NCBI GenBank assembly: GCA_041650915.1 | Contig: JBAZKE010000006.1 | Span: 8,961-72,960 of the forward strand | Reading direction: 5' to 3' | Source: Patescibacteria group bacterium | GTDB taxonomy: Bacteria > Patescibacteriota > Patescibacteriia > UBA10025 > JAHIVO01 | Length of the DNA: 64,000 bases | Notes under the pieces: generated by a model | What the model was told of the DNA's origin: nothing | The model's database searches: none | Seen by the model: only the letters and a program-made list of their open reading frames with translations | Made by a program: the position numbers and the translations under genes | In this document: positions 1 to 64,000 of the stretch, in pieces | Layout of the letters: every line of letters begins with the position of its first letter | Position numbering within the stretch: the stretch's first letter is position 1

Positions 1-334
1 TCAAGAATTACAAAGAGTTGGGGCTAAAAAGAAGTACGTTGAACGGTTTGACCGCTACGACCGCGCTTCCATTGCCAAATGGCTCGCGAGTGTAGTGGAT
101 AAAGCGGCGCAGGATCAAGAAGACGCGCAAGACCTAATTGATGAAATCGCGGACAGCGACGACCCGCGCGCCGGCCAGAATTTCTCCAAGCTGCTCAAAG
201 ACCATATCGCAAATCAGAACCACATCATGACCTGGGCTTTGGATAAATTAGAGCGCATCGACGAGCTTGCCAAGAAACCAACGCCGGAGTCAAAATCTGA
301 AACTGCAGCTACTCCAGTAGCTCCTGCAATTTAA
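1..334 (+). CDS. Hypothetical acidic protein, 5'-truncated at window edge
   Basis: Frame of the 95..334 ORF stays open back to position 2, so the gene starts upstream of the window. No recognisable motif. Confidence 0.45.
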   Translation, partial: QELQRVGAKKKYVERFDRYDRASIAKWLASVVDKAAQDQEDAQDLIDEIADSDDPRAGQNFSKLLKDHIANQNHIMTWALDKLERIDELAKKPTPESKSETAATPVAPAI

Positions 335-355
335 TTTCAGCCGTAGAGGTTTTAT

Positions 356-1075
356 ATGACAAAACTAGCTGATCGCGTTGCTCAGTTTACCAAGCGACTT
401 GCAGATTTGGATGTAGATCTACAGGCTCAAGTTGCAGATTCAGTCGCCGACCCCATTGAAACCATGCCGGACCCGGAACCCGTGGAATCCGTGCAGCTCG
501 GTGCAGTGTCGCCAGCGCTCCGTGGACAAATGGGAAATGCTCTGGCCGACGTGTTCGATAATTTCGGGCCCGAGATTTACAATGGCGTCGTGCTTGCGAT
601 CAAGGAAGCGCTCAAGTCTGCTTTCGAGGAAGGCTCGAACCAAATCGAGTCGGCCGTCGAAGAGGAGCTTGGTGCCCGGGGCATCAAAGCCGCGCAGAAG
701 CATTTCCGCAATTGGATGACCGAACTCACAGCAGTCATTACCCAGCAAGGTCTATCCGACGCTGCTATCTCGGCTGCTGATGAAGCTTCGACGTTGGCGG
801 CGGAATTCGCGAGCGAGAAGTCCGTGTCCGAGGCGCCAGATCTCCCCGGGCTCGAAGACATCGAAAACGTTCCCCTTGAGGACGTCGAAGTCGTGGAAGA
901 GCAGCCTGCAGAGACTGAAGAAGCCGCTGCTCCGGCATTCGAGAACACTGAGGCGGAAGGCGAAGCCGGTGGGGAAGCTGGTGGAGAAGTACCGCTCGAA
1001 GCTATTCCGGCCGTCGGTGCTGGTTTCCCGCAACCCCACATTACGCGCCGGACGCCCAAGACGTTCAAACGCTAA
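356..1075 (+). CDS. Hypothetical acidic protein with GEAGGEAGGE repeat
   Basis: 239-aa ORF with an AGAGG RBS about 8 nt upstream. Strongly acidic (E/D-rich) C-terminal half with a short tandem repeat. Confidence 0.55.
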   Translation: MTKLADRVAQFTKRLADLDVDLQAQVADSVADPIETMPDPEPVESVQLGAVSPALRGQMGNALADVFDNFGPEIYNGVVLAIKEALKSAFEEGSNQIESAVEEELGARGIKAAQKHFRNWMTELTAVITQQGLSDAAISAADEASTLAAEFASEKSVSEAPDLPGLEDIENVPLEDVEVVEEQPAETEEAAAPAFENTEAEGEAGGEAGGEVPLEAIPAVGAGFPQPHITRRTPKTFKR

Positions 1076-1085
1076 GGAAAGCACC

Positions 1086-1358
1086 ATGACACCTAAATTT
1101 ATTCGCGTTGCTGGGAAATTATACCGCAAGGCCGAGGGCCTCGAAGATATCGAAGCCGCACTCAATGCCGTCGTGAAGGCCAAGAGCGTGCTCCAGGGCC
1201 TCGGAATTGATTTCTCCGACCTCGTGCAGGCAGAGAAAACTCTCAAAGCAGAAGCTCCGAAACCCAGCACGCAAAAGATTGATGCCGCGGTAAAGCCGGC
1301 GCCAGAATTAATTCGCGTCGCCGGCAAACTCTATCGCAAAGTACCAACCCCAGCCTAA
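1086..1358 (+). CDS. Small protein (90 aa) carrying the hairpin tag at both ends (N: KFIRVAGKLYRK; C: ELIRVAGKLYRK)
   Basis: AAGGAAAG RBS 6 nt before the ATG. Identical 10-aa peptide at both termini, encoded by diverged DNA. Confidence 0.65.
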   Translation: MTPKFIRVAGKLYRKAEGLEDIEAALNAVVKAKSVLQGLGIDFSDLVQAEKTLKAEAPKPSTQKIDAAVKPAPELIRVAGKLYRKVPTPA

Positions 1359-1630
1359 TGTCACTATTTGCCAACAATTTCCTGGTAAAGCAAATCGAAG
1401 CGGAAGTCTTGCGAGATCATCTCGCAGACTTCGAATTAATTTCTGGCGTGGCCAGGCGGCACTTCGATTTGATTCCAGGCATTGAATTGGCAAAACTAAT
1501 TTCCGAACTCACGCAGGACCAGTACAAGTTATTTGACCGCTGGTTCTCTGAGCAGCCGCGCTATAATTTTGCCGTCGCCGTGCGAACCGCTCTGGCACTT
1601 TGCGTGGCGATCAAGTTGATCGAGAAATAA
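1358..1630 (+). CDS. Hypothetical protein (90 aa)
   Basis: ATG overlaps the upstream stop (TAATG), suggesting translational coupling. No motif. Confidence 0.45.
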   Translation: MSLFANNFLVKQIEAEVLRDHLADFELISGVARRHFDLIPGIELAKLISELTQDQYKLFDRWFSEQPRYNFAVAVRTALALCVAIKLIEK

Positions 1631-1631
1631 A

Positions 1632-2117
1632 TTGGATTTGCTAACCCTAGCCCACGCCTTAGCCGTCTGGCCTGAACGCGGCCCAGTCAGTCCAGGTGTA
1701 GCGCAGGAGTTTCCAGAAATTAATCCCTGGGCTTCCCGTGCAGTGCTCTACGGAGCAGAAATGCACGTTGCTTACCCGTTGGCACCTTCTATATATCCCA
1801 GATATTTCGATAAGCCGGTTGTCAAGCAGCACAAGCCTACAGGACCATCTCGATCTTCTGCTCTGGTAATTCGTCCCGGTTCTACTTTGCCTGTAACTCT
1901 AAATGGGCATCAGGCCACGGCAAACGTTGACTCCGCGCGCCGTATTCAGTATTCGGGCAAATACACGCATTTGAAATTGACCCTAATCGTCAACACTGAA
2001 AAATTACCCCTGACACTGCAAAACGAAACCAAATGTGCGTGCCTGTACTGTGGTACAGAGCCCCGGGGAAATGATTTCACGTGCCGTTCATGCGGCTCTC
2101 CGTTACCGGATTGCTAA
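1632..2117 (+). CDS. Hypothetical protein with C-terminal zinc-ribbon (CxxC-x14-CxxC)
   Basis: ORF with TTG start as given in the track. C-terminal 'CACLYCG...CRSCG' motif. Start codon uncertain. Confidence 0.4.
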   Translation: MDLLTLAHALAVWPERGPVSPGVAQEFPEINPWASRAVLYGAEMHVAYPLAPSIYPRYFDKPVVKQHKPTGPSRSSALVIRPGSTLPVTLNGHQATANVDSARRIQYSGKYTHLKLTLIVNTEKLPLTLQNETKCACLYCGTEPRGNDFTCRSCGSPLPDC

Positions 2118-2123
2118 TTATTC

Positions 2124-2396
2124 ATGCGTAACACGATTAAATATCTTGGTGTCGAATATGTGAGAGTCGCCGAAGCGCAAGACGCTTTGAGCACCGCACT
2201 GCAGCAGCTTAAAAATGCTAGAGAACAACTCAAGCACGCTACCGGTGATTATGGCAATAAGGCAACGTTGGCCAAAGCAATCGCTAGTGCTGATTCTTGG
2301 ATCGAGGCGGCGAGAAATAAAATTAAACAGCACGTCAAACAAATGCAAGAACCGCACATCGCCTCGGCAGAACTAGATAATATAGCCGACGAGTAA
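2124..2396 (+). CDS. Hypothetical small helical/coiled-coil protein
   Basis: 90-aa ORF, Q/K/A-rich heptad-like composition. Confidence 0.45.
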   Translation: MRNTIKYLGVEYVRVAEAQDALSTALQQLKNAREQLKHATGDYGNKATLAKAIASADSWIEAARNKIKQHVKQMQEPHIASAELDNIADE

Positions 2397-2497
2397 ATCT
2401 CAGGTACTCGACCCGCGGCAATGAATTAAATAGTTTCGATTCCACCTTAATTTTTGGTTAGAGTCAGTTTTGATACCAAGAAACTGGTTTGTGGTAT

Positions 2498-2556
2498 TTC
2501 CGGAGTACCGGAATTCATTAGCGCAAACTGCATTTTCAGCATTCGGCTGAAAATGC
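2498..2556. promoter_or_regulatory. Two palindromes in the leader of a strongly expressed structural gene
   Basis: TTCCGG-AGTA-CCGGAA at 2498-2513, and an 11-bp inverted repeat GCATTTTCAGC/GCTGAAAATGC at 2530-2556, 25 nt before the strong RBS GCAGGAGGATAAA of the 2581 gene. Confidence 0.3.
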
Positions 2557-2580
2557 GTAAAAATTCCGCAGGAGGATAAA

Positions 2581-3384
2581 ATGGCCCTACAGCCCACTAT
2601 GTCTCGTCAATCCAAGCTCGATATGACCCGTTCTTATTTCCAGCGTCGTGAGGAATTCGCTCTCACGGCCGCGACCAACCTCGTCGAGGAAGGCCAGCTC
2701 GCCGCTATGGGCGGGACTGTGGGGCGCGAAGTCACGACCACTGGCGGTCTCGCGGTGACTGAGGTTCCCGCAGGCGTAATGCTTCTCGGTTACATCGATG
2801 CCAATACTTTCTCTTACTGCGAAAGCGGCACCGTACCGGCTTCTCTGTCCTACACCTTGAAGTTCAACAATCTCGTAGTCAATCCCTACACTACGCCGCT
2901 TGTTGACGCCTTCGTGGCGATCAATTCCACCGGGCTCGAGATTCCAGTGGTTGCCCCGGCTCCCGCAAACGGCCAAGTTAGCATCGCGGGCGCCACAGGC
3001 GTCATGACGTTTGCCGCACTTCAGGCCGGTGGCGCGCTTTCGATGGTCGGCGTAGTATTCACCGTGCGGTATCGCTGGACACTTACGACTGTACAGGCGC
3101 GAGAGATCGTGCGTCAGTCAGCGATCGGTCGTGGCTCTGAAGGTACTTACCGCAAAGCCATCGTAGGTCGCGGCGACGGTTGCCGTTGCTTCACTACGAC
3201 TTATGATGCTGATGGTGTGTGGGAGCTAAATCGTCAGGACGGCGCTGCTGGTTCTCCGGTGCTCGGGGCTGGTGGTGTATGGACGACCTTCACGAATAAC
3301 AACAACGGAACTCCGTTCGGGCGCGTTGTATCTCTCCCGAGTGTGAACGATCCATACCTCGGTATGGAATTCACGACTCCCTAA
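2581..3384 (+). CDS. Virion structural-like protein, tandem paralog A (267 aa)
   Basis: Strong RBS AGGAGGA, an intrinsic terminator immediately downstream, and a paralog next door (shared N-terminus MxxQPxxSxQSKxDxTRSYFQRREExALTAAT and C-terminus SLNDPYLGxEYTTP). Confidence 0.7.
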   Translation: MALQPTMSRQSKLDMTRSYFQRREEFALTAATNLVEEGQLAAMGGTVGREVTTTGGLAVTEVPAGVMLLGYIDANTFSYCESGTVPASLSYTLKFNNLVVNPYTTPLVDAFVAINSTGLEIPVVAPAPANGQVSIAGATGVMTFAALQAGGALSMVGVVFTVRYRWTLTTVQAREIVRQSAIGRGSEGTYRKAIVGRGDGCRCFTTTYDADGVWELNRQDGAAGSPVLGAGGVWTTFTNNNNGTPFGRVVSLPSVNDPYLGMEFTTP

Positions 3385-3401
3385 CGGCAATTAGTTAATT
3401 G

Positions 3402-3436
3402 CAGCCCGCTGGAAATAATTTCCAGCGGGCTTTTTA
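3402..3436 (+). terminator. Rho-independent terminator
   Basis: Perfect GC-rich stem CCCGCTGGAAA / TTTCCAGCGGG followed by CTTTTTATTT. Confidence 0.75.
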
Positions 3437-3477
3437 TTTGCCGGAAGCACAAATTTAATTACTGGTTATCTATTTTT

Positions 3478-3497
3478 CACGTTACACTTTATTAGAC
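3478..3497 (+). promoter_or_regulatory. Conserved CACGTTA-N-TTTATTAG promoter-like element (copy 1)
   Basis: CACGTTACACTTTATTAGAC. Related sequences precede three other genes (25843, 32105, 46145). Confidence 0.35.
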
Positions 3498-3610
3498 CAC
3501 CATAGAATCACAACATTAATCGTCTTAATCGAATTACACGGTACCATTAGGTACTGAATAAATTTCTGGCGAAAGTCAGGAAAAATTAAACATCGTTTTA
3601 GGAGGCCAAA

Positions 3611-4405
3611 ATGGCTATTCAGCCGGGCGCAAGCCTGCAAAGCAAGTATGATCAGACCCGCAGTTATTTCCAGCGGCGAGAGGAATACGCTCTCACTGCT
3701 GCCACCGTCCTCGTGGAGGAAGGCCAGCTAGCGGTTCGTGCTGGGACTTCTCTCACGACCGTAACGACTTCAACCGGTGCTGCGCTTGAGATGCCGGTCG
3801 GCGTAATGCTTCTTGGGGAAATTGACGCCAATACTTTTACTTGGGTCGAGACTTTCACGATCCCTAACGCGGCAATTCCGACCTTCACACTCAAGTACAA
3901 CAACCTCGCGCCGTCGAACTACACGCTCGGTCTCGCTGATAACAGCGACATCTATGTGTACGACAACACCGCTGCCGGTCAGATGGCGCAGGCCAACCCG
4001 GCTCCCGCGGACAATCAGTTCTCTTGCACGGCCGCAACTGGCGTGCTGCGTTTCCACATCAACGACATTGGTCACTCTGTGACCGCGCGTTACCGGTGGA
4101 CCCTCACGACTCCGCAGTCACGCGAGATCGTACGCCAGTCGGCTGTGGGCCGCGGGTCAGAAAATACTTATCGCAAGGTAATTATCGGCCGCGGTAACAA
4201 CTGCCGAATTTACACTACGATGTACAGCCCGCAGGCACTCTGGACTCTGAATCTTCAGAGTGGTCTCCTGAACTCCCCGGCGCTGGGCGCGGGTGGCATT
4301 TGGTCGACCGTGACCCAGTCGACCACCGGCGTGCCATTTGGCCGTGTAATTCAGCTACCGAGTCTCAATGATCCCTACCTGGGCATTGAGTACACGACTC
4401 CTTAA
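3611..4405 (+). CDS. Virion structural-like protein, tandem paralog B (264 aa)
   Basis: RBS TAGGAGG. Homologous to the 2581..3384 product over its full length. Confidence 0.7.
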   Translation: MAIQPGASLQSKYDQTRSYFQRREEYALTAATVLVEEGQLAVRAGTSLTTVTTSTGAALEMPVGVMLLGEIDANTFTWVETFTIPNAAIPTFTLKYNNLAPSNYTLGLADNSDIYVYDNTAAGQMAQANPAPADNQFSCTAATGVLRFHINDIGHSVTARYRWTLTTPQSREIVRQSAVGRGSENTYRKVIIGRGNNCRIYTTMYSPQALWTLNLQSGLLNSPALGAGGIWSTVTQSTTGVPFGRVIQLPSLNDPYLGIEYTTP

Positions 4406-4445
4406 CTAACGGTTTAAACCGCTGATTTTTAGAAAGGATTCAATC

Positions 4446-5561
4446 ATGTCTATTTATCGCAACAAGATCGTGAACCGGCAGGGCGAGGACGTTGCTCAGC
4501 AGCCCCGACTTGCTACTCGCAGTAACGGTACCGTGGAGCGCACCGCGGCTCCGCTCGTCAACGCCAAGGGCGAGTACAACGCCTTCGATCAGAAGGATCT
4601 CAAGAACATCCTCATGACCCTGGCGAACCAGGTCGAGTCCGGCGAGATGCAGCGCGTGACTGCCGTCGACGAGGATGCGGCTTCCCGCCTCGTGACTGCT
4701 GCTCTGACCGAGCGCAACGCTGACCTCCGCGGCGGTGCCTTCGAGCGCGTCGGCCAGGTCGTCACGGACATGATTTCTGAAACGATGGGCCGCCAGTCGT
4801 TCTCAGATAAGATCTTCGCCCGCATGGACGCCAAAGAGGGCGTGGGCTTTGTGCCGCCCGTGAAGGTCGATCAGATGGACGTTGTTGCTTGGCACTTGAC
4901 CGCCAACGGCCAGGTTGCCGAGTCTCTCGTCAATCCCAAGTTCATCTACCCCGAGGGTTATTGGCTCCAGACTCTAGTGTACGTTGAAGAGCAGGATCTG
5001 TATTTCGCAGGTTCCAGCTTCCTCGAGCAGAAGCACCAGCGTGGTCTCGAGGCCATGCTCGTCCGCCAGGACAACGTGGCCAAGTTCCTCCTCGACGCCG
5101 CTGCCCCCGTGGCCAACGACGTCGTGACGTTCGGTACCTTCACCCCGACCGTCGCGGGTATTCTCCGTGATCAGGTGTGGCGTTGGAGTCTGACCCCCAC
5201 CACGATGCTCCTCGCTGTCGACCTCCAGCGGGACATTCTGTCTGATGACGACTGGCACAACGTTTATTCGCCAATTCAGAAGCACGTCCTCTTTGAAGAG
5301 GGGAAATTCGGCGAGATCTACGGGATGGAAGTGTTCACCGACGGTTTCCGTTACCCGACCCTGCGCGTCCTAGACCCAGGCGAAGTGTACTTCCTGTCGG
5401 CCCCCACGACCCTCGGCGTGCACATTCCTCTCATTCCTCTGTACAGCGAGCCCGTAAATCGGCACTTCGAAGGCATCCCCAAGAAGGGCTGGTTCGTCGC
5501 TTCCTACCAGGCTACCGTCGTGGCCAACAGCAAGGGCGTGTCCAAGGGCATCAAGGTCTAA
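4446..5561 (+). CDS. Putative major capsid-like structural protein (371 aa)
   Basis: RBS AAAGGA. Size and position next to abundant structural paralogs. Product assignment is tentative, with no diagnostic motif. Confidence 0.55.
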   Translation: MSIYRNKIVNRQGEDVAQQPRLATRSNGTVERTAAPLVNAKGEYNAFDQKDLKNILMTLANQVESGEMQRVTAVDEDAASRLVTAALTERNADLRGGAFERVGQVVTDMISETMGRQSFSDKIFARMDAKEGVGFVPPVKVDQMDVVAWHLTANGQVAESLVNPKFIYPEGYWLQTLVYVEEQDLYFAGSSFLEQKHQRGLEAMLVRQDNVAKFLLDAAAPVANDVVTFGTFTPTVAGILRDQVWRWSLTPTTMLLAVDLQRDILSDDDWHNVYSPIQKHVLFEEGKFGEIYGMEVFTDGFRYPTLRVLDPGEVYFLSAPTTLGVHIPLIPLYSEPVNRHFEGIPKKGWFVASYQATVVANSKGVSKGIKV

Positions 5562-5634
5562 CTTCTCCTAACTCTCCTTCCTAATTTCTTCTGATTACCA
5601 GGAAGCCCGATTTTGCGATCGGGCTTCCGCATAA

Positions 5635-8600
5635 TTGGGCGAAATTCTTCAGGTTATTATGAAAAATTTAGACTGGACTCCTGATACCGCGGAACAAGCC
5701 GGCGAGGCCATCGGCATCGCTTGGGATACAGCGGAATTTACACCGGAAGATTTGCTTCAGGGTATGAATGTCGAGCTTGAGCACTGTTCAGACCCAGATA
5801 CCGAAGTAATTACTTGTAATTCTGAAGATACTGCTCGAATCGCTTGGGCACACCTTAAAGAATCGTCCGCATATTATCGCAATCTAGCTAAAATGGAACA
5901 AAGCTTTAAAGAAGCCTCCGCCAGAACGGCCGCCGAGCTTGAACCCGAGGACTTGGCTAAAGCGCGCGGTCTAGAAAAAACTCGTCCTGTAGTTGACCCC
6001 TATGAAATTCGTGCGCGCGAAATTCTTAAAGAGCAAGGCAACGAGCAGCCGACAAAAAAAGAACTCGATGCAGCCTACGATTTAGCCTCACGTGAAGGGC
6101 GAAAGCCCGGCGCGGCACCGGCCCCAGAAGCCGCGTCCGAGCCAGTTAAAATCAAGCGCGGAAAAAAGGTCTATAAGGCGCCCAAGCAAAAAGCTGAAGA
6201 GCCCAAGCCCGACAAGCAAGAGTTCATCGCGGCTTTCCTGGCCGATTATGACCATAGGCGCAAGTCTTTTATCATTGATAGTCTGAATGCGCTACGCGCT
6301 GATAAATCTATTTCTAAAGAGCAGCGCGTTCAAGTAGGTAAAACTATCGCGGCCATGCAGCCCGAAGCTCTGGCGGCGTTTGCTTATTCTAAAGCACTTG
6401 CTGATTTTGAGACCAAAGCAAAAACTAAGGCACAAGAATCGGCTTTTCACACCAAAGTAAAACAATACCTCAAAGCGCAGGGTATCGAAGACTATACGCA
6501 AGAGCAATGGAGCGCGGCAGTTTCTGCGATCATCGCCCAAGAGCGCAAAGAAGCCAAAGAACTAGAGAACACCAATATAGAAAAAGGCACCAAGCATCTG
6601 CAAGAGAAGAAGGAAACTGTAGACCCAGAAGACGAACAAAATGATCAACAGGTTGCGGAGTTCACGCAGCCGCTAGTCACGTCTGCGGTCAGTCAAATCA
6701 AGTCTTTTGTCAAAAATCCAAAGGCGGAAGTCTGGACACAGTATCCTGGTGCAGATAAAACCCGGTGCTTCGTTTTAGATGTGTTGGTTCCTCGCGGTGA
6801 GCGCTACGCTGCACGCGTAGGTAATTATCTCAATATACCGGCTGATGTTGTGCTCGGTGCAATAGAATCATCCGGCGCAGCGTATAAAGAATACATTACA
6901 TACATCTCAGAGTTTAATACAGAACTCACCCAGGCTTTAACTGCAGCGTTTGAGGCTGAATTACCAAAGCTAGCACCGTACATAGATTTGGGTTTAGACA
7001 AAAAAGACACAGCGGATGCCGCCGACGATAAAAAAGCTAAACCGAAGATTAAATCCGATGTCCCCACACTTGACACCAAGCTCATAGGCTGGGAGCTGGA
7101 GATATTTGATACTGTAGCGTTTGGGGAATCTATTTCTGACGCACCCGAAGGTTTGCTTTTGGTTGCTACAATCGAAGAATCGTATATCGCCCATTGGTCC
7201 GCTGTGGACAAAGCGGCAATCAAAATTCTGCATACAGACATTCCTAAAACAGTTAAAAATCCAGGTAAGTGGCCTGATTGGGCAAAAACTGACAAATGGT
7301 TCGACGTCAGCACCGAGATGGCAGAACCCAGCGAAGCCGTGGTCGTGGCACAGCTTGCGAAGTACGCTGGCGGAAATGATTCCTACAGTCTAAGCGCTAG
7401 TTCGGCGCTCAAGCTCAAGCGTGATTCTGGTTCACCAGCGTACACTAAATATTTTGCTAAAAAGTTCGAAAATTTAAAGACTAAACCAGAAAAGACCGAT
7501 ACTCCGGTCATTGCGACAGAGATTTTCCGTGATTATTTAGAATTACCCGAATCAGATCCGCTACAGTCGCTAGCCGAAGCCATCGTTATGGAAAAAATGG
7601 GAGATATAGCGGAGCATCAGACAGCCAGAATACAAGATCAAGGATATACAGATTGGATGGTCCTGGTATACGATTCAGTCAAGCAGACTGTGATTCCTGA
7701 CGCGCCCAAAGGTCTATTGCTTTTAGGTATTATTTCCAAAAAAGATAAAGAACAGCACACTCAGGCGTTGGCACGACGCAAAGCCATTATCAATAGTGCG
7801 CAGGCTACAGGGGCACAGCAGCTTGAACTTTTTGGGCCCAATGCGGGGCGCGGTGAAGGCCAAGGTGTGGCTGAGTTTACCAAAAAGGCCGAGGCTGAAC
7901 TAGGACTTTCCGAGGATGAAGCCGATCTATGGCGCCAGTATTTCATTGTATCGTTGAAGCAAACTCAGCACACTCACGTGAAACCTATGCCGCGCAAACC
8001 AAAAAAATTCAAAACTGAAACAGGCAAGCAAGTGACTATGAAGCCCGACGAATCTGAATTCGCTGAAGATATTTCACAAATTGGTAAATCGGACGTCGAA
8101 ACCTACGACCAGCGTTACAGCAGCGTGAAGACGGCGGTGGTTAAGGACTGCAAAGAAAAAGACCTGGATGATCGCCCCAAGGCCGAGCAAAAAGTTTGCC
8201 TCTACAGCGAAGAGGGCAAGCTGCTCGGCCGGCATCCCACGGAAGAATCGGCGGAAAAGCAACGCCGCAAGGTCGAGATGGAAAAGCACTCGGCCTACTT
8301 CAAAGTCAATCCTCTGGCTTTCGTTTCGGCAGACGAAATTTCTGATTACTACGAAGAGCAACATCTCCGGATGGCCTATGGGTTCTATGACGCAGACCAA
8401 GCGCAAAGGGCCCAAGCCAAAGTAACGGCAATCTGGAAAATGCGCAAAGCTCGAGTTGGCGCAGAGTTGACCTATACCAAGCAAAACGGCAACGAAGTAG
8501 AATTCATCGGTACGGTGGACAGCGCGCGAACGTACCGAGGTACGGCTGGGCTGGATCCGGTAGCCATCACTTCCATCAATCCCTTTGAAGAATACGCCCA

Positions 8601-9384
8601 AGGCAAAATTGGCAACGACACGGCTGCACTGACCGCCGCACTGCAGTCTTGGCACGGAACGCAAACTAAAGTCGCTTCGAAAGGCAAAACCATGCTTAAA
8701 GTTAAAGCTTCAGCTCTTCTTCGCATTGCGGAACTCATTGAGGTCGATGCCCCGAGTAAAGAACAGATTCGTGCCGCTGGGCTCAAGTGGCTCGCCGAGG
8801 CAGTAAAACCACGACAGCGCACTGCGGCAGATCTAACTCCTCGCGTTGAGATGATGGACGCGCTGGAAGATCTAGGTATTGTGGTGAAGAACTTCCAGGA
8901 CGAAGGCAAATTTGTCGGCATGGTTAAAGATATCGGTAATGCCTTTGCCGCACAAAAAGACGCCATGGGTCTAAAACTGTGGAACGCGCTCAAGGCGGAG
9001 CTTTCGGCGCAGCTACGCGGAATGGCTGAAGATATTGGTTCAGGTGCTTCCGAGCAAGAAGGCTTCGCTGAGGCGCTAGGTGAAGCCATTAAAACCGCAG
9101 AAGGCAAAGTTCAGGCTTTCTTAGGCAAAGCCCAAGCCCAGCCCAGCGGAGTTGCAACAGCAGAAGTCAAGACCGCACTGAACGCTCCAGTATTCGCGCC
9201 ACCGCAGGACCCCACCACAGAACTGCAGAGTAAGCTAGCATATATCCTCAATACCATCGAAGACTACATTGCGCAATATGCAGGCGATGCCGCCAAACTC
9301 ATGGAAGTAAAAGGCGCGCTGGTTCGCGCTTGTGCTTCAGCCTATATTGATTTGAATTCACCGCGCGCCGCAGCCAAGAAATAA
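5635..9384 (+). CDS. Large hypothetical protein (1249 aa), K/E-rich with internal repeats
   Basis: Uninterrupted 3.75-kb ORF. Repeated DAP[EK]GLLL[VL] segments. AT-richer 5' end. Confidence 0.7.
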   Translation: MGEILQVIMKNLDWTPDTAEQAGEAIGIAWDTAEFTPEDLLQGMNVELEHCSDPDTEVITCNSEDTARIAWAHLKESSAYYRNLAKMEQSFKEASARTAAELEPEDLAKARGLEKTRPVVDPYEIRAREILKEQGNEQPTKKELDAAYDLASREGRKPGAAPAPEAASEPVKIKRGKKVYKAPKQKAEEPKPDKQEFIAAFLADYDHRRKSFIIDSLNALRADKSISKEQRVQVGKTIAAMQPEALAAFAYSKALADFETKAKTKAQESAFHTKVKQYLKAQGIEDYTQEQWSAAVSAIIAQERKEAKELENTNIEKGTKHLQEKKETVDPEDEQNDQQVAEFTQPLVTSAVSQIKSFVKNPKAEVWTQYPGADKTRCFVLDVLVPRGERYAARVGNYLNIPADVVLGAIESSGAAYKEYITYISEFNTELTQALTAAFEAELPKLAPYIDLGLDKKDTADAADDKKAKPKIKSDVPTLDTKLIGWELEIFDTVAFGESISDAPEGLLLVATIEESYIAHWSAVDKAAIKILHTDIPKTVKNPGKWPDWAKTDKWFDVSTEMAEPSEAVVVAQLAKYAGGNDSYSLSASSALKLKRDSGSPAYTKYFAKKFENLKTKPEKTDTPVIATEIFRDYLELPESDPLQSLAEAIVMEKMGDIAEHQTARIQDQGYTDWMVLVYDSVKQTVIPDAPKGLLLLGIISKKDKEQHTQALARRKAIINSAQATGAQQLELFGPNAGRGEGQGVAEFTKKAEAELGLSEDEADLWRQYFIVSLKQTQHTHVKPMPRKPKKFKTETGKQVTMKPDESEFAEDISQIGKSDVETYDQRYSSVKTAVVKDCKEKDLDDRPKAEQKVCLYSEEGKLLGRHPTEESAEKQRRKVEMEKHSAYFKVNPLAFVSADEISDYYEEQHLRMAYGFYDADQAQRAQAKVTAIWKMRKARVGAELTYTKQNGNEVEFIGTVDSARTYRGTAGLDPVAITSINPFEEYAQGKIGNDTAALTAALQSWHGTQTKVASKGKTMLKVKASALLRIAELIEVDAPSKEQIRAAGLKWLAEAVKPRQRTAADLTPRVEMMDALEDLGIVVKNFQDEGKFVGMVKDIGNAFAAQKDAMGLKLWNALKAELSAQLRGMAEDIGSGASEQEGFAEALGEAIKTAEGKVQAFLGKAQAQPSGVATAEVKTALNAPVFAPPQDPTTELQSKLAYILNTIEDYIAQYAGDAAKLMEVKGALVRACASAYIDLNSPRAAAKK

Positions 9385-9395
9385 TAGAGGTTTCC

Positions 9396-9821
9396 ATGAC
9401 ACGCCAAGCTGGACTAGAAGCAGTTATCGATCTCTCGGATGAGATCTCCGACCTCGCCGATCTCGTCGCCGACGTAGCTTCAGCGATTAATTACAATTCG
9501 GCCAAGGCTGAGCTATTTGCCGTCATGCTCCTCGACGCCATCGCGGAGTCCGCGCAGGACAGCCAAGTCGACACTTTCATGGGTGTACCGAATGGTGTTC
9601 CTGGTGTGCCGCCGGCTCCCGGGGCACCTGCCGATATGATGCTCGAGGCGCCCGCGCCCATGACGGATATGCCCGGGGCACCGCCCGTGGACATGGGTCT
9701 GGGTTTGGGCGGTCCTGCGGAAGCTGAATTGGGAGGAGCGCCTGTACCAGCTGAATTGGGAGATACGCCCGGCCCAGACGACGAAATCGTCGATGTCGAT
9801 GAAGCCGACGTCGAGTTCTAG
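9396..9821 (+). CDS. Hypothetical low-complexity P/A/G-rich acidic protein
   Basis: 141-aa ORF with RBS AGAGG. PGAP/APAP-type repeats and an acidic tail DDEIVDVDEADVEF. Confidence 0.5.
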   Translation: MTRQAGLEAVIDLSDEISDLADLVADVASAINYNSAKAELFAVMLLDAIAESAQDSQVDTFMGVPNGVPGVPPAPGAPADMMLEAPAPMTDMPGAPPVDMGLGLGGPAEAELGGAPVPAELGDTPGPDDEIVDVDEADVEF

Positions 9822-10024
9822 TGCCGCTCGCGAGATTCATTGTAGCGTGGTGCTGTGCGGCGGAGCTGCCCGACCGCAATGCAGTCATGAAATACTGTAC
9901 TTCCACCTTGGCTACGCTGCGTGACGTTCGGCATCATGGCCTCGCTGTAGAAGTCAGAGAAGCGATCAAGAAAGGTCGCGAGCGCTACATAAAAGATTTC
10001 ATTAAGGACCTGTCGTGCCGGTAG
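9821..10024 (+). CDS. Hypothetical small protein
   Basis: 67-aa ORF with GTG start overlapping the upstream stop. Weak support. Confidence 0.3.
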   Translation: MPLARFIVAWCCAAELPDRNAVMKYCTSTLATLRDVRHHGLAVEVREAIKKGRERYIKDFIKDLSCR

Positions 10025-10611
10025 ACCTGGATTCAGCAACGTTCCTGCAAATCGGCGAGCCCGTTGGCACTCCTGAGGGGCCCGGCGTCGTCGTGGACAT
10101 CGCGCTGAATCTAGCGAACTATGGCGGCGAATTGCAGATCGATCCGCCTGCCATTTCAGTAAAACTCGATTCAGGCAAAACCATACAGGCATGTCTCTGC
10201 AGCTTGGACTTCGGAGATCCAGACATCAATGCTGAAATTAGTCGAGAATTTGACCGTCTGTGGCCGCCCGTTGAATCCGTTCCAGAAGCTGGACTAGAGA
10301 GAACTGCCATCTCGCCTCGATACGATACAACGGTGTTGCTCGGCGAAACTCTAGAAGAGTTCGCGCCGGACGTTGCAGCCAAGGCAGCGGGTTTGGGTCT
10401 CGTGGACGCGATCAAAATCTACGATAAAGTCTATGCACCGCTAACGCGCGATCGACGTCCCGGTGAAGAGGTCATGCGCCTCGTTGAGCTGGAAAAGTAT
10501 TTGGTTATTGAAATGAATTCGATTCCCACCCACTATCGCGACACCATCGACACCTGGCTGATGCGGCAGTTTGAATTAAATGTCCGCTGGGTCGCTGTGC
10601 TACCCGCCTGA
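10015..10611 (+). CDS. Hypothetical protein (198 aa)
   Basis: ORF with GTG start overlapping the upstream gene end. Confidence 0.45.
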   Translation: MPVDLDSATFLQIGEPVGTPEGPGVVVDIALNLANYGGELQIDPPAISVKLDSGKTIQACLCSLDFGDPDINAEISREFDRLWPPVESVPEAGLERTAISPRYDTTVLLGETLEEFAPDVAAKAAGLGLVDAIKIYDKVYAPLTRDRRPGEEVMRLVELEKYLVIEMNSIPTHYRDTIDTWLMRQFELNVRWVAVLPA

Positions 10612-10670
10612 TTCTTTTCTTCCACGTTAATTTATAGTAGTCCAAAACTCCTGCGAGTTGAGTTATCCCT

Positions 10671-11429
10671 ATGCCCAAACCCGGCGCGGTTATTACAAGC
10701 ATTCCCGGCTATGACGTCGGTTCCGGCGCCATTGTGTTGTCGTGGCGCAATAGTATTGCAAAACTATGGCTTCAAGATAAACAAAAAGTCGTAAGACTCA
10801 AGATTCCCGAGTCTATCGTCCCGAAAATCGAAGACTTTTCGCTCAGGGCGGCGCCGTCCATAATCGATCAATCCGTTGAACAGCGACCAGATCAAATCAC
10901 AGGGCTACCGAGTTTCTGGGGACCCCGAGACCCCAACTACCCATCGAGCCTCACGGATGTGTCATATAGACCACAACAATGGTGGAACCGCATGGTGGGG
11001 AGATGGGCCAAATTATTGAATAATTCCGCTGAGTTGCAGCGCCGAATCGCTTCTCTGAAAGGTGCAGAAATGCTAAATCCACAGTCAAAACCGCAGCGTA
11101 TCATGCACCTGGAACTCTGGACACCGGAGATGGAAAAGGACGCTGAGCTGGATAAAGAGACTTTGGTCAAGCTCACCCAGGAATGTTGGGATGAGTACGA
11201 GCACCTCCGAACCCGAAGTCACCCCAGATTCGGCCGAGGCTGGAATACCCGGATTGCGGAATTCCTGGTATTTTTCATCGCCGAGAATGAGCTTACCCGA
11301 GAAGAGCGCTGCTGCTTCCTAGAATTCATGAAGACCATCGGGCTGATTCAGGAAAATGATTGCATTGAGGTCAAGACGCTGATGTCGCAGTACCTGCCCG
11401 AGGCTATGCGGATCGAAATTCAGAAGTAA
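10671..11429 (+). CDS. Hypothetical protein (252 aa)
   Basis: ORF sitting between two + strand genes. No recognisable motif. Confidence 0.5.
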   Translation: MPKPGAVITSIPGYDVGSGAIVLSWRNSIAKLWLQDKQKVVRLKIPESIVPKIEDFSLRAAPSIIDQSVEQRPDQITGLPSFWGPRDPNYPSSLTDVSYRPQQWWNRMVGRWAKLLNNSAELQRRIASLKGAEMLNPQSKPQRIMHLELWTPEMEKDAELDKETLVKLTQECWDEYEHLRTRSHPRFGRGWNTRIAEFLVFFIAENELTREERCCFLEFMKTIGLIQENDCIEVKTLMSQYLPEAMRIEIQK

Positions 11430-12847
11430 TGTTGTACCGCGGCCATCTATATCGTCTGGCTGGGTTAAGCGCCGCACCACGCAGCGCTGCGCCCAAGCTA
11501 GACCCCAAAGATAAGAAACTCACAGACGAGGATAAGAAACCTGTACTCGAAGCATGGCAGCCCCTGACGGACAAGCTCCTGGCACAGTATGAAATTAGAC
11601 CCAACGGGCCCATAGTGGTTACGCAGGAAGCCGATGGGTACGATTTAATCTATAGTATTGACCAGGTGTTCAATTCTCCAGCGTTCATTCGATTCGACGT
11701 CTCGACGGCCAAGAAAGCCATTCAAGAAATCCAGGTCCGGCTCATGTGCTCGCCGCCGCATTCATTCGTCGCGGCGCAACCGGCTCATGTCAAAGACCTC
11801 ATGATGGCATTGAAGACAATTTCAAAGTGCCAGAAGCGATCTGGTACATTCACGCCTCTCGACGAGAACGCCGCACAAAAGGAAGCCGAGGATTACGTCG
11901 AGAACACCATTATGTTCCTGGTGAACGCAGGCGTGGAAATAGATTTCACCAAGCAAGATGATGTCGTCGCGGCACTGGAAAAAGCCGACCTCGATGAAGG
12001 CGAAAAAGCCGCCGCGCAAGCCGCTGTTAAACAATGGGACCGCGACGAATATACAGCTTTTGTGAAGTTACTCCAGCAGCAAGCCGGGGAAATCATCAGT
12101 GTCCGGGAATCCATTTACAAGAAAGTCGCTGAGCTGACTCGGCACGAAGCCTTCGCCGTTAGCCCAGAAACCGTCAGAATCGAAGGCTACCATAACGGCG
12201 CCGCGGTCATTGGATTAGACGTACCTTGGCCCACCGTTCTGGAACTCACGGGACGCGGCGAAAACCTCAAACTCGTGAACTTCGCCACGACTATCTGCAG
12301 TGTGATTGTGAATTCCGGGCCCAATGAAAACTTAGCCAAAGCGCTTCTCACTGCGCAAGTGGATTTGATTCTCGCGGGCGACCGTGCGGCCAACCCGAGT
12401 CTCAGCAAGCCCACGACCGATAAGCTCAATTGGACCGACGAGCAAGTCCAGGAGTTCTTGAAGACGGGCGTTGGCTTGTTGGCACACAGGGTGGATTTGA
12501 AACAGCCACGCAACAACGACCTCACGAGCGTCGTCGTGGACAATAAAGTAATTGAATCGTATGAAAAGGGACCGGAGAATCAAATCGAAAGAAACGCAAA
12601 AGAATATCGTGCTAGCGTTCAGCGGCAGCTAAATAGTAGAAAGCCGGCCTACTGGTTTACATATTATGAAAACGATAATAAAGTAGAAGTTCACGCTACT
12701 GGAAACGGTAAAATCGTCAAAACTTTCCAAAATATTCCGCATCGATTCGACTATGATCTGGATAAACTCCCCATGGAGACAGCGCAACGACCAGATCAAG
12801 AGAAGCCGCAAAAGAAAAGAAGCGTGAGAACTCGCGCCAGACAGTAA
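11429..12847 (+). CDS. Hypothetical protein (472 aa) with N-terminal hairpin tag MLYRGHLYRL
   Basis: ATG overlaps the upstream stop. Tag variant at residues 2-10. Confidence 0.6.
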   Translation: MLYRGHLYRLAGLSAAPRSAAPKLDPKDKKLTDEDKKPVLEAWQPLTDKLLAQYEIRPNGPIVVTQEADGYDLIYSIDQVFNSPAFIRFDVSTAKKAIQEIQVRLMCSPPHSFVAAQPAHVKDLMMALKTISKCQKRSGTFTPLDENAAQKEAEDYVENTIMFLVNAGVEIDFTKQDDVVAALEKADLDEGEKAAAQAAVKQWDRDEYTAFVKLLQQQAGEIISVRESIYKKVAELTRHEAFAVSPETVRIEGYHNGAAVIGLDVPWPTVLELTGRGENLKLVNFATTICSVIVNSGPNENLAKALLTAQVDLILAGDRAANPSLSKPTTDKLNWTDEQVQEFLKTGVGLLAHRVDLKQPRNNDLTSVVVDNKVIESYEKGPENQIERNAKEYRASVQRQLNSRKPAYWFTYYENDNKVEVHATGNGKIVKTFQNIPHRFDYDLDKLPMETAQRPDQEKPQKKRSVRTRARQ

Positions 12848-12856
12848 AACATCTGC

Positions 12857-14059
12857 ATGAAAATTACACCGGAAATCATGGCGGAGTGCAAGCATTACCC
12901 AGATGGTACTATAGGTGTACGAAATCGTAGCGGCAGAATGATAAAGTATGAATGCTGCGCGTCCTGTGCTGGGTGCGGCGAACCATTTTTATCTGAACAT
13001 TTCTACAAAAACGGACAGCGCGTTTTTAACACGTATTGCTCTGTTTCTTGTAGAAGTAAAAATATGGTTCTTTCCGACGAAACACACCACAAAATGGTGG
13101 TGTCGCATCTCGGTAAACCTGTTTCACCAGAAACGCGTAGGAAGTTAAGCGCAGCGTCTCGTGGTAGACCAATGCCCCTGCACGTGTCGGCTGTATTGCA
13201 CTCACCAGAGGCCAAACTAAAAGCCAGAGCAGGGCGAGACGCCCACGTGGCACTGCATGGTGGAAATTTAAAACCAGCACAGCATGCTGCTAAACACAAC
13301 CACTACCGACACTATATAAATAAAGCGGCAAACCGCGGTTTGATTTTTGAACTGACTAAAGATGAATTCTTAGACATAACATCTAAGCCTTGTCATTACT
13401 GCGGTGTAGCATCCAGCATCACAGTTAAAAATCATGCTTGCTGCACCACAGATGGTTTTTATGTCTGCAATGGCGTAGATCGCGTGGATTCAAGCAAAGG
13501 ATATACGCTGGATAACGTGGTTCCGTGCTGCACCCAGTGTAACATAGCAAAGTTAAATAAAAATATCGCTGAGTTTTTAATTTGGGTACTGAAAACGGAT
13601 TTGTTTTTACGTAATAAACCCACTAGTTTAACTTATTTCGGAGACATCATTGAGGCACAGCAGAGCGTTATGCGCGTTGTATTTGGTGAGCATAAGCGTA
13701 GGCGTAAGCACGGCAGTAAAGATTATATAGTCAGCACGCTGAGCATAATTGATTTTGCACGCCTAATAAGAACGCAATGCTTCTACTGCGGTGGAGGGTT
13801 ATCTAACGCGCGTGCACGCACTTACGGGCGTAACAGAAAACGTCCGGCTGATGGTGTAGTGCTGGAATACAATGGTTTGGACAGAATAGACCCCGATGGT
13901 GGCTATACCCTGGAAAATGTGGTTCCGTGTTGTGCAACGTGCAATAGAGCTAAATTAGATTACTCACAGGACGAATTCTATACCTGGGTAACACGCGTAG
14001 CCAACCACATTAGAAATACGCCAGAACTGTTTGATTTGGTCTCGTCCCATCTTTGTTAG
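12857..14059 (+). CDS. HNH homing endonuclease (tandem HNH_3-type motifs)
   Basis: Two copies of NGxDRxDxxxGYTLxNVVPCCxxCNxAKL. N-terminal Cys-rich segment. Markedly AT-rich compared with neighbours. Confidence 0.75.
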   Translation: MKITPEIMAECKHYPDGTIGVRNRSGRMIKYECCASCAGCGEPFLSEHFYKNGQRVFNTYCSVSCRSKNMVLSDETHHKMVVSHLGKPVSPETRRKLSAASRGRPMPLHVSAVLHSPEAKLKARAGRDAHVALHGGNLKPAQHAAKHNHYRHYINKAANRGLIFELTKDEFLDITSKPCHYCGVASSITVKNHACCTTDGFYVCNGVDRVDSSKGYTLDNVVPCCTQCNIAKLNKNIAEFLIWVLKTDLFLRNKPTSLTYFGDIIEAQQSVMRVVFGEHKRRRKHGSKDYIVSTLSIIDFARLIRTQCFYCGGGLSNARARTYGRNRKRPADGVVLEYNGLDRIDPDGGYTLENVVPCCATCNRAKLDYSQDEFYTWVTRVANHIRNTPELFDLVSSHLC

Positions 14060-14083
14060 TTTGCCGAACTTCAGGAGCCCAGA

Positions 14084-15586
14084 ATGCTCAAAGAGACAAT
14101 CATTTCGAGAAATTCGCTGGGTGCAACTCAGCTCACGCATAACATTGTAGCCAATACTTATGGCAGCGCTCCGACACTTGCAACGGATGGTTTCTACATC
14201 CGCTGCGCGGCGTCTCGCAACTACGATGCCTATGAGGCATTGTTCAGTTTCGACGGTACCGCTACCATCCTGACCAAGGCCGTCGTGAGGCCGTGGTTTT
14301 GGGTGCCGGACCACGATCCCGGCGCGGCTGGCGGCACCTGGCTGGCCGGCAAGTTCATGGAGAACATTTCAACGGGCGCTGGTAGCACTGATGTATTTGC
14401 TGCGGTCAGGAGAATCAATAGCGTCCCGGTAGCGGCTACCCGCTGCTATCTCCAGGTCGTCAGTGTTGTGGGGTTCATTCCCGTTGACCTATACATGACG
14501 GTCATGGGGATTGAAGGTATTGTTGCCGAAGTCGACATGACGGATGTCTCGGTTGAATTGGACGTCGGGGACGTCTCGGTTATGGCACCGTTCACTCAGG
14601 CAACCCATACTACGCCCGTATCGTTCACGGCGGCATTCGCGACTGCAAACACGATTCTCTGTGCTTCGGCGCCGTTCGTGATCGATGAGGCTAACTGCCG
14701 GGTAGTATTTGTGTTGTACCGACACGTCGGTGACCTGTGGTCGGCCCCGTTGGTCAATGGCATTGGCGGCGTATCACTGACAGCCGCCGCCAACGTCATC
14801 ACGCTGGCCGGTACTGCTGGGGCCCCGCTGCTCGCAGGTGATGAACTGTGGGTTGGGGTGCAGCAGCGCCCAGTGTCGGGTGGTGGGGGCGGCGCAGCCG
14901 GTGGCGGCGACGCTATTTACACTTCCCCAAACGATTTCTCGGTTACGTTTTTGGCGCCTACGCAGTTGACCCTCACGGGACTGTCGTACACCCCGACGTT
15001 GGGACAATTCGTTTCGGTGTACTATGTTGACGTGGCCGGTATGGCCAAGACTCTAACGCCCGACACCAACGCGTTCGCCTGGAATTCAGGGACCGGAATT
15101 CTGACCGTCACGTCCGCTACTTTTGCGGCAACTGATTCATACCGCGTTATGGTATTCGGCCCCGACAAATCTCTGGACCTCGCCAGTAACTCAAAACGAA
15201 CAGCAGAAATTAGCCCCGCAAATCTCTACGCCACTACCGAACCCCTGGTGGACGCCACTAACGTTGGAGCCGGAACCGTATATTACCCGAGCGACACGGG
15301 TGGTGATATGTTAGGTTACGGTGGATTGTGCCTACAGATGGTTACAAGTGGAGGTGTTACGACGACCGTAGAAGTGACGAACGACACGGCCGCGGTCCCT
15401 GACTGGCTGGACATCACGTTGGCGGGCGACGATCTGTGTCTGCGGTCATGGGCTGCCAGCTATGTAGATCGATCCACCATGGTGGACTTCGACAATCTGA
15501 ACGTCCGGGCATTTCGCATCAAGTCAATAACGGCCGATGCGTCCAACGCTGTCCAGTACAACATCCGTCGCAAGGCCGTCAGCTAA
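14084..15586 (+). CDS. Hypothetical structural (tail fibre/baseplate-like) protein, Gly-rich
   Basis: 500-aa ORF with RBS GGAG. T/S/G/A-rich composition and a GGGGGAAGGG stretch. Confidence 0.55.
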   Translation: MLKETIISRNSLGATQLTHNIVANTYGSAPTLATDGFYIRCAASRNYDAYEALFSFDGTATILTKAVVRPWFWVPDHDPGAAGGTWLAGKFMENISTGAGSTDVFAAVRRINSVPVAATRCYLQVVSVVGFIPVDLYMTVMGIEGIVAEVDMTDVSVELDVGDVSVMAPFTQATHTTPVSFTAAFATANTILCASAPFVIDEANCRVVFVLYRHVGDLWSAPLVNGIGGVSLTAAANVITLAGTAGAPLLAGDELWVGVQQRPVSGGGGGAAGGGDAIYTSPNDFSVTFLAPTQLTLTGLSYTPTLGQFVSVYYVDVAGMAKTLTPDTNAFAWNSGTGILTVTSATFAATDSYRVMVFGPDKSLDLASNSKRTAEISPANLYATTEPLVDATNVGAGTVYYPSDTGGDMLGYGGLCLQMVTSGGVTTTVEVTNDTAAVPDWLDITLAGDDLCLRSWAASYVDRSTMVDFDNLNVRAFRIKSITADASNAVQYNIRRKAVS

Positions 15587-15596
15587 TAGGTGCAGC

Positions 15597-15878
15597 ATGA
15601 TTCTTTACCCGAAAAACTACGTTGAGAAGCCGTCGACCGAGAAGCCAGCGCAGGACAGCAAACCGGCTATTCTGCTCATCAAGGCCTTGGCAGATAAAGA
15701 TGCCGTGACTTACGAGGAAGCCGTCAAGGCCGTGATGGTGGCGGAGAAACAGGCAGGCCGTTATTGGACCAACGATGAGGTCTGCGAGATGGTCAAGGCC
15801 GTGGATAATGAGTGGCACGGCGACGGGAAACCAGCGGCCGTGGAAATGCTGGTCGAAGACAAAGGAAAAGTGAAATAA
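15597..15878 (+). CDS. Hypothetical protein (93 aa)
   Basis: In-frame ATG with AGGTG RBS just after the upstream stop. The track ORF 15537..15878 is trimmed to this start. Confidence 0.45.
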   Translation: MILYPKNYVEKPSTEKPAQDSKPAILLIKALADKDAVTYEEAVKAVMVAEKQAGRYWTNDEVCEMVKAVDNEWHGDGKPAAVEMLVEDKGKVK

Positions 15879-16279
15879 TGCGCCCCTGCACGTCTTTGCT
15901 ACGTAATAAAGAAGTCACGCTGGATCTCACGCAGGCCGCTGCCCCCACAACCTATGATGCCCTGACGGCCACCGGCGACGTCATGATCATGGGCATAAAC
16001 GCGTACGTCCAAACTGCTGGTGGCGGCGATCTGACGTCTGTCTCGATCCAGACTAATCAAACCACACCATTGGTACTGCTGACCGCCGGCCAAGGCGCGG
16101 TGGCCAATCTACTGGCCCAGAGCCACCCGACCTCCACCATGCAGACTTTGGTGGCGCCTTGGACGTTGCGGTCGGGCCAGAAGGTGCAGTACACCTTGAC
16201 GGCCGCAGGTGGGGCCCACACGGGCTCCATGCGACTATTCTGCTCCTATATGCCAATTAGTCCCGGAGCTACTTTGTAG
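15878..16279 (+). CDS. Hypothetical protein (133 aa)
   Basis: ATG with AAAGGAAAAG RBS. The track ORF 15812..16279 is trimmed to this start. Confidence 0.45.
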   Translation: MRPCTSLLRNKEVTLDLTQAAAPTTYDALTATGDVMIMGINAYVQTAGGGDLTSVSIQTNQTTPLVLLTAGQGAVANLLAQSHPTSTMQTLVAPWTLRSGQKVQYTLTAAGGAHTGSMRLFCSYMPISPGATL

Positions 16280-16293
16280 AGTAGAGGTGCGGC

Positions 16294-16890
16294 ATGATTG
16301 GTGCAATGTTCCCGGGTTGGGAAGATCTTCGAATCACAGCTTTTGAACCAAATAGCGGGGCCGATGCTCCGCAGTTGATTCAGTTTCCTGCTGCCACGAC
16401 CTACGCGCCTCAGGTTTGGAGATTCCAGAACGTGGGGTCGGTGAATTTCTTGAACGCCGTGTCCCAGATGAGCCATGGTGTTGACCTGACGCAACCGGCT
16501 TACCTGCATCTACATCTCAGCAACGACGCCATCATGGTGGAAGGCGCCATCATTGGGCTGTTTGTCGCGTTGAATGTTTGCACCATTGGTGGGGTCTGGG
16601 GAACCGAAGAGATCTACTGGTGCAGCTATACGGTGCCGGCCGGCGGCATCGCGGCCAAGACGCACATCAAAACACCAGATGTTCCAATTTCGGCCGCACT
16701 ACAGGCCAAGATGGGCAATAGTTCGGCCATTTTGATCAGTGTGTTTCGGGACAAAGATACTGTGGTCGCGACCCAGAACGCCGGGGCCGTGACCGAGACC
16801 CTGAATGACGAAGTCTGGTTCTTGGAATGCGACTTCCACTTCTTCAAGTACCGAGGCGGTAGCCAGAATCATGCGGCTCCGTTTGCTTAG
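16294..16890 (+). CDS. Hypothetical protein (198 aa)
   Basis: RBS AGAGGTG. Confidence 0.5.
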   Translation: MIGAMFPGWEDLRITAFEPNSGADAPQLIQFPAATTYAPQVWRFQNVGSVNFLNAVSQMSHGVDLTQPAYLHLHLSNDAIMVEGAIIGLFVALNVCTIGGVWGTEEIYWCSYTVPAGGIAAKTHIKTPDVPISAALQAKMGNSSAILISVFRDKDTVVATQNAGAVTETLNDEVWFLECDFHFFKYRGGSQNHAAPFA

Positions 16891-16948
16891 TAGTTTGTCC
16901 GCAGTGCAAATTAGACTAAATGATCAGTAGACAATATAAAGGTGACGC

Positions 16949-18181
16949 ATGTTGATAACACCTACATCGGAAAAAATGAGGGGCTTGGTCGACCTTATTG
17001 ATCTGACCGACCCCGTCGCGATAGCGCAAAGGGGCGGCACCGTCACGGGAGCGCTGCAATTTGATGCTGTGAAAGGGGCCTACCTGGATGGCGTCAACGA
17101 CTACGTCCGATATCCTGTCGGTACCCAGGTGTTCGGGGCTCCGGGTGTCTGGTCAGTAGTAATTGAGTGTACTCCGGGGTTTGAAGCCAATGACGCCGGC
17201 ATACATTATTTTATATATGGATCAGCTACATCGCGTTTGTACCACTCGGCAGGCAATCTGCTCTTCCGCATGGGGACTACATTTTATATAACTGCTGCGT
17301 ATGCGGCATATGCGGCATATTGGAAAACAAACCAACGCAACGTAATCGTGTATACGGCAATAAACGGAAGTCCAAAGCTTTACCTAAACGGCAATCTTGT
17401 TGTTACGACAAACATACAGGTAACCGCAGAAAATTTATCTTCATTGTATGTTGGATCTGACAATAGCGGATCCGGCAAGTTCCTCGGACATATCCATAGT
17501 ATCAAATTCTTCAAGGGCACCGTTGCGGCCGATCTCCTGACCGCCGGGGAGGCGGCCTCATTTTACGACCGGTCGACTTACACGTTTCGCAGTCGCGCAA
17601 TCTGCTGCCTGCCCATGGGCGCAGAACAGCACGATCCGGTCAATAATCTCGTTCGTGACACCAGTGGACGGGGCAACCACTTCACCTTGGGCGACGGCAC
17701 CGCGGCAACCAAACCGACCAAGTTGGCGACCCGGGGCTATAGTTTTGACGGTGGGGATTATCTAAAAGCAAACTACAACATCATAAATGGAACCCCGTGG
17801 ACAGCCTGTATGTTGGTGTCTATCACAGGTTCTAACTATTTGTTTGGTGCATATACTGGCGCGGCAGAAGTAAGGGTGAATAAGGCAATAGGAACGCCTG
17901 CTGTGCTTTTCACCACATTGGGTGCTGGCGACGTTTACACATACGACAACAAAATATCTACTAACGCAACCACAATAGTTAATGACCGGGCTTTGTCATT
18001 TATTACATTTAGTGACACCGACTGTGCATACTCGTCTGTAGTGAACATCATGAGTCGGTATAACAATTCGGGTCCAGCAACAGGGAACGTATATTATTTT
18101 TCACTATACCCGTTTGTTCTGACCTATCTACAACGATTCGACGAATATCAATATGCCTTGCAAAACCTGGGGAAAATCTAA
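16949..18181 (+). CDS. Hypothetical structural protein (410 aa)
   Basis: RBS AAAGGTGA. Beta-rich T/S/N/G composition. Internal AT-rich segments. Confidence 0.55.
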   Translation: MLITPTSEKMRGLVDLIDLTDPVAIAQRGGTVTGALQFDAVKGAYLDGVNDYVRYPVGTQVFGAPGVWSVVIECTPGFEANDAGIHYFIYGSATSRLYHSAGNLLFRMGTTFYITAAYAAYAAYWKTNQRNVIVYTAINGSPKLYLNGNLVVTTNIQVTAENLSSLYVGSDNSGSGKFLGHIHSIKFFKGTVAADLLTAGEAASFYDRSTYTFRSRAICCLPMGAEQHDPVNNLVRDTSGRGNHFTLGDGTAATKPTKLATRGYSFDGGDYLKANYNIINGTPWTACMLVSITGSNYLFGAYTGAAEVRVNKAIGTPAVLFTTLGAGDVYTYDNKISTNATTIVNDRALSFITFSDTDCAYSSVVNIMSRYNNSGPATGNVYYFSLYPFVLTYLQRFDEYQYALQNLGKI

Positions 18182-20137
18182 ATGTCTAACGTGATCACCT
18201 TGCTCCGGGCCGAGGGTTCCCTGGTAGGGTATTTCGACTTTAGGTCCGGCACCATTCAGGATTGGTCGGGCCGGGGAAATCACGGGACGTTTACCTCAAC
18301 ACCCTACTTCACTCGTGACGGTTTGGATTTTGGGACCGGAAACTCCCGGTACGTTAATGTTCCTGACAGTGACAACCTGCGATTGACGACCGGGTGTCTC
18401 GTGGGATTCGCGGCCGGGGGTGGTATTAGGCAAGTAGCCAATGCGGCGTTTGTGTTCAAACGAGCCGCAACAATTGAATATAGCCTTAATTTAACTGCAT
18501 TGGCTATCGTCACCGACGGCACGGTTGGAACGAATATCACCTATACGCTTCCTTCCAATACCAAATACGTTGCGGCCAACATCACCAACGGCGCTAAATC
18601 AAACTTCTATGTCAATGGTCTTTACATTGGTGACAGTTCCAGCAACCTGACGCTGACCCCCTCGAATCAGGCCGTGAGGCTGGGAAATTTCGTCGATACC
18701 GTGACCAAGGTATCGGCTGTCCTGATTATCAACCGACCCTTGACCGCCACAGAACATTCCGCGCTGTTCAGTGAGCTTTCGGCCGCCACTTGGCCTGCCC
18801 TGACCCGTTGCATCAGCTATGTCGACACAAAGCCCCGGGTTCCGGATACTGGATTAGTGGCGGCATGGGATTTCGGGGCCCTGCAGAACGGCAAGGTTGT
18901 GGATCTGACGGGTCATGGTTATGACGCCACGGCCTTTGGTGTCGTGACGGAGCAGACCCCCTGGGGCCGCGGTGTCCGGGGCAACGGGACCAGCTCCTAC
19001 CTGCAGACCGGAAACGTCGACCTCAGCACCACCGATAAGGTCACGGTCGTGATGGTCGCGAAACCCCGAGATCTTGCTGTGTCGGCTGCAATGGTTGAGT
19101 TGTCGACCGGTTTTCCATCAGCCACTGATGGTCTTGCCCTGTACGGTGGGTCCAGCAACGTGAACGCCGGTTTGCGTGGCAATACCGGAACTTGCCTTGC
19201 TTCTACTGCCGCCATGACCTCCGGTGTGCCGTTGATGATCGTGGGTGTATTTGATAAATCGCTGGCCACTAACGAGTGCACCGTTTACCTCAATGGATTT
19301 GATGCCACGGCTACCCGGACCGACCTCAACAATACCAATTTGTTTGGAAACAAACCATTCTATTTCTTGGCCCGTGGAGGAGCCTCGCTGTTCTCGAATG
19401 CCTGGTTGAAAAGCTGTGCTGTCTACAACCGTGCCTTTACGGCCGCAGAAGTCCGGGCCACCTGGGATGCCAGCGGCCTGAAGTCTGCCGGCTGGTCCAC
19501 AGACTTTGGGGTTCCCGTGAGTGTTGCGGCGCGGGGCGGAACCGCGGGCCAGCAACTCGAAACCACAGATTTCAAGTTCCTGACCTCGACACCTCGGTAT
19601 AGTGTCGCGACATCGACTATTTCCGGCACGGTCGTCAAAACGATCTCGTGTTCGACCGCTGGTCCTTTGTTCCTGGGTTCTCCGTCCCTGGGCCAGACCC
19701 CCACAGAAGCAGCCTATGGTCAGTGGAGTTGTTGGTTCAATAAGTCGGCCGGTGGGGTAATCGATTGGATGCCGGTCGCCAGTGACAAGATTGCGCCGGC
19801 AACCGCCGGGAACAACGGCTACCTGCTCCGCATTGATGCCAGTGAAAAAGTTTGGTTCTATAAGAACAATGGCGTGACCTTGACGCAACTATTTGCCACG
19901 GGCAATGACTACATCGTAGCATCGACTTGGTACGGCTTGAGATTGGCCCGCAGTTATGCTGGCGCCTGGACCTTGCAGATCATCGGCGGGGCTTTCACGG
20001 GCTGGACCACTGTCGGAGGCGCCACCAACAACGACTATGTTGTGTCGGGTTACCAAATCTGGGATGTAGATTCGAGTGATTTGCTGAGTATCGGAAGTTG
20101 TTGCGGGAAATATCAGTACAGGAAATCAATAGCGTGA
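18182..20137 (+). CDS. Hypothetical structural protein (651 aa)
   Basis: ATG overlaps the upstream stop (TAAATG). T/S/G-rich, typical of tail fibre or baseplate proteins. Confidence 0.6.
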   Translation: MSNVITLLRAEGSLVGYFDFRSGTIQDWSGRGNHGTFTSTPYFTRDGLDFGTGNSRYVNVPDSDNLRLTTGCLVGFAAGGGIRQVANAAFVFKRAATIEYSLNLTALAIVTDGTVGTNITYTLPSNTKYVAANITNGAKSNFYVNGLYIGDSSSNLTLTPSNQAVRLGNFVDTVTKVSAVLIINRPLTATEHSALFSELSAATWPALTRCISYVDTKPRVPDTGLVAAWDFGALQNGKVVDLTGHGYDATAFGVVTEQTPWGRGVRGNGTSSYLQTGNVDLSTTDKVTVVMVAKPRDLAVSAAMVELSTGFPSATDGLALYGGSSNVNAGLRGNTGTCLASTAAMTSGVPLMIVGVFDKSLATNECTVYLNGFDATATRTDLNNTNLFGNKPFYFLARGGASLFSNAWLKSCAVYNRAFTAAEVRATWDASGLKSAGWSTDFGVPVSVAARGGTAGQQLETTDFKFLTSTPRYSVATSTISGTVVKTISCSTAGPLFLGSPSLGQTPTEAAYGQWSCWFNKSAGGVIDWMPVASDKIAPATAGNNGYLLRIDASEKVWFYKNNGVTLTQLFATGNDYIVASTWYGLRLARSYAGAWTLQIIGGAFTGWTTVGGATNNDYVVSGYQIWDVDSSDLLSIGSCCGKYQYRKSIA

Positions 20138-20173
20138 TGTCGAAACATCAATACTGGACCGCGAGGAACCAAC

Positions 20174-20614
20174 ATGGCGTTCACATATAATTCCGGCCTG
20201 TTCCTCTTGGCCGACGAAACCACGGGCGTACGATGGAATGACCCGGCTGCTGTATTCCACATGGCGCTCGTGACGGCCGCGTATGTATTTGACCCCACCC
20301 ATACTGTTTACGGGGACCTAAGTGCGGAGATTACAAACATATCTTATGTCGCGGGTGGTAATGCCATCACTACTCGCACATGTATAAAAGACAATATAAA
20401 TGATCGCATAATCTTTGATGGTGATGACGTAACCTACGTCGCGTTGGCCGCTGGTGACCTTCCGGCAGCCGGCGTGATCTATTTAAATTCCGTCGGACAG
20501 CCCAAAACCCTCGTCAGTTATAATGCCATCACGGTGCCGATCATGCCGAGCGGTGGAGCGTTCACCATCATGGCAAATGCCACTACAGGGTATTTTATTA
20601 TCTCAAATCTGTAG
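20174..20614 (+). CDS. Hypothetical protein (146 aa)
   Basis: RBS GAGGAA. Confidence 0.5.
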   Translation: MAFTYNSGLFLLADETTGVRWNDPAAVFHMALVTAAYVFDPTHTVYGDLSAEITNISYVAGGNAITTRTCIKDNINDRIIFDGDDVTYVALAAGDLPAAGVIYLNSVGQPKTLVSYNAITVPIMPSGGAFTIMANATTGYFIISNL

Positions 20615-20620
20615 TGCAGT

Positions 20621-21169
20621 ATGGCCGATTATGCCCTGACGGATCTCAGTTGGTACCGCTATCTGCAGGACGTCCAGGCTCCGGTTTCTTCTGCTTCGGC
20701 CAACGCCGAGGCTCAAGATGTTACCGTTCAGGTCGACCTGTCGGTTCTGGTTTCTTCTGCTTCGGCCAATGCCGAGGCCCAGAACGTCACGGTCACAGGT
20801 GGGGCACCGCCGGTTGTCAATCGTCGTGTCTTGGTCGCGACGGCCTCGGCCAATTGGTCGGCGCAGAGCGTCACGGCAGTCGAGCAGGGCTACTGGGTCA
20901 CGACCTTCTGGGCTGCGGTCCAGACCACCACGGACCTGGCCAGCATCGAGAACATCGCGTCCACGTCTCTACAGGGCGCAGGAGTTTTCAGCACCGACTT
21001 GGCGTCGTGGAGCAGCAGTACTGACCTTATGTCTGCCGCGGGCGACGACATCACGTTGACCTTGGGATTGCCGGCCAGAACTGATTTTTGGTCGTCAGCC
21101 CTGCACGAAACTGAGTTCCTCGGTTTGGCCATCAGGACCGACTTCTTCTCCACCCCAACCCCGCTGTAA
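20621..21169 (+). CDS. Hypothetical repeat-containing protein (182 aa)
   Basis: Contains an in-frame 66-bp tandem repeat (22-aa VSSASANAEAQxVTV unit) and TDLAS/TDF repeats. Confidence 0.5.
   Translation: MADYALTDLSWYRYLQDVQAPVSSASANAEAQDVTVQVDLSVLVSSASANAEAQNVTVTGGAPPVVNRRVLVATASANWSAQSVTAVEQGYWVTTFWAAVQTTTDLASIENIASTSLQGAGVFSTDLASWSSSTDLMSAAGDDITLTLGLPARTDFWSSALHETEFLGLAIRTDFFSTPTPL
20683..20806 (+). repeat. 66-bp tandem direct repeat (about 1.9 copies), in-frame within a CDS
   Basis: GGTTTCTTCTGCTTCGGCCAA[CT]GCCGAGGC... recurs at 20683 and 20749. Confidence 0.7.
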
Positions 21170-21179
21170 AATGTGAAAC

Positions 21180-21533
21180 ATGGCCTATGCAACGTCCATC
21201 ACGATGTATCGAAATCGCAACCACACCGTCAGGGTAACGGTGGACCTCACGACCTTGGTGTCGATCCAGAACGCCACCGTGCGGTTTTCAGTTCGGCGCG
21301 GGGCCGTGACGGAAAACGGCGCCATCGTGATCAACAAAACAAATCTTCCCAGTATTGTGCTGGGTGCTGAAGTCATCTTGCCCGACACCGTCGAGTTCTA
21401 CCTGCAGCCCAGCGATACCTCAGGGTTGACAGCAGGAAATTACACGGCTGACGCGACCATCACGACGACGCTCGGTACCTTCCAACTCTTGGCGCCCTTG
21501 GCCCTGACGCTCATGGAGCCCGTGACACCGTAA
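21180..21533 (+). CDS. Hypothetical protein (117 aa)
   Basis: ORF in the structural gene run. Confidence 0.45.
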   Translation: MAYATSITMYRNRNHTVRVTVDLTTLVSIQNATVRFSVRRGAVTENGAIVINKTNLPSIVLGAEVILPDTVEFYLQPSDTSGLTAGNYTADATITTTLGTFQLLAPLALTLMEPVTP

Positions 21534-22639
21534 TGGCCGATTTCAACGATCTCGACCTGACGCAATACACCCCGGCAGAATCGGATGACATCCGCGAAGC
21601 CGATTTGGATTTGGTACTGCTCATGATGTCGAGTGACGCCGACGCGCCTGGGCAGATTAATATGGACAACATCACGACCGGAACCGATCTGGGGTCTGAC
21701 ATGGCTGTTTGGGCTACTCTGCGTAATCGAGTTTTGACCGATGCCGTCAGCACGACCAACCGCGCCTGTCAATTCCTGGCGTTTGTTGATGAGCATTTGG
21801 TCACGACGGCCGGCTGGACTCGTGTCGGTAGTGGTGGCGGAACTGCCAGTGGTCTCTACGGATGGGGCGCCGCAAAGGTCCTGCCGGCCTTTGCGGCTTC
21901 CCCTGGGTTAATGAAAACCCTGGCCTGGGGCCTCTATCAGAACGCCAGTGGTGCTCAGGTACTGTTCAGCCTGTCAACCGCCTACTGTAAGATCCAACTG
22001 GCCCCTCAAGGCGGGTTTGCCGCCGGGGCGTCCGATGAAGACACACTGCCAACGGCACCGGCCGAAAATCTCGTCCTGACTACCACCACGACTTACACGA
22101 ATGTGGGCGCTAATCTCAATCAAGTGTTCACGTTTGCCTATACTGCGGACCATAATTCATTTATATTTTTCGGCAAATTTGGCGCCGTCGACAACCTTGC
22201 GTATGCGATCGTGAAACTTGAGGATTACAAAACCGGCGATACCCGACCTTACTGGGCCTATTGCAATGCCAGGTCTGACGCCGATAATTGGTCATTACTG
22301 TTGATGTCATCCACGCCCATAACCGACAGCATGATCGGCTGGCACCCCACGACCGGCAAACAGGTCTACTCGATCTTGAACCCCGTGACCAACTCAGCCG
22401 ATGTGTTTCTGAACATGCCGGTTGACCCAGTCAGCGGATACCACCAAAAACTAGAATGTTTGCTGGGCTGTACGACCGCGGGCTCAATTCACTTGCGTGG
22501 CAAGATACCCGGAGTCTACCGAGTGTCCAGCGCCTTGGCAACCGGCGACAAGCTCAGCCTGTCCGGCGGCGTGTATGAGCAGGTGGTGATCGGTGATTAT
22601 GCGGTTCCGTGGATGAGTTCCGACGCGATGACGTGGTAA
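21533..22639 (+). CDS. Hypothetical structural protein (368 aa)
   Basis: ATG overlaps the upstream stop (TAATG). Confidence 0.55.
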   Translation: MADFNDLDLTQYTPAESDDIREADLDLVLLMMSSDADAPGQINMDNITTGTDLGSDMAVWATLRNRVLTDAVSTTNRACQFLAFVDEHLVTTAGWTRVGSGGGTASGLYGWGAAKVLPAFAASPGLMKTLAWGLYQNASGAQVLFSLSTAYCKIQLAPQGGFAAGASDEDTLPTAPAENLVLTTTTTYTNVGANLNQVFTFAYTADHNSFIFFGKFGAVDNLAYAIVKLEDYKTGDTRPYWAYCNARSDADNWSLLLMSSTPITDSMIGWHPTTGKQVYSILNPVTNSADVFLNMPVDPVSGYHQKLECLLGCTTAGSIHLRGKIPGVYRVSSALATGDKLSLSGGVYEQVVIGDYAVPWMSSDAMTW

Positions 22640-22643
22640 TATC

Positions 22644-23387
22644 ATGACCAGATATTTAGTCTACCGAAATGCTGTTTATCGCATCGCTTCCATGCCGTTG
22701 CAAGTTTTGCAGTTGGGCCCTGGCCAGAAATTCGATCCTGATTTCAAGACTTCCTGCACGCCTCCTTGGCAGGTTAACCCCTTCAATTACAAGCCGCTGT
22801 GCAGCAGCGGTAATCAACAACCGCTCTGGACCTCATCATACGACTACGAGGCAAAAAGTACTGAATGGCTAAGGTACTGCGCTCGCGGCTATGAAGACGA
22901 CATTGGGGAACAGGCCGTCATTTTTGAAGTGTCACCGTCTGCACGTGTGATGCATATTTTGAACGAAGACGACTTTGAAACAGCTTTAGGTCTATATCCT
23001 GGTGAGCCTTCCAACGACATGAAACGCATGGGAATGGGCCGACCTTTAGATTGGAACGCTGTCGCGCAGGAGTACGATGGATTTCATGTAGGGCGCGAAG
23101 CAATTTCTACTTCAGAACTTCGGGAGTGGAGCGTCGAATCGACCGTATGGTTTAACCCGAAAGTCTTGACGGTAAAGCAAATAGTTGACATCCAACATTA
23201 CTGTGACGCCGCTGGACACGGTCGTAGTTTGTCCCCACAAGAGCGTAAAGACATCAAGCAACAAAAAGAACAAACAGAAGAGTCTTTCGGGGAAAAACTT
23301 GACCAGTGGCTCGAGCACAGGACTGGGCCACAACCACAGCCGCCCCATGACCAGTACAGGTTCCGTTACGAAATACCCCGGCCATAG
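22644..23387 (+). CDS. Hypothetical protein (247 aa) with N-terminal hairpin tag MTRYLVYRNAVYRI
   Basis: Tag variant at residues 3-13. Confidence 0.55.
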   Translation: MTRYLVYRNAVYRIASMPLQVLQLGPGQKFDPDFKTSCTPPWQVNPFNYKPLCSSGNQQPLWTSSYDYEAKSTEWLRYCARGYEDDIGEQAVIFEVSPSARVMHILNEDDFETALGLYPGEPSNDMKRMGMGRPLDWNAVAQEYDGFHVGREAISTSELREWSVESTVWFNPKVLTVKQIVDIQHYCDAAGHGRSLSPQERKDIKQQKEQTEESFGEKLDQWLEHRTGPQPQPPHDQYRFRYEIPRP

Positions 23388-23402
23388 CAGCAAGGAAAAT
23401 TC

Positions 23403-23457
23403 AATGCCGACAAAACTGCAATACCGTGGTCATGTTTACCGGCAAGCCAACCCCTGA
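23403..23457 (+). CDS. Tag-only mini-ORF (MPTKLQYRGHVYRQANP), possibly a frameshifted N-terminus of the 23426..24460 gene
   Basis: AAGGAAAA RBS 7 nt upstream. Encodes only the hairpin tag, then stops. Overlaps the next ORF in the -1 frame. Confidence 0.3.
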
Positions 23458-24460
23458 ATGGTGGGGACAGGACCAAGATCATCACTACACGCAGCCCGCA
23501 GATCCCGAGACTGAAATCCCGGTGGCAGATCTGCTGCGGGAATTCGACGAGATGATCGAGATCGCGTGCCGAGACGGCACCTGGAATGTTGATCCATATC
23601 TCTTCGGCATGGCCAATGGCATGATTTTCATGCGGTCAATAGTCAGCGGCGAAGAACCTCAGTATTTGGAGGCGCCGGCCGAGTGGTCGGGCGAGTCCAG
23701 TGGGGTAGAGGCAGAATCGGATAAGCGTTCACTTGCGCGGGGTGAAACTACACGTTACGTTACCCGTGACTATCTTCGCCAATATGTAGAGTCTACCGGT
23801 GTCGATTTGGACGACATAAAGCGTCATTATGGCCTCGGACAACATTCGGCCAGTGCCCAGTACCGACGGGGTTTTGTCGACGGGCAGGATTTCGGGCATG
23901 CTATTTTAGACGACGCGGCCCAACTTGAGCATGGTACCACAGCACTACAACGTGATGTCGACCGATTAGGCTGGGACGGGGCCGTTGAGCACCAGCAAGA
24001 TTTAGGCGACGCGGCCCAGCAACGTCTGGACCCCAATGCCATCAGCAAAACCATGTGGCAAATGGGCGTGCGGGATGCCAAACTGCTCGGCCCAGGGCTT
24101 ATAACAGTCGAAGAGGCGAAAGCTAGGGCGGCCAGAAGTGTCGCCAGCACTAAACAAGAAATATTGGCAACCCTGACCTCCAAGTTTAATTTCGGCGAAC
24201 CCAACGAATTTGACACACAAATCAGCACCGAAGCGGCCTACGCGCAGGAGCAGGACGCCATGGTGGCGTGGACAGCAGTCCGGCAGTACATCGATTCCGT
24301 GCTGCGGCAGCTCCTTCCCGTCACCACGACCGAAACAGATTTCGGCATGGCCCAAACCATCCTTGGTCTCATTGAGGTGGCGTCACATGTCGGTCGTGTG
24401 CGTTGCCGATGCTCAGATCCTTGGCGACTGCATGTCGGCATCACGACGCTCGCCAAATAG
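23426..24460 (+). CDS. Hypothetical protein (344 aa)
   Basis: Long ORF. Its own ATG lacks an RBS, whereas the out-of-frame 23403 ATG has a good one. Confidence 0.5.
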   Translation: MVMFTGKPTPEWWGQDQDHHYTQPADPETEIPVADLLREFDEMIEIACRDGTWNVDPYLFGMANGMIFMRSIVSGEEPQYLEAPAEWSGESSGVEAESDKRSLARGETTRYVTRDYLRQYVESTGVDLDDIKRHYGLGQHSASAQYRRGFVDGQDFGHAILDDAAQLEHGTTALQRDVDRLGWDGAVEHQQDLGDAAQQRLDPNAISKTMWQMGVRDAKLLGPGLITVEEAKARAARSVASTKQEILATLTSKFNFGEPNEFDTQISTEAAYAQEQDAMVAWTAVRQYIDSVLRQLLPVTTTETDFGMAQTILGLIEVASHVGRVRCRCSDPWRLHVGITTLAK

Positions 24461-24717
24461 TCTGCCACACACCTGCTTTGCCATGTCGTACTCCTCAGAT
24501 CCAAACGATCGACTGAGAAATATTTTAGCAATAATTTTATTGCTTTACCTAGTTTATTGGTTCTGGAGTTACTTCCCGAAGCACCAATCACGTTAATTTT
24601 GGGTATACGACGAGTACACGAAACAATTCGGGCAAGCAGATCCCACGGCTCCGCTGGTCAAATACCTTCAGACTCTCAAATCGTTCGAGAAGTAACAACT
24701 GCAGCACACTTTTCCGC

Positions 24718-24752
24718 TTGACATTCCCACCGTTCCCTGCTATGTTGCTAGT
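24718..24752 (+). promoter_or_regulatory. Sigma70-like promoter P1 (TTGACA-17-TATGTT) driving a leaderless ATG
   Basis: -35 at 24718-24723 and -10 at 24741-24746. The ATG at 24753 lies 7 nt after the -10. Upstream TTTTCCGC extension. Confidence 0.55.
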
Positions 24753-25226
24753 ATGCCAGCCAAATCCTACTACGCATTTGCCTTTGGCAAAGCCGATTTC
24801 GAAAACAATATTTTAGTTCCTCTGAGTGCTGCGTTCCGTCATTTCTGCATGGCAGAATGGTGTAAAGCGCTCGGCACTACACACAAGTTTTTCGATCACT
24901 GGTCGGCAGAAGTCGACAATCTCACCGACACTTACCTGGAAGCTGTCGTGCAGCCAACGACGCTGCAGCCGGCTGGCAGAATTAAAGTTTATCTCCGCGT
25001 AGTTGCCCGGCTGCGCGATCAAGACGAGCACTTGCAGAACCTGGCGTTCCAGCACTATTGCAAGTCATTTCCAGAACAGCATCCGAAAACTACACGGCTG
25101 CCCAAAGTCGTGATCGACGCATTCTGGCACGACATCCATCTCCGCACCAAAGCTGCACTCGTCGACACCCGGCAGACAGGGCGCATTTGGCTATTCGAGT
25201 CTGTTTTCAGCCCGATTTCCGCTTGA
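24753..25226 (+). CDS. Hypothetical early protein, tandem paralog 1 (157 aa)
   Basis: Leaderless start. About 45% identical to the 25258..25737 product (both contain VPLxAAFRHxCxxxWCxxxGTT). Confidence 0.6.
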   Translation: MPAKSYYAFAFGKADFENNILVPLSAAFRHFCMAEWCKALGTTHKFFDHWSAEVDNLTDTYLEAVVQPTTLQPAGRIKVYLRVVARLRDQDEHLQNLAFQHYCKSFPEQHPKTTRLPKVVIDAFWHDIHLRTKAALVDTRQTGRIWLFESVFSPISA

Positions 25227-25257
25227 CATTCCCACCGTTCTCTGCTACTCTGGCTAT
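25223..25257 (+). promoter_or_regulatory. Sigma70-like promoter P2 (TTGACA-17-TACTCT) driving a leaderless ATG
   Basis: Near-identical copy of P1 (TTTCCGCTTGACATTCCCACCGTTCyCTGCTA). ATG at 25258. Confidence 0.55.
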
Positions 25258-25737
25258 ATGACTACTGTATGCCGTATTGGCTTCGCATTCTCAAAAACTG
25301 AACTCGAGAACCAGATGTTGGTCCCGCTGCGCGCCGCATTCCGCCACTATTGTTTGGTCGCGTGGTGTCGGCTACAGGGCACCACATATCAGTACTACGA
25401 CCACTGGCAGGCGGAGGTTGTGAATCTTACTGCAGCGTTTTTCGATGCGCTGACGACGCCTTCAACACTTAAACCTGCCGGTAGAATTAGAGCATACGAG
25501 CACGTCGTCGCAGGAATCCGAGATAATACGATTGTGTTCGAGGAAGCAGCACGCGACCACTATTTGGACGCCTTTCCCGAGCAAGAAGACAAGATTAAGA
25601 ACAAGCGTTTGGACAAAGCTACATTGGATAAATTCTGGATTTTATTGAACGCGCGTGCGAAAAAGAACCTCGTCGCGAACAAACTCGTGGGCAAACGCTG
25701 GCAGTTCGAATCAGTTTTTGGTCCTATCGACGCTTAG
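25258..25737 (+). CDS. Hypothetical early protein, tandem paralog 2 (159 aa)
   Basis: Leaderless start. Paralog of the 24753..25226 gene. Confidence 0.6.
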   Translation: MTTVCRIGFAFSKTELENQMLVPLRAAFRHYCLVAWCRLQGTTYQYYDHWQAEVVNLTAAFFDALTTPSTLKPAGRIRAYEHVVAGIRDNTIVFEEAARDHYLDAFPEQEDKIKNKRLDKATLDKFWILLNARAKKNLVANKLVGKRWQFESVFGPIDA

Positions 25738-25842
25738 TTTCTTGCTAGCCGATTTTTCCTACCCTACAACCACGCCACTTTCCCACGTCTCCTGCATAAA
25801 AATGGCTCCGGCTGCCCTTTTCCCGTGACACAGCAGTAAAAG

Positions 25843-25860
25843 CACGTTATACTTTAGTAA
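25843..25860 (+). promoter_or_regulatory. Conserved CACGTTA...TTTAGTA promoter-like element (copy 2)
   Basis: CACGTTATACTTTAGTAA followed by an 8-bp palindrome GTAACCAC/GTGGTTAC, upstream of the 25879 gene. Confidence 0.35.
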
Positions 25861-25878
25861 CCACCGCGGTGATTCCCC

Positions 25879-27468
25879 GTGGTTACTACCAAAGGACGCC
25901 TCATGCTGTGGAATAAAGCCAAGTTTGATTTCGCCGTCACGACGCTTAAATCCCATACTTCCATTGAAAGCGTCTGCGCCATTCTTTCCAAGAGGTGGAG
26001 AGAAACCATCTCACCAAACGCACTGCGCCGCGCGTTTCGCCGCGAAAAGCTCAAGCAGCCCCAGAGCTACTTGAAAAACGAAAAGTCCTTGGGACCTGAA
26101 TGCCAGGGCAAGGTTGCGAAAAAGAATTTTGTTGTCTGGGATGCCGGCGTAATCAAAACTACAATCGAAGTGTTGAAGCGCCACGGCACATTGGCACCGG
26201 CTTGTGCGGAATTAGCCGAATTGTTCAAGCTACCGGTGAACAAATACTCCATGGCGCGGGGCTTCCAGCGCCTGGGGCTAAAGCCTCCAGCGAGTTTCTT
26301 AGATCCGCACAAAAACATTGAAGCTCGGCACGAACAAGCCCGCCGAGCCGGAAATGCGTTCGCCCGAAACGTCGAGGCGAAGAAACTGGGGACCAGAGCG
26401 GGGATCGGGAAGATTGAGATGCCGGAGTGGACCCTTGGTGAAGACGAAGAAGGCCGAGCGGTTAAGCCGCCAAAAATTGGCTTAAACCTAGACGAAGGGC
26501 AACGCCGATTATTCCTAAGCACAGTACAACGAGGGCCTAGAACGATCAATGAACTAGCAGACCAGTTTGACGTTTCGCCCAAAACCATTAGAAGTATTTT
26601 TGAATCACTACAAGGTCAAGGGTATACACTAGCCCTAGAGCACGATCAGGTTATAAGTTTTAACTCTAACGCAGAAAACAGCATAGAAAACGCGAAAGAA
26701 ATTCCAGACTACGCCGGAGAGGACGGAGTTTTCTGTTTCGGCGCTGTGGCTGATACACATTTTGGCTCCAAATATTGTGACGAGCAAGCGTTTAAAGATT
26801 ACGTTGATTACGCCTACTCACTAGGTGTTAGAACTATACTGCACGCAGGCGACTTGATGACTGGTTTGCTTAACCACCACGGTATGTCATACGAGGTAAA
26901 ATTATTAGGTTTTGACGAGCAGGTAGAGCATACCCTCAACTCTCTACCGCAGAGAGAAAGTCTATCTTATTGGTATATTATCGGGAACCACGAGCAAAAT
27001 TCCTGGGCAAAATCAATAGGTTACTCGCCTGGACGCGCCTTAGAGCGCCGCGCCCGCGAGCTAGGACGCACCGATATACACTATATAGGTGATATACAAG
27101 GCAGAGTGGTATTCGGACAAGAAGAACAAGCTATTAAGGTCGAGCTGGCGCACCCCAAAGTCAGCGGAAGCACATATGCAATTTCATATCCGGTACAAAA
27201 ATGGGTAGAACGCATGCCTGGAGGGGCAAAGCCGCATATACTTTTGTCAGGCCATCTTCACAACTACTCTATCATAAATACACGAAATGTAGTTTGTATC
27301 CAGCCAGGGTGCTTTGAGCATTCCACTCCATACACTAAAGAAATGGGCTTGCACCCCGCCGTTGGAGGAGTTATTGTTTGGGCTAAGCGAGACGGCGTAA
27401 ACTTATGGCTTCGTAGTGAGTGGGTAGCAACCCGCACCAAACCTGTAGACTGGACCCAGATCGAATGA
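25879..27468 (+). CDS. Calcineurin-like metallophosphoesterase domain protein (529 aa) with an N-terminal half of unknown function
   Basis: C-terminal motifs GAVADTHFG (D-x-H), HAGDLM (GD), IIGNHEQ (GNHE) and SGHLHN. RBS AAAGGACG. Confidence 0.7.
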   Translation: MVTTKGRLMLWNKAKFDFAVTTLKSHTSIESVCAILSKRWRETISPNALRRAFRREKLKQPQSYLKNEKSLGPECQGKVAKKNFVVWDAGVIKTTIEVLKRHGTLAPACAELAELFKLPVNKYSMARGFQRLGLKPPASFLDPHKNIEARHEQARRAGNAFARNVEAKKLGTRAGIGKIEMPEWTLGEDEEGRAVKPPKIGLNLDEGQRRLFLSTVQRGPRTINELADQFDVSPKTIRSIFESLQGQGYTLALEHDQVISFNSNAENSIENAKEIPDYAGEDGVFCFGAVADTHFGSKYCDEQAFKDYVDYAYSLGVRTILHAGDLMTGLLNHHGMSYEVKLLGFDEQVEHTLNSLPQRESLSYWYIIGNHEQNSWAKSIGYSPGRALERRARELGRTDIHYIGDIQGRVVFGQEEQAIKVELAHPKVSGSTYAISYPVQKWVERMPGGAKPHILLSGHLHNYSIINTRNVVCIQPGCFEHSTPYTKEMGLHPAVGGVIVWAKRDGVNLWLRSEWVATRTKPVDWTQIE

Positions 27469-27482
27469 CTCGCGGGTGACTT

Positions 27483-28241
27483 ATGTTGCTTTCGGGCGTG
27501 TACAAGATTCAAAATACAGTTAATGGCAAACAGTACATAGGTAGTTCTGTGAATATACGAGAACGCTGGCAAGACCACGAAAGAAACCTGCGTGCCGGTA
27601 CGCACGCTAACGCCAGGCTGCAACACGCCTGGAATAAATATGGGGCAGACGCGTTTATATTTTCTATCATAGAGCTAGTCTCTCCAACCAAAGATGCTTT
27701 AATTGCACGCGAGCAAGCGTGGATAGATTTGCACAATACTGCTCATCGGGATGTTGGGTACAATATAAGTCCGACGGCAGGATCTTCTCTGGGCACCAAA
27801 TTTTCTGCGGAAACTTGTGCGCGCATGAGTAAAGCACAAAAGGGCAAAGTGCTCACGGAAGAGCACAAAAGAAAGATAGGCGCAGCGGCAAAAGGCAGAA
27901 AAGCGTCGGACGAAACTAAAATAAAGATTGGAAACGGTAGTCGAGGCAGAAAGCACACAGAGGAATGTAAAGCTAGAATCGGAGCTGCGTCCGCTGCTTG
28001 GACACGTGGGCCTGTATCGGACGAGACGCGCGCCAAACAAAGTGTAACGCGAAGAGCGAAACGATTGGGACATGGCGCCTCTAATGGCAGGGCAAAATTA
28101 ACAGAAGAACAAGTGATTGAGATCCGCAGACTTTACGCCACACGCGAATACACCAACGTTCAAATAGCGCAGCTTTTTGGCGTGTGCAAATCCACCATAG
28201 GCAGGATAGTACAGGGTAAACACTGGATTTTTGTAGCTTAA
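27483..28241 (+). CDS. GIY-YIG homing endonuclease with NUMOD3-type repeats
   Basis: GVYKIQNTVNGKQYIGSS...R...H. Repeated HKxKIG/ETKxKIG modules. AT-rich island. Confidence 0.85.
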   Translation: MLLSGVYKIQNTVNGKQYIGSSVNIRERWQDHERNLRAGTHANARLQHAWNKYGADAFIFSIIELVSPTKDALIAREQAWIDLHNTAHRDVGYNISPTAGSSLGTKFSAETCARMSKAQKGKVLTEEHKRKIGAAAKGRKASDETKIKIGNGSRGRKHTEECKARIGAASAAWTRGPVSDETRAKQSVTRRAKRLGHGASNGRAKLTEEQVIEIRRLYATREYTNVQIAQLFGVCKSTIGRIVQGKHWIFVA

Positions 28242-28391
28242 AATTGTGCGGTATTAATTAATGCACGCTGGCAAGATAAAGTATCGAATTCTTTCATTCA
28301 TAATTTAAACTTTTATGCCTTCCTTTTGTGCTCCATGCCAGTAAATTTTGTAAAACAATAGGGAAGAATTTACCTGCTTCCACGGTAGACT

Positions 28392-28745
28392 ATGCTCGTC
28401 GACCTCCTCCACGACTTATTCCTAGATCTTGACGATATGGAATTTTTCCTTGACGCCTATTCCAATGACTACGAAGAGACGCTAGCTAAAATAGAACTAT
28501 GTGAAACTACACGCGAATTAATTTATTTACTTCAGCGCTATCCTGTTTTGGTCGTAGCGTGCATTGCACACCTCGAAGTAATTCTAGCGCGACCCTACGA
28601 TGAAACCGCGCAAGATCTTCCTTGTCTTGTGCTCCTCCATGTGCTATATAAAGTGCAGAGCGCAGCGCTGGAGCCTGCAGTAAAACTGTTTGTAGGAAAA
28701 CAACACCGCCACGCTGACCGCTTTATCGCCGATCTCGGCTATTGA
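28392..28745 (+). CDS. Hypothetical protein (117 aa)
   Basis: ORF only. Confidence 0.4.
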   Translation: MLVDLLHDLFLDLDDMEFFLDAYSNDYEETLAKIELCETTRELIYLLQRYPVLVVACIAHLEVILARPYDETAQDLPCLVLLHVLYKVQSAALEPAVKLFVGKQHRHADRFIADLGY

Positions 28746-28752
28746 GGTAAAC

Positions 28753-29103
28753 TTGGATTTCATCAAGCTGGCAAACGAGATCGGCGAACTCGTACAAGAG
28801 AAGAACCAAGTCTACGGCGATTCGTTCGCGCGTGCTGGTGAAATTCTGAAAATTCTATACCCCAGGGGTATTGAACCTTCGCAGTACAGAGATGTCCTGG
28901 CTATCACGCGCATCCTGGACAAGTTGTTTCGCATCGCTACAGCTCGTGATGCCCTGGGCGAATCCCCGTACCGAGATCTCATGGGCTACGCCCTCTTGGG
29001 TCTCGCGAACGCCGAAGCAAAACAAGAGACAACCACACCTGCGGAACAATTTAAACGCGACCTTGCCGACGTAAGACAGCAACGTAAAAAGCCCGCCATT
29101 TAG
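28753..29103 (+). CDS. Hypothetical protein (116 aa), loosely MazG/NTP-pyrophosphohydrolase-like helical (tentative)
   Basis: TTG start with GAGGT RBS. EIGELVQEK...YGDSF pattern. Product assignment is weak. Confidence 0.45.
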   Translation: MDFIKLANEIGELVQEKNQVYGDSFARAGEILKILYPRGIEPSQYRDVLAITRILDKLFRIATARDALGESPYRDLMGYALLGLANAEAKQETTTPAEQFKRDLADVRQQRKKPAI

Positions 29104-29161
29104 CTGTTTTGACCACTTTTATACCTACCTGAAAAAATCGACATTCCCGATTAATTTTTTC

Positions 29162-29190
29162 TTGACTTCATAAATAATCTGTTCTATAGT
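29162..29190 (+). promoter_or_regulatory. Sigma70-like promoter P3 (TTGACT-17-TATAGT)
   Basis: -35 at 29162-29167, -10 at 29185-29190. A degenerate GACATTCCC copy lies upstream at about 29139. Confidence 0.5.
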
Positions 29191-29233
29191 GACGTCATAC
29201 ACAATTCGCGCGCTTTTCTGCGCTTGGAGCATC

Positions 29234-30121
29234 ATGCCGTTATCCGACGTCACCAAACAGGACTTTCTACAACGCAACATAATTGATAATCCCGGACTCA
29301 AACGCTATATTGGTTCGTTGGCCAAGCAGCGCTTGCGTTTCGTCTGGGGCAACGACCGGGCTATCGAGCGCGAGGACATCGAAGCCGAACTCATGCTCAA
29401 GGCTGTGGAGGCCGCGAGGAAATGCGAGGCCAAAGGGATCGATGGCCGACACTGTACCAATACTCTGAGAGTCGCGGTAACGAATCACAGCTTGAATCTA
29501 GCGACACGCTTCGGGTCAAAGGCACGCAACCCCCTGACGCGTGTCAGTAAGGCCGACAAATTCCGAACTGCCTGGTGGACAGATTTGGAAGCGAATTCAG
29601 TAATTCAGGTCATGGTCTCGACTCACCCCCGCCACCGCAAAAATAAATACATCCTGACGTGCAATACTAATTCTGGCCTACAGCAGTATTGCCACGTGAA
29701 CCGCCTTTTCGATACTGAAGAAGATGCACGCAAAAGTCTAAAACGCTATCGCGTCTTAGGCGATGGCAAGCGCAAAGCCGTCGTAGATCTCACTGTCGAT
29801 ATGGACGATTTCCAGCCCACAACCAAATCATTTGATCTCCCGACCTCGCAGGATGGCGAAACTACTTTGTACAATTTCGTCGGCGGCAAAAAAGACAAAA
29901 GCACCGAAATAGAATTAAACAAAATACGCAATCCGAAAACCCGTGCTTGTTGCGCTCTGGCGCTGGGTTGTGGGGACTACGAGACCTTCCGGGTTTGGGC
30001 ACAGCAGCACGGCTGCGATATCGGAACTACCACGTATCGTGAATTCCTACGGCTCGCCATGGAGTTCTGCGGGGTGGAAAAAGAAGATCTAGAGCGTGCC
30101 TTGACCAAATTCCGCCAGTAG
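29234..30121 (+). CDS. Hypothetical protein (295 aa), possible regulator
   Basis: ATG with a GGAG RBS about 37 nt downstream of P3. The track's GTG start at 29189 overlaps the -10 and was rejected. Confidence 0.5.
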   Translation: MPLSDVTKQDFLQRNIIDNPGLKRYIGSLAKQRLRFVWGNDRAIEREDIEAELMLKAVEAARKCEAKGIDGRHCTNTLRVAVTNHSLNLATRFGSKARNPLTRVSKADKFRTAWWTDLEANSVIQVMVSTHPRHRKNKYILTCNTNSGLQQYCHVNRLFDTEEDARKSLKRYRVLGDGKRKAVVDLTVDMDDFQPTTKSFDLPTSQDGETTLYNFVGGKKDKSTEIELNKIRNPKTRACCALALGCGDYETFRVWAQQHGCDIGTTTYREFLRLAMEFCGVEKEDLERALTKFRQ

Positions 30122-30124
30122 CGC

Positions 30125-30153
30125 TTGACTTTCACCCGTCTGTACAGTAAACT
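30125..30153 (+). promoter_or_regulatory. Possible promoter (GCGCTTGACT-17-TAAACT)
   Basis: Matches the extended -35 family GCTTGAC. Weaker -10. Confidence 0.3.
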
Positions 30154-30177
30154 CCTACTATTGCAGTAGGAGCAGTG

Positions 30178-30762
30178 ATGCCAAATAATTCTTTCTGGTC
30201 TAACGAACTAGTACAAACCGGCCCAGACACCTGGGAGGTCCGCTACGGCAAACACCAAGGCCAGCGGCAAAAGGTCTCCGCAGCCAGAAACAGGGAGGCC
30301 GGCGTCAAACCCGCGCAGCACAACCGCGTCAGGGTATACAAGTATTTCCTGGACCGTAGACACAAAACCATTACAGACGCCCAGGGTAATGTAGTAGCAC
30401 GGCGCGTTACTATTACTCAAGGCAAAAAACTCATGGGGCACAAGCAAACGCTCGTACGCTTCATGATGGATGGATTGGAATGGGCCGGGCGTACGGTGCT
30501 GGGCGGTAAGAACGCGTTGGTGCTTCGCCCAGGCCGACGGAAAATTGCCAAGTGCCCATGCGGTAAAACGTTGAAATCGGATAATGCCACAGGGCTCTGC
30601 CGTGAGTGCAGGAAAAAAGAAACTCAGAGCAAAAATAAAACCTGCACAGAATGCGGCAAGGCCATCAGAGACCAAAATGTGACAGGTCTGTGTGCAAAAC
30701 ATTACCGAGAGTCGAAGCACGCAGCAGAGCAAAAGCGTAATTTCAACCCCTTTGCACCGTAA
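30178..30762 (+). CDS. Hypothetical protein with tandem C-terminal zinc ribbons (195 aa)
   Basis: RBS AGGAG held in an 8-bp hairpin CTCCTACT/AGTAGGAG. Two CxCG...TGLCxxC modules. Confidence 0.55.
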   Translation: MPNNSFWSNELVQTGPDTWEVRYGKHQGQRQKVSAARNREAGVKPAQHNRVRVYKYFLDRRHKTITDAQGNVVARRVTITQGKKLMGHKQTLVRFMMDGLEWAGRTVLGGKNALVLRPGRRKIAKCPCGKTLKSDNATGLCRECRKKETQSKNKTCTECGKAIRDQNVTGLCAKHYRESKHAAEQKRNFNPFAP

Positions 30763-30821
30763 CGAATTTTCACCTTAAATTGTAATAGCGGCTTTCCGCC
30801 CACCAGGGCGAAGCCCTGCTT

Positions 30822-31805
30822 ATGATCCAAACTCGACCCTCCCCACAATTTATTCGTATCGACCCCATGAGCGAAACTGCGCTCTCAGGGCTCGCGGAGC
30901 GCGACATCACGCGCTACCTCGAGGTCGTGAAGCTCACGTTGCAGCGCTTCATGGAAGAGTGTCTGGGCAAGGAAGGTCAGTTCCGGGAATTCTTCGACCG
31001 CTTCGCCAGTTTCACCACGGGTTTCATCGTAAATGAAACTCTGGACCGAGACCCCAATAAGCGGCATCTACAAATAGCCAGATATTTCGACGACATTCAA
31101 GAGCGCCCGCCACAGATTTTCATCCAGGACAATGGGTATAATTACCAGCCGTCCGGCTTAGGCGGAATTGACGATGGCTGGAATATGCGGAATGAACGCG
31201 GGCAACAAGTAATTCGTGTTGCAGACGTAGTGACGATCCCCTGCCAGATTACCTGCGCCGCGTTGTCTGAGCAGGACATCAACAACATGGCGGCATTTAT
31301 TTCTGCGGCTTTCGGACAGTTTCAGCAGGAGATCTGCAAATATATCCTGAAGCCCAAGCCAAATCCGGACCGTCCTGCACACTGGGAAGTACGCCTACCC
31401 TTCACGTTCAAAGTCAGTCCCAAGAAACATGAATCTCTGCACGAGGACACTCGGCAACAACTCTGGTCCGTGACGGCCGACATGGACGTAGTGTTTGAAA
31501 ACTCCGTCTACATGATCTACGCGAACCAACCCAAACTCGAGTTCACGGAAGGCACTCTGGGCGTTTCCGTGCCGTCAACTATCCGGTTGGGCCAGAACGT
31601 TCCCATTAACCTGACGAAACATCCCCCACGCTTCACCGTTTATACTGATGATCCGCGCGTAGCTGTGGTGCACAAAACCAATTTGACTTTCTCGCTGCAG
31701 CCCAGACGCCCCGGCACCTGCACGTTGTTCGTCACCGCAGAAGATGGTGGGTCCAAAGGTCCCAGGATATTTTTCCAGCAGACCATTACGGTGGTTTCCA
31801 GATAA
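30822..31805 (+). CDS. Hypothetical protein (327 aa)
   Basis: ORF. N-terminus PQFIRID is a degenerate, partial tag. Confidence 0.5.
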   Translation: MIQTRPSPQFIRIDPMSETALSGLAERDITRYLEVVKLTLQRFMEECLGKEGQFREFFDRFASFTTGFIVNETLDRDPNKRHLQIARYFDDIQERPPQIFIQDNGYNYQPSGLGGIDDGWNMRNERGQQVIRVADVVTIPCQITCAALSEQDINNMAAFISAAFGQFQQEICKYILKPKPNPDRPAHWEVRLPFTFKVSPKKHESLHEDTRQQLWSVTADMDVVFENSVYMIYANQPKLEFTEGTLGVSVPSTIRLGQNVPINLTKHPPRFTVYTDDPRVAVVHKTNLTFSLQPRRPGTCTLFVTAEDGGSKGPRIFFQQTITVVSR

Positions 31806-31807
31806 TC

Positions 31808-32098
31808 ATGGATACAGATTTACAGAAAGAATATGGAGTTCTGTACACCAAAGTACTAGATATTTTGTACACAGCGGATTTAGCACAAACCCACAGTCCA
31901 GATCCAAATGAATACTGGCCAGAAGTCGGTGAAATAATTCCTCGACTGCACCTGTGCGGATCTCCGGAAGAAGTCCATAGTCTAGTCTATCGAGTTTTTT
32001 GCCAATTATTTAGCGATAAAATAGCTGGAGATTTTGATCGTTATCGTGCCCCGGCAGAACGAATTTTTGAAGCGTACATTTTATATCAGCCTGTCTAG
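31808..32098 (+). CDS. Hypothetical protein (96 aa)
   Basis: ORF abutting the upstream gene. Confidence 0.4.
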   Translation: MDTDLQKEYGVLYTKVLDILYTADLAQTHSPDPNEYWPEVGEIIPRLHLCGSPEEVHSLVYRVFCQLFSDKIAGDFDRYRAPAERIFEAYILYQPV

Positions 32099-32104
32099 TA
32101 AATT

Positions 32105-32125
32105 CACGTTAATATCTATTAGCAA
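32105..32125 (+). promoter_or_regulatory. Conserved CACGTTA...ATTAGCAA promoter-like element (copy 3)
   Basis: CACGTTAATATCTATTAGCAA, 60 nt upstream of the 1176-aa gene. Confidence 0.35.
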
Positions 32126-32188
32126 TTAGCTTCCTTTTGGGTGCAGTCAATAATTGCGCCCGATTTCTTGTAGTTTAAGGAGTTCAAC

Positions 32189-35100
32189 ATGGCAATCGGC
32201 GATATCCGGCTTACCAATTCGCGTTATGTGCGTCCCGGCGCTTACATTGGATTTGTGCCGCAGCCGTCCCCAGTTTCCCCGACGGGAAACCCACGCTATC
32301 CCTGCATCGTGGGCCGTGGGTCGCGCCTCGCACGGGTTAACGCCGAGCAGCACGTGCGTGCTCGCGTGTACGGTGAGCAGCTCACATTCACGTCTACGGC
32401 GCCGTACATCGCGTACCTGGACAATAACGCCAATCCCGACAAGGGTTTGACGCAGGTTTACGACTCCTCGGGGCGTCCTGTGCCTTCCGACAAGTGGGCG
32501 TTCCTGGTGAATCTCTCGGCCTCGGGTTACTACAACCGCGTGCAGATTGATTCCACGACGTTCAACAAAAACGTCACGTATTACGTGGAATACCAGTCGG
32601 TAGACCGCGGCGTGCTCGACGAGATGATGTTCGACGGTGTTCGCGAGATGCTGCTCGTCGGCGATGCCGAGGGGCAGAATAAGTACGTAGAGTTCACGGA
32701 CTATCGTGTGGTCACGTCGCTCGTGGGCTCCACCGTGGACCCGGACGCCTGCACGGCGGACACAGATAATACGTTCTACGCTAGCACCATCGTGCCGGCT
32801 GCACTAGTACCCGCTCCTGCTCCTGGCGCGGGTTCTGTCGCGCTAAACGCGGCCACCAATTACATTGGTGGGTATAACCGCAAATATGTGCTAGAGTGTG
32901 TGGCCGTCAACGGTGGTGTTTCAGCAGACTTTAGTCTAACTGTAACCAACTACTCCGGCGGTAACGCGCAGACGCCAAACGTGCCGTACGTCCCGGCAGC
33001 TACTACTTCTATTTTCCGGCGTATTTTCGCAGACCCGGCCACAGCGTTCTCGTTGTCCAACCCCGCGAGTGTTGGTGTGCTGTCTGGTTATCTGACCACC
33101 AACCCGCTTCCCAATTTCTTTGGGTCCGACGGAATCGTACTGGACATCGACGCGGCATTTATTGGCGGTGACGTAGGCATTACTTGGACTTGGATGGCGT
33201 ATGGACCGGGCAAAGTTGAATTTGCTTCGGCACATGACAATACTAACCAATACTCGACTGTTCTAGACCCGGTGGAGCTTGGTGATATTGACCCTGCACT
33301 AGCGGCCACCGCACAAACGTCGGGGGGTAAAATCACTGTTCATGCCGACACCGATTTTTCTGATACTTTGGACCGTAGCTATTTCCTGCACTGCAGCGCA
33401 TCCGGCGGTGCGGTGCCTAATCGTACGGCCACCATCACTTGGGCAGGGTACAAGGAACTTCCGTACACCACCGGCTCCATCGGTCTCGTAGAGGGTACTC
33501 CGGCTTCGTACCAGCGGGTGCTGCTGGAAAACGGAATCTATCTGACGTTTGCATTCGGAACGTCACACAACCTGGTGGACACTACCAACGTGCTAGCTTC
33601 GCCGGCCGCGTCTACACTTTCTAGTGCTATCACGCTGGCCAATGAAATCCGTACTGAATACGGCGAGCACGACAATAACACCGGTGGTGCTTGGCATGTC
33701 GCGGGCTCTGGAGCGCACCAAATCGTGGCTGCGGCTTCAGCAGACCTCGCGACTCTGCGGACACTTGCGCTGGATATCCAGACCAAGTACTCGGCGCACC
33801 TCGCTGACACAACTGAGCACGTCGTCGTTGATGCCATCTGGACTCTCGATACTGATCTGACCATCACGGCAGCGTCGGACCTGGCTGCGCTGGTCAATTT
33901 CCTGAACGATGTGCGTACCAAGTATACTCGGCACGGCGTAGCCAACGGATTTGACCTGGCAGACACCTGGCGCGTTGATGCCAAGGCAGCGCGGCGTGAG
34001 TTTACGGGTAAAGACGACCGTACCGTTACCCTGACGTTCAGCGCTCCTGTGGCCGCGACGTCCGTGACCGCAACGTACACGTCGTCCACTCTCGAGGGCG
34101 GTTGGGCCACCGAAACCATTTCGGATTACAGCGACCCCTGGTTTGATCTCCCGGACAACATCCGGCTCATGGTCCGAAACCTTCAGGGTTTCACTTCGAA
34201 CCCTGGCCCACCGCTGATTCCTAACACGCACGAGCGCTATGCGGCCAATGACGTCTTCACGTTCGCGACGCTCAACCACGATGAGATTGACTGGTCACTG
34301 GTAAATCGTGCGTCCGAGACCACGGATTCCTCAGATATTCGACAGGATACTCTCGGGACCATTACCGGTACTCCGCTGTATTTCTACCTCGTACTGCAGG
34401 AGACCCCAGAAACCGTGCTCAGGGTGAAGGACGCCGCTACCCTGCTGCCCATTTCTTACACCTGGATTTCTGATACTCCGTACATCGCATTTGCCTCCGA
34501 TCCTACAGTCGATGTCATCGTGGATTACGAGTACCGCGGCAACGAGCCGGACCCCGGTAATGCTTACTACATTACGGCGAACCGTATCCGTATCGACTCG
34601 GGCTCTGAGAATGAGTACGAGATCCCGCGGCGCTTCCTGAATCATGATGCTTCTCGTCTGGGTCTGTACCCCGCGGAGACCAATAACCATCTCTGGCTCG
34701 GCAGCGAGACCATGTGGGATGCCCGTCCGTTCGGGATTTACTGTGTGCAGGTCAAGAGCGCAGCTGGCGACGATACCTTCACGACCACGGACTATCGACG
34801 GGGTATCGATGCGACCGAGACCTCCAATGCCATCACGGACGTAATTCCGCTGTCTCACTTCGCGGTTATTCCGTATGCCAAAACCTCGATCGAGAATATG
34901 AACAACCCCTTCGAGGCGAAAGAGCGCCTCCTGTGGGTCGGTGCGCAGGTTGGAACTCAGGTGGGTGACGAATCGACAGCCAATACCCTGGTGTATTACG
35001 CGCGTCGCACTCTTCAGTGTAGCCCAAGCTCTCCCGGCAAGGGCAACATCATTCTGATTGGTAACAACGAAGCTACCCGGACCTACGCCCTGGAAGACGG

Positions 35101-35719
35101 TTCAGCGACTACCGTGACGCTCGACGGTTCGTACATCGCGGCGTACACCGCGGCTTTGGTAGCGTCGTTCCTGAACCCCAGCGACACCATCGGACGCAAA
35201 TCGGTGTCTTCATTCGACACCATCACAACGTTCAACGAGAAGGAATTGGTCCTTCTGGGTCAGGCTTCCATCACGTCGCTGGATTCTATCGGTACTGGTA
35301 TTTATCAGTACGTGGAGTCTGTGACCGTCGATACCACGGAACTCGCGCTGAACGAGATTTCGGCTCGTACTCAGGCACACTACGTCGTGAAGTACGTGCG
35401 GCAGAAGATGGACGAGACCCTGACGTATCTCGTTCCTCCTTCTCCTCTGGCCGGTGTTGCGATCATCACGAACCAGCTGGTGCTCTGCCTCAGCGGGCTC
35501 GTAGCGAGCGGCGTGATTGCGCCGTACGGCAGCGACACGAATCCTCCGACGATCCGGCAGATTAATCCGGACCAGGATGTGTACGTGTTCGCGGATGAGA
35601 TCGAGAAGACGAAGTATCACTTCTGGTATTACTTTAATGCCAGGTACCCGATCAAGCGCCTCTTCGGTCTCTACAGTGTTGATACCAAGTTCTGGCAGAC
35701 CCAGTCTGCTGGTCAGTAA
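32189..35719 (+). CDS. Giant structural-like protein (1176 aa) with internal A-x-x-I-R-T-x-Y-x-x-H repeats
   Basis: Strong RBS TAAGGAG. Three IRTEY/IQTKY/VRTKY repeat units. A terminator follows. Confidence 0.7.
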   Translation: MAIGDIRLTNSRYVRPGAYIGFVPQPSPVSPTGNPRYPCIVGRGSRLARVNAEQHVRARVYGEQLTFTSTAPYIAYLDNNANPDKGLTQVYDSSGRPVPSDKWAFLVNLSASGYYNRVQIDSTTFNKNVTYYVEYQSVDRGVLDEMMFDGVREMLLVGDAEGQNKYVEFTDYRVVTSLVGSTVDPDACTADTDNTFYASTIVPAALVPAPAPGAGSVALNAATNYIGGYNRKYVLECVAVNGGVSADFSLTVTNYSGGNAQTPNVPYVPAATTSIFRRIFADPATAFSLSNPASVGVLSGYLTTNPLPNFFGSDGIVLDIDAAFIGGDVGITWTWMAYGPGKVEFASAHDNTNQYSTVLDPVELGDIDPALAATAQTSGGKITVHADTDFSDTLDRSYFLHCSASGGAVPNRTATITWAGYKELPYTTGSIGLVEGTPASYQRVLLENGIYLTFAFGTSHNLVDTTNVLASPAASTLSSAITLANEIRTEYGEHDNNTGGAWHVAGSGAHQIVAAASADLATLRTLALDIQTKYSAHLADTTEHVVVDAIWTLDTDLTITAASDLAALVNFLNDVRTKYTRHGVANGFDLADTWRVDAKAARREFTGKDDRTVTLTFSAPVAATSVTATYTSSTLEGGWATETISDYSDPWFDLPDNIRLMVRNLQGFTSNPGPPLIPNTHERYAANDVFTFATLNHDEIDWSLVNRASETTDSSDIRQDTLGTITGTPLYFYLVLQETPETVLRVKDAATLLPISYTWISDTPYIAFASDPTVDVIVDYEYRGNEPDPGNAYYITANRIRIDSGSENEYEIPRRFLNHDASRLGLYPAETNNHLWLGSETMWDARPFGIYCVQVKSAAGDDTFTTTDYRRGIDATETSNAITDVIPLSHFAVIPYAKTSIENMNNPFEAKERLLWVGAQVGTQVGDESTANTLVYYARRTLQCSPSSPGKGNIILIGNNEATRTYALEDGSATTVTLDGSYIAAYTAALVASFLNPSDTIGRKSVSSFDTITTFNEKELVLLGQASITSLDSIGTGIYQYVESVTVDTTELALNEISARTQAHYVVKYVRQKMDETLTYLVPPSPLAGVAIITNQLVLCLSGLVASGVIAPYGSDTNPPTIRQINPDQDVYVFADEIEKTKYHFWYYFNARYPIKRLFGLYSVDTKFWQTQSAGQ

Positions 35720-35725
35720 CTAAGG

Positions 35726-35770
35726 GCGCCGGGTCCACGCTTAACTATATGTGGACCCGGCGCAATTTTT
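35726..35770 (+). terminator. Rho-independent terminator
   Basis: 13-bp stem GCGCCGGGTCCAC / GTGGACCCGGCGC followed by AATTTTT. Confidence 0.6.
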
Positions 35771-35771
35771 C

Positions 35772-36185
35772 ATGATTCTAGAAGTCAGTGCCGAGTATGA
35801 TGCCGCCACGGACGTCGCGCAAGTCGCAACGATTGTGCAAACTGACGCCGGAGTATCAGCAGCAGACCAGGTCGAATCCGGAGTAGTGGAATTACTTCAA
35901 GGTTCAGCTGCACAGTACAGCGCGGCGTTTAATTATCGTGACGTCGTGTTGATCGAAAACGACGGGCAGTATTCTGACGTTGGGCGTTTTTATACTTTTG
36001 TGCTCCATCCTAATATGCAAAAGCATATGACAGCTCGGTGCACAGTGACGCTAAATAATGGAGATACGGCGACCCGAGTCGTTCCTGTAAATTATCGTTA
36101 TGTGGGATCGACAATGCCGACATTGAATCCTCTGTTCGGCGGTGTTGAGAATTACGATTTCGAACAAACCCCAGACAAGCCGTAG
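35772..36185 (+). CDS. Hypothetical protein (137 aa)
   Basis: ATG downstream of the terminator. The track's GTG start at 35751 lies inside the terminator stem. Confidence 0.4.
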   Translation: MILEVSAEYDAATDVAQVATIVQTDAGVSAADQVESGVVELLQGSAAQYSAAFNYRDVVLIENDGQYSDVGRFYTFVLHPNMQKHMTARCTVTLNNGDTATRVVPVNYRYVGSTMPTLNPLFGGVENYDFEQTPDKP

Positions 36186-36191
36186 GTCCAT

Positions 36192-36623
36192 ATGTTATAC
36201 CCATGCAGAATTGATTGGCCAGCCAATATCACAGCGGGCGATGAGTACACGTTTGTCGTTGAAGACACGGCGCTGGCAAACGCCAATGCGATTTACGAGC
36301 CGGTGCTCAGAGTTTATAATTTCGGGACTGAAACGTTAGATCTCACGATTACCCACAAGCTAGACCTGGGTACTGGCGATGACCCACTACACAACGGTAT
36401 CTTTGAAATGGATGTCGTCGTGACGATCATTCCAACCGGTACTTACGTGGACTTCACTTTCGGCGGTCTGCATCTCGCTACTGATACCGTTTTGGCCGTT
36501 ACCCACACCGTTGAAGTCGCGAATGCCTCGGGGTCCACGCAGCTCATGCATGCCGTACTTTACGGCAAAGCCGAACTCGAAGCTCAGCTTCCAGCGTCTG
36601 CGGCGATTATTCGCAACGCTTAA
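36192..36623 (+). CDS. Hypothetical protein (143 aa)
   Basis: ORF. Confidence 0.45.
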   Translation: MLYPCRIDWPANITAGDEYTFVVEDTALANANAIYEPVLRVYNFGTETLDLTITHKLDLGTGDDPLHNGIFEMDVVVTIIPTGTYVDFTFGGLHLATDTVLAVTHTVEVANASGSTQLMHAVLYGKAELEAQLPASAAIIRNA

Positions 36624-36632
36624 AGGCACGAC

Positions 36633-37310
36633 ATGATCCGCATTAGAAACATTTCACGAACTCCCACGGCACCCGGAAACCGCATAGGTTTCAAGATTAA
36701 AGGCATCGGGACTTCCGGCATGCACGCGGGTTATCTCGATCTGGAGCCGCAGCAGCAAGTGGAACTCCCGCGTCTTGCCATGAAGGACTGGCCGTTTTCT
36801 GCCAAGCAAGCCCTGGCGGAATACGTGGCCCATGGTCTCGTGGAAGTCGCGGAAGTCGATTCCGTGCATCTATATAAAGACAAGGGACACGACCTCGCCT
36901 ATTCCCCCGATTACATTCTGGCCGAAGCTGGTGCCAATATGCTCACGGCGTCCATCACAGCAGCCATAGATTTCACTGCACAATTCAATCAGCATGCCGC
37001 GAGCACGGCGATACACACTGCAGCAGCGGTCCAAATTACGCATGCAGTGCCTACGACCACTCTAGCGAGTCTTCAGAATTGGCTAGTTAACGCGGGTGGC
37101 GCGCAGCTAGTATTCGTTGCGCACCTAGCCGATGCTGCCGCGCATTCTACTTTGGATAATTCCAACGCCATCGCTTCGATCGCGCCGGTGTCTATCCCCG
37201 CAGCGGCAGCTGCGGTCGTAGAACTCATGCGTGCGTACACCGCGCACAAAGAATGGTTTTTAGAATCTACCGCGGCCGTGCTCAACGTTCCCGGCATCCT
37301 GACTTACTAA
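36633..37310 (+). CDS. Hypothetical protein (225 aa)
   Basis: RBS AAAGGCAC. Confidence 0.5.
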   Translation: MIRIRNISRTPTAPGNRIGFKIKGIGTSGMHAGYLDLEPQQQVELPRLAMKDWPFSAKQALAEYVAHGLVEVAEVDSVHLYKDKGHDLAYSPDYILAEAGANMLTASITAAIDFTAQFNQHAASTAIHTAAAVQITHAVPTTTLASLQNWLVNAGGAQLVFVAHLADAAAHSTLDNSNAIASIAPVSIPAAAAAVVELMRAYTAHKEWFLESTAAVLNVPGILTY

Positions 37311-37347
37311 CGTTGTCGGGCGCGGCCTGACAAAGAAAAGGTGATCC

Positions 37348-37881
37348 ATGGCACTAGATTACGCAAAATATGCATCTAACTCCGTCGGCGTCGTGACCGA
37401 GCCGCTCAATTATACTCACCCGCAAGCCCCGACTGAGAAAACCTACCACGGCATCGCAATTTCGATCAACGGTGCCGTTGTGGGCCGCGTCCAGTCATGG
37501 AACAATAAGGGCGGTAAAACTCGTGAGGCTTCTCACGTTTACGAACTAAACAACCGTACCTTCGGGCGCCCCGTCGATGTTGTGCCTGGCGTGGCCAAAG
37601 GGTACACTATTGCGGCTTCTGCGCTTGAATTATGGGGCAAGGAGATCGAATTTATCCTTGGATCTTCAACACGTTACATCGATCTCGTGAGCCAAACGGC
37701 TCCGTTCACCGCCGAGGAATTCTGGCACCGCGGCTCTAACCCTTATGAAACGTGGACGTACCTTGGCTGCTGGATGACTGATATGGATCAATCCGAATTC
37801 AAATCGGACGGTGATGCTAAAGTTACGACCAACGTGAACTTTACGTATACCGCTAGAATGCACATTCAGCATTCTATCTAG
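37348..37881 (+). CDS. Hypothetical protein (177 aa), candidate tail component
   Basis: RBS AAAGGTGA. Lies upstream of the tape-measure module. Confidence 0.5.
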   Translation: MALDYAKYASNSVGVVTEPLNYTHPQAPTEKTYHGIAISINGAVVGRVQSWNNKGGKTREASHVYELNNRTFGRPVDVVPGVAKGYTIAASALELWGKEIEFILGSSTRYIDLVSQTAPFTAEEFWHRGSNPYETWTYLGCWMTDMDQSEFKSDGDAKVTTNVNFTYTARMHIQHSI

Positions 37882-37937
37882 ATTTTGGTAAATACCTAAA
37901 TTCTTTGTTGTAAAACGTCCTCCGTCAGGAGGATACG

Positions 37938-38741
37938 ATGCCGACATTTGCACGCATTGATGCCAAGAGTGCTACTGTTTCCCACCACCTCCGGGCCGCG
38001 CGCCAAGTAATTCTCAATTCCCTTCCTCGTCCGTCCGATCGTGCAGTAAACAAAGTATTGGAAAGGCTCACGCAGGCATATCAAACTTTGCCGCTGCACA
38101 GGCTTACCCTTTTGATGCAGGTTATTGAAACAGCCCCGAGGATTAAACGCGCGGAATCGATGCGAAATGTTTATCAGCAACTGGACAACATTTTGCTGGA
38201 TTTGGGACACTGTACAAAAACACCAGATCAAGACGACGCCATTTTAGCGTTCATGAAAGCAGTTTCTACCAAGGGGTGGAAAACTCAGGAATTGAATGAA
38301 CGCGAGACGCAACAAGATGGATTCAAACAGTCACAAGACTACATCGATACTATTGCCGTCGACGCAGACGAACTCCTGCAAACTGAATTCGGCGTAATCT
38401 CGGTTCCCATTGTGCTATTGCAAGGATATTCTATTCCCAAGCAGGCACTGAACGATTGGTCGCAAGAACCTTATAATTTAGACATCGCGGTCGTGTTTGG
38501 CCGCTACATCACGCTTTCACCGGTTCCATGTATTGGAATTGCTAAAAAATTAGTCGAAATTCATCGGGATAAAGAAACTATCGTCGACATGACAAAATTC
38601 TTCCGGATGGCTCGGGAGCTTAAAGCTGAAATGCCAATTCCATTTCCGCGTCTGGTTGGTGGACATTATTACTGTCCGGTGTGGACAGAACGAGACGAAG
38701 CTCGACGATTTTTGAGACAGTGGGATTTGTTATTGAGATAA
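37938..38741 (+). CDS. Hypothetical protein (267 aa)
   Basis: Strong RBS AGGAGGA held in the hairpin TCCTCC-GTCA-GGAGGA. Confidence 0.55.
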   Translation: MPTFARIDAKSATVSHHLRAARQVILNSLPRPSDRAVNKVLERLTQAYQTLPLHRLTLLMQVIETAPRIKRAESMRNVYQQLDNILLDLGHCTKTPDQDDAILAFMKAVSTKGWKTQELNERETQQDGFKQSQDYIDTIAVDADELLQTEFGVISVPIVLLQGYSIPKQALNDWSQEPYNLDIAVVFGRYITLSPVPCIGIAKKLVEIHRDKETIVDMTKFFRMARELKAEMPIPFPRLVGGHYYCPVWTERDEARRFLRQWDLLLR

Positions 38742-38772
38742 CTGTAAAACCCAACCTCACTTTGAGGTCCCA

Positions 38773-39867
38773 ATGCCCACACAAAAAACCGGAATGACTC
38801 CTCCCCAAAATCCTGCTGCGCCGACGACCCCTGTGCCAACCCAGGAAGTGTCGCAGCAAGCGCCCACGCTGCAGCCTGGACAGTCGATGACTATCGGTGG
38901 GCGCGAGATGACGAGGATGTCGGTGCTCGGCGCAGTGAACGAGCACATGCAGACAACGGGCAAAGATCTATTCGGCAACCCCGCTGGAGGAGGCGTTAGT
39001 CCAGACGCCGCACAATTCGCGGCAGACGCAGCGCAACTGGGACTGAACGTTACGGCTGAGCCACAGCGCAGACCAGATCTGCCAGTACGTCAGGTGCCAC
39101 GACAAGAGGACGCTGATGTCGTTCGTCCGCCGGAAAAAGATGAAAACCCGAACGAATTGGTCAATATTATTTCCGACCAGATCAACATGGCGCATCGGTC
39201 AGGAAATGAAGATCTGGCTAATGAATTACGGGAAACTTTGAATAAACTCCTGGGCACGCAACAGTCACTCAAAAAAGTGCACAGGGCCAAAAAAGAGAAC
39301 GCTATTCTGTCCAGGTTGAAGGCCGACCTAGGTATTCAGAAAATCAAACCCGTGTCAGTGGATTGGGGCGGGTACAAATGGCACTTTGCTCCAGCCCCCG
39401 CAGCCATGGACCGTTGGCTCGTCGCGATGGCAGCGACTGATGGTGCCAACATGTATTCCGTCCTCAAGGTCGCGATTTCCCTGGTAGGGATTGATGGCGA
39501 ACCCGTATGGAAGGTCCTGGGCATCGAGCTAGAAGCAGATTACCGCCAGGATGGCAGTGACAAAACTGTGCGTGTGCCGCTGTACACGCGTCTTTGCCCG
39601 TCGTGTGGCAATAATGTCGGCTTTGAGACTGATACGTGTCAGCAGTGCGGAACACTGCTCGACGTATTTTCCATGCCGCTGCCTCTACGGCTCCGGTGTG
39701 CGGATGCGGTGAACCAGTTTTTCCAGAATGATTTCGGTCCGTACGAGCAACTGGTCGATTTGTACGATTTGCTCAATAAAGCAATGCCAGACCGAATTAA
39801 AAACCACAACGATATCTACCCTTTTCTGAAAGTATCCCAGCCGCAGCCGCAGCCGACCCTTACTTAG
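38773..39867 (+). CDS. Hypothetical protein (364 aa) with zinc ribbon
   Basis: RBS TGAGGT. CPSCG...CQQCG motif. Lies just upstream of the tape-measure gene. Confidence 0.55.
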   Translation: MPTQKTGMTPPQNPAAPTTPVPTQEVSQQAPTLQPGQSMTIGGREMTRMSVLGAVNEHMQTTGKDLFGNPAGGGVSPDAAQFAADAAQLGLNVTAEPQRRPDLPVRQVPRQEDADVVRPPEKDENPNELVNIISDQINMAHRSGNEDLANELRETLNKLLGTQQSLKKVHRAKKENAILSRLKADLGIQKIKPVSVDWGGYKWHFAPAPAAMDRWLVAMAATDGANMYSVLKVAISLVGIDGEPVWKVLGIELEADYRQDGSDKTVRVPLYTRLCPSCGNNVGFETDTCQQCGTLLDVFSMPLPLRLRCADAVNQFFQNDFGPYEQLVDLYDLLNKAMPDRIKNHNDIYPFLKVSQPQPQPTLT

Positions 39868-39893
39868 CAATTTGGGGTCGTGTTTGTGCTAGG

Positions 39894-40307
39894 TTGAGGC
39901 TTTCGCCGCTGGAAGAGCGCGCGAAGCAGTTGTACTACAATCCCACGGCTTTGCTGTGGACCGATTGGAATTGTGGGCAGGAAAACGATGCAACGTTTGA
40001 TCGCCTAGGTGATATGCTGGGCGTGCGCTGGACCCGGGAACAAGTCGAACAGGTTTTCAACAGTCGTACGGACCCCCGGCAAAAGCTGGAAACTATTTCG
40101 ATCCCACTGACATTTGTAATTCAGCCTGAGTTCCAAGAGGCTGTCAAAAGTATGTTTGGTTCTAAGTTCGGTATTGACCCGCCTGAATGGGCCAAGACTG
40201 CAACGGTGGTTGAAGGTTGGGATATCCCTCGCGATCAATTCATGCATTTGGCTCGCGGTGCTTCCGTGGCGATCCCTGTGGAGCAAATGCGACAGCGTAA
40301 GCACTAG
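39894..40307 (+). CDS. Hypothetical protein (137 aa), position of a tail-assembly chaperone
   Basis: ORF immediately before the tape-measure gene. Start codon uncertain. Confidence 0.4.
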   Translation: MRLSPLEERAKQLYYNPTALLWTDWNCGQENDATFDRLGDMLGVRWTREQVEQVFNSRTDPRQKLETISIPLTFVIQPEFQEAVKSMFGSKFGIDPPEWAKTATVVEGWDIPRDQFMHLARGASVAIPVEQMRQRKH

Positions 40308-40315
40308 GTGAAGTC

Positions 40316-43018
40316 ATGACGGTATTGGGCGGCACTCCTCCAGGCGGAACTGGCAGCGGTAAAGGCGGAAACCCGCCTGCAACCCCGTCTAACATCAATC
40401 TTGCTAGCAGCACGGCGTCGATTAATGCCGAAACCGAAGCCTTGCTGCCCAATACCAAAGCACTAGATCAAAACGAGGGTGCACGTGAACGCTTAGGGCG
40501 ACTACAGAAACAAAAGATACCCGAAACGTTCCTGGAATATTTAAAACGCGAAACAGAAGAACTTCAAAAAGCCACCGTGGCCATGGGGCAGTATCGTCAA
40601 TATGTCGGTCAAAGCTTTGAAGCGGTCAAAGGCTTCATGACCGAAATGCAGAACATGAATTCGTTGACTGCAATTTACACGAGAACCTTGAACCAGCTCG
40701 AGCACAGCACACAAACCTATACGTCGTCCATGCAGGCCAATACGGACAACATGGGGCAGGCAACAGAACAAGCCGATAGATTCTTTGAGGGTACCAGGGC
40801 AGCAGCAGCAGAAGCAGAAAATCTAGCTGCTACGTATAAAATGTCCTCGGAGGAAATCAACGCAGCGAGTCGCACGGCGCAGAAAATGTTCGCAACCCAA
40901 CTCGGGGCCATGGACGACGTGGGCCAGGGCATGAAAGACCTGCAGAAGAATTCAATAGTACTGGGTCGCTATCTTGGCGTTGATCAAAAAGAAGTCATGG
41001 AATCTTGGCGCGAACGTATGGAAGCGTCGAACATGACTTTGGAAGACGCGCAGCAAGAAACCGCGATGCTCACGAAGGTCACGGACCAGTACACCAAGGA
41101 ATTGACCTCGCTGAGCGGCGAGATGCTCAAGACGGCTAAAATCGGCAAAAAAGAGATGTTCGAGGCGACCAAGGCCATCAACAATGAGTTTAAAATCGGG
41201 GTGCCGAATGTCGTCGCGTATACTAACGCCATGGCCAAAATGGCCGTGCAGGCAGCTAAATTCGGTGGAACAAAAAATGAGCAAAAAGATGCCATGGAAG
41301 GCGTGCTTCGACTAGGCAAGTCGCTCACAACGGTGAAGGGCGAATTCGGGCTCATGGGTATGCTGGCGTCTGAAAAACTATACGCCCAGTTTAAGACGGC
41401 ACCAGAAACTTTGTCCAAAGGTCTACGTGAGCGCTTCAGTGCACGCGCCAGCATGATGGAGGGGGCACCCGACATCATGAAACGCCAGTACGCGATGGAA
41501 ACTGCTGGAGGGAGTAAAGAATTTACGCGCTTGGCTTTCGCTGAGTTAGCTGCAAAAGGTAGCGGAAATGTAGATCAATTAGCTGCACAAATACAAGAAG
41601 TTGCTGGTGGTTCGGCCATAACAGCGCGTATGCTCGCCAGTGCAACTTTGTCTAAGGATGAAAAGTCTTTCGACAAAGCATTCAGCGAGCTAGAAGAATC
41701 TAACAAAACTGAAGCACAAAAACAGCTCGATAAAGTGGAAGAGACCGTTAAAAACGGAGCGAAAACCAATACACTGCTGGGTAATGTCGTAAGTGAACTA
41801 CAAAAAATTCAAAAATACATGATGTATATGGCCGTAGGAAGCCCCATATTGTCTGCACTTGCCGGACCATTGGCTGGTAAGCTGCTCGGGGGTGTACTAG
41901 GTTTAGGCACTAAAGTCCTTGCAGGCGGCGCAGTGACCAGCGCAACTTCAACGACAGCAGCCGGAACCATTGTAACGGGCGGCAGTACTGCTGCGGCTAC
42001 GGGTGCCGGCGCGCTCGCAGCGATCAAGGCGGCTGCCGCGGCTGCGGCGGTCCCTGCTGCGCTGGCCGCAGGTGCTGCAGCTGTGGGCTATGTTGGGTAT
42101 AAAGCGTTCAAGGCTCACGAAGGCGATAAGGAAGACGAAGCGTCGGGCAGAAGAGCGCGTGGCGGGGCTAAATTCTCGAAATGGTTGACAGGGCAGGATT
42201 CCGTAGATCTAAACAATGTCGTTATGAATATGTCGTGGGAGGAATTAGCCAACAGGAAAAAAATGATCGTTGAGCTTAAAAAGGACGTAACTAGGCTAAA
42301 AAGTCTGGGCGACAAGATGACGGAAGTAGACAAAAAAGAGCTAGAACTACGTGAGGAAAAGCTCGCTAAAATACAGAAATCTATCAAAGCCATTACCGAC
42401 GCCGAGGCGAAAGAAAAAGCGTTCACCGACCAAGAGCTTAATGCACGCCATGAAGCCACTGTGGCAGAAACCGTGAAGCGCGGTTTTGCCAATCTGGACG
42501 TTAGAGGCGGCACTCAAGGTATGGTGGCATCTTTCCTTTCTGGTCAAGGCCAAGATGTCATGCGCGGCGACTTTGCAGGTAATATCGCTGCGGCACTCGA
42601 GGGAAGCGAAGGCAAAGCGCTCAAGGAAAAGCTCGGTGAGGTTGGATTTAAAGAGTTTACAACGGCGTTAAACAAAGAAACTATGATTAAACAGATGGGT
42701 ATAGCGACATACGCCGAAGAGGCAAGAGTGCGTCGAGGCAGTAATACGCAAATAGCAGAAGAATGGGGCAAACGCGGGCGTGGTGCGGCGTCCACCATCA
42801 TAGGGTTCACAGACGAAGAGCGTAAAGCCGTAAACAAGGGAACCAAATTGAGCATTTCGGCTGCCGCGGGAGATGACGGCAGCATTGCAATTCCCACAGT
42901 CGACGCCAACGGCACCATGACGATAGCTATGCCGTCGCAGTTCTTGAGAATAAACGGTAATGCGATGTCGACACAAATGTCAGATCTGCAGAACACCAAC
43001 AGCAAGCCCGGTCTGTAA
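40316..43018 (+). CDS. Putative tail tape-measure protein (900 aa)
   Basis: Long alpha-helical, coiled-coil-rich protein. A central G/A-rich hydrophobic segment AAGTIVTGGSTAAATGAGALAAIKAAAAAAA. RBS AGGTGAAG. Confidence 0.6.
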   Translation: MTVLGGTPPGGTGSGKGGNPPATPSNINLASSTASINAETEALLPNTKALDQNEGARERLGRLQKQKIPETFLEYLKRETEELQKATVAMGQYRQYVGQSFEAVKGFMTEMQNMNSLTAIYTRTLNQLEHSTQTYTSSMQANTDNMGQATEQADRFFEGTRAAAAEAENLAATYKMSSEEINAASRTAQKMFATQLGAMDDVGQGMKDLQKNSIVLGRYLGVDQKEVMESWRERMEASNMTLEDAQQETAMLTKVTDQYTKELTSLSGEMLKTAKIGKKEMFEATKAINNEFKIGVPNVVAYTNAMAKMAVQAAKFGGTKNEQKDAMEGVLRLGKSLTTVKGEFGLMGMLASEKLYAQFKTAPETLSKGLRERFSARASMMEGAPDIMKRQYAMETAGGSKEFTRLAFAELAAKGSGNVDQLAAQIQEVAGGSAITARMLASATLSKDEKSFDKAFSELEESNKTEAQKQLDKVEETVKNGAKTNTLLGNVVSELQKIQKYMMYMAVGSPILSALAGPLAGKLLGGVLGLGTKVLAGGAVTSATSTTAAGTIVTGGSTAAATGAGALAAIKAAAAAAAVPAALAAGAAAVGYVGYKAFKAHEGDKEDEASGRRARGGAKFSKWLTGQDSVDLNNVVMNMSWEELANRKKMIVELKKDVTRLKSLGDKMTEVDKKELELREEKLAKIQKSIKAITDAEAKEKAFTDQELNARHEATVAETVKRGFANLDVRGGTQGMVASFLSGQGQDVMRGDFAGNIAAALEGSEGKALKEKLGEVGFKEFTTALNKETMIKQMGIATYAEEARVRRGSNTQIAEEWGKRGRGAASTIIGFTDEERKAVNKGTKLSISAAAGDDGSIAIPTVDANGTMTIAMPSQFLRINGNAMSTQMSDLQNTNSKPGL

Positions 43019-43041
43019 AACCGTTTCAGAAAGGATTTCAC

Positions 43042-43269
43042 ATGTCACAAAAACTTCGTAAGTGCATTCAACTCGGTAAAGTGGTGGTTCGTAATCGGAC
43101 TTCCGGCGAAGTCATTGTGTATTACCCACTGCCAGACGGCTCGCCAGCGACTGCCACCATTTCCCCCGGTGGAAGTATGGAACTAGCGCCCAAGTTCACC
43201 ACGCCGGCCATGTTGATGAAATCCAACCTGGAAGAGCTGGCCCGCAAAGGCCACGTGACTTTCATATAA
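43042..43269 (+). CDS. Hypothetical small protein (75 aa)
   Basis: RBS AAAGGA. Confidence 0.45.
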   Translation: MSQKLRKCIQLGKVVVRNRTSGEVIVYYPLPDGSPATATISPGGSMELAPKFTTPAMLMKSNLEELARKGHVTFI

Positions 43270-44150
43270 TGCAATGTCACATCCATGACAATGTTCCCGC
43301 CAGTGCAGATTTATTAGTCATTCACCACATTAAACCGCAAGCATTCGGCGGGCAAGACATACCTGAAAACCGTGTGATGCTGTGCGCATCATGTCACGAC
43401 GTTCTGCATAAAGCAGAACATAAATTATCCAAAGGAAAGACCGGAGAAGCACTAGATATTATCGATCGCTTTTTACCGAATCAGACTGCCAGGCAACAGC
43501 GTCTCCGTGCACTGATGAATTCTGTGGCCTCGGCGCGTAAGGCTTGGAAGACCAAGTCGAATGTTGTTCCGGAGGCTCAGGGTAAAGTTGACGACACTGT
43601 AATCGTACAGCTAAATCTTCCGATTTGGTTACACCATAGGCTAAAAACAACCGCGCAAGATCAACAGGTTGGGTTGTACAAGCTCTGCCTCCGGGTGCTG
43701 GAGCAATATGTCGTCAAGCAAGACATGCCAACCTTGGACCCGGCTATACCCGCGGCTCCGGCACCAGAAGTAAAGTTCATCGCACCGAAGCCAAATAAAA
43801 TAATCCAGATCTGGAATGTTTTGGATAAAGCCGACGCCATGGAACTCGAAACACGAATGTTGTCCGCGGGATCGAAAGAGCGCTATTGCGAGATCATGCA
43901 AAAGGCACTCAAGCTATCCCCGTTGCCCCGCCACTTAGAAGATAAAGATTTTAGTCTGGACGACGCGTTCGGGCTGCTGACATGTGTGTTCGACAAACTT
44001 AAAAAAGCGCAAATGCGCGGAGTCGACGAACTATACTGCGGTGTACTTTTGCTGGCGCTCAAGGGTTACCCCGTTACTTTACAAATCCAGGCAGAAGCTC
44101 AGCACTATAAAACAACAAAATGGTTATTGCATTTATTTCCTGCTGCGTAA
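43269..44150 (+). CDS. HNH nuclease domain protein (293 aa)
   Basis: N-terminal HHIKPQAFGGQDIPENRVMLCASCHDVLH (HNH motif). Confidence 0.6.
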   Translation: MQCHIHDNVPASADLLVIHHIKPQAFGGQDIPENRVMLCASCHDVLHKAEHKLSKGKTGEALDIIDRFLPNQTARQQRLRALMNSVASARKAWKTKSNVVPEAQGKVDDTVIVQLNLPIWLHHRLKTTAQDQQVGLYKLCLRVLEQYVVKQDMPTLDPAIPAAPAPEVKFIAPKPNKIIQIWNVLDKADAMELETRMLSAGSKERYCEIMQKALKLSPLPRHLEDKDFSLDDAFGLLTCVFDKLKKAQMRGVDELYCGVLLLALKGYPVTLQIQAEAQHYKTTKWLLHLFPAA

Positions 44151-44183
44151 ATCACCTTAAAGTTTAGTAGTTTGGAGGTCTCG

Positions 44184-44555
44184 ATGGATACTTTTGTCTT
44201 TCGCGATGCTGTATATCGGCGTGTAATAGTTTCCCGTACGGCGGCTAGTGCCATGCAGGAGCTGCAGAGCGTTCCTCGAGATCTCACCGAGGAACAATTC
44301 GATGGCCTGTTGTGGCCGCTCGCAGAGAAGATGGTGCAGCAGTGTAGCACCAAAGATAAAGGGCCGACTACACGCGAGTGGTGCGTGTACTCTGGCGACA
44401 ACCAGCAGGGCCTACAAAGCATGCATCTTGACCGGCAAGACGCCGTAGATCATGCTTTTATGTGGTTGCAACGCTATTTCTTGACTGGCCTTCGTGGTAA
44501 CCCAAAAATCAAGAATTTCGATACTTTCCTGCAAGAATACGTGAAAAATCACTAG
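44184..44555 (+). CDS. Hypothetical protein with N-terminal hairpin tag MDTFVFRDAVYRRV
   Basis: ATG at 44184 inside the track ORF 44172..44555 (TTG start). Tag at residues 3-12. Confidence 0.5.
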   Translation: MDTFVFRDAVYRRVIVSRTAASAMQELQSVPRDLTEEQFDGLLWPLAEKMVQQCSTKDKGPTTREWCVYSGDNQQGLQSMHLDRQDAVDHAFMWLQRYFLTGLRGNPKIKNFDTFLQEYVKNH

Positions 44556-44581
44556 CTTCGATCTTTCCCGCCCCTTTCTGC

Positions 44582-44610
44582 TTGACTTCCTCCGAATAAC
44601 TGAATATAGT
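44582..44610 (+). promoter_or_regulatory. Sigma70-like promoter P4 (TTTCTGCTTGACT-17-TATAGT)
   Basis: -35 at 44582-44587 and -10 at 44605-44610. Followed by a 14-bp inverted repeat in the leader. Confidence 0.5.
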
Positions 44611-44675
44611 GGGTGCTGTTGCGCTGCCGGCGGATCCATTAATTTTGCCGCTGAATACCGGCCGCCGGCAGCGCA

Positions 44676-45029
44676 ATGCCTACAACCGAAAGGAAACCAA
44701 TGTCCCTAATCATCGATCCAACTGCACAAAATGACACACCTTCTCCTGCTTCGGAACCAGAACAAACCCCAAACGCTGATGGAATGATGACCCCAGTCAT
44801 CATGCTGTTCTGTCCCAGATGCCATGCACAGGCCGCCATGGAAGTCAGGCCTATGATGCTACTGCTTAGGTCCGATGGTGTCTTGGTAGTGGAGGAGAAG
44901 GAAGGTGAGGAGATCATCGGCCAGGCATTTGTCGTCGGGATGTCGCAGCCGCAGGCCAAGTGCCCGCAGTGTTCTTCGGGTGGAATCATCGTGCCGAACG
45001 GCGGCATGCCGCCGAATCTGAAGTTATAA
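44676..45029 (+). CDS. Small zinc-ribbon protein (CPRCH...CPQCS)
   Basis: Track ORF. An internal ATG about 24 nt downstream has a better RBS (AAAGGAAACCA). Confidence 0.5.
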   Translation: MPTTERKPMSLIIDPTAQNDTPSPASEPEQTPNADGMMTPVIMLFCPRCHAQAAMEVRPMMLLLRSDGVLVVEEKEGEEIIGQAFVVGMSQPQAKCPQCSSGGIIVPNGGMPPNLKL

Positions 45030-45166
45030 CCTCTCGGATTGGTTGGTGTAGTCCTAATAATTACAGACACTTACATTTATTGTAAAAACACCTTATCTGT
45101 ATTGACTGGCACGGTAACATTTACCGTGACCATAAACCACGGACAGGTGTCCGCGAGAGGTTTGTA

Positions 45167-45928
45167 ATGTATTTGATTTTTTCTTTGCTCCTGCTCATTC
45201 AGCAGGACACGCCAGTGACGGTTTCGGCAGGAGCCCGCGGGTTTGTTCCAAGCCTGGTGGCTTCCTCGCGTCCTCCCAGTAAGGCCGACATCGTCAAATC
45301 CATTGAAGCTCTCAAAGCGAAAGGGGTTCCAGTTTCTCCCGAAAAAGTAAGCAAATATGCGGACGCAATTCTAACCGCGTCGCGCCAGCACAGCATCGAT
45401 CCATATTTGCTCGTGGCCATCGCCCGCGTAGAAAGTAATTTTACGGCAGCAGTGCGTAAAGATATCCGCTGCTCTTTGCCTCGTCAAGGTTTCTGTTCCC
45501 AAGACTGTGGCGTTACCCAGCAAAACTTTTCCGGTGCACCGAAGTGGGTTAAATTTCGGTGTGCTCAAGTGCAGAAAGATTATAAAGAATCGTTCATGCT
45601 TGCGGCCGAGGAACTCGCCAAGCACACGGAATGGTGTCGAGAGAAAATTCACCTCGACAGAGTGCCCGAACGCTGCATACTTAATCGGTACAACGGCGGG
45701 CCTATGTACCGAAAGGAAGAACAGTGCAAGCGTCTGTACAGCCAATGCTCGGCATTGCCCGAGGACCGAAAGCAAAAGTGCCTGTTTGGTCGGCGGCGCT
45801 GCATGATTATCGCAACGTACTGGACACGAGTTCTGTGCTTCCACCAAGCAGCGCGCACCGCAACTACACCTACGCGCGACTGCCGGTGGTGCTGGAGCGT
45901 CGACTCCATCGATAAACATTTTGAGTAA
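45167..45928 (+). CDS. Lytic transglycosylase (SLT domain) with N-terminal membrane or signal segment
   Basis: SIDPYLLVAIARVESNF (SLT catalytic region, E in ESN). Hydrophobic N-terminus MYLIFSLLLLIQQ. RBS GAGAGG. Confidence 0.7.
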   Translation: MYLIFSLLLLIQQDTPVTVSAGARGFVPSLVASSRPPSKADIVKSIEALKAKGVPVSPEKVSKYADAILTASRQHSIDPYLLVAIARVESNFTAAVRKDIRCSLPRQGFCSQDCGVTQQNFSGAPKWVKFRCAQVQKDYKESFMLAAEELAKHTEWCREKIHLDRVPERCILNRYNGGPMYRKEEQCKRLYSQCSALPEDRKQKCLFGRRRCMIIATYWTRVLCFHQAARTATTPTRDCRWCWSVDSIDKHFE

Positions 45929-45970
45929 GGTGAAGAGTTTTATCTTAGCCTAATTTCTTACGTAAAGGTA

Positions 45971-46132
45971 TGATTTCCATGGAAAATTCACCAGAAAATA
46001 AGCAGCAGACAGCAGACTCTGCACCACCGCTGCCGGTCAAAACGGCTGGCCCGGTGTGTCAGCTTGGCTTGCTACCTCCGCCTCCCCCATCACCCTGCAT
46101 AGAGCATCTCTATTTCGACTGCGATTTCTAGC
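45971..46132 (+). CDS. Possible small Pro-rich protein (53 aa)
   Basis: Short ORF with AAAGGTATGA upstream similar to the next gene's leader. Below the ORF-track cutoff. Weak. Confidence 0.25.
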
Positions 46133-46144
46133 AAAACTTAATAG

Positions 46145-46162
46145 CACGTTATCTTTTAGTAG
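46145..46162 (+). promoter_or_regulatory. Conserved CACGTTA...TTTAGTAG promoter-like element (copy 4)
   Basis: CACGTTATCTTTTAGTAG upstream of the 46183 gene. A partial copy lies at about 45943. Confidence 0.35.
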
Positions 46163-46182
46163 TTCTTACGAAAGGTATAATC

Positions 46183-46737
46183 ATGTCCGTACCTAAATTT
46201 ATCCGCGTCGCCGGTCAATTATATCGTTTGGCTGAGCCACCGCCGCAGTTCACACAGGACAAAGACGAGCTTGGGAAGCTCGAGGCAGATCTCGAGATGG
46301 CAGAATCTATTGGCGCTACCGAAAACGCCAAGCAGATTAGGCAAAAAATTGAACAGCTAAAAACAGCTTTCGCACCCAGAGATAAATATTATGCTGACAT
46401 GCCCGGCGCGAAGTACGTAATTGCACTTTCTCCCGAAGAAGAAGAGATTCTATTCCAGATCCATGAGGGACAGGGCGACGCCGTCTATGCAGTCGCGAGC
46501 CGCAGTCATAGCGCTGGGTTAACTTGGGTCACTGAGGACGAACTCTCGACCGTAGTGTCTCGTCTTGCCTGGCTGCTCAGTGACGCGACCATCACAGCGG
46601 AGATGTCGGAACAAGAGCAAGAGACTGCCGCCTCGCTTCTCTATGAACTAGAAAACCTATCGTCCGGCAGCACTGGAATTGAGTATCCTCCTGGTGTCAT
46701 CCGGGAATTTGATTTGCAGACCCCACCCAGCGCTTAG
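46183..46737 (+). CDS. Hypothetical protein (184 aa) with N-terminal hairpin tag MSVPKFIRVAGQLYRL
   Basis: RBS AAAGGT. Tag at residues 5-15. Confidence 0.6.
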   Translation: MSVPKFIRVAGQLYRLAEPPPQFTQDKDELGKLEADLEMAESIGATENAKQIRQKIEQLKTAFAPRDKYYADMPGAKYVIALSPEEEEILFQIHEGQGDAVYAVASRSHSAGLTWVTEDELSTVVSRLAWLLSDATITAEMSEQEQETAASLLYELENLSSGSTGIEYPPGVIREFDLQTPPSA

Positions 46738-46800
46738 TTTCATCTGTTTCCTGCTTTCTACCTTATATCTAGGTAGATTTGCGTCTACCGGAGAACCTCC

Positions 46801-48519
46801 ATGCCTGAAATTATTTATCGCGGCCAGCGCTATGTACTCCACACGGCAGCCGAAACCTATGCCCCGCCTGCCCCGCCGGCCAATTGGGAAACAAATAAGC
46901 AAGAATATATCACCAAAGTCATAGCCGATTTGGAGGCTTTGGGCGAACGCGTTTATACTTTGGGTATTGAAAGCGACGTTATCGCGGAGCAACCCGGAGA
47001 TGTCGACGCAGAAGTAACGCAAACCAAAGTAAAACAAGTCCGGCACGAGCTTAAACTCCAAGAAGCCGCCGGTAATGCCGAAGCTGTGGCTGCTCTCAAG
47101 GCGCAACTCGACGCACTGGGAATTAAGAAATCTACCACGGGTTTGGCATTGGATAACTTGGCCAAGGTAATTGACAATACAATCGCGGCAGTTGAACTCG
47201 GAGAGTATCTAATCAAAAACCCCACGGTGCCTGCAAAACGTGCGGTAAAAATTCCTATTACTGAAGTCGTACCAGAGCTTACTCGTATCGTTGATCAGTG
47301 GGAAAAGTTTGCGCTATCGAGTCGGCCGGCGTCCGATGTGCCCGATCAGCAGCGCAAAAAAGAAGAAGTCCTGGGCTTCCCTAAATTCGTGAAGGTACAG
47401 CTTGACTTCATCAATAAACACATTGTAGAAGCTACTGAATTAGTCAACCGTGCTGCAGTGACCGAAGGCCAGGATCCCGAGGAAAGCGCACGTATCCAAG
47501 CTGCGCAAGCCGCACTTCCTAGTTTTATGTACCGGCTCAAGGTTGTGAATGAATCCATCGCCAAAGGCAAATATGTAATTTCCAACCGTGTCGACCTGCT
47601 GGCTGAGATGGAAGATGCGCGGAAAGCCGCAGAAACTGCTGGCGACGCAGCACAGGCTGAAGAACTGCAGAAGCGTATCGATTGGGTGCAAGGTACTCAA
47701 ACAACCGATAAGGACCTGAAAGATCGATACATTAAAGACATTGTGAAAGAGTTGTTTACAGAGTTTAAAGCGCACTGGCTGGTGGCCAAGGCGCAAAAGG
47801 CTAAAGAAAAAGCCGAAGCTGACGCGAAGGCTAAGGCAGATAAGCCCGAAAAAGAAAAGAAACCGAAGGAACCCAAACCCGACAATCTCATGGAGGTAGT
47901 AAAAGAACTCCTGGCTACGCTGGAGGATATCAAAAATAAACAGCCTATGTTCTTGCAAACCGCAAAAGCGCGCGAGGGTTTCGATAAACTCGTGCAGGAC
48001 ACCATCGCGGTTGGAAAGGCTGTAGACGCTGGCGCCGCTTCTGTGACGCTGTCGTCTGGGGAATACCCAATCAAAGAGGCCGTGAAGCTGGTGCAAGACG
48101 GTATGCGACAGTACCGCAGCATGATGAAGCGAGAGTTTGAGCCCGGGGCCAGAGCGCAAGAGAAGCAAGTCGGTATGGGCAAGAGTCTGGAAGATCTAGA
48201 TAAAAAGATTGCGGAGATTGATCAGGCCATTTCTGCGGTTCGCAGCCAGCAGAGTCGTGCGTCTGCAGGTAGCCTGGAGTTGCTAGAACAAATCAAGCGA
48301 AAACCGGATCGTGCAAGCAAACTGCCTTTGATGGCCCGGCGAGATAAAATAGAGCACGAAGTAGCAGAGCTTACTAAGCAAATCGACACCCTGCGCAAAG
48401 AGCGTAGTTCTGTGAGTCTAGCGCGTGACAATCTGCTTAAAAGCGTACGGCCAGGCCCACAGGCCACACCCGAAGTTACCAAACCAACGGGTCCCATTTA
48501 CCAGACACCGGAGTTCTAA
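46801..48519 (+). CDS. Coiled-coil K/E-rich protein (572 aa) with N-terminal hairpin tag MPEIIYRGQRYVL
   Basis: RBS GGAGAA. Long heptad-rich stretches and a KAKEKAEADAKAKADKPEKEKKPKEPKP segment. Confidence 0.65.
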   Translation: MPEIIYRGQRYVLHTAAETYAPPAPPANWETNKQEYITKVIADLEALGERVYTLGIESDVIAEQPGDVDAEVTQTKVKQVRHELKLQEAAGNAEAVAALKAQLDALGIKKSTTGLALDNLAKVIDNTIAAVELGEYLIKNPTVPAKRAVKIPITEVVPELTRIVDQWEKFALSSRPASDVPDQQRKKEEVLGFPKFVKVQLDFINKHIVEATELVNRAAVTEGQDPEESARIQAAQAALPSFMYRLKVVNESIAKGKYVISNRVDLLAEMEDARKAAETAGDAAQAEELQKRIDWVQGTQTTDKDLKDRYIKDIVKELFTEFKAHWLVAKAQKAKEKAEADAKAKADKPEKEKKPKEPKPDNLMEVVKELLATLEDIKNKQPMFLQTAKAREGFDKLVQDTIAVGKAVDAGAASVTLSSGEYPIKEAVKLVQDGMRQYRSMMKREFEPGARAQEKQVGMGKSLEDLDKKIAEIDQAISAVRSQQSRASAGSLELLEQIKRKPDRASKLPLMARRDKIEHEVAELTKQIDTLRKERSSVSLARDNLLKSVRPGPQATPEVTKPTGPIYQTPEF

Positions 48520-48522
48520 ACT

Positions 48523-49233
48523 ATGGCCAACGCAGTTAAATTCAACGGTGCGCTTTATGTAATTGCAGGCAAACCTGCGGCCGGAACTCCACGTAACACC
48601 ACTTGGACGAAAAAACAGTTCAAGCACTACACATCACCAGTTAAAATGCCGGGTGTGCGCACCGACGTCATCCAAGGAGACGAAGCTGCTGTACAAACAG
48701 AAATTAATCAGCTTAGGCGGGACATCGCAAAAGCTAAAGCTAGTTATGACAGCTTACTAGATCAGCGCAATCAGCAGTACGATAAACGAACTATTTCTCT
48801 CGAGGCGACGCGCTCGCCGGAGCGTAATCGGCTGATCCGGGAATCAGAGCAAAAGATACTCGAACTAGATGCAAAACTAGACCGAATGGAAAAAGGCATC
48901 GAGCGCCTGATTGAAACACTAAACGAAAAACTAAATGCTCAGGTTTCCGAGACACCAAGCCCAGCAGATCCAGGAGGTCTCGTGGTCGAATATGACCCCA
49001 TCAAGGTGCGCAAGCAGCAAGAGCTGCAGCGTGATTTGGCACAACTGCAGTCACACAAAGAAAAGCTATTAGCTGTGCAGCAAAAGTTCCTGCGGGATAA
49101 GTCTCAGCCGATGAGCGAAACTGCGGATAAACTCATCAAAAAAGATCTGCTCGACACCGACGACATGATCGCACAAAAGCAGCACATGCTCAGGGCTCTG
49201 TCGGCGCCTGCAGACCCAATGCTCAAGGATTAA
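48523..49233 (+). CDS. Coiled-coil protein (236 aa) with degenerate N-terminal tag MANAVKFNGALYVI
   Basis: RBS GGAG. Tag is weaker (no R after the Y). Confidence 0.55.
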   Translation: MANAVKFNGALYVIAGKPAAGTPRNTTWTKKQFKHYTSPVKMPGVRTDVIQGDEAAVQTEINQLRRDIAKAKASYDSLLDQRNQQYDKRTISLEATRSPERNRLIRESEQKILELDAKLDRMEKGIERLIETLNEKLNAQVSETPSPADPGGLVVEYDPIKVRKQQELQRDLAQLQSHKEKLLAVQQKFLRDKSQPMSETADKLIKKDLLDTDDMIAQKQHMLRALSAPADPMLKD

Positions 49234-49235
49234 TC

Positions 49236-49973
49236 ATGACGCCTAAATATATTCGTGTAGCTGGTAAACTATATCGTGCCTGCCCCTGTACTGAAGTTCC
49301 TGCTGCGGAGCATGCAGATGTAGTGCGCGAAGAACTCGAGATGCAGGGCTTTTCCGCGGTGCCATGCCAGGAACCCAAGAAAGTGTGTGTAGAGACTCCG
49401 CCAGCCCAGCCACAGATTTCGGCTCCACAACGCATTGAAACTACACAACGCTCAGCGCCGCAGTTCATTCGAGTACAAGGGCAAGTTTATAAAAAGGCGG
49501 CGGCAAATCTTCCTGCTGTTGCTGCTGGAACGCTCAAAGCGCTGAATCGCGTCAGAATGCAAATTACTGCAATTCTGGGCGAAGCCGATCGCGGGGACGA
49601 AGACCGCGCGTCGGACACCGTCTGTATTTCCAATGTTCCAGGTGAGTTTCAGGTGCTGTCGGCCGATGCGCTGGGTGAGCGCGCACGTGAGGCGCTGGAA
49701 CTACTGTACAATTCTATCGCGCTGTGGGAGCGCAGCGCTACCGTCGCGTTGGCGGAGAATGAGATCATGCAGCACGCGTACGTGCTGCTCAATGACGTGC
49801 ACGGCGCAGTGTCTGAGGCCGTTGAATCCGGCATTAATGCGCAGCCTGGATTTTTCTGTGTAGAGCGCGAAAAGTTCTTCGGTCTGGTATCGGATATCTC
49901 TGCGTGCATGCAAGCCTTCACGAAGCTAGAGCGGATGTTGACCCAGAAATACAGCGTAGCCTCCGTCTCTTAG
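49236..49973 (+). CDS. Hypothetical protein (245 aa) with two hairpin tags (N-terminal KYIRVAGKLYR; internal QFIRVQGQVYKK at 49461-49496)
   Basis: RBS AAGGAT. Two tag copies. Confidence 0.6.
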   Translation: MTPKYIRVAGKLYRACPCTEVPAAEHADVVREELEMQGFSAVPCQEPKKVCVETPPAQPQISAPQRIETTQRSAPQFIRVQGQVYKKAAANLPAVAAGTLKALNRVRMQITAILGEADRGDEDRASDTVCISNVPGEFQVLSADALGERAREALELLYNSIALWERSATVALAENEIMQHAYVLLNDVHGAVSEAVESGINAQPGFFCVEREKFFGLVSDISACMQAFTKLERMLTQKYSVASVS

Positions 49974-49974
49974 C

Positions 49975-50002
49975 TTGCATTCCTGCCAGTTTCTGCTATA
50001 GT
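49975..50002 (+). promoter_or_regulatory. Sigma70-like promoter P6 (TTGCAT-16-TATAGT) driving a leaderless ATG
   Basis: The ATG at 50009 lies 6 nt after the -10. Confidence 0.45.
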
Positions 50003-50008
50003 GTTGAC

Positions 50009-50593
50009 ATGTCACAGCGCCTCCAATTCCGTGGGCACAACTACCGCCTGTACACTCCGAAAAGCCAACGCCGTGAATTTCGCATGGCGGTTGCGGGTCT
50101 ATGGCGCGACGTCACGACAGTAATTCGGTATCTCGCAGAAAAAGGAATTGATCCAGTAGTTGTCGGCGGCCTCGCCGTGCAACACCACGGCGTAGAGCGT
50201 CTGACCGAAGATATCGATATCTTGATCTCCAGAGCTGCATACACGAAGCTCGTTGAGGAAGGCAAGATTAAGTTCGGGCAGCTGAAAATCATCCCCGGCA
50301 CGGAAATCGATGTGCTGACCGAGGGAAAGGACAACAACCCCGATCCTGAATTCATTCGAGCCGGAGATTCTAATTTCCCGACGTTTGCCGGTTTGATCTA
50401 CCTGAAGCTGAAAGCGAACCGACTTAAAGACCGAGGCGATGTCGCGGAGCTACTTAAAGCCCACGAGTTCAATATCGAGGAACAGCAGGAAATCCTAACG
50501 TTCCTGCCAGAAGAGCTAAAAATTAGATTTTTAGCCATTTGGGACGAAGCCGGGCAAGAGCACGACAAACGCAAGCAAATGGTGGAAGAATAA
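50009..50593 (+). CDS. Nucleotidyltransferase-fold (AbiEii-like) protein (194 aa) with N-terminal tag MSQRLQFRGHNYRLY
   Basis: Leaderless ATG. VVGGLAVQHHGVERLTEDIDILI matches the GG...G..R.T.DiD minimal NTase signature. Confidence 0.6.
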   Translation: MSQRLQFRGHNYRLYTPKSQRREFRMAVAGLWRDVTTVIRYLAEKGIDPVVVGGLAVQHHGVERLTEDIDILISRAAYTKLVEEGKIKFGQLKIIPGTEIDVLTEGKDNNPDPEFIRAGDSNFPTFAGLIYLKLKANRLKDRGDVAELLKAHEFNIEEQQEILTFLPEELKIRFLAIWDEAGQEHDKRKQMVEE

Positions 50594-51252
50594 TGCAACG
50601 TGTGTTTTCAACGCTGAACGATCTCATCGCGCAAGGCGTTATTACCGATTATGCTCTTGGTGGCTCCGTTGCGTTCATGTTTTACTGCCAGCCGTTCCTG
50701 ACCAACGACACCGATTTCTTTGTACAAATGCCGGGAAGCGGACTGCTAGTCTCGCTCTCGCCAATCTACGCTTACGCGGCAGAACATAATTTTCCTCTGG
50801 ACCATGAGCACATCGTTGTCGATGACGAGCCGGTGCAAATCATTCCAGCGCCCTCACCACTCTACGACGAAGCAATCGCTACAGCGCAGCAGCGGACAAT
50901 CGAAGGACAGAATGTAAAGGTCATGCTGCCGGAATATCTCGTCTGCACGGCACTGAATGCCGGCCGAATGAAAGATTTCGCAAAAATCGAAAAACTGCTC
51001 GAGGAAGCAGAAGTCGATCTGAGTAAACTAAAGGAACTCATTACCCGGTTTCAGCTATCTGCGCAGTGGAAGCGCTACCTTGTCGCCATTGGAGTTACTG
51101 ATCCAGCTTTTCTGCATTTGGCGGAAACAAAAGCAACCTGGCGCCGTGCACAAGCCGATAAACGGATGGAAGACAAACTACAAGAAATAAAAAAGCTGCG
51201 CACCAGAGTCAGCGCAATCCGCTATAGAAACGCACTGTACAGACCTGTTTAA
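50593..51252 (+). CDS. Second nucleotidyltransferase-fold-like protein (219 aa) with C-terminal tag IRYRNALYRPV
   Basis: ATG overlaps the upstream stop, with GGAAGA RBS. ALGGSVAFMFYCQPFLTNDTDFFV. The track's overlapping start at 50539 was rejected. Confidence 0.55.
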   Translation: MQRVFSTLNDLIAQGVITDYALGGSVAFMFYCQPFLTNDTDFFVQMPGSGLLVSLSPIYAYAAEHNFPLDHEHIVVDDEPVQIIPAPSPLYDEAIATAQQRTIEGQNVKVMLPEYLVCTALNAGRMKDFAKIEKLLEEAEVDLSKLKELITRFQLSAQWKRYLVAIGVTDPAFLHLAETKATWRRAQADKRMEDKLQEIKKLRTRVSAIRYRNALYRPV

Positions 51253-51335
51253 TTTTTGTCTTGTGAAATTCTACCTTCACGTCCGCTAAACTTGATATTA
51301 CTGCCCACAAATAAACGAGGCGTAGGCGAAAATTT

Positions 51336-52079
51336 GTGCGTTTATTGTGCGGAGGCACGAAGCAGCCGCAGTACTGCTGTAAAACGGCAGCACGCCGCCA
51401 GTGCGCGGTGCGGAGAACACCGGTGCTTACCAGCGATAAAACTGTAGATGGACGTTTGATTACTAGTTTGTCCCCTTGTAGTGAACGCAGAGTTTCTGTC
51501 AAATGCGACACGTGTGGCGTGATCAACACCACTAGTTATGCCAACTACAACCGGGCGCAAAAGACGACGCACAATGGATCCGGGCGAACAACGTGTAGAA
51601 AATGTGCAGTAACAAAATCGGCGCTAGCACGCAAAGGCAAACCACGCGCACCTAAACCAAAACTGCCGCCAGAACAATTAGGGGCAAACCACAAAAGTTG
51701 GCGTGGCGGCAGGTACATCGACGCAAACAATTATGTAATGGTACACCAGCCAGACAGAAGTAAAGCCAGAACAACCGGCTGGGCGCACTATCGTAAAGAA
51801 CATATCGTCGTTATGGAACAGCACATAGGCCGACGCCTGTTGCCCAATGAAACTGTACACCATATAGACGGAAACAAACAAAATAATGTGCTGTCCAATC
51901 TGTATTTAGTACACTCGCACGCAGAACACCGCAACGCGCACACGTCCCTGCAGCAAATAGGTTATGCGCTCATTAGAACCGGTATGCTTACGTTTGACCT
52001 ACAAAATGGGCAGTACATCGTGGGCGAAGCGCTTCAGCACCTGTTAGACCTTGCTAAAACAACTGAAGGGAACACCTGA
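51336..52079 (+). CDS. HNH homing endonuclease (247 aa)
   Basis: VHHIDGNKQNNVLSNLYLVHSHAEHRNAH (HNH motif). N-terminal CxxC...CxxC. AT-rich. Start codon uncertain. Confidence 0.65.
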   Translation: MRLLCGGTKQPQYCCKTAARRQCAVRRTPVLTSDKTVDGRLITSLSPCSERRVSVKCDTCGVINTTSYANYNRAQKTTHNGSGRTTCRKCAVTKSALARKGKPRAPKPKLPPEQLGANHKSWRGGRYIDANNYVMVHQPDRSKARTTGWAHYRKEHIVVMEQHIGRRLLPNETVHHIDGNKQNNVLSNLYLVHSHAEHRNAHTSLQQIGYALIRTGMLTFDLQNGQYIVGEALQHLLDLAKTTEGNT

Positions 52080-52682
52080 AGCGCAGACAGTATCGAAAAT
52101 AAATTCGTCGAACACTGGGGAGACTATTGGTCTTAATTGTTCGACCAGACGCACCAGTGCTTGTCTTATCTCCCAATGTGCTGCTCTTGCGGTTCGCTGC
52201 GCTATGATGTGGCGCCACGCGCGGAAGTTTGCCGTAACTACGATTTGGTTTTCCATACCAATAGGTAGAAATTGACGTGCGTCTTCCTTCGTTACACCCA
52301 AGGCACGAAGCTCTCTGTACGCGCCTAAAGCTTGTGTCATTAGCTCTCTGGCACGCGGACTATTTTCAAGGCGAGGTGGGAGTGCGAACTGCGCTGCTTG
52401 CTCGTCAACATACCGCGTCGATTCTTGCGAATAAGCCACGCCTACGCGGTGTCTTACAAGCTCGTGTGTCATACCCCGGCTCACACCGCCGAACAACACG
52501 GTAATGCTTCCGTGCTCTAGCACAGACTCATGGCCACGCTTGATAAGCATAGCGATGAATTTCCGCGCCGTGTAGATTGTAACGGGTTCCTTGTACGATT
52601 GGTAGCAAACTCTTCCGGCGCGCTCTACGATTTGCATTTGGCTTTCAATTTCGGGCGTTGACGTGAGAATTTCTACGCGCAT
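52044..52682 (-). CDS. thyX: Flavin-dependent thymidylate synthase ThyX
   Basis: ThyX signature RHRxxxxxQxSxRY (ELVRHRVGVAYSQESTRYV). N-terminus MRVEILTSTPE...AGRVCYQS. RBS AAAGGAAAA. Confidence 0.85.
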   Translation of the reverse strand: MRVEILTSTPEIESQMQIVERAGRVCYQSYKEPVTIYTARKFIAMLIKRGHESVLEHGSITVLFGGVSRGMTHELVRHRVGVAYSQESTRYVDEQAAQFALPPRLENSPRARELMTQALGAYRELRALGVTKEDARQFLPIGMENQIVVTANFRAWRHIIAQRTARAAHWEIRQALVRLVEQLRPIVSPVFDEFIFDTVCASGVPFSCFSKV

Positions 52683-52980
52683 AGTTTTCCTTTTGTTTAG
52701 CGGCGTCCCTTCATTTTAGACACATAGCGTTACAGACATAGCGCCTTTGAAACAAGCAACAGCCTTAATAGATTACGAGTAGATCATGATTTTAATGTTT
52801 CCTTCTTGCGGTCTTGCGGTATCCCCTTTTGTATCATAAACTATAGTAGGTGTCAAGAACAAAAACAGTACGAGGAACGCGCGGTGTTCAGCACGGCACA
52901 AATAAAAATTGTGTCTGTGGAGTCTATAAACACCAGAACCGTCAAAACGCGCAAAACCGTTAAACTTCTTAGGAGGTACC

Positions 52981-53649
52981 ATGTACTCAGCACAAGCTTC
53001 TCGCTTCATAGGTTTTGATACATCGACGTACTGCTCACCCCAGTATGCCAGAATTCTCTGGGATGCCGGGTACAGGCTGGCGATTCGGTATATTCGGCGG
53101 GATAAACACGTCAACGCCGTGCCAGACCTCAATGGCCTGGTTTCGCTGTCGCTTCAGGAGCGTGACGAACTCCTGAGCATTGGGTTCAAGATTACATGCG
53201 TGCAGTTCGCCAAACTCTCGCTCGTGCCATCAACCGCCGAAGGCACTGCGGCAGCCGAAGCTGGAGTTTACAACGCCAAAGCTTTGGGATTCAAGGCCGG
53301 CGACACTATTTGGTACGATTTTGAGTGGTCTACCTCGCAAAATGCTTCTGCAGTAATGAGTTACATCGACGCCATTGGTAAATACACCGTGGCGAATGGC
53401 TTCAAAATGGGGTCCTACGTCGGTCCCAATTGTAGTCTTTCTGGTGATCAGTGGTATGCGCGGCCCTACTGCACGGCGTACTGGAAATCCGGCGCGATTG
53501 TGCCTTGGGTTACGCAACGTGCGTTCCAGCTGATCCAGGGAGTTCCCATCACTGTCGGCAAGACGAGCACACGGGCCGGCATCAACATTGATCAGGATAT
53601 CGTGTGTTATGACAACAAAAATGAAATTTTCTCTTGTCTCGCGGCCTAA
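52981..53649 (+). CDS. Putative glycoside hydrolase / lysin-like protein (GH25- or Rv2525c-like)
   Basis: Very strong RBS TAGGAGGT. GFDTSTY...AIRYIRR pattern reminiscent of GH25/DUF1906-type lysin domains. Tentative. Confidence 0.5.
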   Translation: MYSAQASRFIGFDTSTYCSPQYARILWDAGYRLAIRYIRRDKHVNAVPDLNGLVSLSLQERDELLSIGFKITCVQFAKLSLVPSTAEGTAAAEAGVYNAKALGFKAGDTIWYDFEWSTSQNASAVMSYIDAIGKYTVANGFKMGSYVGPNCSLSGDQWYARPYCTAYWKSGAIVPWVTQRAFQLIQGVPITVGKTSTRAGINIDQDIVCYDNKNEIFSCLAA

Positions 53650-53652
53650 CGA

Positions 53653-54288
53653 CTATAGATCCATCACGACGGGCTTCCCGACGACGTTGCCGAACCGATC
53701 CATCTGCGTGACGTTCAGCGCTTTGGTCCTGGCATAGTGCTGCTTCCCATTGCCGTGACTGAAAACATGGAGTCGCGGAGCGCGCTGCCGCACGATTTCC
53801 GCCAGGCCGCCGAATTCCGGCGGGCAGTGAGTAATCAAAATATCGAGGCCCTCGGGAATGTGGCACCAGCGATGGATCATGTAGTCGTCATGATCGCAAA
53901 ATGCACCCGCCAGGCTAAACTCTCGACTGAATGACCACGGAGACCACGGCGTACCGAAAATTTTGAAGCCTTCAACTTCCACGGTTTCGTCGACCAAAAC
54001 CTTAGCGTTGTAAAGGCGCGAAATTGCCTCGGTCTCGTTGGCATCGCACCATTCGTCTCGGTCACCGAATACGACGAATTTGTACTTGTGCGGTAGGCGC
54101 CCGAGCAACGCGTTGAAACGGTCGACGTCGTAGCGTGTACCGAACGTGGAGCTGAAGTCCCCGGTGCAAATCAGTACATCACCATCGGGAACCGACAGCA
54201 GGTAGTCTTCGTGGTGGGTGCATCCAATAAAAACGAAGCGCATGGGGACCTCCTGACTACAGTGTAGCAGAAGTGGACAACGCGTCAA
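53653..54288 (-). CDS. Calcineurin-like metallophosphoesterase (211 aa)
   Basis: FIGCTHH, LICTGDF and GNG/HxH motifs. Strong RBS AGGAGGT on the - strand. Confidence 0.7.
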   Translation of the reverse strand: MTRCPLLLHCSQEVPMRFVFIGCTHHEDYLLSVPDGDVLICTGDFSSTFGTRYDVDRFNALLGRLPHKYKFVVFGDRDEWCDANETEAISRLYNAKVLVDETVEVEGFKIFGTPWSPWSFSREFSLAGAFCDHDDYMIHRWCHIPEGLDILITHCPPEFGGLAEIVRQRAPRLHVFSHGNGKQHYARTKALNVTQMDRFGNVVGKPVVMDL

Positions 54289-54325
54289 GATGCAACTTCA
54301 CCTTAGTTTATAGACAGGAGACAGC

Positions 54326-55225
54326 ATGACTACACCAAATAAAATCCGAGTTCGCGGTGACGTGTACGAACTCGTGAAAAACGTAGCGCCGCTGGCGCAA
54401 ATGGACCTCGCCGACGAGATGTCCCAAGATATGCGGTTGGCCCAAAATGAGTTCGTGACGACGGTAGAGAACGTCATCGATGCCGTGGATGAAATCGATC
54501 CGCGCGGCCTTGCATCTCCCATCGCCGGAATGGCCGCGCCAATCGGCAAGATATTCACCAAAGCGCAAGGAATCCTCAAACTATTTCAACACGACAAAAT
54601 CAGCGTGGAACTCTACAAATTGGAGTACGGTCGTTGGTACTTGGTACACGAGCTGGTGCGTGTGGCCTATCACTTTGCGCGCCAAGATTACTACAAGCGA
54701 GACAACAAACTAGATATTGACACCGTGGTCAGCGCACTTGACTACGACAAAACACTAAAAGAACTGCGGCAAGACCACGAGCGCTATTACGCGGCAGCCG
54801 CATCTAAAATACTGCTGCGCTTCATTAAGGCCGGCAGTGAGGATGACACCCCTGTCGTACAGGATTCGAAAACAAGGCGTGAGCTAGACCTCAGTGCCGT
54901 GACGATACAGCGAATTAAGGACACCATTAAGCACGTGCTGCAGGCTGCACTTGACCTCGGAACCGCCACGGCCGAAACCCTGGACAAATACGACAGCGCT
55001 GCTCGGCATCTCGCGGCAGCTACAAATCTGGCTAAAGAAATCGCCAAGGCGCCGCAGATGTTGATGAAACCTGAACCCCTGACTCCGCCAGAGCACAAAG
55101 AGCGCATCGATACAGACGCTACAATAAGTAAATCCGTTGAGGACGAGCCCACCGCCATTGATCCGCGCGTAAAGCACGGCACCTACCTTCACTACGCCGG
55201 AAAAACCTACCGTCCACTCACGTAG
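54326..55225 (+). CDS. Hypothetical protein (299 aa) with hairpin tag at both termini (N: NKIRVRGDVYEL; C: YLHYAGKTYRPLT)
   Basis: RBS CAGGAGA. Tag-like peptide at residues 6-16 and in the last 13 residues. Confidence 0.6.
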   Translation: MTTPNKIRVRGDVYELVKNVAPLAQMDLADEMSQDMRLAQNEFVTTVENVIDAVDEIDPRGLASPIAGMAAPIGKIFTKAQGILKLFQHDKISVELYKLEYGRWYLVHELVRVAYHFARQDYYKRDNKLDIDTVVSALDYDKTLKELRQDHERYYAAAASKILLRFIKAGSEDDTPVVQDSKTRRELDLSAVTIQRIKDTIKHVLQAALDLGTATAETLDKYDSAARHLAAATNLAKEIAKAPQMLMKPEPLTPPEHKERIDTDATISKSVEDEPTAIDPRVKHGTYLHYAGKTYRPLT

Positions 55226-55270
55226 TTCCCTCCCTTTTCGCATAAAACCCGGTTCCGACGCGTTTTCTGC

Positions 55271-55299
55271 TTGACGGCCGCGTTGCCGTGCAGTACAGT
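55271..55299 (+). promoter_or_regulatory. Sigma70-like promoter P5 (TTTTCTGCTTGACG-17-TACAGT) driving a leaderless ATG
   Basis: The ATG at 55306 lies 6 nt after the -10. Confidence 0.5.
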
Positions 55300-55305
55300 C
55301 GTGCC

Positions 55306-55539
55306 ATGCGTCGACTACTGCACCACCACGCCGAGCGCCGCCGTGTCCACGAGCACCGGCTGCGCCGCCTGCATCAGCACTACTACACAAGGCCATTTTT
55401 CTTAGATGGCGGTTGGTCGCTACACGATGACCGAATCCCAGTAATTCGGCTAACGCCAGCGGCGTGGGAAAAGCTGCTCGAGATGCTAGAACGTCCACCT
55501 GCACCCACGGAAGTGTTACGCAGACTTATGAAAGGCTAA
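55306..55539 (+). CDS. Hypothetical small basic His/Arg-rich protein (77 aa)
   Basis: Leaderless ATG. The track ORF starts at GTG 55288, inside the promoter. Confidence 0.4.
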   Translation: MRRLLHHHAERRRVHEHRLRRLHQHYYTRPFFLDGGWSLHDDRIPVIRLTPAAWEKLLEMLERPPAPTEVLRRLMKG

Positions 55540-55542
55540 TAA

Positions 55543-56138
55543 TGCATAAAGTCAAGAATTCCACAGCGTGGAACGCAATCAAACAGCTTCCCATCGGCAC
55601 GAAAGTCATGGTTTCGGCGGAGTTGGTACAAGCAGACGACGTGGCTGGACGAGTTGACTATAAAACGGACCCACCGGCAGAATACCCACATGTGGTGTCG
55701 ATGCCCAGAATTTGGCGCGCCAGAGCTTGCAAACCGTTCGTTGCGTGGATTTCGGGCGCCCGATGGTGCTGCGAGGGTGCACTGAAAACCACGTATTTCT
55801 ACGACTATTCGGCGCCTACGCACGGAAGTAGGTTTGTAACGAATAACAAGATTCCGGCGTTGCTCGTGCGCAAAGCACAGTTCAGCAAGGAAATTATTGT
55901 CCCCGTCGACGCCGTTGAGGAAATCGTGCTTAGCGTTACGGCGCCCAGACTTATGCTCGCCGAAGCAGCACCATTGATGCAAACGACGCCCTGCTCCGAC
56001 GCCGCTCGCGAATATCTGCGAGAACGAAGCAAAGCGGCTGCGCGCGGGCAAGGAGGCAAATTTTTGCCATCCGCGCCAACACCAACAGCGGAAACTCCTG
56101 CTCCAGCCACCACATGGTCGTGGGCGCGACCAATTTGA
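55543..56138 (+). CDS. Hypothetical protein (198 aa)
   Basis: ATG with AAAGG RBS. The track ORF 55464..56138 is trimmed to this start. Confidence 0.45.
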
Positions 56139-56148
56139 TTGGTGAAAT

Positions 56149-56403
56149 ATGTCTAAAGAAGCGCTTGCAAAACTACTTAGAAAACGGCTGATCAAAGCCG
56201 GTCTGGTTCCTACGGAACTCGTCAATCGTGTGTCCGATGACGCTATTATTGACAGCTACATAACGTGCAGCGGGTGCCACACAAAAATTGTGACTTCTGA
56301 GGAGCTCGTGGCAGCGGTTGCACAGGCGCGCTCGACAGAACATTTTTTCGAGTTGTGTGACTTCGATGCACGGATGAAAAACCATTCCGCCGGACATAAC
56401 TGA
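56149..56403 (+). CDS. Hypothetical small protein (84 aa)
   Basis: RBS GGTGAAAT. Confidence 0.45.
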   Translation: MSKEALAKLLRKRLIKAGLVPTELVNRVSDDAIIDSYITCSGCHTKIVTSEELVAAVAQARSTEHFFELCDFDARMKNHSAGHN

Positions 56404-56413
56404 TAGGAAAGCA

Positions 56414-57979
56414 ATGCAAAATCAAGAAAATGATCTCCTCGCTGCGCTTCAAACGCTAGATCTCGTTGAGCAGACTCAGGGGCGCAACGCCAAAAGCGAT
56501 TTACTCAAGCAACAAGTCGACAATCTTTATATCCAGGATATCATGCGGTACGCCCTAGGCTCCTATCGCTATTTCGTTACTCCGCCTGATGACGTTGTAT
56601 CGCATCCTAGTTTGTCTCTGGAGAAATCCTGGGTCGAATTCAGAACACTGCTCAAGCGCCTGCGCACCCGCGAGGTAACGGGGAACGCGGCGCTGGCGGA
56701 GGTCAGCGCGCTGCTTTCACAGTGTCCTGCCTCAGCCTTGAAGTGGTACACGAGAATTCTGAACCATGACCTCCGTATCGGCATCGGGCACGATGTCGCT
56801 AAAGCTCTTTGGGGAGATGAGTTCCTTCTGGGCAAAGAAGCCAAGACCGAGGATTGGAAGTTCACGGGATGCGCCCTGGCCAAGCCCTGGGCCGACGTCT
56901 GGTCCAAGGGTGCCCCGTACCCCTTGGGCGTAGAGCGCAAGCTCGATGGAGAGCGTGCTCTGGTGTTCATCTGGCCCGCGACGGGCAAGATGGTCGTGAC
57001 GACACGAAACGCCAAGCGGCGTGAAGCCATCGAGGGCGTTGAGGCGTTTGGGCAGCAACTCATTGATTTGGCCCACGCGATGAACCCCGACGATCCCGAT
57101 ATGCCGATGTTCTTCGACGGGGAGTTTCTGGCCAAGACGTGGAATGATACGTCGAGCCTAATTCGTAAAACCAAGAACTTCGACGCCGAGGCATTCATTC
57201 GCGATATCCGGATGCTCATTTTCGATTGGGCCCCAACAGCGGACTACTGCGCTGGGCGTTTCGATATGCCCTGGCTGGAGCGTAAGATTCGGCTTCTATC
57301 CGCCGTGGGCTGCACCAGGGCGACTCCCGAGCCTGTAGAGTTCTCTGCCAACCTCACAGTTCTGGGACATGTCATCGCACACAACGACGAGGAGCTTCAG
57401 GCCGAGTACAATGCGTGTCTTGACGCCGGGTTCGAGGGCATTGTTGCAAAGGTCATGACGGCGCCAGAGTTGTTCAAGCGTACGGCAAATAACGTCAAGC
57501 TCAAACCCACGGACACGCAGACCGTAACGATCACGGGCGCAGTGGCGGGGCAAGGCAAGCACGCTGCCGCATCGAGCGCGTTTATTTCTGCGGTATCTGG
57601 GGTGCTGAATCGGTACGGCAAAGCCCAGGGCACGGTACCGTACATGCGCTGGACCGTTGACGATGTCGATGCCGCCATGGCCGCGGTCAGGAAGGTCGTG
57701 GCCGACGATACGGAACGCCGGCTTGAAGCCGAGGGCAATGTCATTACGCTGCGGACGGGAGCCCGGCTGGGGTATTTCACAGCTGTAACCCCGAATGGCG
57801 ACGAAATCCATGTTGGCGGCGGGTATACACATAAAACCGGACGCGATCAGCGCATGGATTTCTGGCTCCGGCGGGACGAACTCTTGGGCAAGAAAATCGA
57901 TATCAAAGTCCAGCAGGACAAGGAGCAGGTTGGTGTAGGGCGTTTCAACCGGTTTAGCCGAATCAGGGACGATTTGTAA
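56414..57979 (+). CDS. ATP-dependent DNA ligase
   Basis: Motif I KLDGERAL, motif III FFDGEFL, motif IV EGIVAK, motif V LKPTD. RBS TAGGAAAG. Confidence 0.85.
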   Translation: MQNQENDLLAALQTLDLVEQTQGRNAKSDLLKQQVDNLYIQDIMRYALGSYRYFVTPPDDVVSHPSLSLEKSWVEFRTLLKRLRTREVTGNAALAEVSALLSQCPASALKWYTRILNHDLRIGIGHDVAKALWGDEFLLGKEAKTEDWKFTGCALAKPWADVWSKGAPYPLGVERKLDGERALVFIWPATGKMVVTTRNAKRREAIEGVEAFGQQLIDLAHAMNPDDPDMPMFFDGEFLAKTWNDTSSLIRKTKNFDAEAFIRDIRMLIFDWAPTADYCAGRFDMPWLERKIRLLSAVGCTRATPEPVEFSANLTVLGHVIAHNDEELQAEYNACLDAGFEGIVAKVMTAPELFKRTANNVKLKPTDTQTVTITGAVAGQGKHAAASSAFISAVSGVLNRYGKAQGTVPYMRWTVDDVDAAMAAVRKVVADDTERRLEAEGNVITLRTGARLGYFTAVTPNGDEIHVGGGYTHKTGRDQRMDFWLRRDELLGKKIDIKVQQDKEQVGVGRFNRFSRIRDDL

Positions 57980-58222
57980 AATTAGTTGAAGCAGTACTTT
58001 GCAGAGCTAGAGGTGGCACATGTGGCGCTAGAACAAAAATTAAAGACGTGGCTTGTGAGAGCAAACTACGAGGATTGAAACGATTGCGCGCATTGCGACG
58101 ACAATAATTTCAGATGGACAGACCAGCGTACTTGGACAGAGACACTGAAATTTGCAGACCAACTGGCCGATTTCGCCGAGAAATACAAACCGACTCTGTA
58201 ACAGTAGCAGAAAGGCAAAACA

Positions 58223-58498
58223 ATGTCAAAATACGATCGACGCCAGAAAACTGAATCTATTTCTCTGTTTGACATTCTTTCCGCGGTTGACGCCAGCGTT
58301 GACACGGCGAAAACGGTCGCGGAGCTTAACTCGGATCTTAATTCAGATAAATATAAATTCACATCAGCAGAGCGTGCGGTACTAGCTACACTGCAGCACA
58401 AATGCGTTCTGATCGCAGAGCAGCACGGTGCATTTTTGGATATGGTTCTGCGGTCTATGGACGACGTAGAAGCCGAGGTCGAGAAAAGCGAGGACTAA
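58223..58498 (+). CDS. Hypothetical small protein (91 aa)
   Basis: RBS AAAGGCAAAAC. Confidence 0.45.
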   Translation: MSKYDRRQKTESISLFDILSAVDASVDTAKTVAELNSDLNSDKYKFTSAERAVLATLQHKCVLIAEQHGAFLDMVLRSMDDVEAEVEKSED

Positions 58499-58893
58499 TG
58501 CGGCGCAAAAAGGAAAAGCAGGAACTCCCGAAACGTACTGCCCGGGGTAATGAACGCCGCGAGTTGGAGGGCTATGTTGGCGTCGACGAATACTTTGATG
58601 ACGACCCGCGTTCTATCGACGAGTACTGCGCCAGGATCCACTTAGCCTGCGAAGACGCACAGGCCTGCTGGCTCGCTCGGCATCCAGGCTGTGAAATCGA
58701 GCCAGGTACATTTTGGCTTAGACTCATGGAACAAGGCGTCTATGACCAAACCCGCCTGTACGGCGTTTTCTATTACTGGGAGGCAGAAGAAGACGCCGAC
58801 GAGTACGCAGAGACCCTGGCAGCCGCCCAGGCGACCAAAGCCGCACAAGAGCGCGAGCTGTACTTGCAGCTAAAAGCAAAGTTTGAACCATGA
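58498..58893 (+). CDS. Hypothetical protein (131 aa)
   Basis: ATG with GAGGA RBS overlapping the upstream stop. The track ORF 58402..58893 is trimmed to this start. Confidence 0.45.
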   Translation: MRRKKEKQELPKRTARGNERRELEGYVGVDEYFDDDPRSIDEYCARIHLACEDAQACWLARHPGCEIEPGTFWLRLMEQGVYDQTRLYGVFYYWEAEEDADEYAETLAAAQATKAAQERELYLQLKAKFEP

Positions 58894-59148
58894 CCAAAGT
58901 TCAATTTGAGTCAACCACCCCTCCTACATGGAGAGACGCGAAAAGGTCTCTGGTTGACTAGGGAACATCGAAAGGTGTAGCAGTTGGTCGAGAGAAATAC
59001 ATACACACCCGTGGACGCTCCTCAAATCTACGGCTCTGTGGATCTGTCGTTAAAAAGCTCAAGGGGTAGAGCTGGTGCGCAGATCTTAAAAACCTCTTCC
59101 AACAATCCCGATGAGGCTCTCACTTCCCTTTCGAGGGAAGGGCAGGAC
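58894..59148 (+). ncRNA. Candidate IscB-associated omega RNA scaffold and left-end structured region
   Basis: About 250-nt non-coding stretch immediately 5' of the IscB PLMP start. Dense nested hairpins (58909-58959 AGTCAACCA...TGGTTGACT with an inner GAGAC/GTCTC stem; GCTC...GAGC about 59080; CTTCCC-TTTCGA-GGGAAG 59120-59137). The reading frame is formally open through it. Confidence 0.3.
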
Positions 59149-60906
59149 TTGAGAGTACCTGCCGTTTATGTTCTTAATCAACGCGGCGAGCCATTAATGC
59201 CCACAACGCCAAGGAAAGCACGAATGCTTCTCCGGGAAGGAAAGGCCAAGGTAAAGACTAGAACTCCGTTTGTAATTCAATTGCTTGTTCCAACCGGAGA
59301 AACCAAACGGCCCATCGTTTTGGGAGTAGACGCTGGATACCTCCACGTTGGCCTGTCGGCCGTAACGGAAAATAAAGAAGTATACGCCGCGGAAATCACG
59401 CTTAGGTCTGATATTGTAGCCTTAATTTCGACTCGTAAAATGTATCGACAAACACGAAGAAGTAGAAAAACCTGGTACAGACAGCCGAGATGGTTGAATC
59501 GAGTAAAAAGCAAACCCAAAGGCTGGCTAGCTCCGTCAATTCAGCACAAGCTCAATAGCCATGTAAAACTGGTCGAGCGCGTTAAACGAATTCTTCCCAT
59601 TACCTCAGTAATAGTGGAAATAGCTGCTTTTGACATTCAGAAAATCAAAAATCCAGATATACAGGGAGTAGAGTACCAAGAAGGTGTGCAAAAAGGTTTT
59701 ACAAACGTGCGAGAATATGTGCTGTACAGAGATGGACATAAATGCCAAGCGTGCAAAGGAAAATCCAAAGACAAAATTTTGAAAGTAGTGTTGAACGCCC
59801 ACCACATAGAGTCTAGAAAAACAGGCGGAAATCGACCTGATAATCTCGTTACACTCTGTGCTGAGTGTCATAAGCTTTACCATAACGGTACCGTAAACAT
59901 TAAAACTAAACCCAGCAAAAGTTTCAAAGCCGAAGCATTCATGACGATGGTGTGGCGACGATTGGTTGAACTATTAGGTGCCGCAATCCGATATGGCTAC
60001 GAAACCAAACAAGCTAGAGCAGACGCTGGACTTAACAAAAGTCATGTTAATGACGCTTTTGTCGTCGCGGGCGGATGCTACCAGAACAGAACAGTTCCAT
60101 TTTTAGTAAAACAAGTTAGGAAACAGAACCGAAAACTTTACAATGGACCACACTCCGGTCGGCGCAGCACCGCTGCTCGATTTGTTCGTGGGTTCCAACG
60201 ATACGATAAAGTCCTGTACAAAGGAGTGGAATGTTTTGTGTTTGGAAGAAGAACCAACGGTTATTTCGACGTCCGAGATCTATACGGTGCTAGAATACAT
60301 GACGGCGCAAAAGCCAAGGACTGTGTTTTGCTGGAAACAGCAAGCACTTTATTAACCTGTACCCTAAGAGGTGGCACTCCCCTGCCTAAAGGCAGAGGTC
60401 TCCATGCCGAAGCCCAAATGAAAATCAGAACTGGTTTTGTCAGCAATTCGAGTAGTTCTAGCTTTGTCGTGCAAATCCGGCAGAGTCCGTGGGAAAAATC
60501 CGAGCCCAAATTGTTGCTTTCGCCGGAGCAACTCGCATGGCTAGAGTCTCAAGGATTTCGGTACTGTGCGCACACGTATCCCTCGCGAGTTGAGGAAACT
60601 GGGATTCTGGAAATGTACCCTGGCGCCGAAACGCCTGAAGCAGCAGAAAATATGTGGCTGTCGGTGATTTGTAACCAAGACGAAGTCATCGACGGTTTGG
60701 TCCGGCAGGGCATTCCATTTTGTGCGTCATGCCACTACGGACACGAGACTGTGGTTTGGCGCGCTGGCGATAAGCGCGTTTATGCATTGCCAAATTTAGG
60801 GCACGAATACGAAACATACCAAGAGGAGAAACTTTTCAAAGCTAAAGTCAAAGTAGCATCACAAACCGTAGCAAGCATCAAGAAAAACGGGTGTAATCTC
60901 GTTTAG
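59149..60906 (+). CDS. iscB: IscB-like RNA-guided nuclease (PLMP, RuvC-I, Arg-rich bridge, RuvC-II, HNH, RuvC-III, TID), fused in-frame to a C-terminal MKIRTGFVSNSSSSSF-family module
   Basis: VYVLNQRGEPLMPTTPRKARMLLREGKAKVKTRTPFVIQLL. LGVDAGYLHVGLS (catalytic D at about 59329). RRSRKTWYRQPRW. VIVEIAAFDIQ. HNH: CQAC...HHIESRK...N...LCAECHKLYH. SHVNDAFVVAGG. TID: FQRYDKVLYKGVECFVFGRRTNGYFDVRDLYG. TTG start at 59149 with GAGGGAAGGG RBS. The track ORF is open from 58984. Confidence 0.8.
   Translation: MRVPAVYVLNQRGEPLMPTTPRKARMLLREGKAKVKTRTPFVIQLLVPTGETKRPIVLGVDAGYLHVGLSAVTENKEVYAAEITLRSDIVALISTRKMYRQTRRSRKTWYRQPRWLNRVKSKPKGWLAPSIQHKLNSHVKLVERVKRILPITSVIVEIAAFDIQKIKNPDIQGVEYQEGVQKGFTNVREYVLYRDGHKCQACKGKSKDKILKVVLNAHHIESRKTGGNRPDNLVTLCAECHKLYHNGTVNIKTKPSKSFKAEAFMTMVWRRLVELLGAAIRYGYETKQARADAGLNKSHVNDAFVVAGGCYQNRTVPFLVKQVRKQNRKLYNGPHSGRRSTAARFVRGFQRYDKVLYKGVECFVFGRRTNGYFDVRDLYGARIHDGAKAKDCVLLETASTLLTCTLRGGTPLPKGRGLHAEAQMKIRTGFVSNSSSSSFVVQIRQSPWEKSEPKLLLSPEQLAWLESQGFRYCAHTYPSRVEETGILEMYPGAETPEAAENMWLSVICNQDEVIDGLVRQGIPFCASCHYGHETVVWRAGDKRVYALPNLGHEYETYQEEKLFKAKVKVASQTVASIKKNGCNLV
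60418..60906 (+). other. C-terminal extension of the IscB ORF, equal to paralog A of the MKIRTGFVSNSSSSSF family (163 aa), with internal ATG
   Basis: Begins MKIRTGFVSNSSSSSF, like the two genes downstream. In the IscB frame with no intervening stop. Could instead be a separate or coupled gene. Confidence 0.5.
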
Positions 60907-60914
60907 GAGGAAAC

Positions 60915-61283
60915 ATGAAGATCAGAACCGGGTTCGTAAGTAATTCCAGCAGCTCCAGCTTTTTGATCTGGGGCATCACAGTAGACACGTCGGAGTTTCA
61001 GAAAGAAATTCCCGTAAGAGATGAAGACGGGGAAGACTGCGAGGAAGAGAGCCCGTACGATGTCGCGGAGCGGCTTGAGTCCGAATACGGTGACATCGTG
61101 CGGTTTGCTTATGAAAACGACATCCTATATCTCGGTCGGTGCCCTTCAACTTGCGGCCTAGACGAGACCATGCGGAAGTTCCAGCAGCGCGTGGAAACCG
61201 AGGTGAAAGCCATGGCTGAGAAAGAAGGCGTAGCTCTGGGAGACGTGGAATTCGGGTGGCTCGAGGAAGCCTGGCACGACTGA
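60915..61283 (+). CDS. Small acidic protein, MKIRTGFVSNSSSSSF family paralog B (122 aa)
   Basis: Strong RBS TAGGAGGAAAC. The N-terminal 20 aa are conserved with A and C. Homologous to C over its full length (CxxxC.DETMxxFxxRVET...FGW...AW). Confidence 0.65.
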   Translation: MKIRTGFVSNSSSSSFLIWGITVDTSEFQKEIPVRDEDGEDCEEESPYDVAERLESEYGDIVRFAYENDILYLGRCPSTCGLDETMRKFQQRVETEVKAMAEKEGVALGDVEFGWLEEAWHD

Positions 61284-61293
61284 GGAGGACAAA

Positions 61294-61611
61294 ATGAAAA
61301 TCAGAACCGGTTTTGTAAGTAACTCGAGTAGTTCAAGCTTTTTGATTTGGGGCACCTTTGTCGAGGTAGACAAATTCGGCGAGGAATTCGATCGCGATGA
61401 AGTCGAAGGCGACATCGTGCACTCCGCCGGGCCCGACGACGACTATTACGTTTACGTCGGACGTGTGCCTAAAGAGTGTCGTGATGACGAAACCATGGGG
61501 CAATTCAAAGCCCGCGTCGAGACCGACGCCAGAGCGTTCCTGGCTGAGCAAAAAGTCGACGCGACAAATCTGAAATTTGGATGGCATTCGGCCGCGTGGT
61601 ACGACGGATAG
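61294..61611 (+). CDS. Small acidic protein, MKIRTGFVSNSSSSSF family paralog C (105 aa)
   Basis: Strong RBS TGAGGAGGACAAA. Paralog of B. Confidence 0.65.
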   Translation: MKIRTGFVSNSSSSSFLIWGTFVEVDKFGEEFDRDEVEGDIVHSAGPDDDYYVYVGRVPKECRDDETMGQFKARVETDARAFLAEQKVDATNLKFGWHSAAWYDG

Positions 61612-61710
61612 AACGACTTTGGTCGTTTTAAAAAATCAGATACCTGCCGGGCGACTGTAGTCAAATCTGCAAAACGTGAAACCATTATCATTTAGTCACT
61701 GGAGGATGAT

Positions 61711-61899
61711 GTGCAATTAATTGCTCTACGTTTTGAGATCAAAACCGACGGCATTGGGAAATGCGCGGAGGAGTGTCCGCAGTTGGCACGGGAGCACCCA
61801 GGATCAACTTATCCAGATCGCTGCAGGGCATTCAAGGCCGACATTAGAGGTCTGGAACGTTTGCTCCAGTGCATGAAACACGAAATTGAGGTGCATTAA
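61711..61899 (+). CDS. Hypothetical small Cys-containing protein (62 aa)
   Basis: GTG start with a GGAGGA RBS. Weak. Confidence 0.35.
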   Translation: MQLIALRFEIKTDGIGKCAEECPQLAREHPGSTYPDRCRAFKADIRGLERLLQCMKHEIEVH

Positions 61900-61900
61900 A

Positions 61901-62260
61901 ATGGTGACAAAGTACGTAGAAGAAGATCTGGGTGAGTTTGTTTCTCAATCCAGGCTTGATCTCGATGCAGTAATTCAGCATCTGATGGAACTGCGCAAAA
62001 ACATACTAGAAGCTGGGTTTTCAGACGTTTGGCTGGAATATGACCCAGACGATATATGTGGTGAATGTGGTAGAAGCAACTTGCACGTTAGAGCTTCGCG
62101 ACCCGAAACGCCTGCCGAGCGTGAAAAACGAGAGCAGCGCGAAGCTGCTGCACTAGCCCGCGATGCGCGCGAGAAAAAAGCCAAAGCAAAGAAGCTAATA
62201 GCTAGAGTTCGTAGTCTTGGTTTTTCGAATGAAGAAGTACTCGCCCAGTTCAAGAAGTAG
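61901..62260 (+). CDS. Hypothetical protein (119 aa) with basic K/R/E-rich C-terminus
   Basis: ATG with GAGGTG RBS. The track ORF 61886..62260 is trimmed to this start. Confidence 0.45.
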   Translation: MVTKYVEEDLGEFVSQSRLDLDAVIQHLMELRKNILEAGFSDVWLEYDPDDICGECGRSNLHVRASRPETPAEREKREQREAAALARDAREKKAKAKKLIARVRSLGFSNEEVLAQFKK

Positions 62261-63958
62261 TTAGAATCCCATCTTCTTTCCACCTCGTCCTAATTCCTCA
62301 ACGAGATATTCCCGTGTAACCTCGACGCCCAGGACCTCGGCCTTCCGGATGGCCCGGATGAAGTTCTGCGGCAGGCAGGGCGTCGAAACATTTCTAGCGC
62401 CACCGGAAAACCGATTCAAAAATCCAGCAATCTGCTGAGGTTTAAGAAAATCAAATTCCAGAGTCACGGCGAAGCAACTCAGCAAACCGCTGGGGAGTCT
62501 TTCGCTGGGACCCGAGGTACACAACACCAAGCCTGGATGACGTGAAATCAAAGTTGCCAAATTATCCGACATGATAGTGTTGTTGGCGTCAGTATCTTCT
62601 GTCTGGCAATCGAATAGCGCATCAATATCCGTGATGACTCCAACAGCGCCTTCCCGTCGAAGTTTTTCAAAGAATTTCCTCATGACCATGGCGGTATCAT
62701 GGGGCGAATCCGAAATAAAGTCAGTAGCGCTTTTCTGGGTCACAACACCTGCAGATTCCCCGAGCCAGCGCGCAGCACTTCTTCGGCCCGAGCCAAATGG
62801 TCCGGAACACAAAACAGCACAAGGGTGCTGGGCCAATTTGGGAGCCAAGCTGGCCAAGTCCAAGGAACAGTTTACAAGGGCAGGATCGAACTCCAAGCTG
62901 GGGTTAGTTCGAGGCAGAATTTCGTGTTCTGAAGAGTAAAGCTTCAAGTACTCTTCAGCCAGCAAATCCACGCAGTGGTCGGAAGTTTCGGGCGACACGG
63001 CGTGAATGACTTCCGTGACCTTGGCCATGCGGGCCAAGTCGGCGGCCGAGAGGTTGTCATTCAGCAGGTACTCAGGTACTTTCGCGATGCCAGAGAAATA
63101 ATGCTCGGCGATTTTCTTTCGAGTTTTTCGCGCTGGCACCGACATATTCAGGACCAGGTCAAACCTACGCAACACCGCCGAATCCATGTCCCGACAGGAA
63201 TTGGTAATCCAGAATGTTGGAACTGCATTGGTTTCCAGGAGGCGGTTCACAAAACCTTTGGCGCGTTGTTTAGCGGTAGTATCGGAATCCGGGGCGAATA
63301 CATCTTCGACTTCGTCAAACAATAGCAGCGCGGCAGAACCTCGACGTAGAATTTCCTGAGCCAGACGATACGCCGTGAGTCGATCGTCGCGGTCTTTGGC
63401 CGAGAGATCGGAGTTCTCTTCCACGACGCCAAAAAGAGGAACGCCCAGACTCTGAGCCAAAACTCTCGCGACCTCGCTTTTGCCTACACCTGGACGACCG
63501 TACAACAGCACATTGACGCCAGTTTTCTTTTTCGCGATGGCAGCATCGAGGTATTGACGGAACACCGTGAGTTTATCGTGATAATATTCAAAGTCATCCA
63601 GTGTCAGGCTGGTTGGGCTTGTGGGCAAAAAGAAAGTATTGAACACTTCATGGGGTTGCGCCGTGTAGATTTGTCGAGCCAAATCTTCCGAAAGTTCGAA
63701 AAACCTATCGTTGTTTTCAGGGCGTAGGCGCAAGATACCTGAACGAACCAGCGTGCTGCCGGGCTGTAGACACGTCTCGATGACTTTTTCGTCGTGGCCC
63801 AAAACAGCGTAAATATTACTATATAATCCTTTCAGAGTACCGATATCAGTTTTACAAACCAACGGTTCGAAAAAAGTGCAATCATACACCGCGGCAAGAA
63901 ATAGCAGAACATCGCGTTCGACTGGAGTCAAAGCCAGAACACGAGTAATCGCCGCCAC
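62261..63958 (-). CDS. Two-domain AAA+ ATPase (565 aa)
   Basis: Walker A LLYGRPGVGKS and Walker B LLLFDEVED in domain 1. A degenerate second module CSGPFGSGRRS / VITDID. GTG start. Confidence 0.7.
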   Translation of the reverse strand: MAAITRVLALTPVERDVLLFLAAVYDCTFFEPLVCKTDIGTLKGLYSNIYAVLGHDEKVIETCLQPGSTLVRSGILRLRPENNDRFFELSEDLARQIYTAQPHEVFNTFFLPTSPTSLTLDDFEYYHDKLTVFRQYLDAAIAKKKTGVNVLLYGRPGVGKSEVARVLAQSLGVPLFGVVEENSDLSAKDRDDRLTAYRLAQEILRRGSAALLLFDEVEDVFAPDSDTTAKQRAKGFVNRLLETNAVPTFWITNSCRDMDSAVLRRFDLVLNMSVPARKTRKKIAEHYFSGIAKVPEYLLNDNLSAADLARMAKVTEVIHAVSPETSDHCVDLLAEEYLKLYSSEHEILPRTNPSLEFDPALVNCSLDLASLAPKLAQHPCAVLCSGPFGSGRRSAARWLGESAGVVTQKSATDFISDSPHDTAMVMRKFFEKLRREGAVGVITDIDALFDCQTEDTDANNTIMSDNLATLISRHPGLVLCTSGPSERLPSGLLSCFAVTLEFDFLKPQQIAGFLNRFSGGARNVSTPCLPQNFIRAIRKAEVLGVEVTREYLVEELGRGGKKMGF

Positions 63959-64000
63959 GTTACTGGTAACGTGCTGGTCAAATGGAACTATTTCATGCTG

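Follow-up and report, generated by a model that had tools for sequence, protein, structure and literature searches.

A predicted β-hairpin tag on unrelated phage proteins as a candidate address label for capsid loading

Encapsulin cargo-loading peptides, which are extended Gly/Ser/Leu-type motifs, are short, stand at either terminus on a flexible linker and can be transplanted from one unrelated cargo enzyme to another, the receptor being an HK97-fold shell. Scaffolding proteins such as P22 gp8 and 80α gp46 carry a coat-binding motif that is helical (helix-turn-helix or helix) and C-terminal only, and 80α gp46 and SaPI1 CpmB are different proteins with the same terminal capsid-binding motif. 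In other packaged phage effectors, the MuF-fused or polyvalent proteins, the effector is fused with a large domain, either MuF or portal-associated. The capsid-targeting sequence (CTS) of phage T4 is the peptide MKTYQEFIAE. It is strictly N-terminal, is cleaved off by the prohead protease once inside and is common to unrelated, highly diverse proteins whose genes are clustered. On the internal proteins IPI-III and Alt, the CTS directs its bearers into the prohead core (PMC3012670, PMC5694885).

Here we describe a basic and aromatic tag of 13 to 16 residues, found in a 64,000-nucleotide stretch of phage DNA (the window). The 78-kb phage contig, which also encodes a terminase and a portal, has 14 or 15 tagged genes, about eight of them outside a cluster of six. 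As with the T4 CTS, the tag is common to diverse proteins of clustered genes, and both systems have an ADP-ribosyltransferase among the (here presumed) cargo and a head maturation protease gene. In contrast to the CTS, to which it has no sequence similarity, the tag is a predicted β-hairpin and occurs also C-terminally, internally, in tandem and on scaffold-like proteins. An [LI]-x-E-like site follows a minority of the tags, with Glu at +7 in about 9 of 61. With the encapsulin peptides the tag shares its shortness, use of either terminus, flexible linker and unrelated enzymes, and the presumed receptor is again an HK97-type protein. Its sequence and predicted conformation differ, however, and the shell in this case is the capsid of a phage that packages DNA and has a portal, terminase and protease. 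A helical protein that ends in the motif near the protease and major capsid protein (MCP) genes may recall the scaffolding proteins, but the motifs of P22 gp8 and 80α gp46 are not found on dozens of enzymes. The repertoire of MuF-type effectors (ART-PolyVal, GNAT, NUDIX, NTase) recurs beside the portal, but as separate genes with a tag of about 15 residues, and no MuF domain was matched in any domain scan.

The tag and the six-gene cluster

The tag follows the consensus P-x-x-[IL]-[KR]-[YFV]-x-G-x-x-Y-[RKV]-x-A. Across the window and related loci (2.5 million six-frame residues), an HMM of the tag gave 109 matches of at least 10 bits, as opposed to 3 in reversed-sequence controls. All but one of the matches (108 of 109) lie on the portal strand; 95 are N-terminal, about 12 C-terminal and 1 internal. 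The copies in the cluster, whose genes we call A to F, scored 11-22 bits. An independent HMM, built solely from tags of other phages (control maximum 6.3 bits), recovered the tags of A (17.8 bits), B (13.7) and E (8.6) as well as both tags of D (internal, 17.3; N-terminal, 10.3). The tags of C and F fell under its noise and were not significant; position and pattern alone lead us to treat them as putative degenerate copies, and the turn Gly is replaced by Asn in F. With 12 tagged among about 73 genes, six in a row have p ~3e-4 (permutation). Three identical copies of the peptide IRVAGKLYR differ in their synonymous codons, and identity among the 14 tags of the window is 31% at the third codon position versus 56% at positions 1 and 2. 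The motif is conserved at the peptide level, not as a DNA repeat, with synonymous sites saturated. AF2 models the tags as β-hairpins detached from the folded domain, at modest confidence (pLDDT ~72 in the protein g1086, <50 in E), and predicted flexible linkers rich in Pro, Ala and Glu join them to the bodies.

Six open reading frames on the forward strand form the cluster, and all of them are present with the ends given for them. Their tags were present as the initial annotation had described them (N-terminal in the first five, C-terminal in the last, with a second internal copy in D), the copies of C and F being degenerate. The packing is indeed tight, with gaps of 63, 3, 2, 35 and -1 nt. 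Shine-Dalgarno-like GGAG or AAGGA precedes A, B, C, D and F, but the good ribosome-binding sites claimed for the cluster do not extend to E, before which none was found. A CACGTTA-type element had also been placed at the cluster start; it was located at 46145-46165 on the forward strand (CACGTTA-N7-GTAG), 38 nt upstream of A, where transcription of the unit likely starts. The pattern CACGTTA-N7-KTA occurs six times along the window, always intergenic, on the forward strand and directly upstream of a gene, and is thus a likely phage promoter element. It stands before the cluster and before operons containing the MCP gene, and before non-structural genes too. About 41 kb separate the cluster, which is not part of the head module, from the MCP gene; its neighbours are SLT, HNH and ThyX genes.

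The six proteins have nothing in common except the tag. Gene A (46183-46737, 184 aa) carries it at 46192-46233 (PKFIRVAGQLYRLA, 21.6 bits), followed by a Pro-rich linker; no match was found in Pfam, PHROGs or NCBIfam. Gene B (46801-48519, 572 aa) has the tag at 46804-46842 (PEIIYRGQRYVLH, 14.6 bits), then a Pro/Ala linker and a helical, charged body with heptad-like stretches at about residues 257-342 and 449-550. The body of gene C (48523-49233, 236 aa; degenerate N-terminal tag at 48529-48567, NAVKFNGALYVIA, 11.0 bits) is also helical and charged, with a heptad-like stretch at about residues 44-142. Both B and C gave sub-threshold matches to coiled-coil families. Of the three coiled-coil proteins proposed from the initial reading, these two are the candidates and no third is evident; a crude heptad score did not set them apart from control proteins. 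Gene D (49236-49973, 245 aa) contains tags at 49242-49283 (PKYIRVAGKLYRAC, 19.3 bits) and 49458-49499 (PQFIRVQGQVYKKA, 18.3 bits), separated by a 58-residue spacer. Its tag-spacer-tag module matches g1086 (E 2e-11), to which the first 64 residues of A are also paralogous; A, D and g1086 have this slightly longer N-terminal module in common. Related phages have an untagged head-module protein whose C-terminal half is homologous to the D body (residues 86-238). Among 5.8 billion proteins D matched itself alone, and neither B nor D had relatives in IMG/VR.

The last two genes encode nucleotidyltransferases (NTases). In gene E (50009-50593, 194 aa), the N-terminal tag (50015-50053, QRLQFRGHNYRLY, 16.4 bits) precedes an NTase domain that AF2 models confidently (pTM 0.85, domain pLDDT >90), with the hairpin outside it. 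The best Foldseek match of the model is MenT1 (Rv0078A; E 5e-5, TM 0.50-0.56), and the catalytic G-G...D-x-D is present, with G53, G54, D68 and D70 conserved. On this model, E has a MenT1-like NTase fold. E scored below the Pfam cut-off for AbiEii (14.5 vs 22.5 bits) and borderline for DUF2204 (21.3 vs 20.3). Gene F (50593-51252, 219 aa) encodes a DUF2204-like NTase that ends in the degenerate tag (51208-51249, VSAIRYRNALYRPV, directly before the stop; 14.5 bits) and is 44% identical to the gene directly after the portal in a related locus (L033). Both proteins share fold and GG...D-x-D with the MenT/AbiEii toxins at about 20% identity. In contrast to those toxins, which have a cognate antitoxin as neighbour, E has no recognisable antitoxin arrangement, its neighbour F being another NTase. 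Four of the closest homologues of E are tagged (P0077, P0079, P0083 and P0085), whereas P0076, P0078, P0081 and P0082, also in the top ten, are untagged, like all remaining homologues in the list of 150. The tag is thus an add-on to existing folds.

Tagged genes elsewhere in the phage and in its relatives

All further tagged genes of the window described here are on the forward strand. The 90-aa protein g1086 (1086-1358), in the head module, is a minimal bivalent tag protein that comprises a tag, two helices, a disordered spacer and another tag; hairpins are modelled at residues 5-15 and 75-85. A 472-aa protein in the structural region (11429-12847) bears the N-terminal tag MLYRGHLYRLAG (17.8 bits; 16.1 with the independent HMM), and a 247-aa protein (22644-23387) a variant with Asn for Gly (MTRYLVYRNAVYRIAS, 10.6 bits). 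In the unit at 23404-24460, a tag-only ORF of 17 codons (23404-23457; MPTKLQYRGHVYRQANP and stop, 26.4 bits) is overlapped, one frame off, by a 344-aa ORF (23426-24460). The homologue of this ORF in locus L004 is tagged in frame, so the unit is a frameshifted tagged gene, in which the shift would be either an assembly error or real. The 299-aa protein g54326 (54326-55225) has a tag at each end (PNKIRVRGDVYELV at the N terminus, YLHYAGKTYRPLT at the C-terminal stop). The HK97-type MCP gene (4446-5561, forward strand) was identified by matches to the 'Gp27 major capsid protein' (PDB 6wkk_A, E 4e-19) and to the PHROG major head protein (E 5e-36), and its product is the candidate tag receptor. The head maturation protease is encoded at 7381-8193 of the phage contig, L001 (PHROG E 9e-47). 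The gene directly after it (L001:8202), which has no family match, carries two tag copies at its C-terminal end.

The tag was present in about 24 related metagenomic phage loci, nearly always N-terminally and in genes just downstream of the portal. The portals of these phages are only 31-67% identical; the closest annotated ones, at 26-28% identity, are jumbo-phage portals, and the tag clade is uncultured. When the tag was removed from 84 non-redundant tagged proteins, the bodies fell into 51 BLAST clusters. They include GNAT, NUDIX, ADP-ribosyltransferase (ART-PolyVal, 34 bits), nucleotidyltransferase and helical scaffold-like proteins, the latter having the tag, in several relatives (L012:13441, L015:12920), at the C terminus. 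In one locus (L054), the tag is the sole common feature of 17 consecutive small genes. Tagged genes of the relatives lie between portal and MCP, interspersed with the genes for the head maturation protease, a virion structural protein and the MCP. In portal relatives at greater distance, unrelated ORFs that follow the portal have other peptides in common at their N termini, of the MKIKISLSS type in L062 and L063 and of the MNLSNLKIGQ type in L059.

Candidate functions of the tag

Since the tag stands on more than 50 unrelated head-region proteins of the relatives, it is most likely an address label for capsid loading. We give about an even chance to the reading that it is a modular procapsid-targeting tag and that the cluster encodes cargo proteins in one operon, not a machine. 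The cluster would then be one transcription unit of otherwise unrelated tagged cargo. Within the procapsid under assembly, each tag would dock its bearer either to the scaffolding core or to the inside of the HK97-type coat; the tagged proteins would then enter the capsid and subsequently reach the host together with the DNA, and the head protease might remove the tag. Two-tag proteins could act as bivalent staples or scaffolds. The cargo would comprise the helical, ejection-protein-like B and C, the MenT-like NTase effectors E and F, and D, part of a head-module protein that has been relocated. The initial annotation had left open whether the cluster encodes such a set of cargo proteins or a machinery that the tag addresses. 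The former fits, the tag being the sole common part of unrelated bodies that are mostly head-module-encoded in the relatives. The latter is not supported, because a receptor should be conserved and no cluster gene is conserved across the tag-bearing phages. The scaffold or cytoskeleton-like role that the initial annotation had proposed for the helical proteins is likewise unsupported.

The cargo reading is supported by the homologues of F and of the D body, which relatives encode beside the portal or within the head module, and by the match of effector types (ART-PolyVal, GNAT, NUDIX, NTase) to known packaged or injected phage effectors. In its favour are also the tagged scaffold-like proteins, the hairpins modelled apart from the folded domain, the different N-terminal peptides of more distant portal relatives and the promoter-like element that the cluster has in common with the operons containing the MCP gene. 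Against capsid loading count the distance of the cluster from the head module and the untagged homologues: that of F beside the L033 portal and, in L004 and L006, an unsplit homologue of D plus L001:5146. The weak tags of C and F, the modest confidence of the hairpin models and the promoter-like element before non-structural genes weigh in the same direction. The tagged CCA-adding enzyme and AAA_33 kinase of L087, usually cytoplasmic RNA-repair enzymes, also count against it. The same enzymes, with the MenT-like NTases, NUDIX and GNAT, are RNA-directed, and they favour a motif that docks to a hub other than the capsid, either of the phage or of the host (ribosome, RNA polymerase, chaperone or compartment), which would concentrate accessory enzymes at one site during infection. 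The position of the cluster agrees with this, and terminal short motifs with flexible linkers are typical of hub-binding peptides. A hub is nevertheless rather unlikely: it leaves unexplained the tagged genes between portal and MCP in about 24 phages and the tagged helical scaffold-like proteins, the tag sequence varies with head-gene lineage, and the replication, lysis and nucleotide-metabolism enzymes of this phage are all untagged. A basic and aromatic hairpin could instead bind nucleic acid, tethering its bearer to phage DNA (for co-packaging or co-ejection) or to RNA/tRNA substrates. The conserved Lys/Arg at -3, -1 and +4 and Tyr at -2 and +3, the many tagged enzymes acting on nucleic acids and what we take to be a superficial likeness to the first hairpin of Sso7d-type DNA binders would be in keeping with this. 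We consider it decidedly improbable, as a single 8-residue hairpin is a weak, unspecific binder, strict terminal placement is not predicted, and no nucleic-acid-binding module in Pfam or PDB matched.

The tag could also be a self-associating β-hairpin, the tagged proteins forming a multivalent network (inner body, core or condensate) without a coat receptor. Several two-tag proteins (g1086, D, g54326 and L001:8202) would serve as cross-linkers, a scaffold-like protein is itself tagged, and the reading overlaps with the model for T4, where CTS-bearing proteins are directed to the scaffolding core (PMC5694885). However, the AF2 model of g1086 has a pTM of 0.36, so its two hairpins are not confidently packed together, and a purely homotypic tag alone leaves localisation unexplained; we regard self-association as unlikely. 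Finally, the paralogous N-terminal module of A, D and g1086 and the weak copies in C and F might suggest a functionless remnant of common ancestry or recombination among paralogues, or a chance or compositional match. This is hardly credible given the excess over controls and the terminal, one-strand placement, and the conservation pattern already contradicts it: the peptide is conserved despite saturated synonymous sites, on 51 unrelated body clusters and alongside portals that have diverged to 31-67% identity.

If capsid loading is the function, tailed phages of the large and mostly uncultured portal superfamily may, as a tentative extension that we hold to be possible rather than probable, use a transplantable peptide 'address code'. 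One β-hairpin, at either terminus or in tandem, would dock not only scaffold-like proteins but also enzymes and effectors of open-ended variety on the inner face of the HK97 coat, and sister lineages would use other dialects, such as the MKIKISLSS- and MNLSNLKIGQ-type peptides. Dialects that differ from lineage to lineage suggest co-evolution of the tag with its receptor. As a packaging signal, the tag would reveal from sequence alone the proteins that an uncultured phage brings into its host. Here, ADP-ribosyltransferase, GNAT and NUDIX would be among them, together with RNA-repair enzymes and nucleotidyltransferases of the tRNA type. With its 15 residues, the tag could also serve as a compact handle by which foreign proteins are brought into phage capsids. 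The capsid-targeting concept of T4 would extend to a large metagenomic clade, huge phages included, and phage capsids would be functionally linked to encapsulins, with encapsulin-like cargo loading inside a DNA-packaging virus.

A cluster of six tagged genes

The six genes lie on the + strand at 46183-51252: A (46183-46737; 184-aa ORF), B (46801-48519; 572 aa), C (48523-49233; 236 aa), D (49236-49973; 245 aa), E (50009-50593; 194 aa), and F (50593-51252; 219 aa). The initial annotation had described them as a cluster sharing a hairpin tag, and this was essentially right. The tag, in the form h-x-[YFV]-x-G-x-x-Y, is N-terminal in A to E (MSVPKFIRVAGQLYRLA, MPEIIYRGQRYVLH, MANAVKFNGALYVIA, MTPKYIRVAGKLYRAC, and MSQRLQFRGHNYRLY, respectively) and C-terminal in F (VSAIRYRNALYRPV, directly before the stop). 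The internal second copy reported for D was confirmed at residues 75-88 (PQFIRVQGQVYKKA).

The genes are separated, in order from A to F, by 63, 3, 2, 35, and -1 nt. Good ribosome-binding sites had been claimed for them; a Shine-Dalgarno-like sequence is present 5' of A, B, C, D, and F and absent 5' of E. The expected CACGTTA-type element was found at 46145, 38 nt 5' of A. Its longer form, CACGTTA-N7-KTA (K = G/T), occurs six times in the window (at 3478, 10623, 24589, 25843, 32105, and 46145), always on the + strand, always in an intergenic region, and 36-164 nt 5' of a gene start. It was found upstream of capsid-gene operons and also of non-structural genes and is probably a phage-specific promoter. 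Because of the tight gaps and this promoter-like element, A to F look like a single transcription unit. Directly upstream of the cluster, an untagged ORF (45167-45928) has a hydrophobic N-terminus and a weak match to SLT lytic transglycosylases; its product may be either an endolysin or a peptidoglycan hydrolase associated with the virion.

A tag profile was built from 61 copies (consensus (T/S)-A-P-x-x-[IL]-[KR]-Y-[RKQ]-G-[HQA]-[LVI]-Y-[RVK]-[LAR]-A; examples are PKFIRVAGKLYRKAE and MLYRGHLYRLAG) and used to search 2.5 million residues, made up of every six-frame ORF in the window and in 85 related loci. At a cut-off of 10 bits, 109 matches were obtained versus 3 in reversed-sequence controls. 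All but one (108/109) shared the strand that encodes the portal. The copy was N-terminal in 95 cases and C-terminal in about 12, and the single internal one was the second copy of D. When the profile was made only from tags of other phages, A, B, both D copies, and E scored above the control maximum of 6.3 bits. The tags of C and F were not recovered by it and are degenerate copies; in F, as in the tagged gene at 22644, the turn Gly is replaced by Asn. With 12 tagged among about 73 genes, a run of six consecutive tagged genes has a p value of ~3e-4. Three copies of the peptide IRVAGKLYR are identical in amino acids yet use different synonymous codons, and identity among the 14 tags of the window is 31% at codon position 3 versus 56% at positions 1 and 2. 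This codon analysis rules out a DNA-level repeat: the tag is conserved as a peptide. It had no match in Pfam, PHROGs, NCBIfam, or the PDB (the last searched with the tag profile), and no description of it was found in the literature. A likeness to the start of DUF1653 or the first hairpin of Sso7d was rejected, as no family match supports it.

Proteins encoded by the cluster

The six proteins share only the tag, except that a doubly tagged 90-aa protein (1086-1358) is a paralogue of the N-terminal tag-spacer-tag part of D and, with less certainty, of the start of A. The AF2 model of this small protein consists of a hairpin, two helices, a disordered spacer, and a hairpin (tag pLDDT ~72). For A, B, C, and D, Pfam, PHROGs, and NCBIfam yielded no family, only coiled-coil noise, which among A, B, and C was limited to B and C. 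The suggestion that the cluster encodes coiled-coil proteins stays soft because a heptad score failed to separate coiled coils from control proteins. Relatives of B and D were absent from IMG/VR, the only match of D among 5.8 billion proteins was D itself, and megablast of the cluster region against 50,697 phage records gave no match.

The body of D (residues 86-238) has its homologue in the C-terminal half of an untagged 288-295-aa head-module protein of two related loci, L004 (20448-21314) and L006 (14914-15801). The other, N-terminal half matches a tagged gene in the locus of this phage, L001 (5146-5535). The protein is therefore split in this phage into two tagged genes ~53 kb apart, the second at 49236-49973 of the window. 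Both halves have acquired the tag.

An exhaustive search of 1.84 billion representatives returned 250 homologues of E. Among the matches listed, the tag is present in four of its closest homologues; the other close homologues and every remaining listed match are untagged. Modeled by AF2 with the homologue alignment, E has a nucleotidyltransferase (NTase) domain (pTM 0.85; pLDDT >90 from residue 18), and its tag forms a detached hairpin of low confidence. The nearest solved fold is that of the tRNA-modifying toxin MenT1 (E 5e-5, TM ~0.5). F is 44% identical to the gene directly after the portal gene in the related locus L033, a homologue without a clear tag.

The phage genome and its tagged relatives

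The window corresponds to bases 8999-72998 of a 78-kb metagenomic contig filed by NCBI under a Patescibacteria MAG. The contig is from a phage and probably entered the MAG by mis-binning; its ends do not overlap. It encodes a large terminase, a portal (L001:2870-5146) 26-28% identical to annotated jumbo-phage portals (e.g., phiRSL1 and Erwinia Y3), and a head maturation protease, which was identified by PHROGs (E 9e-47) and whose family had no PDB sequence match. The product of 4446-5561 is the major capsid protein (MCP; PDB 6wkk 'Gp27 major capsid protein', E 4e-19; PHROG major head protein, E 5e-36). Directly upstream lie tandem paralogues (2581-3384 and 3611-4405; 59% identical) of the 'virion structural protein' family PHROG 16710; hhalign ruled out this 267-aa family as an MCP paralogue. 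The contig also encodes a ligase, ThyX, and several homing endonucleases (HNH at 12857, 43269, 51336, and 58984; GIY-YIG at 27483). Inteins are present in several portal homologues of relatives (P0008, P0018, P0042, P0043, P0058, P0061, and P0072). Three ORFs or ORF parts (60421-60906, 60915-61283, and 61294-61611) start with MKIRTGFVSNSSSSSF, the two small ones being paralogues; as the 60421-60906 copy sits within a long ORF annotated with an RRXRR-HNH endonuclease, that ORF may be two genes.

Further tagged genes are L001:5146, directly after the portal gene; L001:8202, directly after the protease gene, whose helical, scaffold-like Ala/Gln/Lys-rich product has a C-terminal pair of tags with Phe for Tyr; and those at 1086-1358, 2124 (a weak copy), 11429, 22644, and 54326 (tag at both ends). 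In the region 23404-24460, a tag-only mini-ORF of 17 codons (MPTKLQYRGHVYRQANP, then stop) overlaps a 344-aa ORF one frame off; in the homologue of the latter at L004 12861, the tag shares the reading frame of the body. Either the assembly is wrong, with a shift of frame near a CCCC run, or the frameshift is real or programmed. The tag is absent from the terminase, portal, MCP, replication, nucleotide-metabolism, and lysis proteins of this contig.

The collection of 5.8 billion proteins contained 74 portal homologues, all metagenomic, and we surveyed their surroundings together with 79 IMG/VR relatives. The tag was seen in about 24 loci, those whose portals show an identity of about 40% or more, and additionally L054 (31%); there, the tagged genes are just downstream of the portal gene, interleaved with protease, structural, and MCP genes. 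No tag was detected near the portal gene of the annotated relatives Rctr197k and Erwinia phage Y3. Stripped of their tags, 84 non-redundant tagged proteins fell into 51 BLAST clusters. The bodies include a GNAT acetyltransferase, a NUDIX hydrolase, an ART-PolyVal ADP-ribosyltransferase (above the Pfam cut-off), a weak PARP-like protein, the two NTases E and F, several conserved families of unknown function, and a helical scaffold-like family of about 210 aa with the tag at its C-terminal end. In L054 (9812-17245), 17 small genes in a row (90-170 aa) all carry the tag at their start (e.g., MSTPQQIKYQGQIYVLAAE) and are otherwise mutually dissimilar, a hypervariable array similar to the T-even internal-protein loci. 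In L087, a 152-kb relative, P0085 (10001-12094), one of the four tagged close homologues of E, joins a tag, a CCA-adding enzyme (PolyA_pol + HD), a second, internal tag, and an E-like NTase in this order; next to it is a tagged AAA_33 kinase, and an NYN RNase is nearby (further coordinates 9459 and 4316). This set suggests a tagged RNA-repair or RNA-modification toolkit.

Candidate roles of the tag

We consider the tag a putative address peptide for incorporation into the procapsid, with a chance of being correct that we put at about even; it would address the proteins bearing it into the procapsid, and A to F would be cargo. This reading is suggested by the tag being a short hairpin, basic and aromatic in character, that a flexible linker joins to either protein end, by the open-ended set of bodies, the concentration of the tag in the head-assembly module, its presence on scaffold-like proteins, and tagged enzyme types known from injected phage effectors. 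We go no further because the cluster lies well away from the head genes and because the tagged CCA-adding enzyme and kinase of L087 would also suit a cytoplasmic hub. Docking of the tag to such a non-capsid hub is unlikely in our estimate, and assembly by homotypic tag-tag contacts slightly more so. That the hairpin binds nucleic acid seems improbable, and that a peptide conserved in this way is a meaningless remnant is hardly credible. A sliding-clamp or SSB-type replisome motif was ruled out, as the replication proteins are all untagged, and so was a Sec, Tat, or lipoprotein signal, as the tag is not hydrophobic and has C-terminal copies. The initial annotation had left open whether the cluster encodes a machinery or its cargo; cargo is favored, and a machinery is unsupported because tag-bearing phages conserve no component of the cluster.

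The closest precedent for a procapsid address is the T4 capsid-targeting sequence, and the closest mechanistic parallel is the encapsulin cargo-loading peptide, which is terminal and binds a shell with the HK97 fold. The tag resembles both in its proposed working. However, it belongs to neither, because its sequence is unrelated, its position is not confined to the N-terminus, and tandem copies occur.

An unplanned result lends support to the procapsid-address reading. Distant portal relatives lacking the hairpin tag have other N-terminal peptides common to unrelated ORFs downstream of the portal gene: a MKIKISLSS type (MK[IL][KR][IV][AS]LS[SA]) in six ORFs of L062 (13315-18909) and three of L063 (13970-18200), and a MNLSNLKIGQ type (MNLSNLK[IVL]GQ) in four ORFs of L059 (6076-8994). 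These look like lineage-specific dialects of an address peptide. Thus, the architecture is general, with the peptide varying with the head lineage.

Follow-up and report, generated by a model that had tools for sequence, protein, structure and literature searches.

What are two small genes doing in tandem in a region of an uncultivated phage, when one product carries a short peptide tag at its N-terminus and the other carries a like tag at its C-terminus? The genes, here called ORF1 and ORF2, lie on the plus strand of the window, which is the whole 64,000-nucleotide stretch of contig JBAZKE010000006.1 (assembly GCA_041650915.1) that was analyzed; coordinates count from its first letter. The question is what kind of proteins they encode, and whether these work as a pair.

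Gene organization

ORF1 (50009..50593) begins with the ATG at 50009, ends with the TAA at 50591-50593 and encodes 194 amino acids. ORF2 (50593..51252) runs from the ATG at 50593 to the TAA at 51250-51252 and encodes 219 amino acids. One base is common to the ORF1 stop codon and the ORF2 start codon (gaaTAATGcaa), and this TAATG overlap bears out the translational coupling proposed in a first-pass annotation of the sequence. Both start calls are backed by the N-termini of homologs at 45-72% identity, and ORF1 and ORF2 are real, conserved genes. Upstream, at 49236-49973, lies a gene for a 245-amino-acid tagged protein that has no Pfam or PHROG match; the gene downstream of ORF2 encodes an HNH endonuclease. 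The window contains no tRNA genes.

A promoter-like site precedes ORF1 at 49975..50002 on the plus strand, composed of a -35 hexamer TTGCAT (49975-49980), a 16-nt spacer and the extended -10 element TGcTATAGT, whose hexamer occupies 49997-50002. Because only three of the six positions of the -35 hexamer agree, the site is missing from a generic sigma-70 scan. The same architecture is found ahead of the genes at 24753 and 25258, giving three sites in the window against 0.4 expected, and it also precedes the ORF1 homolog in one related locus (L001). Only 6 nt separate the extended -10 element from the ORF1 ATG, with no Shine-Dalgarno sequence, which together suggest a leaderless transcript. Of the earlier proposal of leaderless transcription from a host-type promoter, then, the promoter-adjacent start is present in the sequence itself, and the leaderless, host-type reading is plausible.

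Fold, family and active site

Both proteins gave AF2 models (pLDDT 91.8 for ORF1 and 92.9 for ORF2) whose best Foldseek match in the PDB was MenT1 (8an4/8an5) at probability 1.0, with E-values of 4e-5 for ORF1 and 8e-7 for ORF2. The next matches for both were ANT(2'')-Ia, TM1012 and JHP933, and in the Pol-beta-like fold both models superpose on MenT1, ANT(2'')-Ia and TM1012 at probability 1.0. The nucleotidyltransferase fold that had been proposed for both is confirmed. DUF2204 (PF09970) also scores above its cut-off for each protein. The label 'AbiEii-like' is right at the superfamily level, since MenT1, which matches both structures best, is called an AbiEii/AbiGii-family toxin by its depositors. 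It does not extend to the Pfam family AbiEii (PF08843/DUF1814), where ORF1 scored 14.5 bits, under the gathering cut-off of 22.5, and ORF2 had no match. The literal signature first offered for the pair, GG...G..[RS].T.D.D, fails as well, since the spacing differs and ORF2 lacks the G and R there; the canonical form hG[GS]-x(9-13)-[ST]xDxD is present in both.

For ORF1, Pfam returned weak matches to DUF2204, NTP_transf_5, AbiEii and DUF6036. The DUF2204 match reached 21.3 bits against the cut-off of 20.3 and is partial (profile positions 3-45). Nineteen close homologs of ORF1 were collected; DUF2204 is matched by 14 of these 19 family members (best 9.5e-5), and the AbiEii model is touched weakly by 15. 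A profile of ORF1 with 41 relatives matched MenT1 at E 2.7e-14 over profile positions 20-165, nearly full length.

The ORF1 core, from about residue 20 to 194, has an intact predicted catalytic set. Its catalytic motif, G53-G54 ... R64-L-T66-E-D68-I-D70, is encoded at 50165..50218 on the plus strand, and D101, K133, D141 and D144 are further predicted active-site residues; motif and residues alike are invariant in the close-homolog alignment. The motif spacing is that of MenT1 (G26...T39, D41, D43), and T66, D68, D70, K133 and D144 align to MenT1 T39, D41, D43, K137 and D152. The invariant D101, a third carboxylate, aligns with the 'VVVDLL' strand of MenT1. The roles of the MenT1 residues have been described (PMC10435456, PMC11375011): the substitutions D41A, K137A and D152A abolish toxicity (PMC10435456), and T39 is the phospho-acceptor threonine (PMC11375011). 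By these alignments ORF1 and MenT1 are related at the level of sequence, and ORF1 conserves every tested MenT1 catalytic residue.

In ORF2 a DUF2204-type nucleotidyltransferase core reaches to about residue 165, and residues 166-206 form a basic, helical extension that leads to the C-terminal tag. The protein scored 20.6 bits against DUF2204 (cut-off 20.3), again partially (profile positions 101-167), and 20 of 31 ORF2-family members match the same model (best 7.6e-8). By sequence its profile reached MenT1 at E 0.046, over the N-terminal motif only. That motif, G23-G24-S25 ... P34-F-L-T37-N-D39-T-D41 (50659..50715, plus strand), keeps the metal-binding pair. G24, T37, D39 and D41 are nearly invariant among 31 sequences with a mean column identity of 27%, and such conservation despite the overall divergence argues for a retained nucleotide/metal site. 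Elsewhere the site has diverged. In the alignment to MenT1, and in the profile-profile alignment with the ORF1 family, A120 and K131 take the places of the essential MenT1 residues K137 and D152, and a nearly invariant Q82 occupies the position aligned to ORF1 D101. Having no equivalents of K137 and D152, and glutamine in place of the third carboxylate of ORF1, ORF2 may be inactive; E93 and E114 are possible stand-ins for that carboxylate.

Cellular relatives of ORF2 are free-standing proteins of about 165 amino acids without the extension. Phage DUF2204-type members add a basic extension of 55 residues and the tag; the extension of ORF2 is phage-specific and basic (pI 10.6), on a core of pI 4.7.

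Relatives and their neighborhoods

ORF1 and ORF2 are not a conserved partner pair, the two types being found apart in related phages. In 23 loci around homologs, ORF1-type and ORF2-type genes never occur together within flanks of 3-10 kb. The two proteins have no BLASTP similarity to each other (E 4.1) and a profile-profile match that is merely remote (hhalign E 8e-4), so they are not recent duplicates; an origin of both from recent duplication of one gene is thereby ruled out. Independent acquisition is the best reading. Their tight coupling here could reflect a functional link specific to this phage.

No antitoxin-like or HEPN gene adjoining ORF1 or ORF2 was identified, and the neighbors have no HEPN match. 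PADLOC models matched neither protein. Together with the 23 loci, these results leave the toxin-antitoxin-like module of the first-pass suggestion, and any obligate two-gene module, unsupported. No CBASS-like effector gene was seen near the two genes either.

Other collections added little. NCBIfam gave nothing useful for either protein, PHROGs gave insignificant matches for the two and none for their tagged neighbors, and no anti-defense family matched either one. Among GenBank phages, neither a DNA comparison nor tblastn gave a match to ORF1 or ORF2. BFVD gave weak matches only, to uncharacterized small proteins of jumbo phages. IMG/VR held five loci of the ORF1 family, one close (untagged) and four distant, and none of the ORF2 family, to which a metagenome scan added three short contigs only. 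Literature searches turned up no paper that mentions DUF2204 and, on phage-encoded AbiEii-like enzymes and terminal targeting peptides, nothing that accounts for the locus.

The closest cellular relatives of ORF1 to come out of a genome scan with its close-homolog alignment are in two Planctomycetota MAGs. These genes are alone between housekeeping genes, with no antitoxin-like neighbor seen, so the ORF1 family need not be toxic. Near ORF2 homologs, one neighborhood contains an RNA ligase gene (L019) and another PTH2 and RlaP genes (L021), which hints at an RNA context.

The terminal tag

The tag of ORF1 is LQFRGHNYR (residues 5-13; 50021..50047, plus strand), followed by a basic linker to about residue 20. 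That of ORF2 is IRYRNALYR (residues 209-217; 51217..51243, plus strand), which ends two residues ahead of the stop. The placement at opposite termini, as first described, can thus be read directly in the sequence. In the AF2 models the ORF1 tag forms a low-confidence beta-hairpin off the core (E4-7, E10-13; pLDDT 47-66) and the ORF2 tag a coil.

Written as the pattern [IL]-x-[VFY]-x-G-x-x-Y-[RK], the tag has 18 regular-expression matches in the 60 plus-strand proteins of the window, 15 of them terminal, where residue shuffles lead one to expect 2.6 matches and 0.16 terminal ones; a stricter pattern had no match on the minus strand of the window. The tag is present on at least a dozen otherwise unrelated proteins of the window. 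It turns up again in contigs of related phages, and cellular relatives lack it. Its position varies among the N-terminus, the C-terminus, both ends and internal sites, and some small proteins carry two copies (1086-1358, 54326-55225). Identical IRVAGKLYR peptides are encoded by DNA that differs at many synonymous sites, so selection acts on the peptide and not on the DNA, and the same differences rule out a DNA repeat. IMG/VR gave no match to a pattern back-translated from IRVAGKLYR.

Homologs of both enzymes exist with and without the tag. An N-terminal tag is present in seven of 18 ORF1 homologs and missing from the others. Of seven close ORF2 homologs, four keep the C-terminal tag, one has a degenerate copy and the remaining two have lost it. 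The ORF1 homolog of one locus (L012) is untagged although its phage uses the tag on other proteins. The tag is a real, lineage-wide peptide, generic and modular.

What the enzymes may do

The reading toward which we lean, with some reserve, is that ORF1 and ORF2 are two different stand-alone nucleotidyltransferases from the MenT1/DUF2204 branch of the Pol-beta-like superfamily, each fitted with the tag, and that they are not a partner pair. By analogy with MenT1, ORF1 is probably active on RNA 3' ends, onto which it would move nucleoside monophosphates. The most likely target would be the CCA end of tRNA, a choice that is drawn from the nearest characterized relative at 18-20% identity. The phage would use ORF1 early in infection, from the host-type promoter, perhaps to change host translation or to overcome a host defense. 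ORF2 may act on some other substrate, or it may be a relative that is non-canonical or has lost its activity. A basic linker joins each core to its tag. The tag peptide would serve generically for docking or addressing, taking both enzymes to the partner or place of the other tagged proteins; it would not pair ORF1 with ORF2.

Several observations count against the main reading, among them the lone Planctomycetota genes, the lost K137 and D152 equivalents of ORF2 and the tight gene coupling, all noted above. The cores of ORF1 (pI 5.3) and ORF2 (pI 4.7) are acidic, in contrast with the net positive charge of the MenT1 active site (PMC11375011). Further, enzymes of the same fold exist that modify small molecules, such as ANT(2'')-Ia and LnuA.

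A role as counter-defense enzymes is unlikely, yet it deserves the first place among the alternatives. One or both enzymes might nucleotidylate a host defense protein, in the manner of the MNT antitoxins that AMPylate HEPN toxins, or might repair or mask RNA ends attacked by host nucleases. ORF1 and ORF2 appear to be early-type genes behind a host-type promoter, protein-modifying enzymes of this fold exist (the matches to MntA being weak), and the regions around ORF2 relatives hold the RNA ligase, PTH2 and RlaP genes noted above. The similarity to MNT is, however, poor (probability 0.25-0.35), the RNA-related neighbors are not adjacent and come from two contexts only, and neither an anti-defense family match nor a nameable target emerged.

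We regard it as improbable that the locus is toxin-antitoxin-like, with ORF2 as a degenerate, co-translated partner that restrains a MenT-like ORF1, for example through binding or through induced auto-phosphorylation of T66, the latter being what MenA antitoxins do to MenT. The stop/start overlap would suit such a partner, as would the loss from ORF2 of the K137 and D152 equivalents and the retention in ORF1 of the phospho-acceptor threonine (T66, MenT1 T39). The ORF2 model even matches the antitoxins MenA4/Rv2827c (probability 0.85) and AbiEi (0.77) weakly, but it matches the toxin MenT1 better by five orders of magnitude. Moreover, the ORF2 family has a G-S, T and DxD site of its own under selection and includes the free-standing cellular members of about 165 amino acids, and the two types adjoin each other in none of the 23 other loci, nor does PADLOC detect a system.

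About as improbable is a reading that concerns the tag itself, as a cargo-addressing peptide that loads some 15 unrelated proteins, both nucleotidyltransferases included, into the virion or onto a viral hub. If this held, a MenT-like enzyme would be delivered with the DNA and would act before phage gene expression, as a nucleotidyltransferase counterpart of T4 Alt. Structural proteins of the window that might be such a hub include the major head protein (4446-5561), the paralogs at 2581 and 3611 and the 1249-amino-acid DUF5661 protein. A more remote version would have the two enzymes modify the other tagged proteins, by nucleotidylation of the tag's invariant tyrosine.

It is very doubtful that ORF1 and ORF2 are small-molecule nucleotidyltransferases of the ANT(2'')-Ia/LnuA type, or makers or destroyers of signaling nucleotides. 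ANT(2'')-Ia, LnuA, CdnC and CdnD are among the fold matches, and a few ORF1-family members touch the Pfam model Aminoglyc_resit; those fold matches (TM 0.3-0.45) are weaker than that of MenT1, though, both proteins lack the size and the C-terminal domain of CD-NTases, and the context is neither CBASS-like nor one of resistance, with no PADLOC match.

Hardly credible, finally, is the first-pass proposal of heterodimerization through complementary tags, in which the two tags, N-terminal on ORF1 and C-terminal on ORF2, would pair as beta-strands in a two-enzyme complex: the opposite termini, the modeled hairpin of the ORF1 tag and the doubly tagged small proteins (compatible with tag-mediated cross-linking) fit it, against which the motif is identical and not complementary, is carried by a dozen or more other, unrelated proteins, occurs on homologs of each enzyme with no copy of the other nearby, is missing from the ORF1-type enzyme of the tag-using L012 phage, and in ORF2 is modeled as coil.

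Comparison with known systems

Two further families of the same fold were considered and set aside. CD-NTases (CBASS cyclases) are proteins of about 300 amino acids with a C-terminal helical domain; ORF1 and ORF2, at 194 and 219, are without that domain, CdnC, CdnD and CdnE match their models weakly in Foldseek (TM 0.26-0.31), and the missing PADLOC match and effector gene likewise reject this assignment. The MNT-HEPN (type VII toxin-antitoxin) assignment was rejected on the poor MntA fold matches and the lack of any HEPN match in the neighbors.

AbiEii/DUF1814 (PF08843), the family of the AbiE abortive-infection toxins, shares its superfamily branch with MenT. Its model has 238 positions and ORF1 and ORF2 are shorter, with no AbiEi partner here. 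DUF2204, the sole Pfam family to reach its cut-off for ORF1 or ORF2, is a nucleotidyltransferase family without an assigned function, to which the matches are partial.

The closest characterized system is that of MenT1 (Rv0078A), the tRNA nucleotidyltransferase toxin of M. tuberculosis MenAT1 (PDB 8an4, 8an5, 8rr5). MenT1 is of similar size (196 amino acids) and has the same two-lobed architecture as ORF1 and ORF2, and with ORF1 it shares the G-G...T-x-D-x-D spacing, the third-Asp strand and the K...D...D helix motif, at an identity to ORF1 and ORF2 of only 17-20%. MenT1 has a small antitoxin, MenA1, whereas no MenA1-like antitoxin lies upstream of ORF1. Also unlike MenT1, the two proteins are phage-borne, fused to a terminal tag and acidic in their cores.

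MenT/AbiEii-type nucleotidyltransferases are bacterial toxins and abortive-infection effectors, and as enzymes ORF1 and ORF2 are a modestly interesting version of a known kind. A MenT1-like enzyme, predicted to be catalytically intact, in a phage without an antitoxin and beside a divergent enzyme of the same fold, suggests that phages have taken MenT/AbiEii chemistry for their own use, in host takeover or counter-defense.

The tag, which ties both enzymes to a larger set of tagged phage proteins, is the more intriguing feature, and as enzymes with a predicted, assayable activity ORF1 and ORF2 could serve as reporters for its role. Short end peptides common to otherwise unrelated proteins of one virus or compartment are familiar from the T4 capsid-targeting sequence, the cargo-loading peptides of encapsulins and the clamp-binding tails of T4. 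The tag is shared by unrelated proteins in the same way, but it bears no sequence resemblance to these addressing peptides and differs from them in occurring at either terminus, at both or internally.

Genes and expression signals

ORF1 (50009-50593, + strand, 194 aa) and ORF2 (50593-51252, + strand, 219 aa), which encode the N-tagged and the C-tagged protein respectively, are real genes. One base is common to the ORF1 stop and the ORF2 start (TAATG). For ORF1 we found 18 homologues at 42-72% identity, and for ORF2 seven at 54-67% identity and about two dozen more distant ones; all came from metagenomes, and none was found in GenBank phages. ORF1 is preceded by TTGCAT, 16 nt, TGcTATAGT and 6 nt before its ATG, with no Shine-Dalgarno sequence seen, an architecture found at three places in the window against 0.4 expected and kept upstream of the ORF1 homologue in one related phage contig (L001). 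A GGTGGA lies six bases upstream of the ORF2 ATG. The two genes are tightly coupled in this genome and probably share a transcript.

Promoter-like sites with the same leaderless-looking layout as that of ORF1 also stand at 24718-24755 and 25223-25260. They are nearly identical (TCCGCTTGACATTCCCACCGTTC.CTGCTA...), end 6 nt before an ATG without a Shine-Dalgarno sequence, and each precede one of two paralogous genes (24753-25226 and 25258-25737, about 158 aa).

Phage origin of the contig

Among the products encoded in the window, which is clearly phage DNA, are a major head protein (phrog_2522, E 5e-36), two paralogous virion proteins, Laminin_G_3 fibre-like proteins, ThyX, an ATP-dependent ligase, a glycoside-hydrolase-like protein and several HNH and GIY-YIG endonucleases. 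Each ORF product matches, at 100% identity, a protein encoded on a 78-kb NCBI contig titled 'MAG: Patescibacteria group bacterium', a label that most likely reflects binning. The closest cellular ORF1 relatives that we located belong to two Planctomycetota MAGs, where they stand alone among housekeeping genes.

Homing-type endonuclease genes are unusually numerous (12857-14059, 27483-28241, 43269-44150, 51336-52079 and 58984-60906): four are HNH, one of these with an RRXRR domain, and one is GIY-YIG with NUMOD3. ORF2 lies directly upstream of one of the HNH genes. The tandem genes 60915-61283 and 61294-61611, whose products have identical first 20 residues (MKIRTGFVSNSSSSSFLIWG) and which are each preceded by a strong GGAGG site, are probably a duplication.

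Fold and family

Single-sequence Pfam matches were marginal: both proteins barely reach DUF2204, and ORF1 has below-cut-off matches to NTP_transf_5, AbiEii and DUF6036. AF2 models built from family alignments were confident (pLDDT 91.8 for ORF1, 92.9 for ORF2), and for both the best PDB matches were structures of MenT1, the tRNA nucleotidyltransferase toxin of the Mycobacterium tuberculosis MenAT1 system (8an4, 8an5, 8rr5; probability 1.0, TM about 0.5), with the nucleotidyltransferases ANT(2'')-Ia, TM1012 and JHP933 next in rank. A profile of ORF1 and 41 relatives matched MenT1 over nearly its whole length (E 2.7e-14). The first-pass annotation had proposed this fold, to be given up if profile searches failed to recover it; the outcome favours the fold for both proteins. 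Its AbiEii-like label is roughly correct, except that ORF1 is MenT1-like rather than canonical AbiEii and ORF2 falls with DUF2204.

Exhaustive profile search showed that ORF1 belongs to a large family whose members stand alone and are about 170-200 aa long, with 5071 cluster representatives at E <= 1e-3 and only 10 at E <= 1e-30. By sequence comparison the two proteins are only remote relatives (BLASTP E 4.1, hhalign E 8e-4), and on the same values we rejected a gene duplication.

Active sites

MenT1 uses T39 as phospho-acceptor, and its toxicity depends on D41, K137 and D152 (PMC10435456, PMC11375011); PDB chain numbering is one lower than in those papers. ORF1 places G53-G54 opposite MenT1 G26-G27 and T66, D68 and D70 opposite T39, D41 and D43, with identical spacing, while D101 aligns to the Asp of the 'VVVDLL' strand and K133, D141 and D144 to K137, D149 and D152. 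No member of the ORF1 family varies at any of these positions. From the alignment and this invariance, MenT-like catalytic competence is predicted for ORF1.

ORF2 retains G24-S25, P34, T37, D39 and D41, and in the profile-profile alignment it has Q82, A120 and K131 opposite ORF1 D101, K133 and D144, substitutions that its family conserves; E93, E114, K127 and D142 are nearly invariant among 31 sequences. These features suggest that ORF2 is a DUF2204-type protein that has preserved its nucleotide/metal site but has different or reduced chemistry.

The terminal tag

Many window proteins carry the motif [ILVFM]-x-[ILVFY]-x-[GND]-x-x-Y-[RKV], placed 0-6 residues after the initiator Met or ending 2-5 residues before the stop (genes starting at 11429, 22644, 44184, 46183, 46801 and 48523, for example). 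It is N-terminal in ORF1 (LQFRGHNYR) and C-terminal in ORF2 (IRYRNALYR). The 60 window proteins hold 18 matches, 15 of them terminal, against 2.6 and 0.16 in shuffles; a stricter pattern had no match on the non-coding strand, and identical IRVAGKLYR peptides are encoded with many synonymous-site differences.

The tag is modular. It occurs on several proteins in six related phage contigs (L001, L002, L010, L012, L017, L023) and on the ORF2 homologue of L008; the loci around cellular ORF2 relatives (L004-L007) lack it. Seven of the 18 ORF1 homologues have it and the rest lack it; the L012 homologue is untagged on a contig with other tagged proteins. Cellular ORF2 relatives (about 165 aa) lack both the tag and a 55-residue basic extension (pI 10.6). 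In the ORF1 model the tag forms a beta-hairpin of low confidence that stands apart from the core; in the ORF2 model it is coil.

Some tags are bivalent. A 90-aa protein of the head-gene region (1086-1358, MTPKFIRVAGKLYRK...ELIRVAGKLYRKVPTPA) and a 299-aa protein (54326-55225) are tagged at both ends, and the product of 49236-49973 N-terminally and internally, arrangements that would fit cross-linking or a multivalent hub. A 17-codon mini-ORF (23404-23457) is a bare tag (MPTKLQYRGHVYRQANP*) ending ...AAC CCC TGA A, with a 344-aa ORF (23426-24460) in its +1 frame (…ACC CCT GAA TGG…); an N-tagged 344-aa protein would result from a +1 slip at CCC_UGA or from a 1-nt error in the assembly. Consecutive tagged genes (44184, 46183, 46801, 48523, 49236, ORF1, ORF2) form a run across 44184-51252, just after genes for a 900-aa protein, an HNH endonuclease and an SLT-like transglycosylase (45167-45928, weak Pfam match), a layout reminiscent of internal or ejection-protein modules.

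Gene neighbourhoods and function

We lean, by a small margin of confidence, towards two independently acquired stand-alone nucleotidyltransferases, of which ORF1 is probably an enzyme that adds NMPs to the 3' ends of RNA and ORF2 is of uncertain competence, both being attached through their tags to whatever the tag docks to. Homology with MenT1 makes tRNA CCA ends the default, though tentative, guess for the specific ORF1 target. A connection with RNA is hinted at by genes for RNA ligase (PF09414), peptidyl-tRNA hydrolase PTH2 and an RlaP nucleotidyltransferase near ORF2 homologues in related phage contigs (L019, 2194-5183; L021, 2493-9646). Against it, the cores of both proteins are acidic, the window has no tRNA genes and the fold is common to small-molecule-modifying enzymes. 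Small-molecule or signalling chemistry is one rival, and counter-defence by modification of protein or RNA is another.

A phage-specific toxin/regulator pair is a third rival. The surroundings of one cellular ORF2 relative are rich in toxin-antitoxin genes (MazE-PIN, DUF2442), and a second relative carries a fused PIN domain. No partner of ORF1 or ORF2 was identified: none of the neighbouring genes proved antitoxin-like or HEPN, and PADLOC gave no match. The ORF1-ORF2 arrangement is not conserved: each of the 23 fetched homologue loci (3-10 kb flanks) has only one type, and contexts differ among those of ORF1 homologues (L001, L002, L012, L017) and ORF2 homologues (L008, L010, L019, L021, L023). 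The same samples do contain homologues of both types, and beyond these flanks one genome may have both. The pairing proposed at first, with a tag-driven heterodimer, is not supported.

At one cellular locus (L004, 3022-3603) the ORF2 tblastn alignment runs about 100 nt beyond the called stop of a 164-aa gene, which may mean that the stop was miscalled or that a C-terminal extension has degraded there.

The tag system as a whole is a more unusual element than the two enzymes, which would be convenient handles for its study. Terminal addressing peptides may offer an analogy for the tag. What is new, in enzymes of an otherwise known kind, is that MenT1- and DUF2204-type proteins are here carried by a phage without an antitoxin, each joined to a terminal peptide specific to the lineage.

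Follow-up and report, generated by a model that had tools for sequence, protein, structure and literature searches.

The window analysed here, a stretch of 64,000 nucleotides of DNA, carries at 58910–60417 what is very probably (roughly four chances in five) a non-autonomous insertion sequence of the IS200/IS605 type (ISC-type), lodged in a phage genome and acting by homing. The element is 1,508 bp long with a cargo of iscB and its omega RNA only, and both of its edges are sharp, being formed by GTCAA on the omega-RNA side and by a covarying hairpin plus 9 nt on the far side (Table 1). IscB/omega-RNA elements are the transposon ancestor of Cas9. The present one is an intact but ordinary mobile element of this class and not a new kind of system, with all of the features described here fitting the published IS605-family IscB model.

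Extent and Composition of the Element

In the first-pass annotation the region had been taken as a single ORF (58894–60906) encoding an IscB-like nuclease. The + frame is indeed open as far as the TAG at 60904–60906, but what it spans is really guide and omega RNA, IscB and a separate phage gene. The 5′ part of the ORF (58894–59148) is the predicted 16-nt guide and the omega-RNA scaffold rather than protein, the omega RNA having been overlooked, and the last 162 codons belong not to IscB but to a different gene (60418–60906).

Table 1. Positions of the features identified at the element and its borders (window coordinates).
Feature	Position	Strand	Basis
Predicted guide segment of the omega RNA	58894..58909	+	Directly 5′ of the HEARO scaffold
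Omega-RNA scaffold (Rfam HEARO RF02033), the transposon end beside the guide (RE in IS200/IS605 terms)	58910..59123	+	cmscan
IscB coding sequence, 423 aa from TTG 59149	59149..60417	+	Family, structure and alignment matches
Subterminal imperfect hairpin, the end distal to the omega RNA (LE in IS200/IS605 terms)	60373..60408		Covariation
ATGAA, predicted target-site/TAM motif and downstream start codon	60418..60422	+	72-element comparison
162-aa phage gene, first of three tandem paralogs	60418..60906	+	Free-standing homologs

The edge on the omega side was set by alignment with the closest relative, an IscB element with 80% amino acid identity on JBAZJO010000006 / Ga0265297_10001331 (P0002, L002; binned as Patescibacteria), with the similarity beginning exactly at 58910 and the flanks of the two elements unlike on both sides. 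The insertion point lies precisely between two phage genes, flush with the start codon of the second. The lower GC content remarked on at first pass was borne out, with values of 0.461 in the element and 0.520 in the remainder of the window, and the L002 copy likewise falls below its contig (0.44 against 0.525). The GC content of the element is foreign.

The IscB Protein

Judged by its sequence the protein is a genuine, intact IscB. PF14239 RRXRR was matched over the whole model (1–174 of 174, covering PLMP, RuvC-I, bridge helix and RuvC-II) with E=3.1e-62, PF01844 HNH with E=3.6e-7 and the NCBIfam equivalog NF040563 guided_IscB with 330.3 bits against a cut-off of 175, the profile search proposed in the first-pass annotation returning the full split-RuvC and HNH architecture. 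The alignment to OgeuIscB proposed alongside it was equally clear, with OgeuIscB and other solved IscBs matched at E~1e-41 using the single sequence and at 8e-57 using a profile, and with the catalytic motifs lining up. In keeping with this, the ten best Foldseek matches to an AF2 model were all IscB/IsrB structures (best 8csz_D, E=2e-26). Every motif quoted at first pass was found in the translation of the open frame, in which the domain order is PLMP, RuvC-I, bridge helix, RuvC-II, HNH, RuvC-III and a putative C-terminal TAM-interaction region.

None of the catalytic residues of RuvC and HNH is missing. With numbering from the TTG at 59149, residues D61, E157, H218/H219, N232, H299 and D302 do not vary among 40 homologs, and the same holds for the HNH residues C199, C202, H218, H219, N232, C237, C240 and H241, which align with the HNH of solved IscBs. 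The RuvC residues D61 (GVDAG), E157 (VEIAAF), and H299 and D302 (SHVNDAF) align to GIDPG, LELNRF and DHYLDAY of 11hr, a solved IscB. The HNH domain is thus not an isolated one and no catalytic residue failed to align, these being the two outcomes that had been named at first pass as counting against an IscB. The C-terminal region is strongly conserved within the family (R344...F373 invariant) and is predicted by the structural model to form a beta-rich domain, with the Foldseek IscB alignments extending over about 500 columns overall; in sequence searches this putative TAM-interaction region gave no alignment to solved IscBs. The likely start codon is the TTG at 59149, with the omega scaffold (RF02033) ending 25 nt before it, and GTG 59011 is an alternative; the start is uncertain, with the codon matching TTG 59149 reading TCG in L002. 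There is no stop codon within the element, so the iscB frame runs into the next phage gene.

The Omega RNA and its Guide

The omega RNA lies directly upstream of iscB on the same strand and is full length, matching HEARO RF02033 over model positions 1–211 of 211 with 100.1 bits (gathering score 83; E=1.5e-20). The predicted guide, CCAAAGTTCAATTTGA, is the phage DNA that separates the upstream stop codon from the element edge, its length of about 16 nt being taken from published IscB work. This 16-mer occurs once in the window. On the guide side the similarity to the L002 element ends exactly at the edge and the flank is unlike, so that the guides of the two elements differ. For IscB omega RNA, read-in transcription has been found to be needed, with upstream genes co-oriented (PMC10055086). 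Here the upstream gene (58402..58893) is co-oriented with the element, and a local promoter scan found no sigma-70-like promoter near the element.

A type II CRISPR-Cas9 system, for which an array, a tracrRNA, Cas1/Cas2 and a REC lobe would be expected, was considered and rejected. The 423-aa protein lacks the REC lobe, and Cas9 structures were distant matches only (E 2e-7 or worse). No CRISPR-type repeat array or additional guides were found, and in the window no other Rfam RNA was detected besides HEARO.

Element Ends and the Predicted TAM

The first 5 nt of the element, GTCAA, constitute the transposon-encoded motif (TEM) and also open the HEARO consensus. At the other end, the hairpin reads GGCA-CT-CCCCTGCC-TAAA-GGCAGAGG-TCTCCA-TGCC and is followed by nine spacer nucleotides (60409–60417), and the same architecture was present in most of the IscB relatives examined, with the outer arm of the window hairpin (4 bp) being shorter than the family consensus. 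RNAalifold on a MAFFT alignment of the right ends recovered only 4 pairs, and for this reason the hairpin was tested with a structure specified by the analyst rather than derived from the alignment. On 51 right ends (50 relatives and the window's own) 81.8% of cells were paired against 54.5% after shuffling, and the covariation score was 0.588 against 0.164, a value attained by 0 of 500 shuffles, with slid controls at 0.05–0.145; because the aligned elements had been selected for perfect complementarity over 5 nt of the arm, the outer-helix signal is in part a product of that selection. Folding of the right end as a single DNA sequence was not significant against shuffles (z = -1.1 and -0.7).

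The motif ATGAA (reverse complement TTCAT) adjoins the element at 60418. Among 72 distinct elements the 5-mer that follows was ATGAA in 53, ATGAT in 12, ATGAC in five and ATGAG in two, a count in which ATGA was demanded by the search and the fifth base alone was free. Within multi-copy families the members agree as far as ATGA and diverge immediately beyond it. The TEM GTCAA and the predicted TAM ATGAA differ at two positions; likewise, GstIscB has the TAM TTCAT and a TEM that differs from it at two positions (PMC10055086). Discrete edges and a conserved structured subterminal end are thus present as in IS200/IS605 elements, together with a fixed TAM at one end, a related TEM inside the other and no target-site duplication.

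Selection for an ATGA stop/start overlap (translational coupling) was rejected, the ATG being spread almost evenly over the frames with respect to iscB and most IscBs stopping upstream, in the hairpin loop. Across the family the position of the stop codon varies, falling in the hairpin loop, at the TGA of ATGA or beyond, and the L022 and L028 elements also read far into the following gene.

Closest Relative and Selection

The L002 element shares with that of the window its end architecture and ATGAA flank, and their scaffolds are 90.7% identical, but it has different flanks and a different guide and lies on an unrelated contig. The L002 IscB ends at a TGA overlapping ATGAA, whereas the window copy reaches ATGAA in another frame, the one to which the ATG belongs. 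The dN/dS against the L002 copy was 0.107, and the 90.7% identity of the omega scaffold is set against a difference of 57% at synonymous sites of the adjacent gene (pS 0.57). These comparisons indicate that protein and RNA were both under purifying selection in the past. In JGI metagenomes a 30-mer of the omega scaffold was found in the L002 contig only, and a 24-mer gave no match in GTDB genomes.

The Downstream Gene and the In-frame Fusion

The gene at 60418–60906 is read in frame with IscB, such that the ORF looks like an IscB::phage-protein fusion and IscB as read carries a 162-aa C-terminal extension. Homologs of the 162-aa protein are free-standing (155–197 aa), sharing with it the N-terminus MKIRTGFVSNSSSSSF in alignment, and a related contig carries a homolog of the downstream gene with its own Shine-Dalgarno (SD) sequence. 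The reconstructed empty site, GAACCATGACCAAAGTTCAATTTGA joined directly to ATGAAAATCAGAACTGG, is without an SD in the 16 nt before the ATG; two paralogs and one homolog have strong SDs. The fusion to the downstream gene would be a by-product of the landing site and frame of the element. The junction with the downstream gene recurs, with 0 mismatches, in a Logan assembly made independently. TGA recoding (the upstream ORF lies in the same frame across one TGA) was rejected, TGA clearly ending neighbouring genes, where it is followed by an SD and an ATG.

Phage Context and Mobility

The gene content marks the host replicon as a phage, upholding the phage context proposed at first pass. The element lies in the company of a major head protein (phrog_2522, E=5e-36) and virion proteins, of ThyX, DNA ligase and RNA ligase, and of several free-standing homing endonuclease genes of the T4 Seg/Mob, GIY-YIG and HNH kinds. 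Two assemblies concur at both junctions and the insertion is real. IscB is common in viral contigs, with at least 179 relatives in those of IMG/VR, and a related phage (L019; MCP 51% identical) has a different IscB element at another site. A blastn search with the 8-kb region against GenBank phages gave two trivial matches only, within iscB. The breaks of the Logan assembly inside the element suggest a repeat or polymorphism in the sample.

No Y1 TnpA (PF01797) was found on the called genes of the contig, all but about the first 3 kb of which was covered, in agreement with the first-pass description of an IscB-only element with no TnpA nearby. A missing TnpA is usual for iscB and not a peculiarity: a neighbouring tnpA accompanies only about 1.5% of iscB genes (Meers et al. 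2023, PMC10055086). Mobilisation by TnpA, as known for IS200/IS605 elements, is not provided in cis on the contig examined, and moves to new ATGA(A) sites would need a Y1 TnpA in trans, presumably from the host.

Proposed Homing in the Phage Population

The element is most likely a selfish RNA-guided homing element and not a phage weapon. The steps proposed here follow established IscB/TnpB biology (Altae-Tran 2021; Meers 2023). Read-in transcription from the co-oriented upstream phage gene would give rise to the omega RNA, with its 5′ 16 nt or so, CCAAAGTTCAATTTGA, serving as the guide. The complex of IscB and omega RNA would bind a match to the guide only if the TAM ATGAA follows, that is, in an element-free copy of the phage, and such copies could arise by excision or be those of a co-infecting element-free relative. 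Both strands would then be cut, by HNH and RuvC, with recombinational repair off the element-bearing genome copying the element back (restorative or non-restorative homing). The occupied site would escape cutting because GTCAA takes the place of ATGAA, with two positions different. In IMG/VR neither relatives of the upstream and downstream genes nor the reconstructed empty-site 18-mer were found, and an exact look-up of the free-standing 162-aa product found it absent from the records. For the downstream gene, the nearest of the homologs (L088) shares 53% identity and is preceded by an unrelated gene.

A broader joint reading, that of an RNA-guided gene drive in a phage population combined with a clade-wide strategy of targeting ATGA(A) at start codons, is tentative and rather doubtful. 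In the former part, the IscB::162-aa fusion and its omega RNA would cut element-free phages at CCAAAGTTCAATTTGA followed by ATGAA during co-infection, with element-free sibling or related phages thereby being converted or excluded. In the latter, ATGA(A) at the start codons of co-oriented genes would be targeted, with host or phage transcription supplying the guide and the downstream frame left intact, which would make it an insertion strategy and not mere survivorship. A 2026 review proposes "non-restorative homing" between phages, in theory only (PMC13565253). As a clean natural IscB/omega-RNA element in a phage, with ends resolved to the base pair, a predicted 16-nt guide and a predicted ATGAA TAM, the present element suits a direct test of OMEGA-driven homing between co-infecting phages. 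Likewise, its compact 423-aa IscB with a defined predicted TAM is an addition to the catalogue of editing enzymes.

Alternative Explanations

An inactive relic, stranded without TnpA, with its own stop lost, a weak or uncertain start and a non-functional fusion, and kept as deletion is rare, is an unlikely account of the element. It draws on the reading of the ORF through into the next gene, on a non-ATG start codon that is not conserved in L002, on the shortened outer hairpin arm, on a contig without TnpA and on the different frames in which the sequence leads into ATGAA in the window and L002. However, the catalytic and family-invariant residues are all intact, the dN/dS of 0.107 and the strong conservation of the omega scaffold speak for function up to the recent past, and the full-length omega RNA exceeds the Rfam gathering score. 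The stop position is in any case naturally variable in the family, with two other elements reading far into the next gene too.

Less probable again, by about half, is a domesticated phage tool, in which IscB and omega RNA would not be selfish but would cut host or competitor phage DNA, in the service of counter-defence or superinfection exclusion, or act as an RNA-guided regulator. The transposon ends and nuclease residues have been lost in domesticated TldRs, prophage-encoded relatives of TnpB that provide a precedent (bioRxiv 10.1101/2023.11.30.569447), whereas the element here still has its two transposon ends, its TEM and its TAM in intact form. Its guide comes simply from the neighbouring flank, as it does for IS copies generally, with no second match in the window, there is no array and there are no extra guides, the GC content is foreign and the nearest relative sits at an unrelated locus with a different guide. 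A phage-encoded nuclease could nevertheless bring a competitive advantage, and the cutting of an element-free competitor phage would also exclude that competitor, an outcome that overlaps with that of homing. The suggestion made at first pass of a domesticated copy serving counter-defence is unsupported, given the intact ends, the guide drawn from the flank, the foreign GC content and the different guide of the relative. That an assembler joined a bacterial IscB element to phage contigs is scarcely credible; the Logan assembly of SRR8542065 is broken inside the element, at 59006 and 59940, but the contigs of this second assembler reproduce both junctions with 0 mismatches, reaching 97 nt and 478 nt into the element, and the insertion falls precisely between two genes with a canonical ATGAA site and a canonical GTCAA end. 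The reading of a non-autonomous insertion sequence acting by homing is preferred over all of these, although the missing SD at the reconstructed empty site, the uncertain start codon, the 162-aa extension of IscB, the shortened hairpin arm, the lack of TnpA on the contig and the empty-site searches that gave no match count against it.

Comparison With Known Systems

The ISGst5-type elements of Geobacillus stearothermophilus (IS605-family, non-autonomous; PMC10055086) resemble the window element in carrying iscB only, preceded by an end that contains the omega scaffold, with the guide lying immediately beyond the element. They also share the TAM TTCAT (ATGAA in iscB orientation, as predicted for the window), a TEM two positions off, a co-oriented upstream gene and a structured subterminal end. 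The window element differs in residing on a phage replicon and not a chromosome, and in being a copy that has no stop of its own and continues in frame into the next gene.

OgeuIscB (7xht, 7utn, 8csz) has the same domain order, catalytic motifs and HEARO-class omega RNA, with a phmmer match of E~1e-41 and a Foldseek match of E=2e-26 (TM about 0.58). The window protein is the shorter of the two (423 aa against 496 aa), with about 24% identity in the structural alignment, and the TAM of OgeuIscB is more degenerate than the ATGAA predicted for the window. With the free-standing phage homing endonucleases (T4 Seg/Mob, GIY-YIG, HNH) the window element shares its predicted outcome, in that a break in an element-free co-infecting genome would be repaired by copying of the nuclease gene. 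The window element would differ from these in that its target is read by a guide RNA and a 5-nt motif and not by protein, and in having transposon ends, by which TnpA-driven movement may also be possible.

IscB Identity and Extent of the Protein

The element is a non-autonomous IscB insertion sequence of the usual type, and its location in a phage is incidental. The first-pass annotation had read the ORF at 58894-60906 as an IscB-like (OMEGA) RNA-guided nuclease with a complete motif series, and this reading is correct and the finding real, the frame being open from 58894 to a TAG at 60904-60906 with every quoted motif present and Pfam, NCBIfam, phmmer and Foldseek in agreement. A lone HNH domain was ruled out, with PF14239 (RRXRR, spanning PLMP, RuvC-I, the bridge helix and RuvC-II) covered over the entire model (E=3.1e-62), PF01844 (HNH) also matched and the equivalog NF040563 'guided_IscB' scoring 330 bits (cut-off 175). 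Solved IscB structures (OgeuIscB 7xht/7utn, 11hr, 9liq) were matched by phmmer at ~1e-41, and a family profile brought this to 8e-57, while a Foldseek search of the PDB with an AlphaFold model (pLDDT 67) gave IscB/IsrB complexes as all ten best matches (top 8csz_D, E=2e-26), Cas9 and RuvC ranking far below. There are more than 8,000 homologs, with a typical identity of ~60%, and where the source names them they are 'RNA-guided endonuclease IscB'. In 40 homologs the RuvC residues D61, E157, H299 and D302 (numbered from TTG 59149), the HNH residues H218, H219 and N232 and two Cys pairs are invariant, aligning to the catalytic motifs of solved IscB.

The annotated frame contains IscB but extends beyond it at both ends. 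It takes in the sole HEARO RNA (Rfam RF02033, the IscB omega-RNA scaffold) in the window, matched over positions 1-211 of the 211-position model (100.1 bits, gathering score 83, E=1.5e-20), such that the N-terminal ~85 'codons' are guide and RNA gene rather than protein. IscB most likely starts at the TTG (M-R-V-P-A-V-Y-V-L-N...PLMP), with an AAGGG-type Shine-Dalgarno ahead; the GTG is the choice of gene callers in relatives. Likewise, the last 162 aa are a separate phage gene (see below).

Coordinates of features of the IscB element and its surroundings in the window
Feature	Position	Basis or remark
IscB omega-RNA scaffold (HEARO)	58910-59123	Rfam, full length
IscB coding start	TTG 59149 (alternative GTG 59011)	Shine-Dalgarno, relatives
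Subterminal imperfect hairpin	60373-60408	comparison with L002 (locus of the closest IscB relative) and relatives
162-aa phage protein, reads in frame from IscB	ATG 60418 to TAG 60904-60906	homologs free-standing
Upstream phage gene	58402..58893	co-oriented with IscB
Classical homing-type nuclease genes	12857-14059, 27483-28241, 43269-44150, 51336-52079	

Ends of the Element and Target Motif

P0002, at 80% aa identity the closest relative, has its own HEARO and lies on an unrelated 59-kb contig (locus L002). DNA similarity between the two starts exactly at 58910 (GTCAACC...), the flanks before that point being unrelated, which in sequence comparison reads as the signature of a constant scaffold with a locus-specific guide. 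At the far end similarity extends through the hairpin and is gradually lost in the 9 nt that precede a common ATGAA. A survey of the right-end region covered 79 loci from IMG/VR and 80 from GTDB genomes, most of which have one layout: GAAAGGAGG, arm, TTCCTCCCC, stem-loop, GGGT-TCC, arm', ~8-9 variable nt and ATGA. Across 51 right ends (50 relatives and the window's own) the three specified helices were 81.8% paired compared to 54.5% in shuffles, with a covariation score of 0.588 compared to 0.164, reached by 0 of 500 shuffles, and slid-partner controls giving 0.05-0.145; the elements were chosen by a rule demanding a perfect 5-nt arm complement, so that the outer-helix signal is inflated, but no such selection acted on the inner helices. 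Of the 5-mers that follow 72 distinct elements, 53 are ATGAA, 12 ATGAT, five ATGAC and two ATGAG, the fifth base alone being free as ATGA was demanded by the search. Copies within a multi-copy family, such as the eight from Duodenibacillus, match each other as far as ATGA and diverge straight after. Taken with the end comparisons, the right ends abutting ATGA therefore place the element at 58910-60417 (1,508 bp).

The Downstream Gene and the In-Frame Fusion

IscB homologs terminate 10-25 residues past a conserved LLE(S/T)A motif, whereas in the window the frame runs on through the ATG at 60418 into 'MKIRTGFVSNSSSSSF...'. Proteins of the family to which this 162-aa part belongs are free-standing and 155-197 aa long (best match 53% identity over 98% of the length). 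In the window it leads a tandem set of three paralogs (60418, 60915, 61294), and in a related contig its homolog is a separate gene with its own Shine-Dalgarno (aggattaaatATGAAAGTC). The fusion is thus a consequence of insertion and not an ancient domain architecture. No obvious Shine-Dalgarno is present in the reconstructed empty site, whereas the paralogs have one. The IscB::neighbour fusion recurs, since two viral IscB elements in IMG/VR, L022 (5214 onward) and L028, carry no in-element stop codon, and their frames cross the flanking ATGAA and stay open in the next ORF for 362 and 285 codons. The family varies in where the stop codon falls: at a TAA within the hairpin loop, at the TGA that belongs to ATGA, or beyond.

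Both junctions were reproduced without mismatch in a second assembler's contigs of SRR8542065. These Logan contigs (SRR8542065_560198 and SRR8542065_840519), an independent assembly from the same or a sister sample, end at window positions 59006 and 59940, either side of the central part of the IscB element. This suggests that the sample contains further copies or variants of the element, perhaps carried by the host genome, or a presence/absence polymorphism. The upstream ORF shares the reading frame of the IscB ORF with a single TGA (58891-58893) between them, probably by chance because TGA clearly stops genes elsewhere in the window.

Phage Context and Other IscB-Bearing Contigs

The window corresponds to positions ~9000-72999 of the 78,120-bp contig k141_863847 in ENA assembly ERZ27247363. 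The window phage encodes a major head protein (phrog_2522, E=5e-36) and two virion structural proteins, with ThyX, an ATP-dependent DNA ligase, an RNA ligase and a metallophosphatase. No tRNA genes were found in the window and no close relative among GenBank phages, and the backbone is largely uncharacterised. Three very large ORFs (5635-9384, 32189-35719 and 40316-43018; 1249, 1176 and 900 aa) are essentially without family match, except for DUF5661, which matches N-terminally in the 1249-aa ORF. Classical homing-type nuclease genes number at least four (EndoVII/HNH, GIY-YIG with NUMOD3, HNH and HNH_3), so that selfish nucleases besides IscB heavily colonise this genome.

IscB is no rarity in viral contigs: with just six peptide patterns, at least 179 confirmed relatives were retrieved from IMG/VR, with two copies on some contigs. 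A related phage on a 197-kb contig (L019, IMGVR_UViG_3300037067_013660), with a 51% identical major head protein and conserved neighbouring structural/virion genes, carries a different IscB element (54% identical) at 4001-5203, just upstream of structural genes from 5635, so that this phage lineage was invaded independently there. Positions 1-16748 of the L002 contig (JBAZJO010000006.1, binned as Patescibacteria) look phage- or MGE-like, with three tRNA genes, many small co-oriented ORFs, an HNH_3 gene and, ~4 kb upstream of the IscB element, a TnpB (OrfB_IS605) gene.

Selection, Activity and Proposed Mechanism

Between the window and L002 copies dN/dS was 0.107 (dS about 1.1), and the omega scaffold was 90.7% identical though 57% of synonymous sites differ, so both protein and omega RNA have been under purifying selection. 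Both elements lie ~6-8 GC points under their surroundings, as expected of a horizontally moving element, and the lower GC noted in the first pass held in the window (0.461 compared to 0.520). Counting against full activity are the missing stop codon with its 162-aa tail, the uncertain non-ATG start, and an outer hairpin arm of just 4 bp with an internal loop shorter than consensus.

In 48 of 72 elements an ORF of at least 60 codons begins at the ATG within the flanking ATGA, compared to 28% over all ATGA sites in the same loci, a generous control. The simplest reading is survivorship, because most ATGA(A) sites between genes are start codons and guide production needs co-orientation. Selection for stop/start overlap was considered, and there was no sign of it, the frame of the flanking ATG relative to iscB being close to uniform across the 72 elements.

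Read-through transcription of the upstream phage gene would yield an omega RNA with the guide CCAAAGTTCAATTTGA, and the IscB-omega RNA complex would cut guide-matching sequence only if ATGAA follows, that is, in an element-free genome copy, arising by TnpA excision or supplied by a co-infecting relative. Recombination with an occupied genome would then restore or spread the element, while the occupied site would escape cutting because GTCAA comes after the protospacer. Such non-restorative homing has been reported for TnpB spread in plasmid populations, and a 2026 review proposed it in theory for co-infecting phages (PMC13565253); a literature search found no paper demonstrating it for IscB in a phage. 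Of mild interest are the precise insertion at a gene start codon, giving an in-frame IscB::phage-protein ORF, and the suitability of the element for a test of RNA-guided homing between phages.

Comparison With Published IscB Biology

For IS605-family IscB in Geobacillus, the transposon RE is the source of the omega scaffold, and the guide is the flank adjoining the scaffold's 5′ side (Meers et al., PMC10055086). Guide production requires read-in transcription from outside, with upstream genes tending to share the orientation; beside the LE lies the TAM, TTCAT, a single-bp change in which abolishes cleavage, and the RE motif differs from this TAM at two positions (PMC10055086). A tnpA gene is nearby in only about 1.5% of iscB genes (PMC10055086). 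In keeping with this, the suggestion of an IscB-only element was borne out, no Y1 transposase being matched on the called genes of the contig beyond roughly its first 3 kb, and a promoter scan saw no local sigma-70-like promoter at the element. Every one of these points of Meers et al. is matched by the window element: its ATGAA is the reverse complement of TTCAT, its first bases GTCAA (TTGAC) show two differences from the TAM as does the Geobacillus RE motif, and the upstream gene is co-oriented, ending 16 nt ahead of the scaffold, as in the Geobacillus orientation bias.
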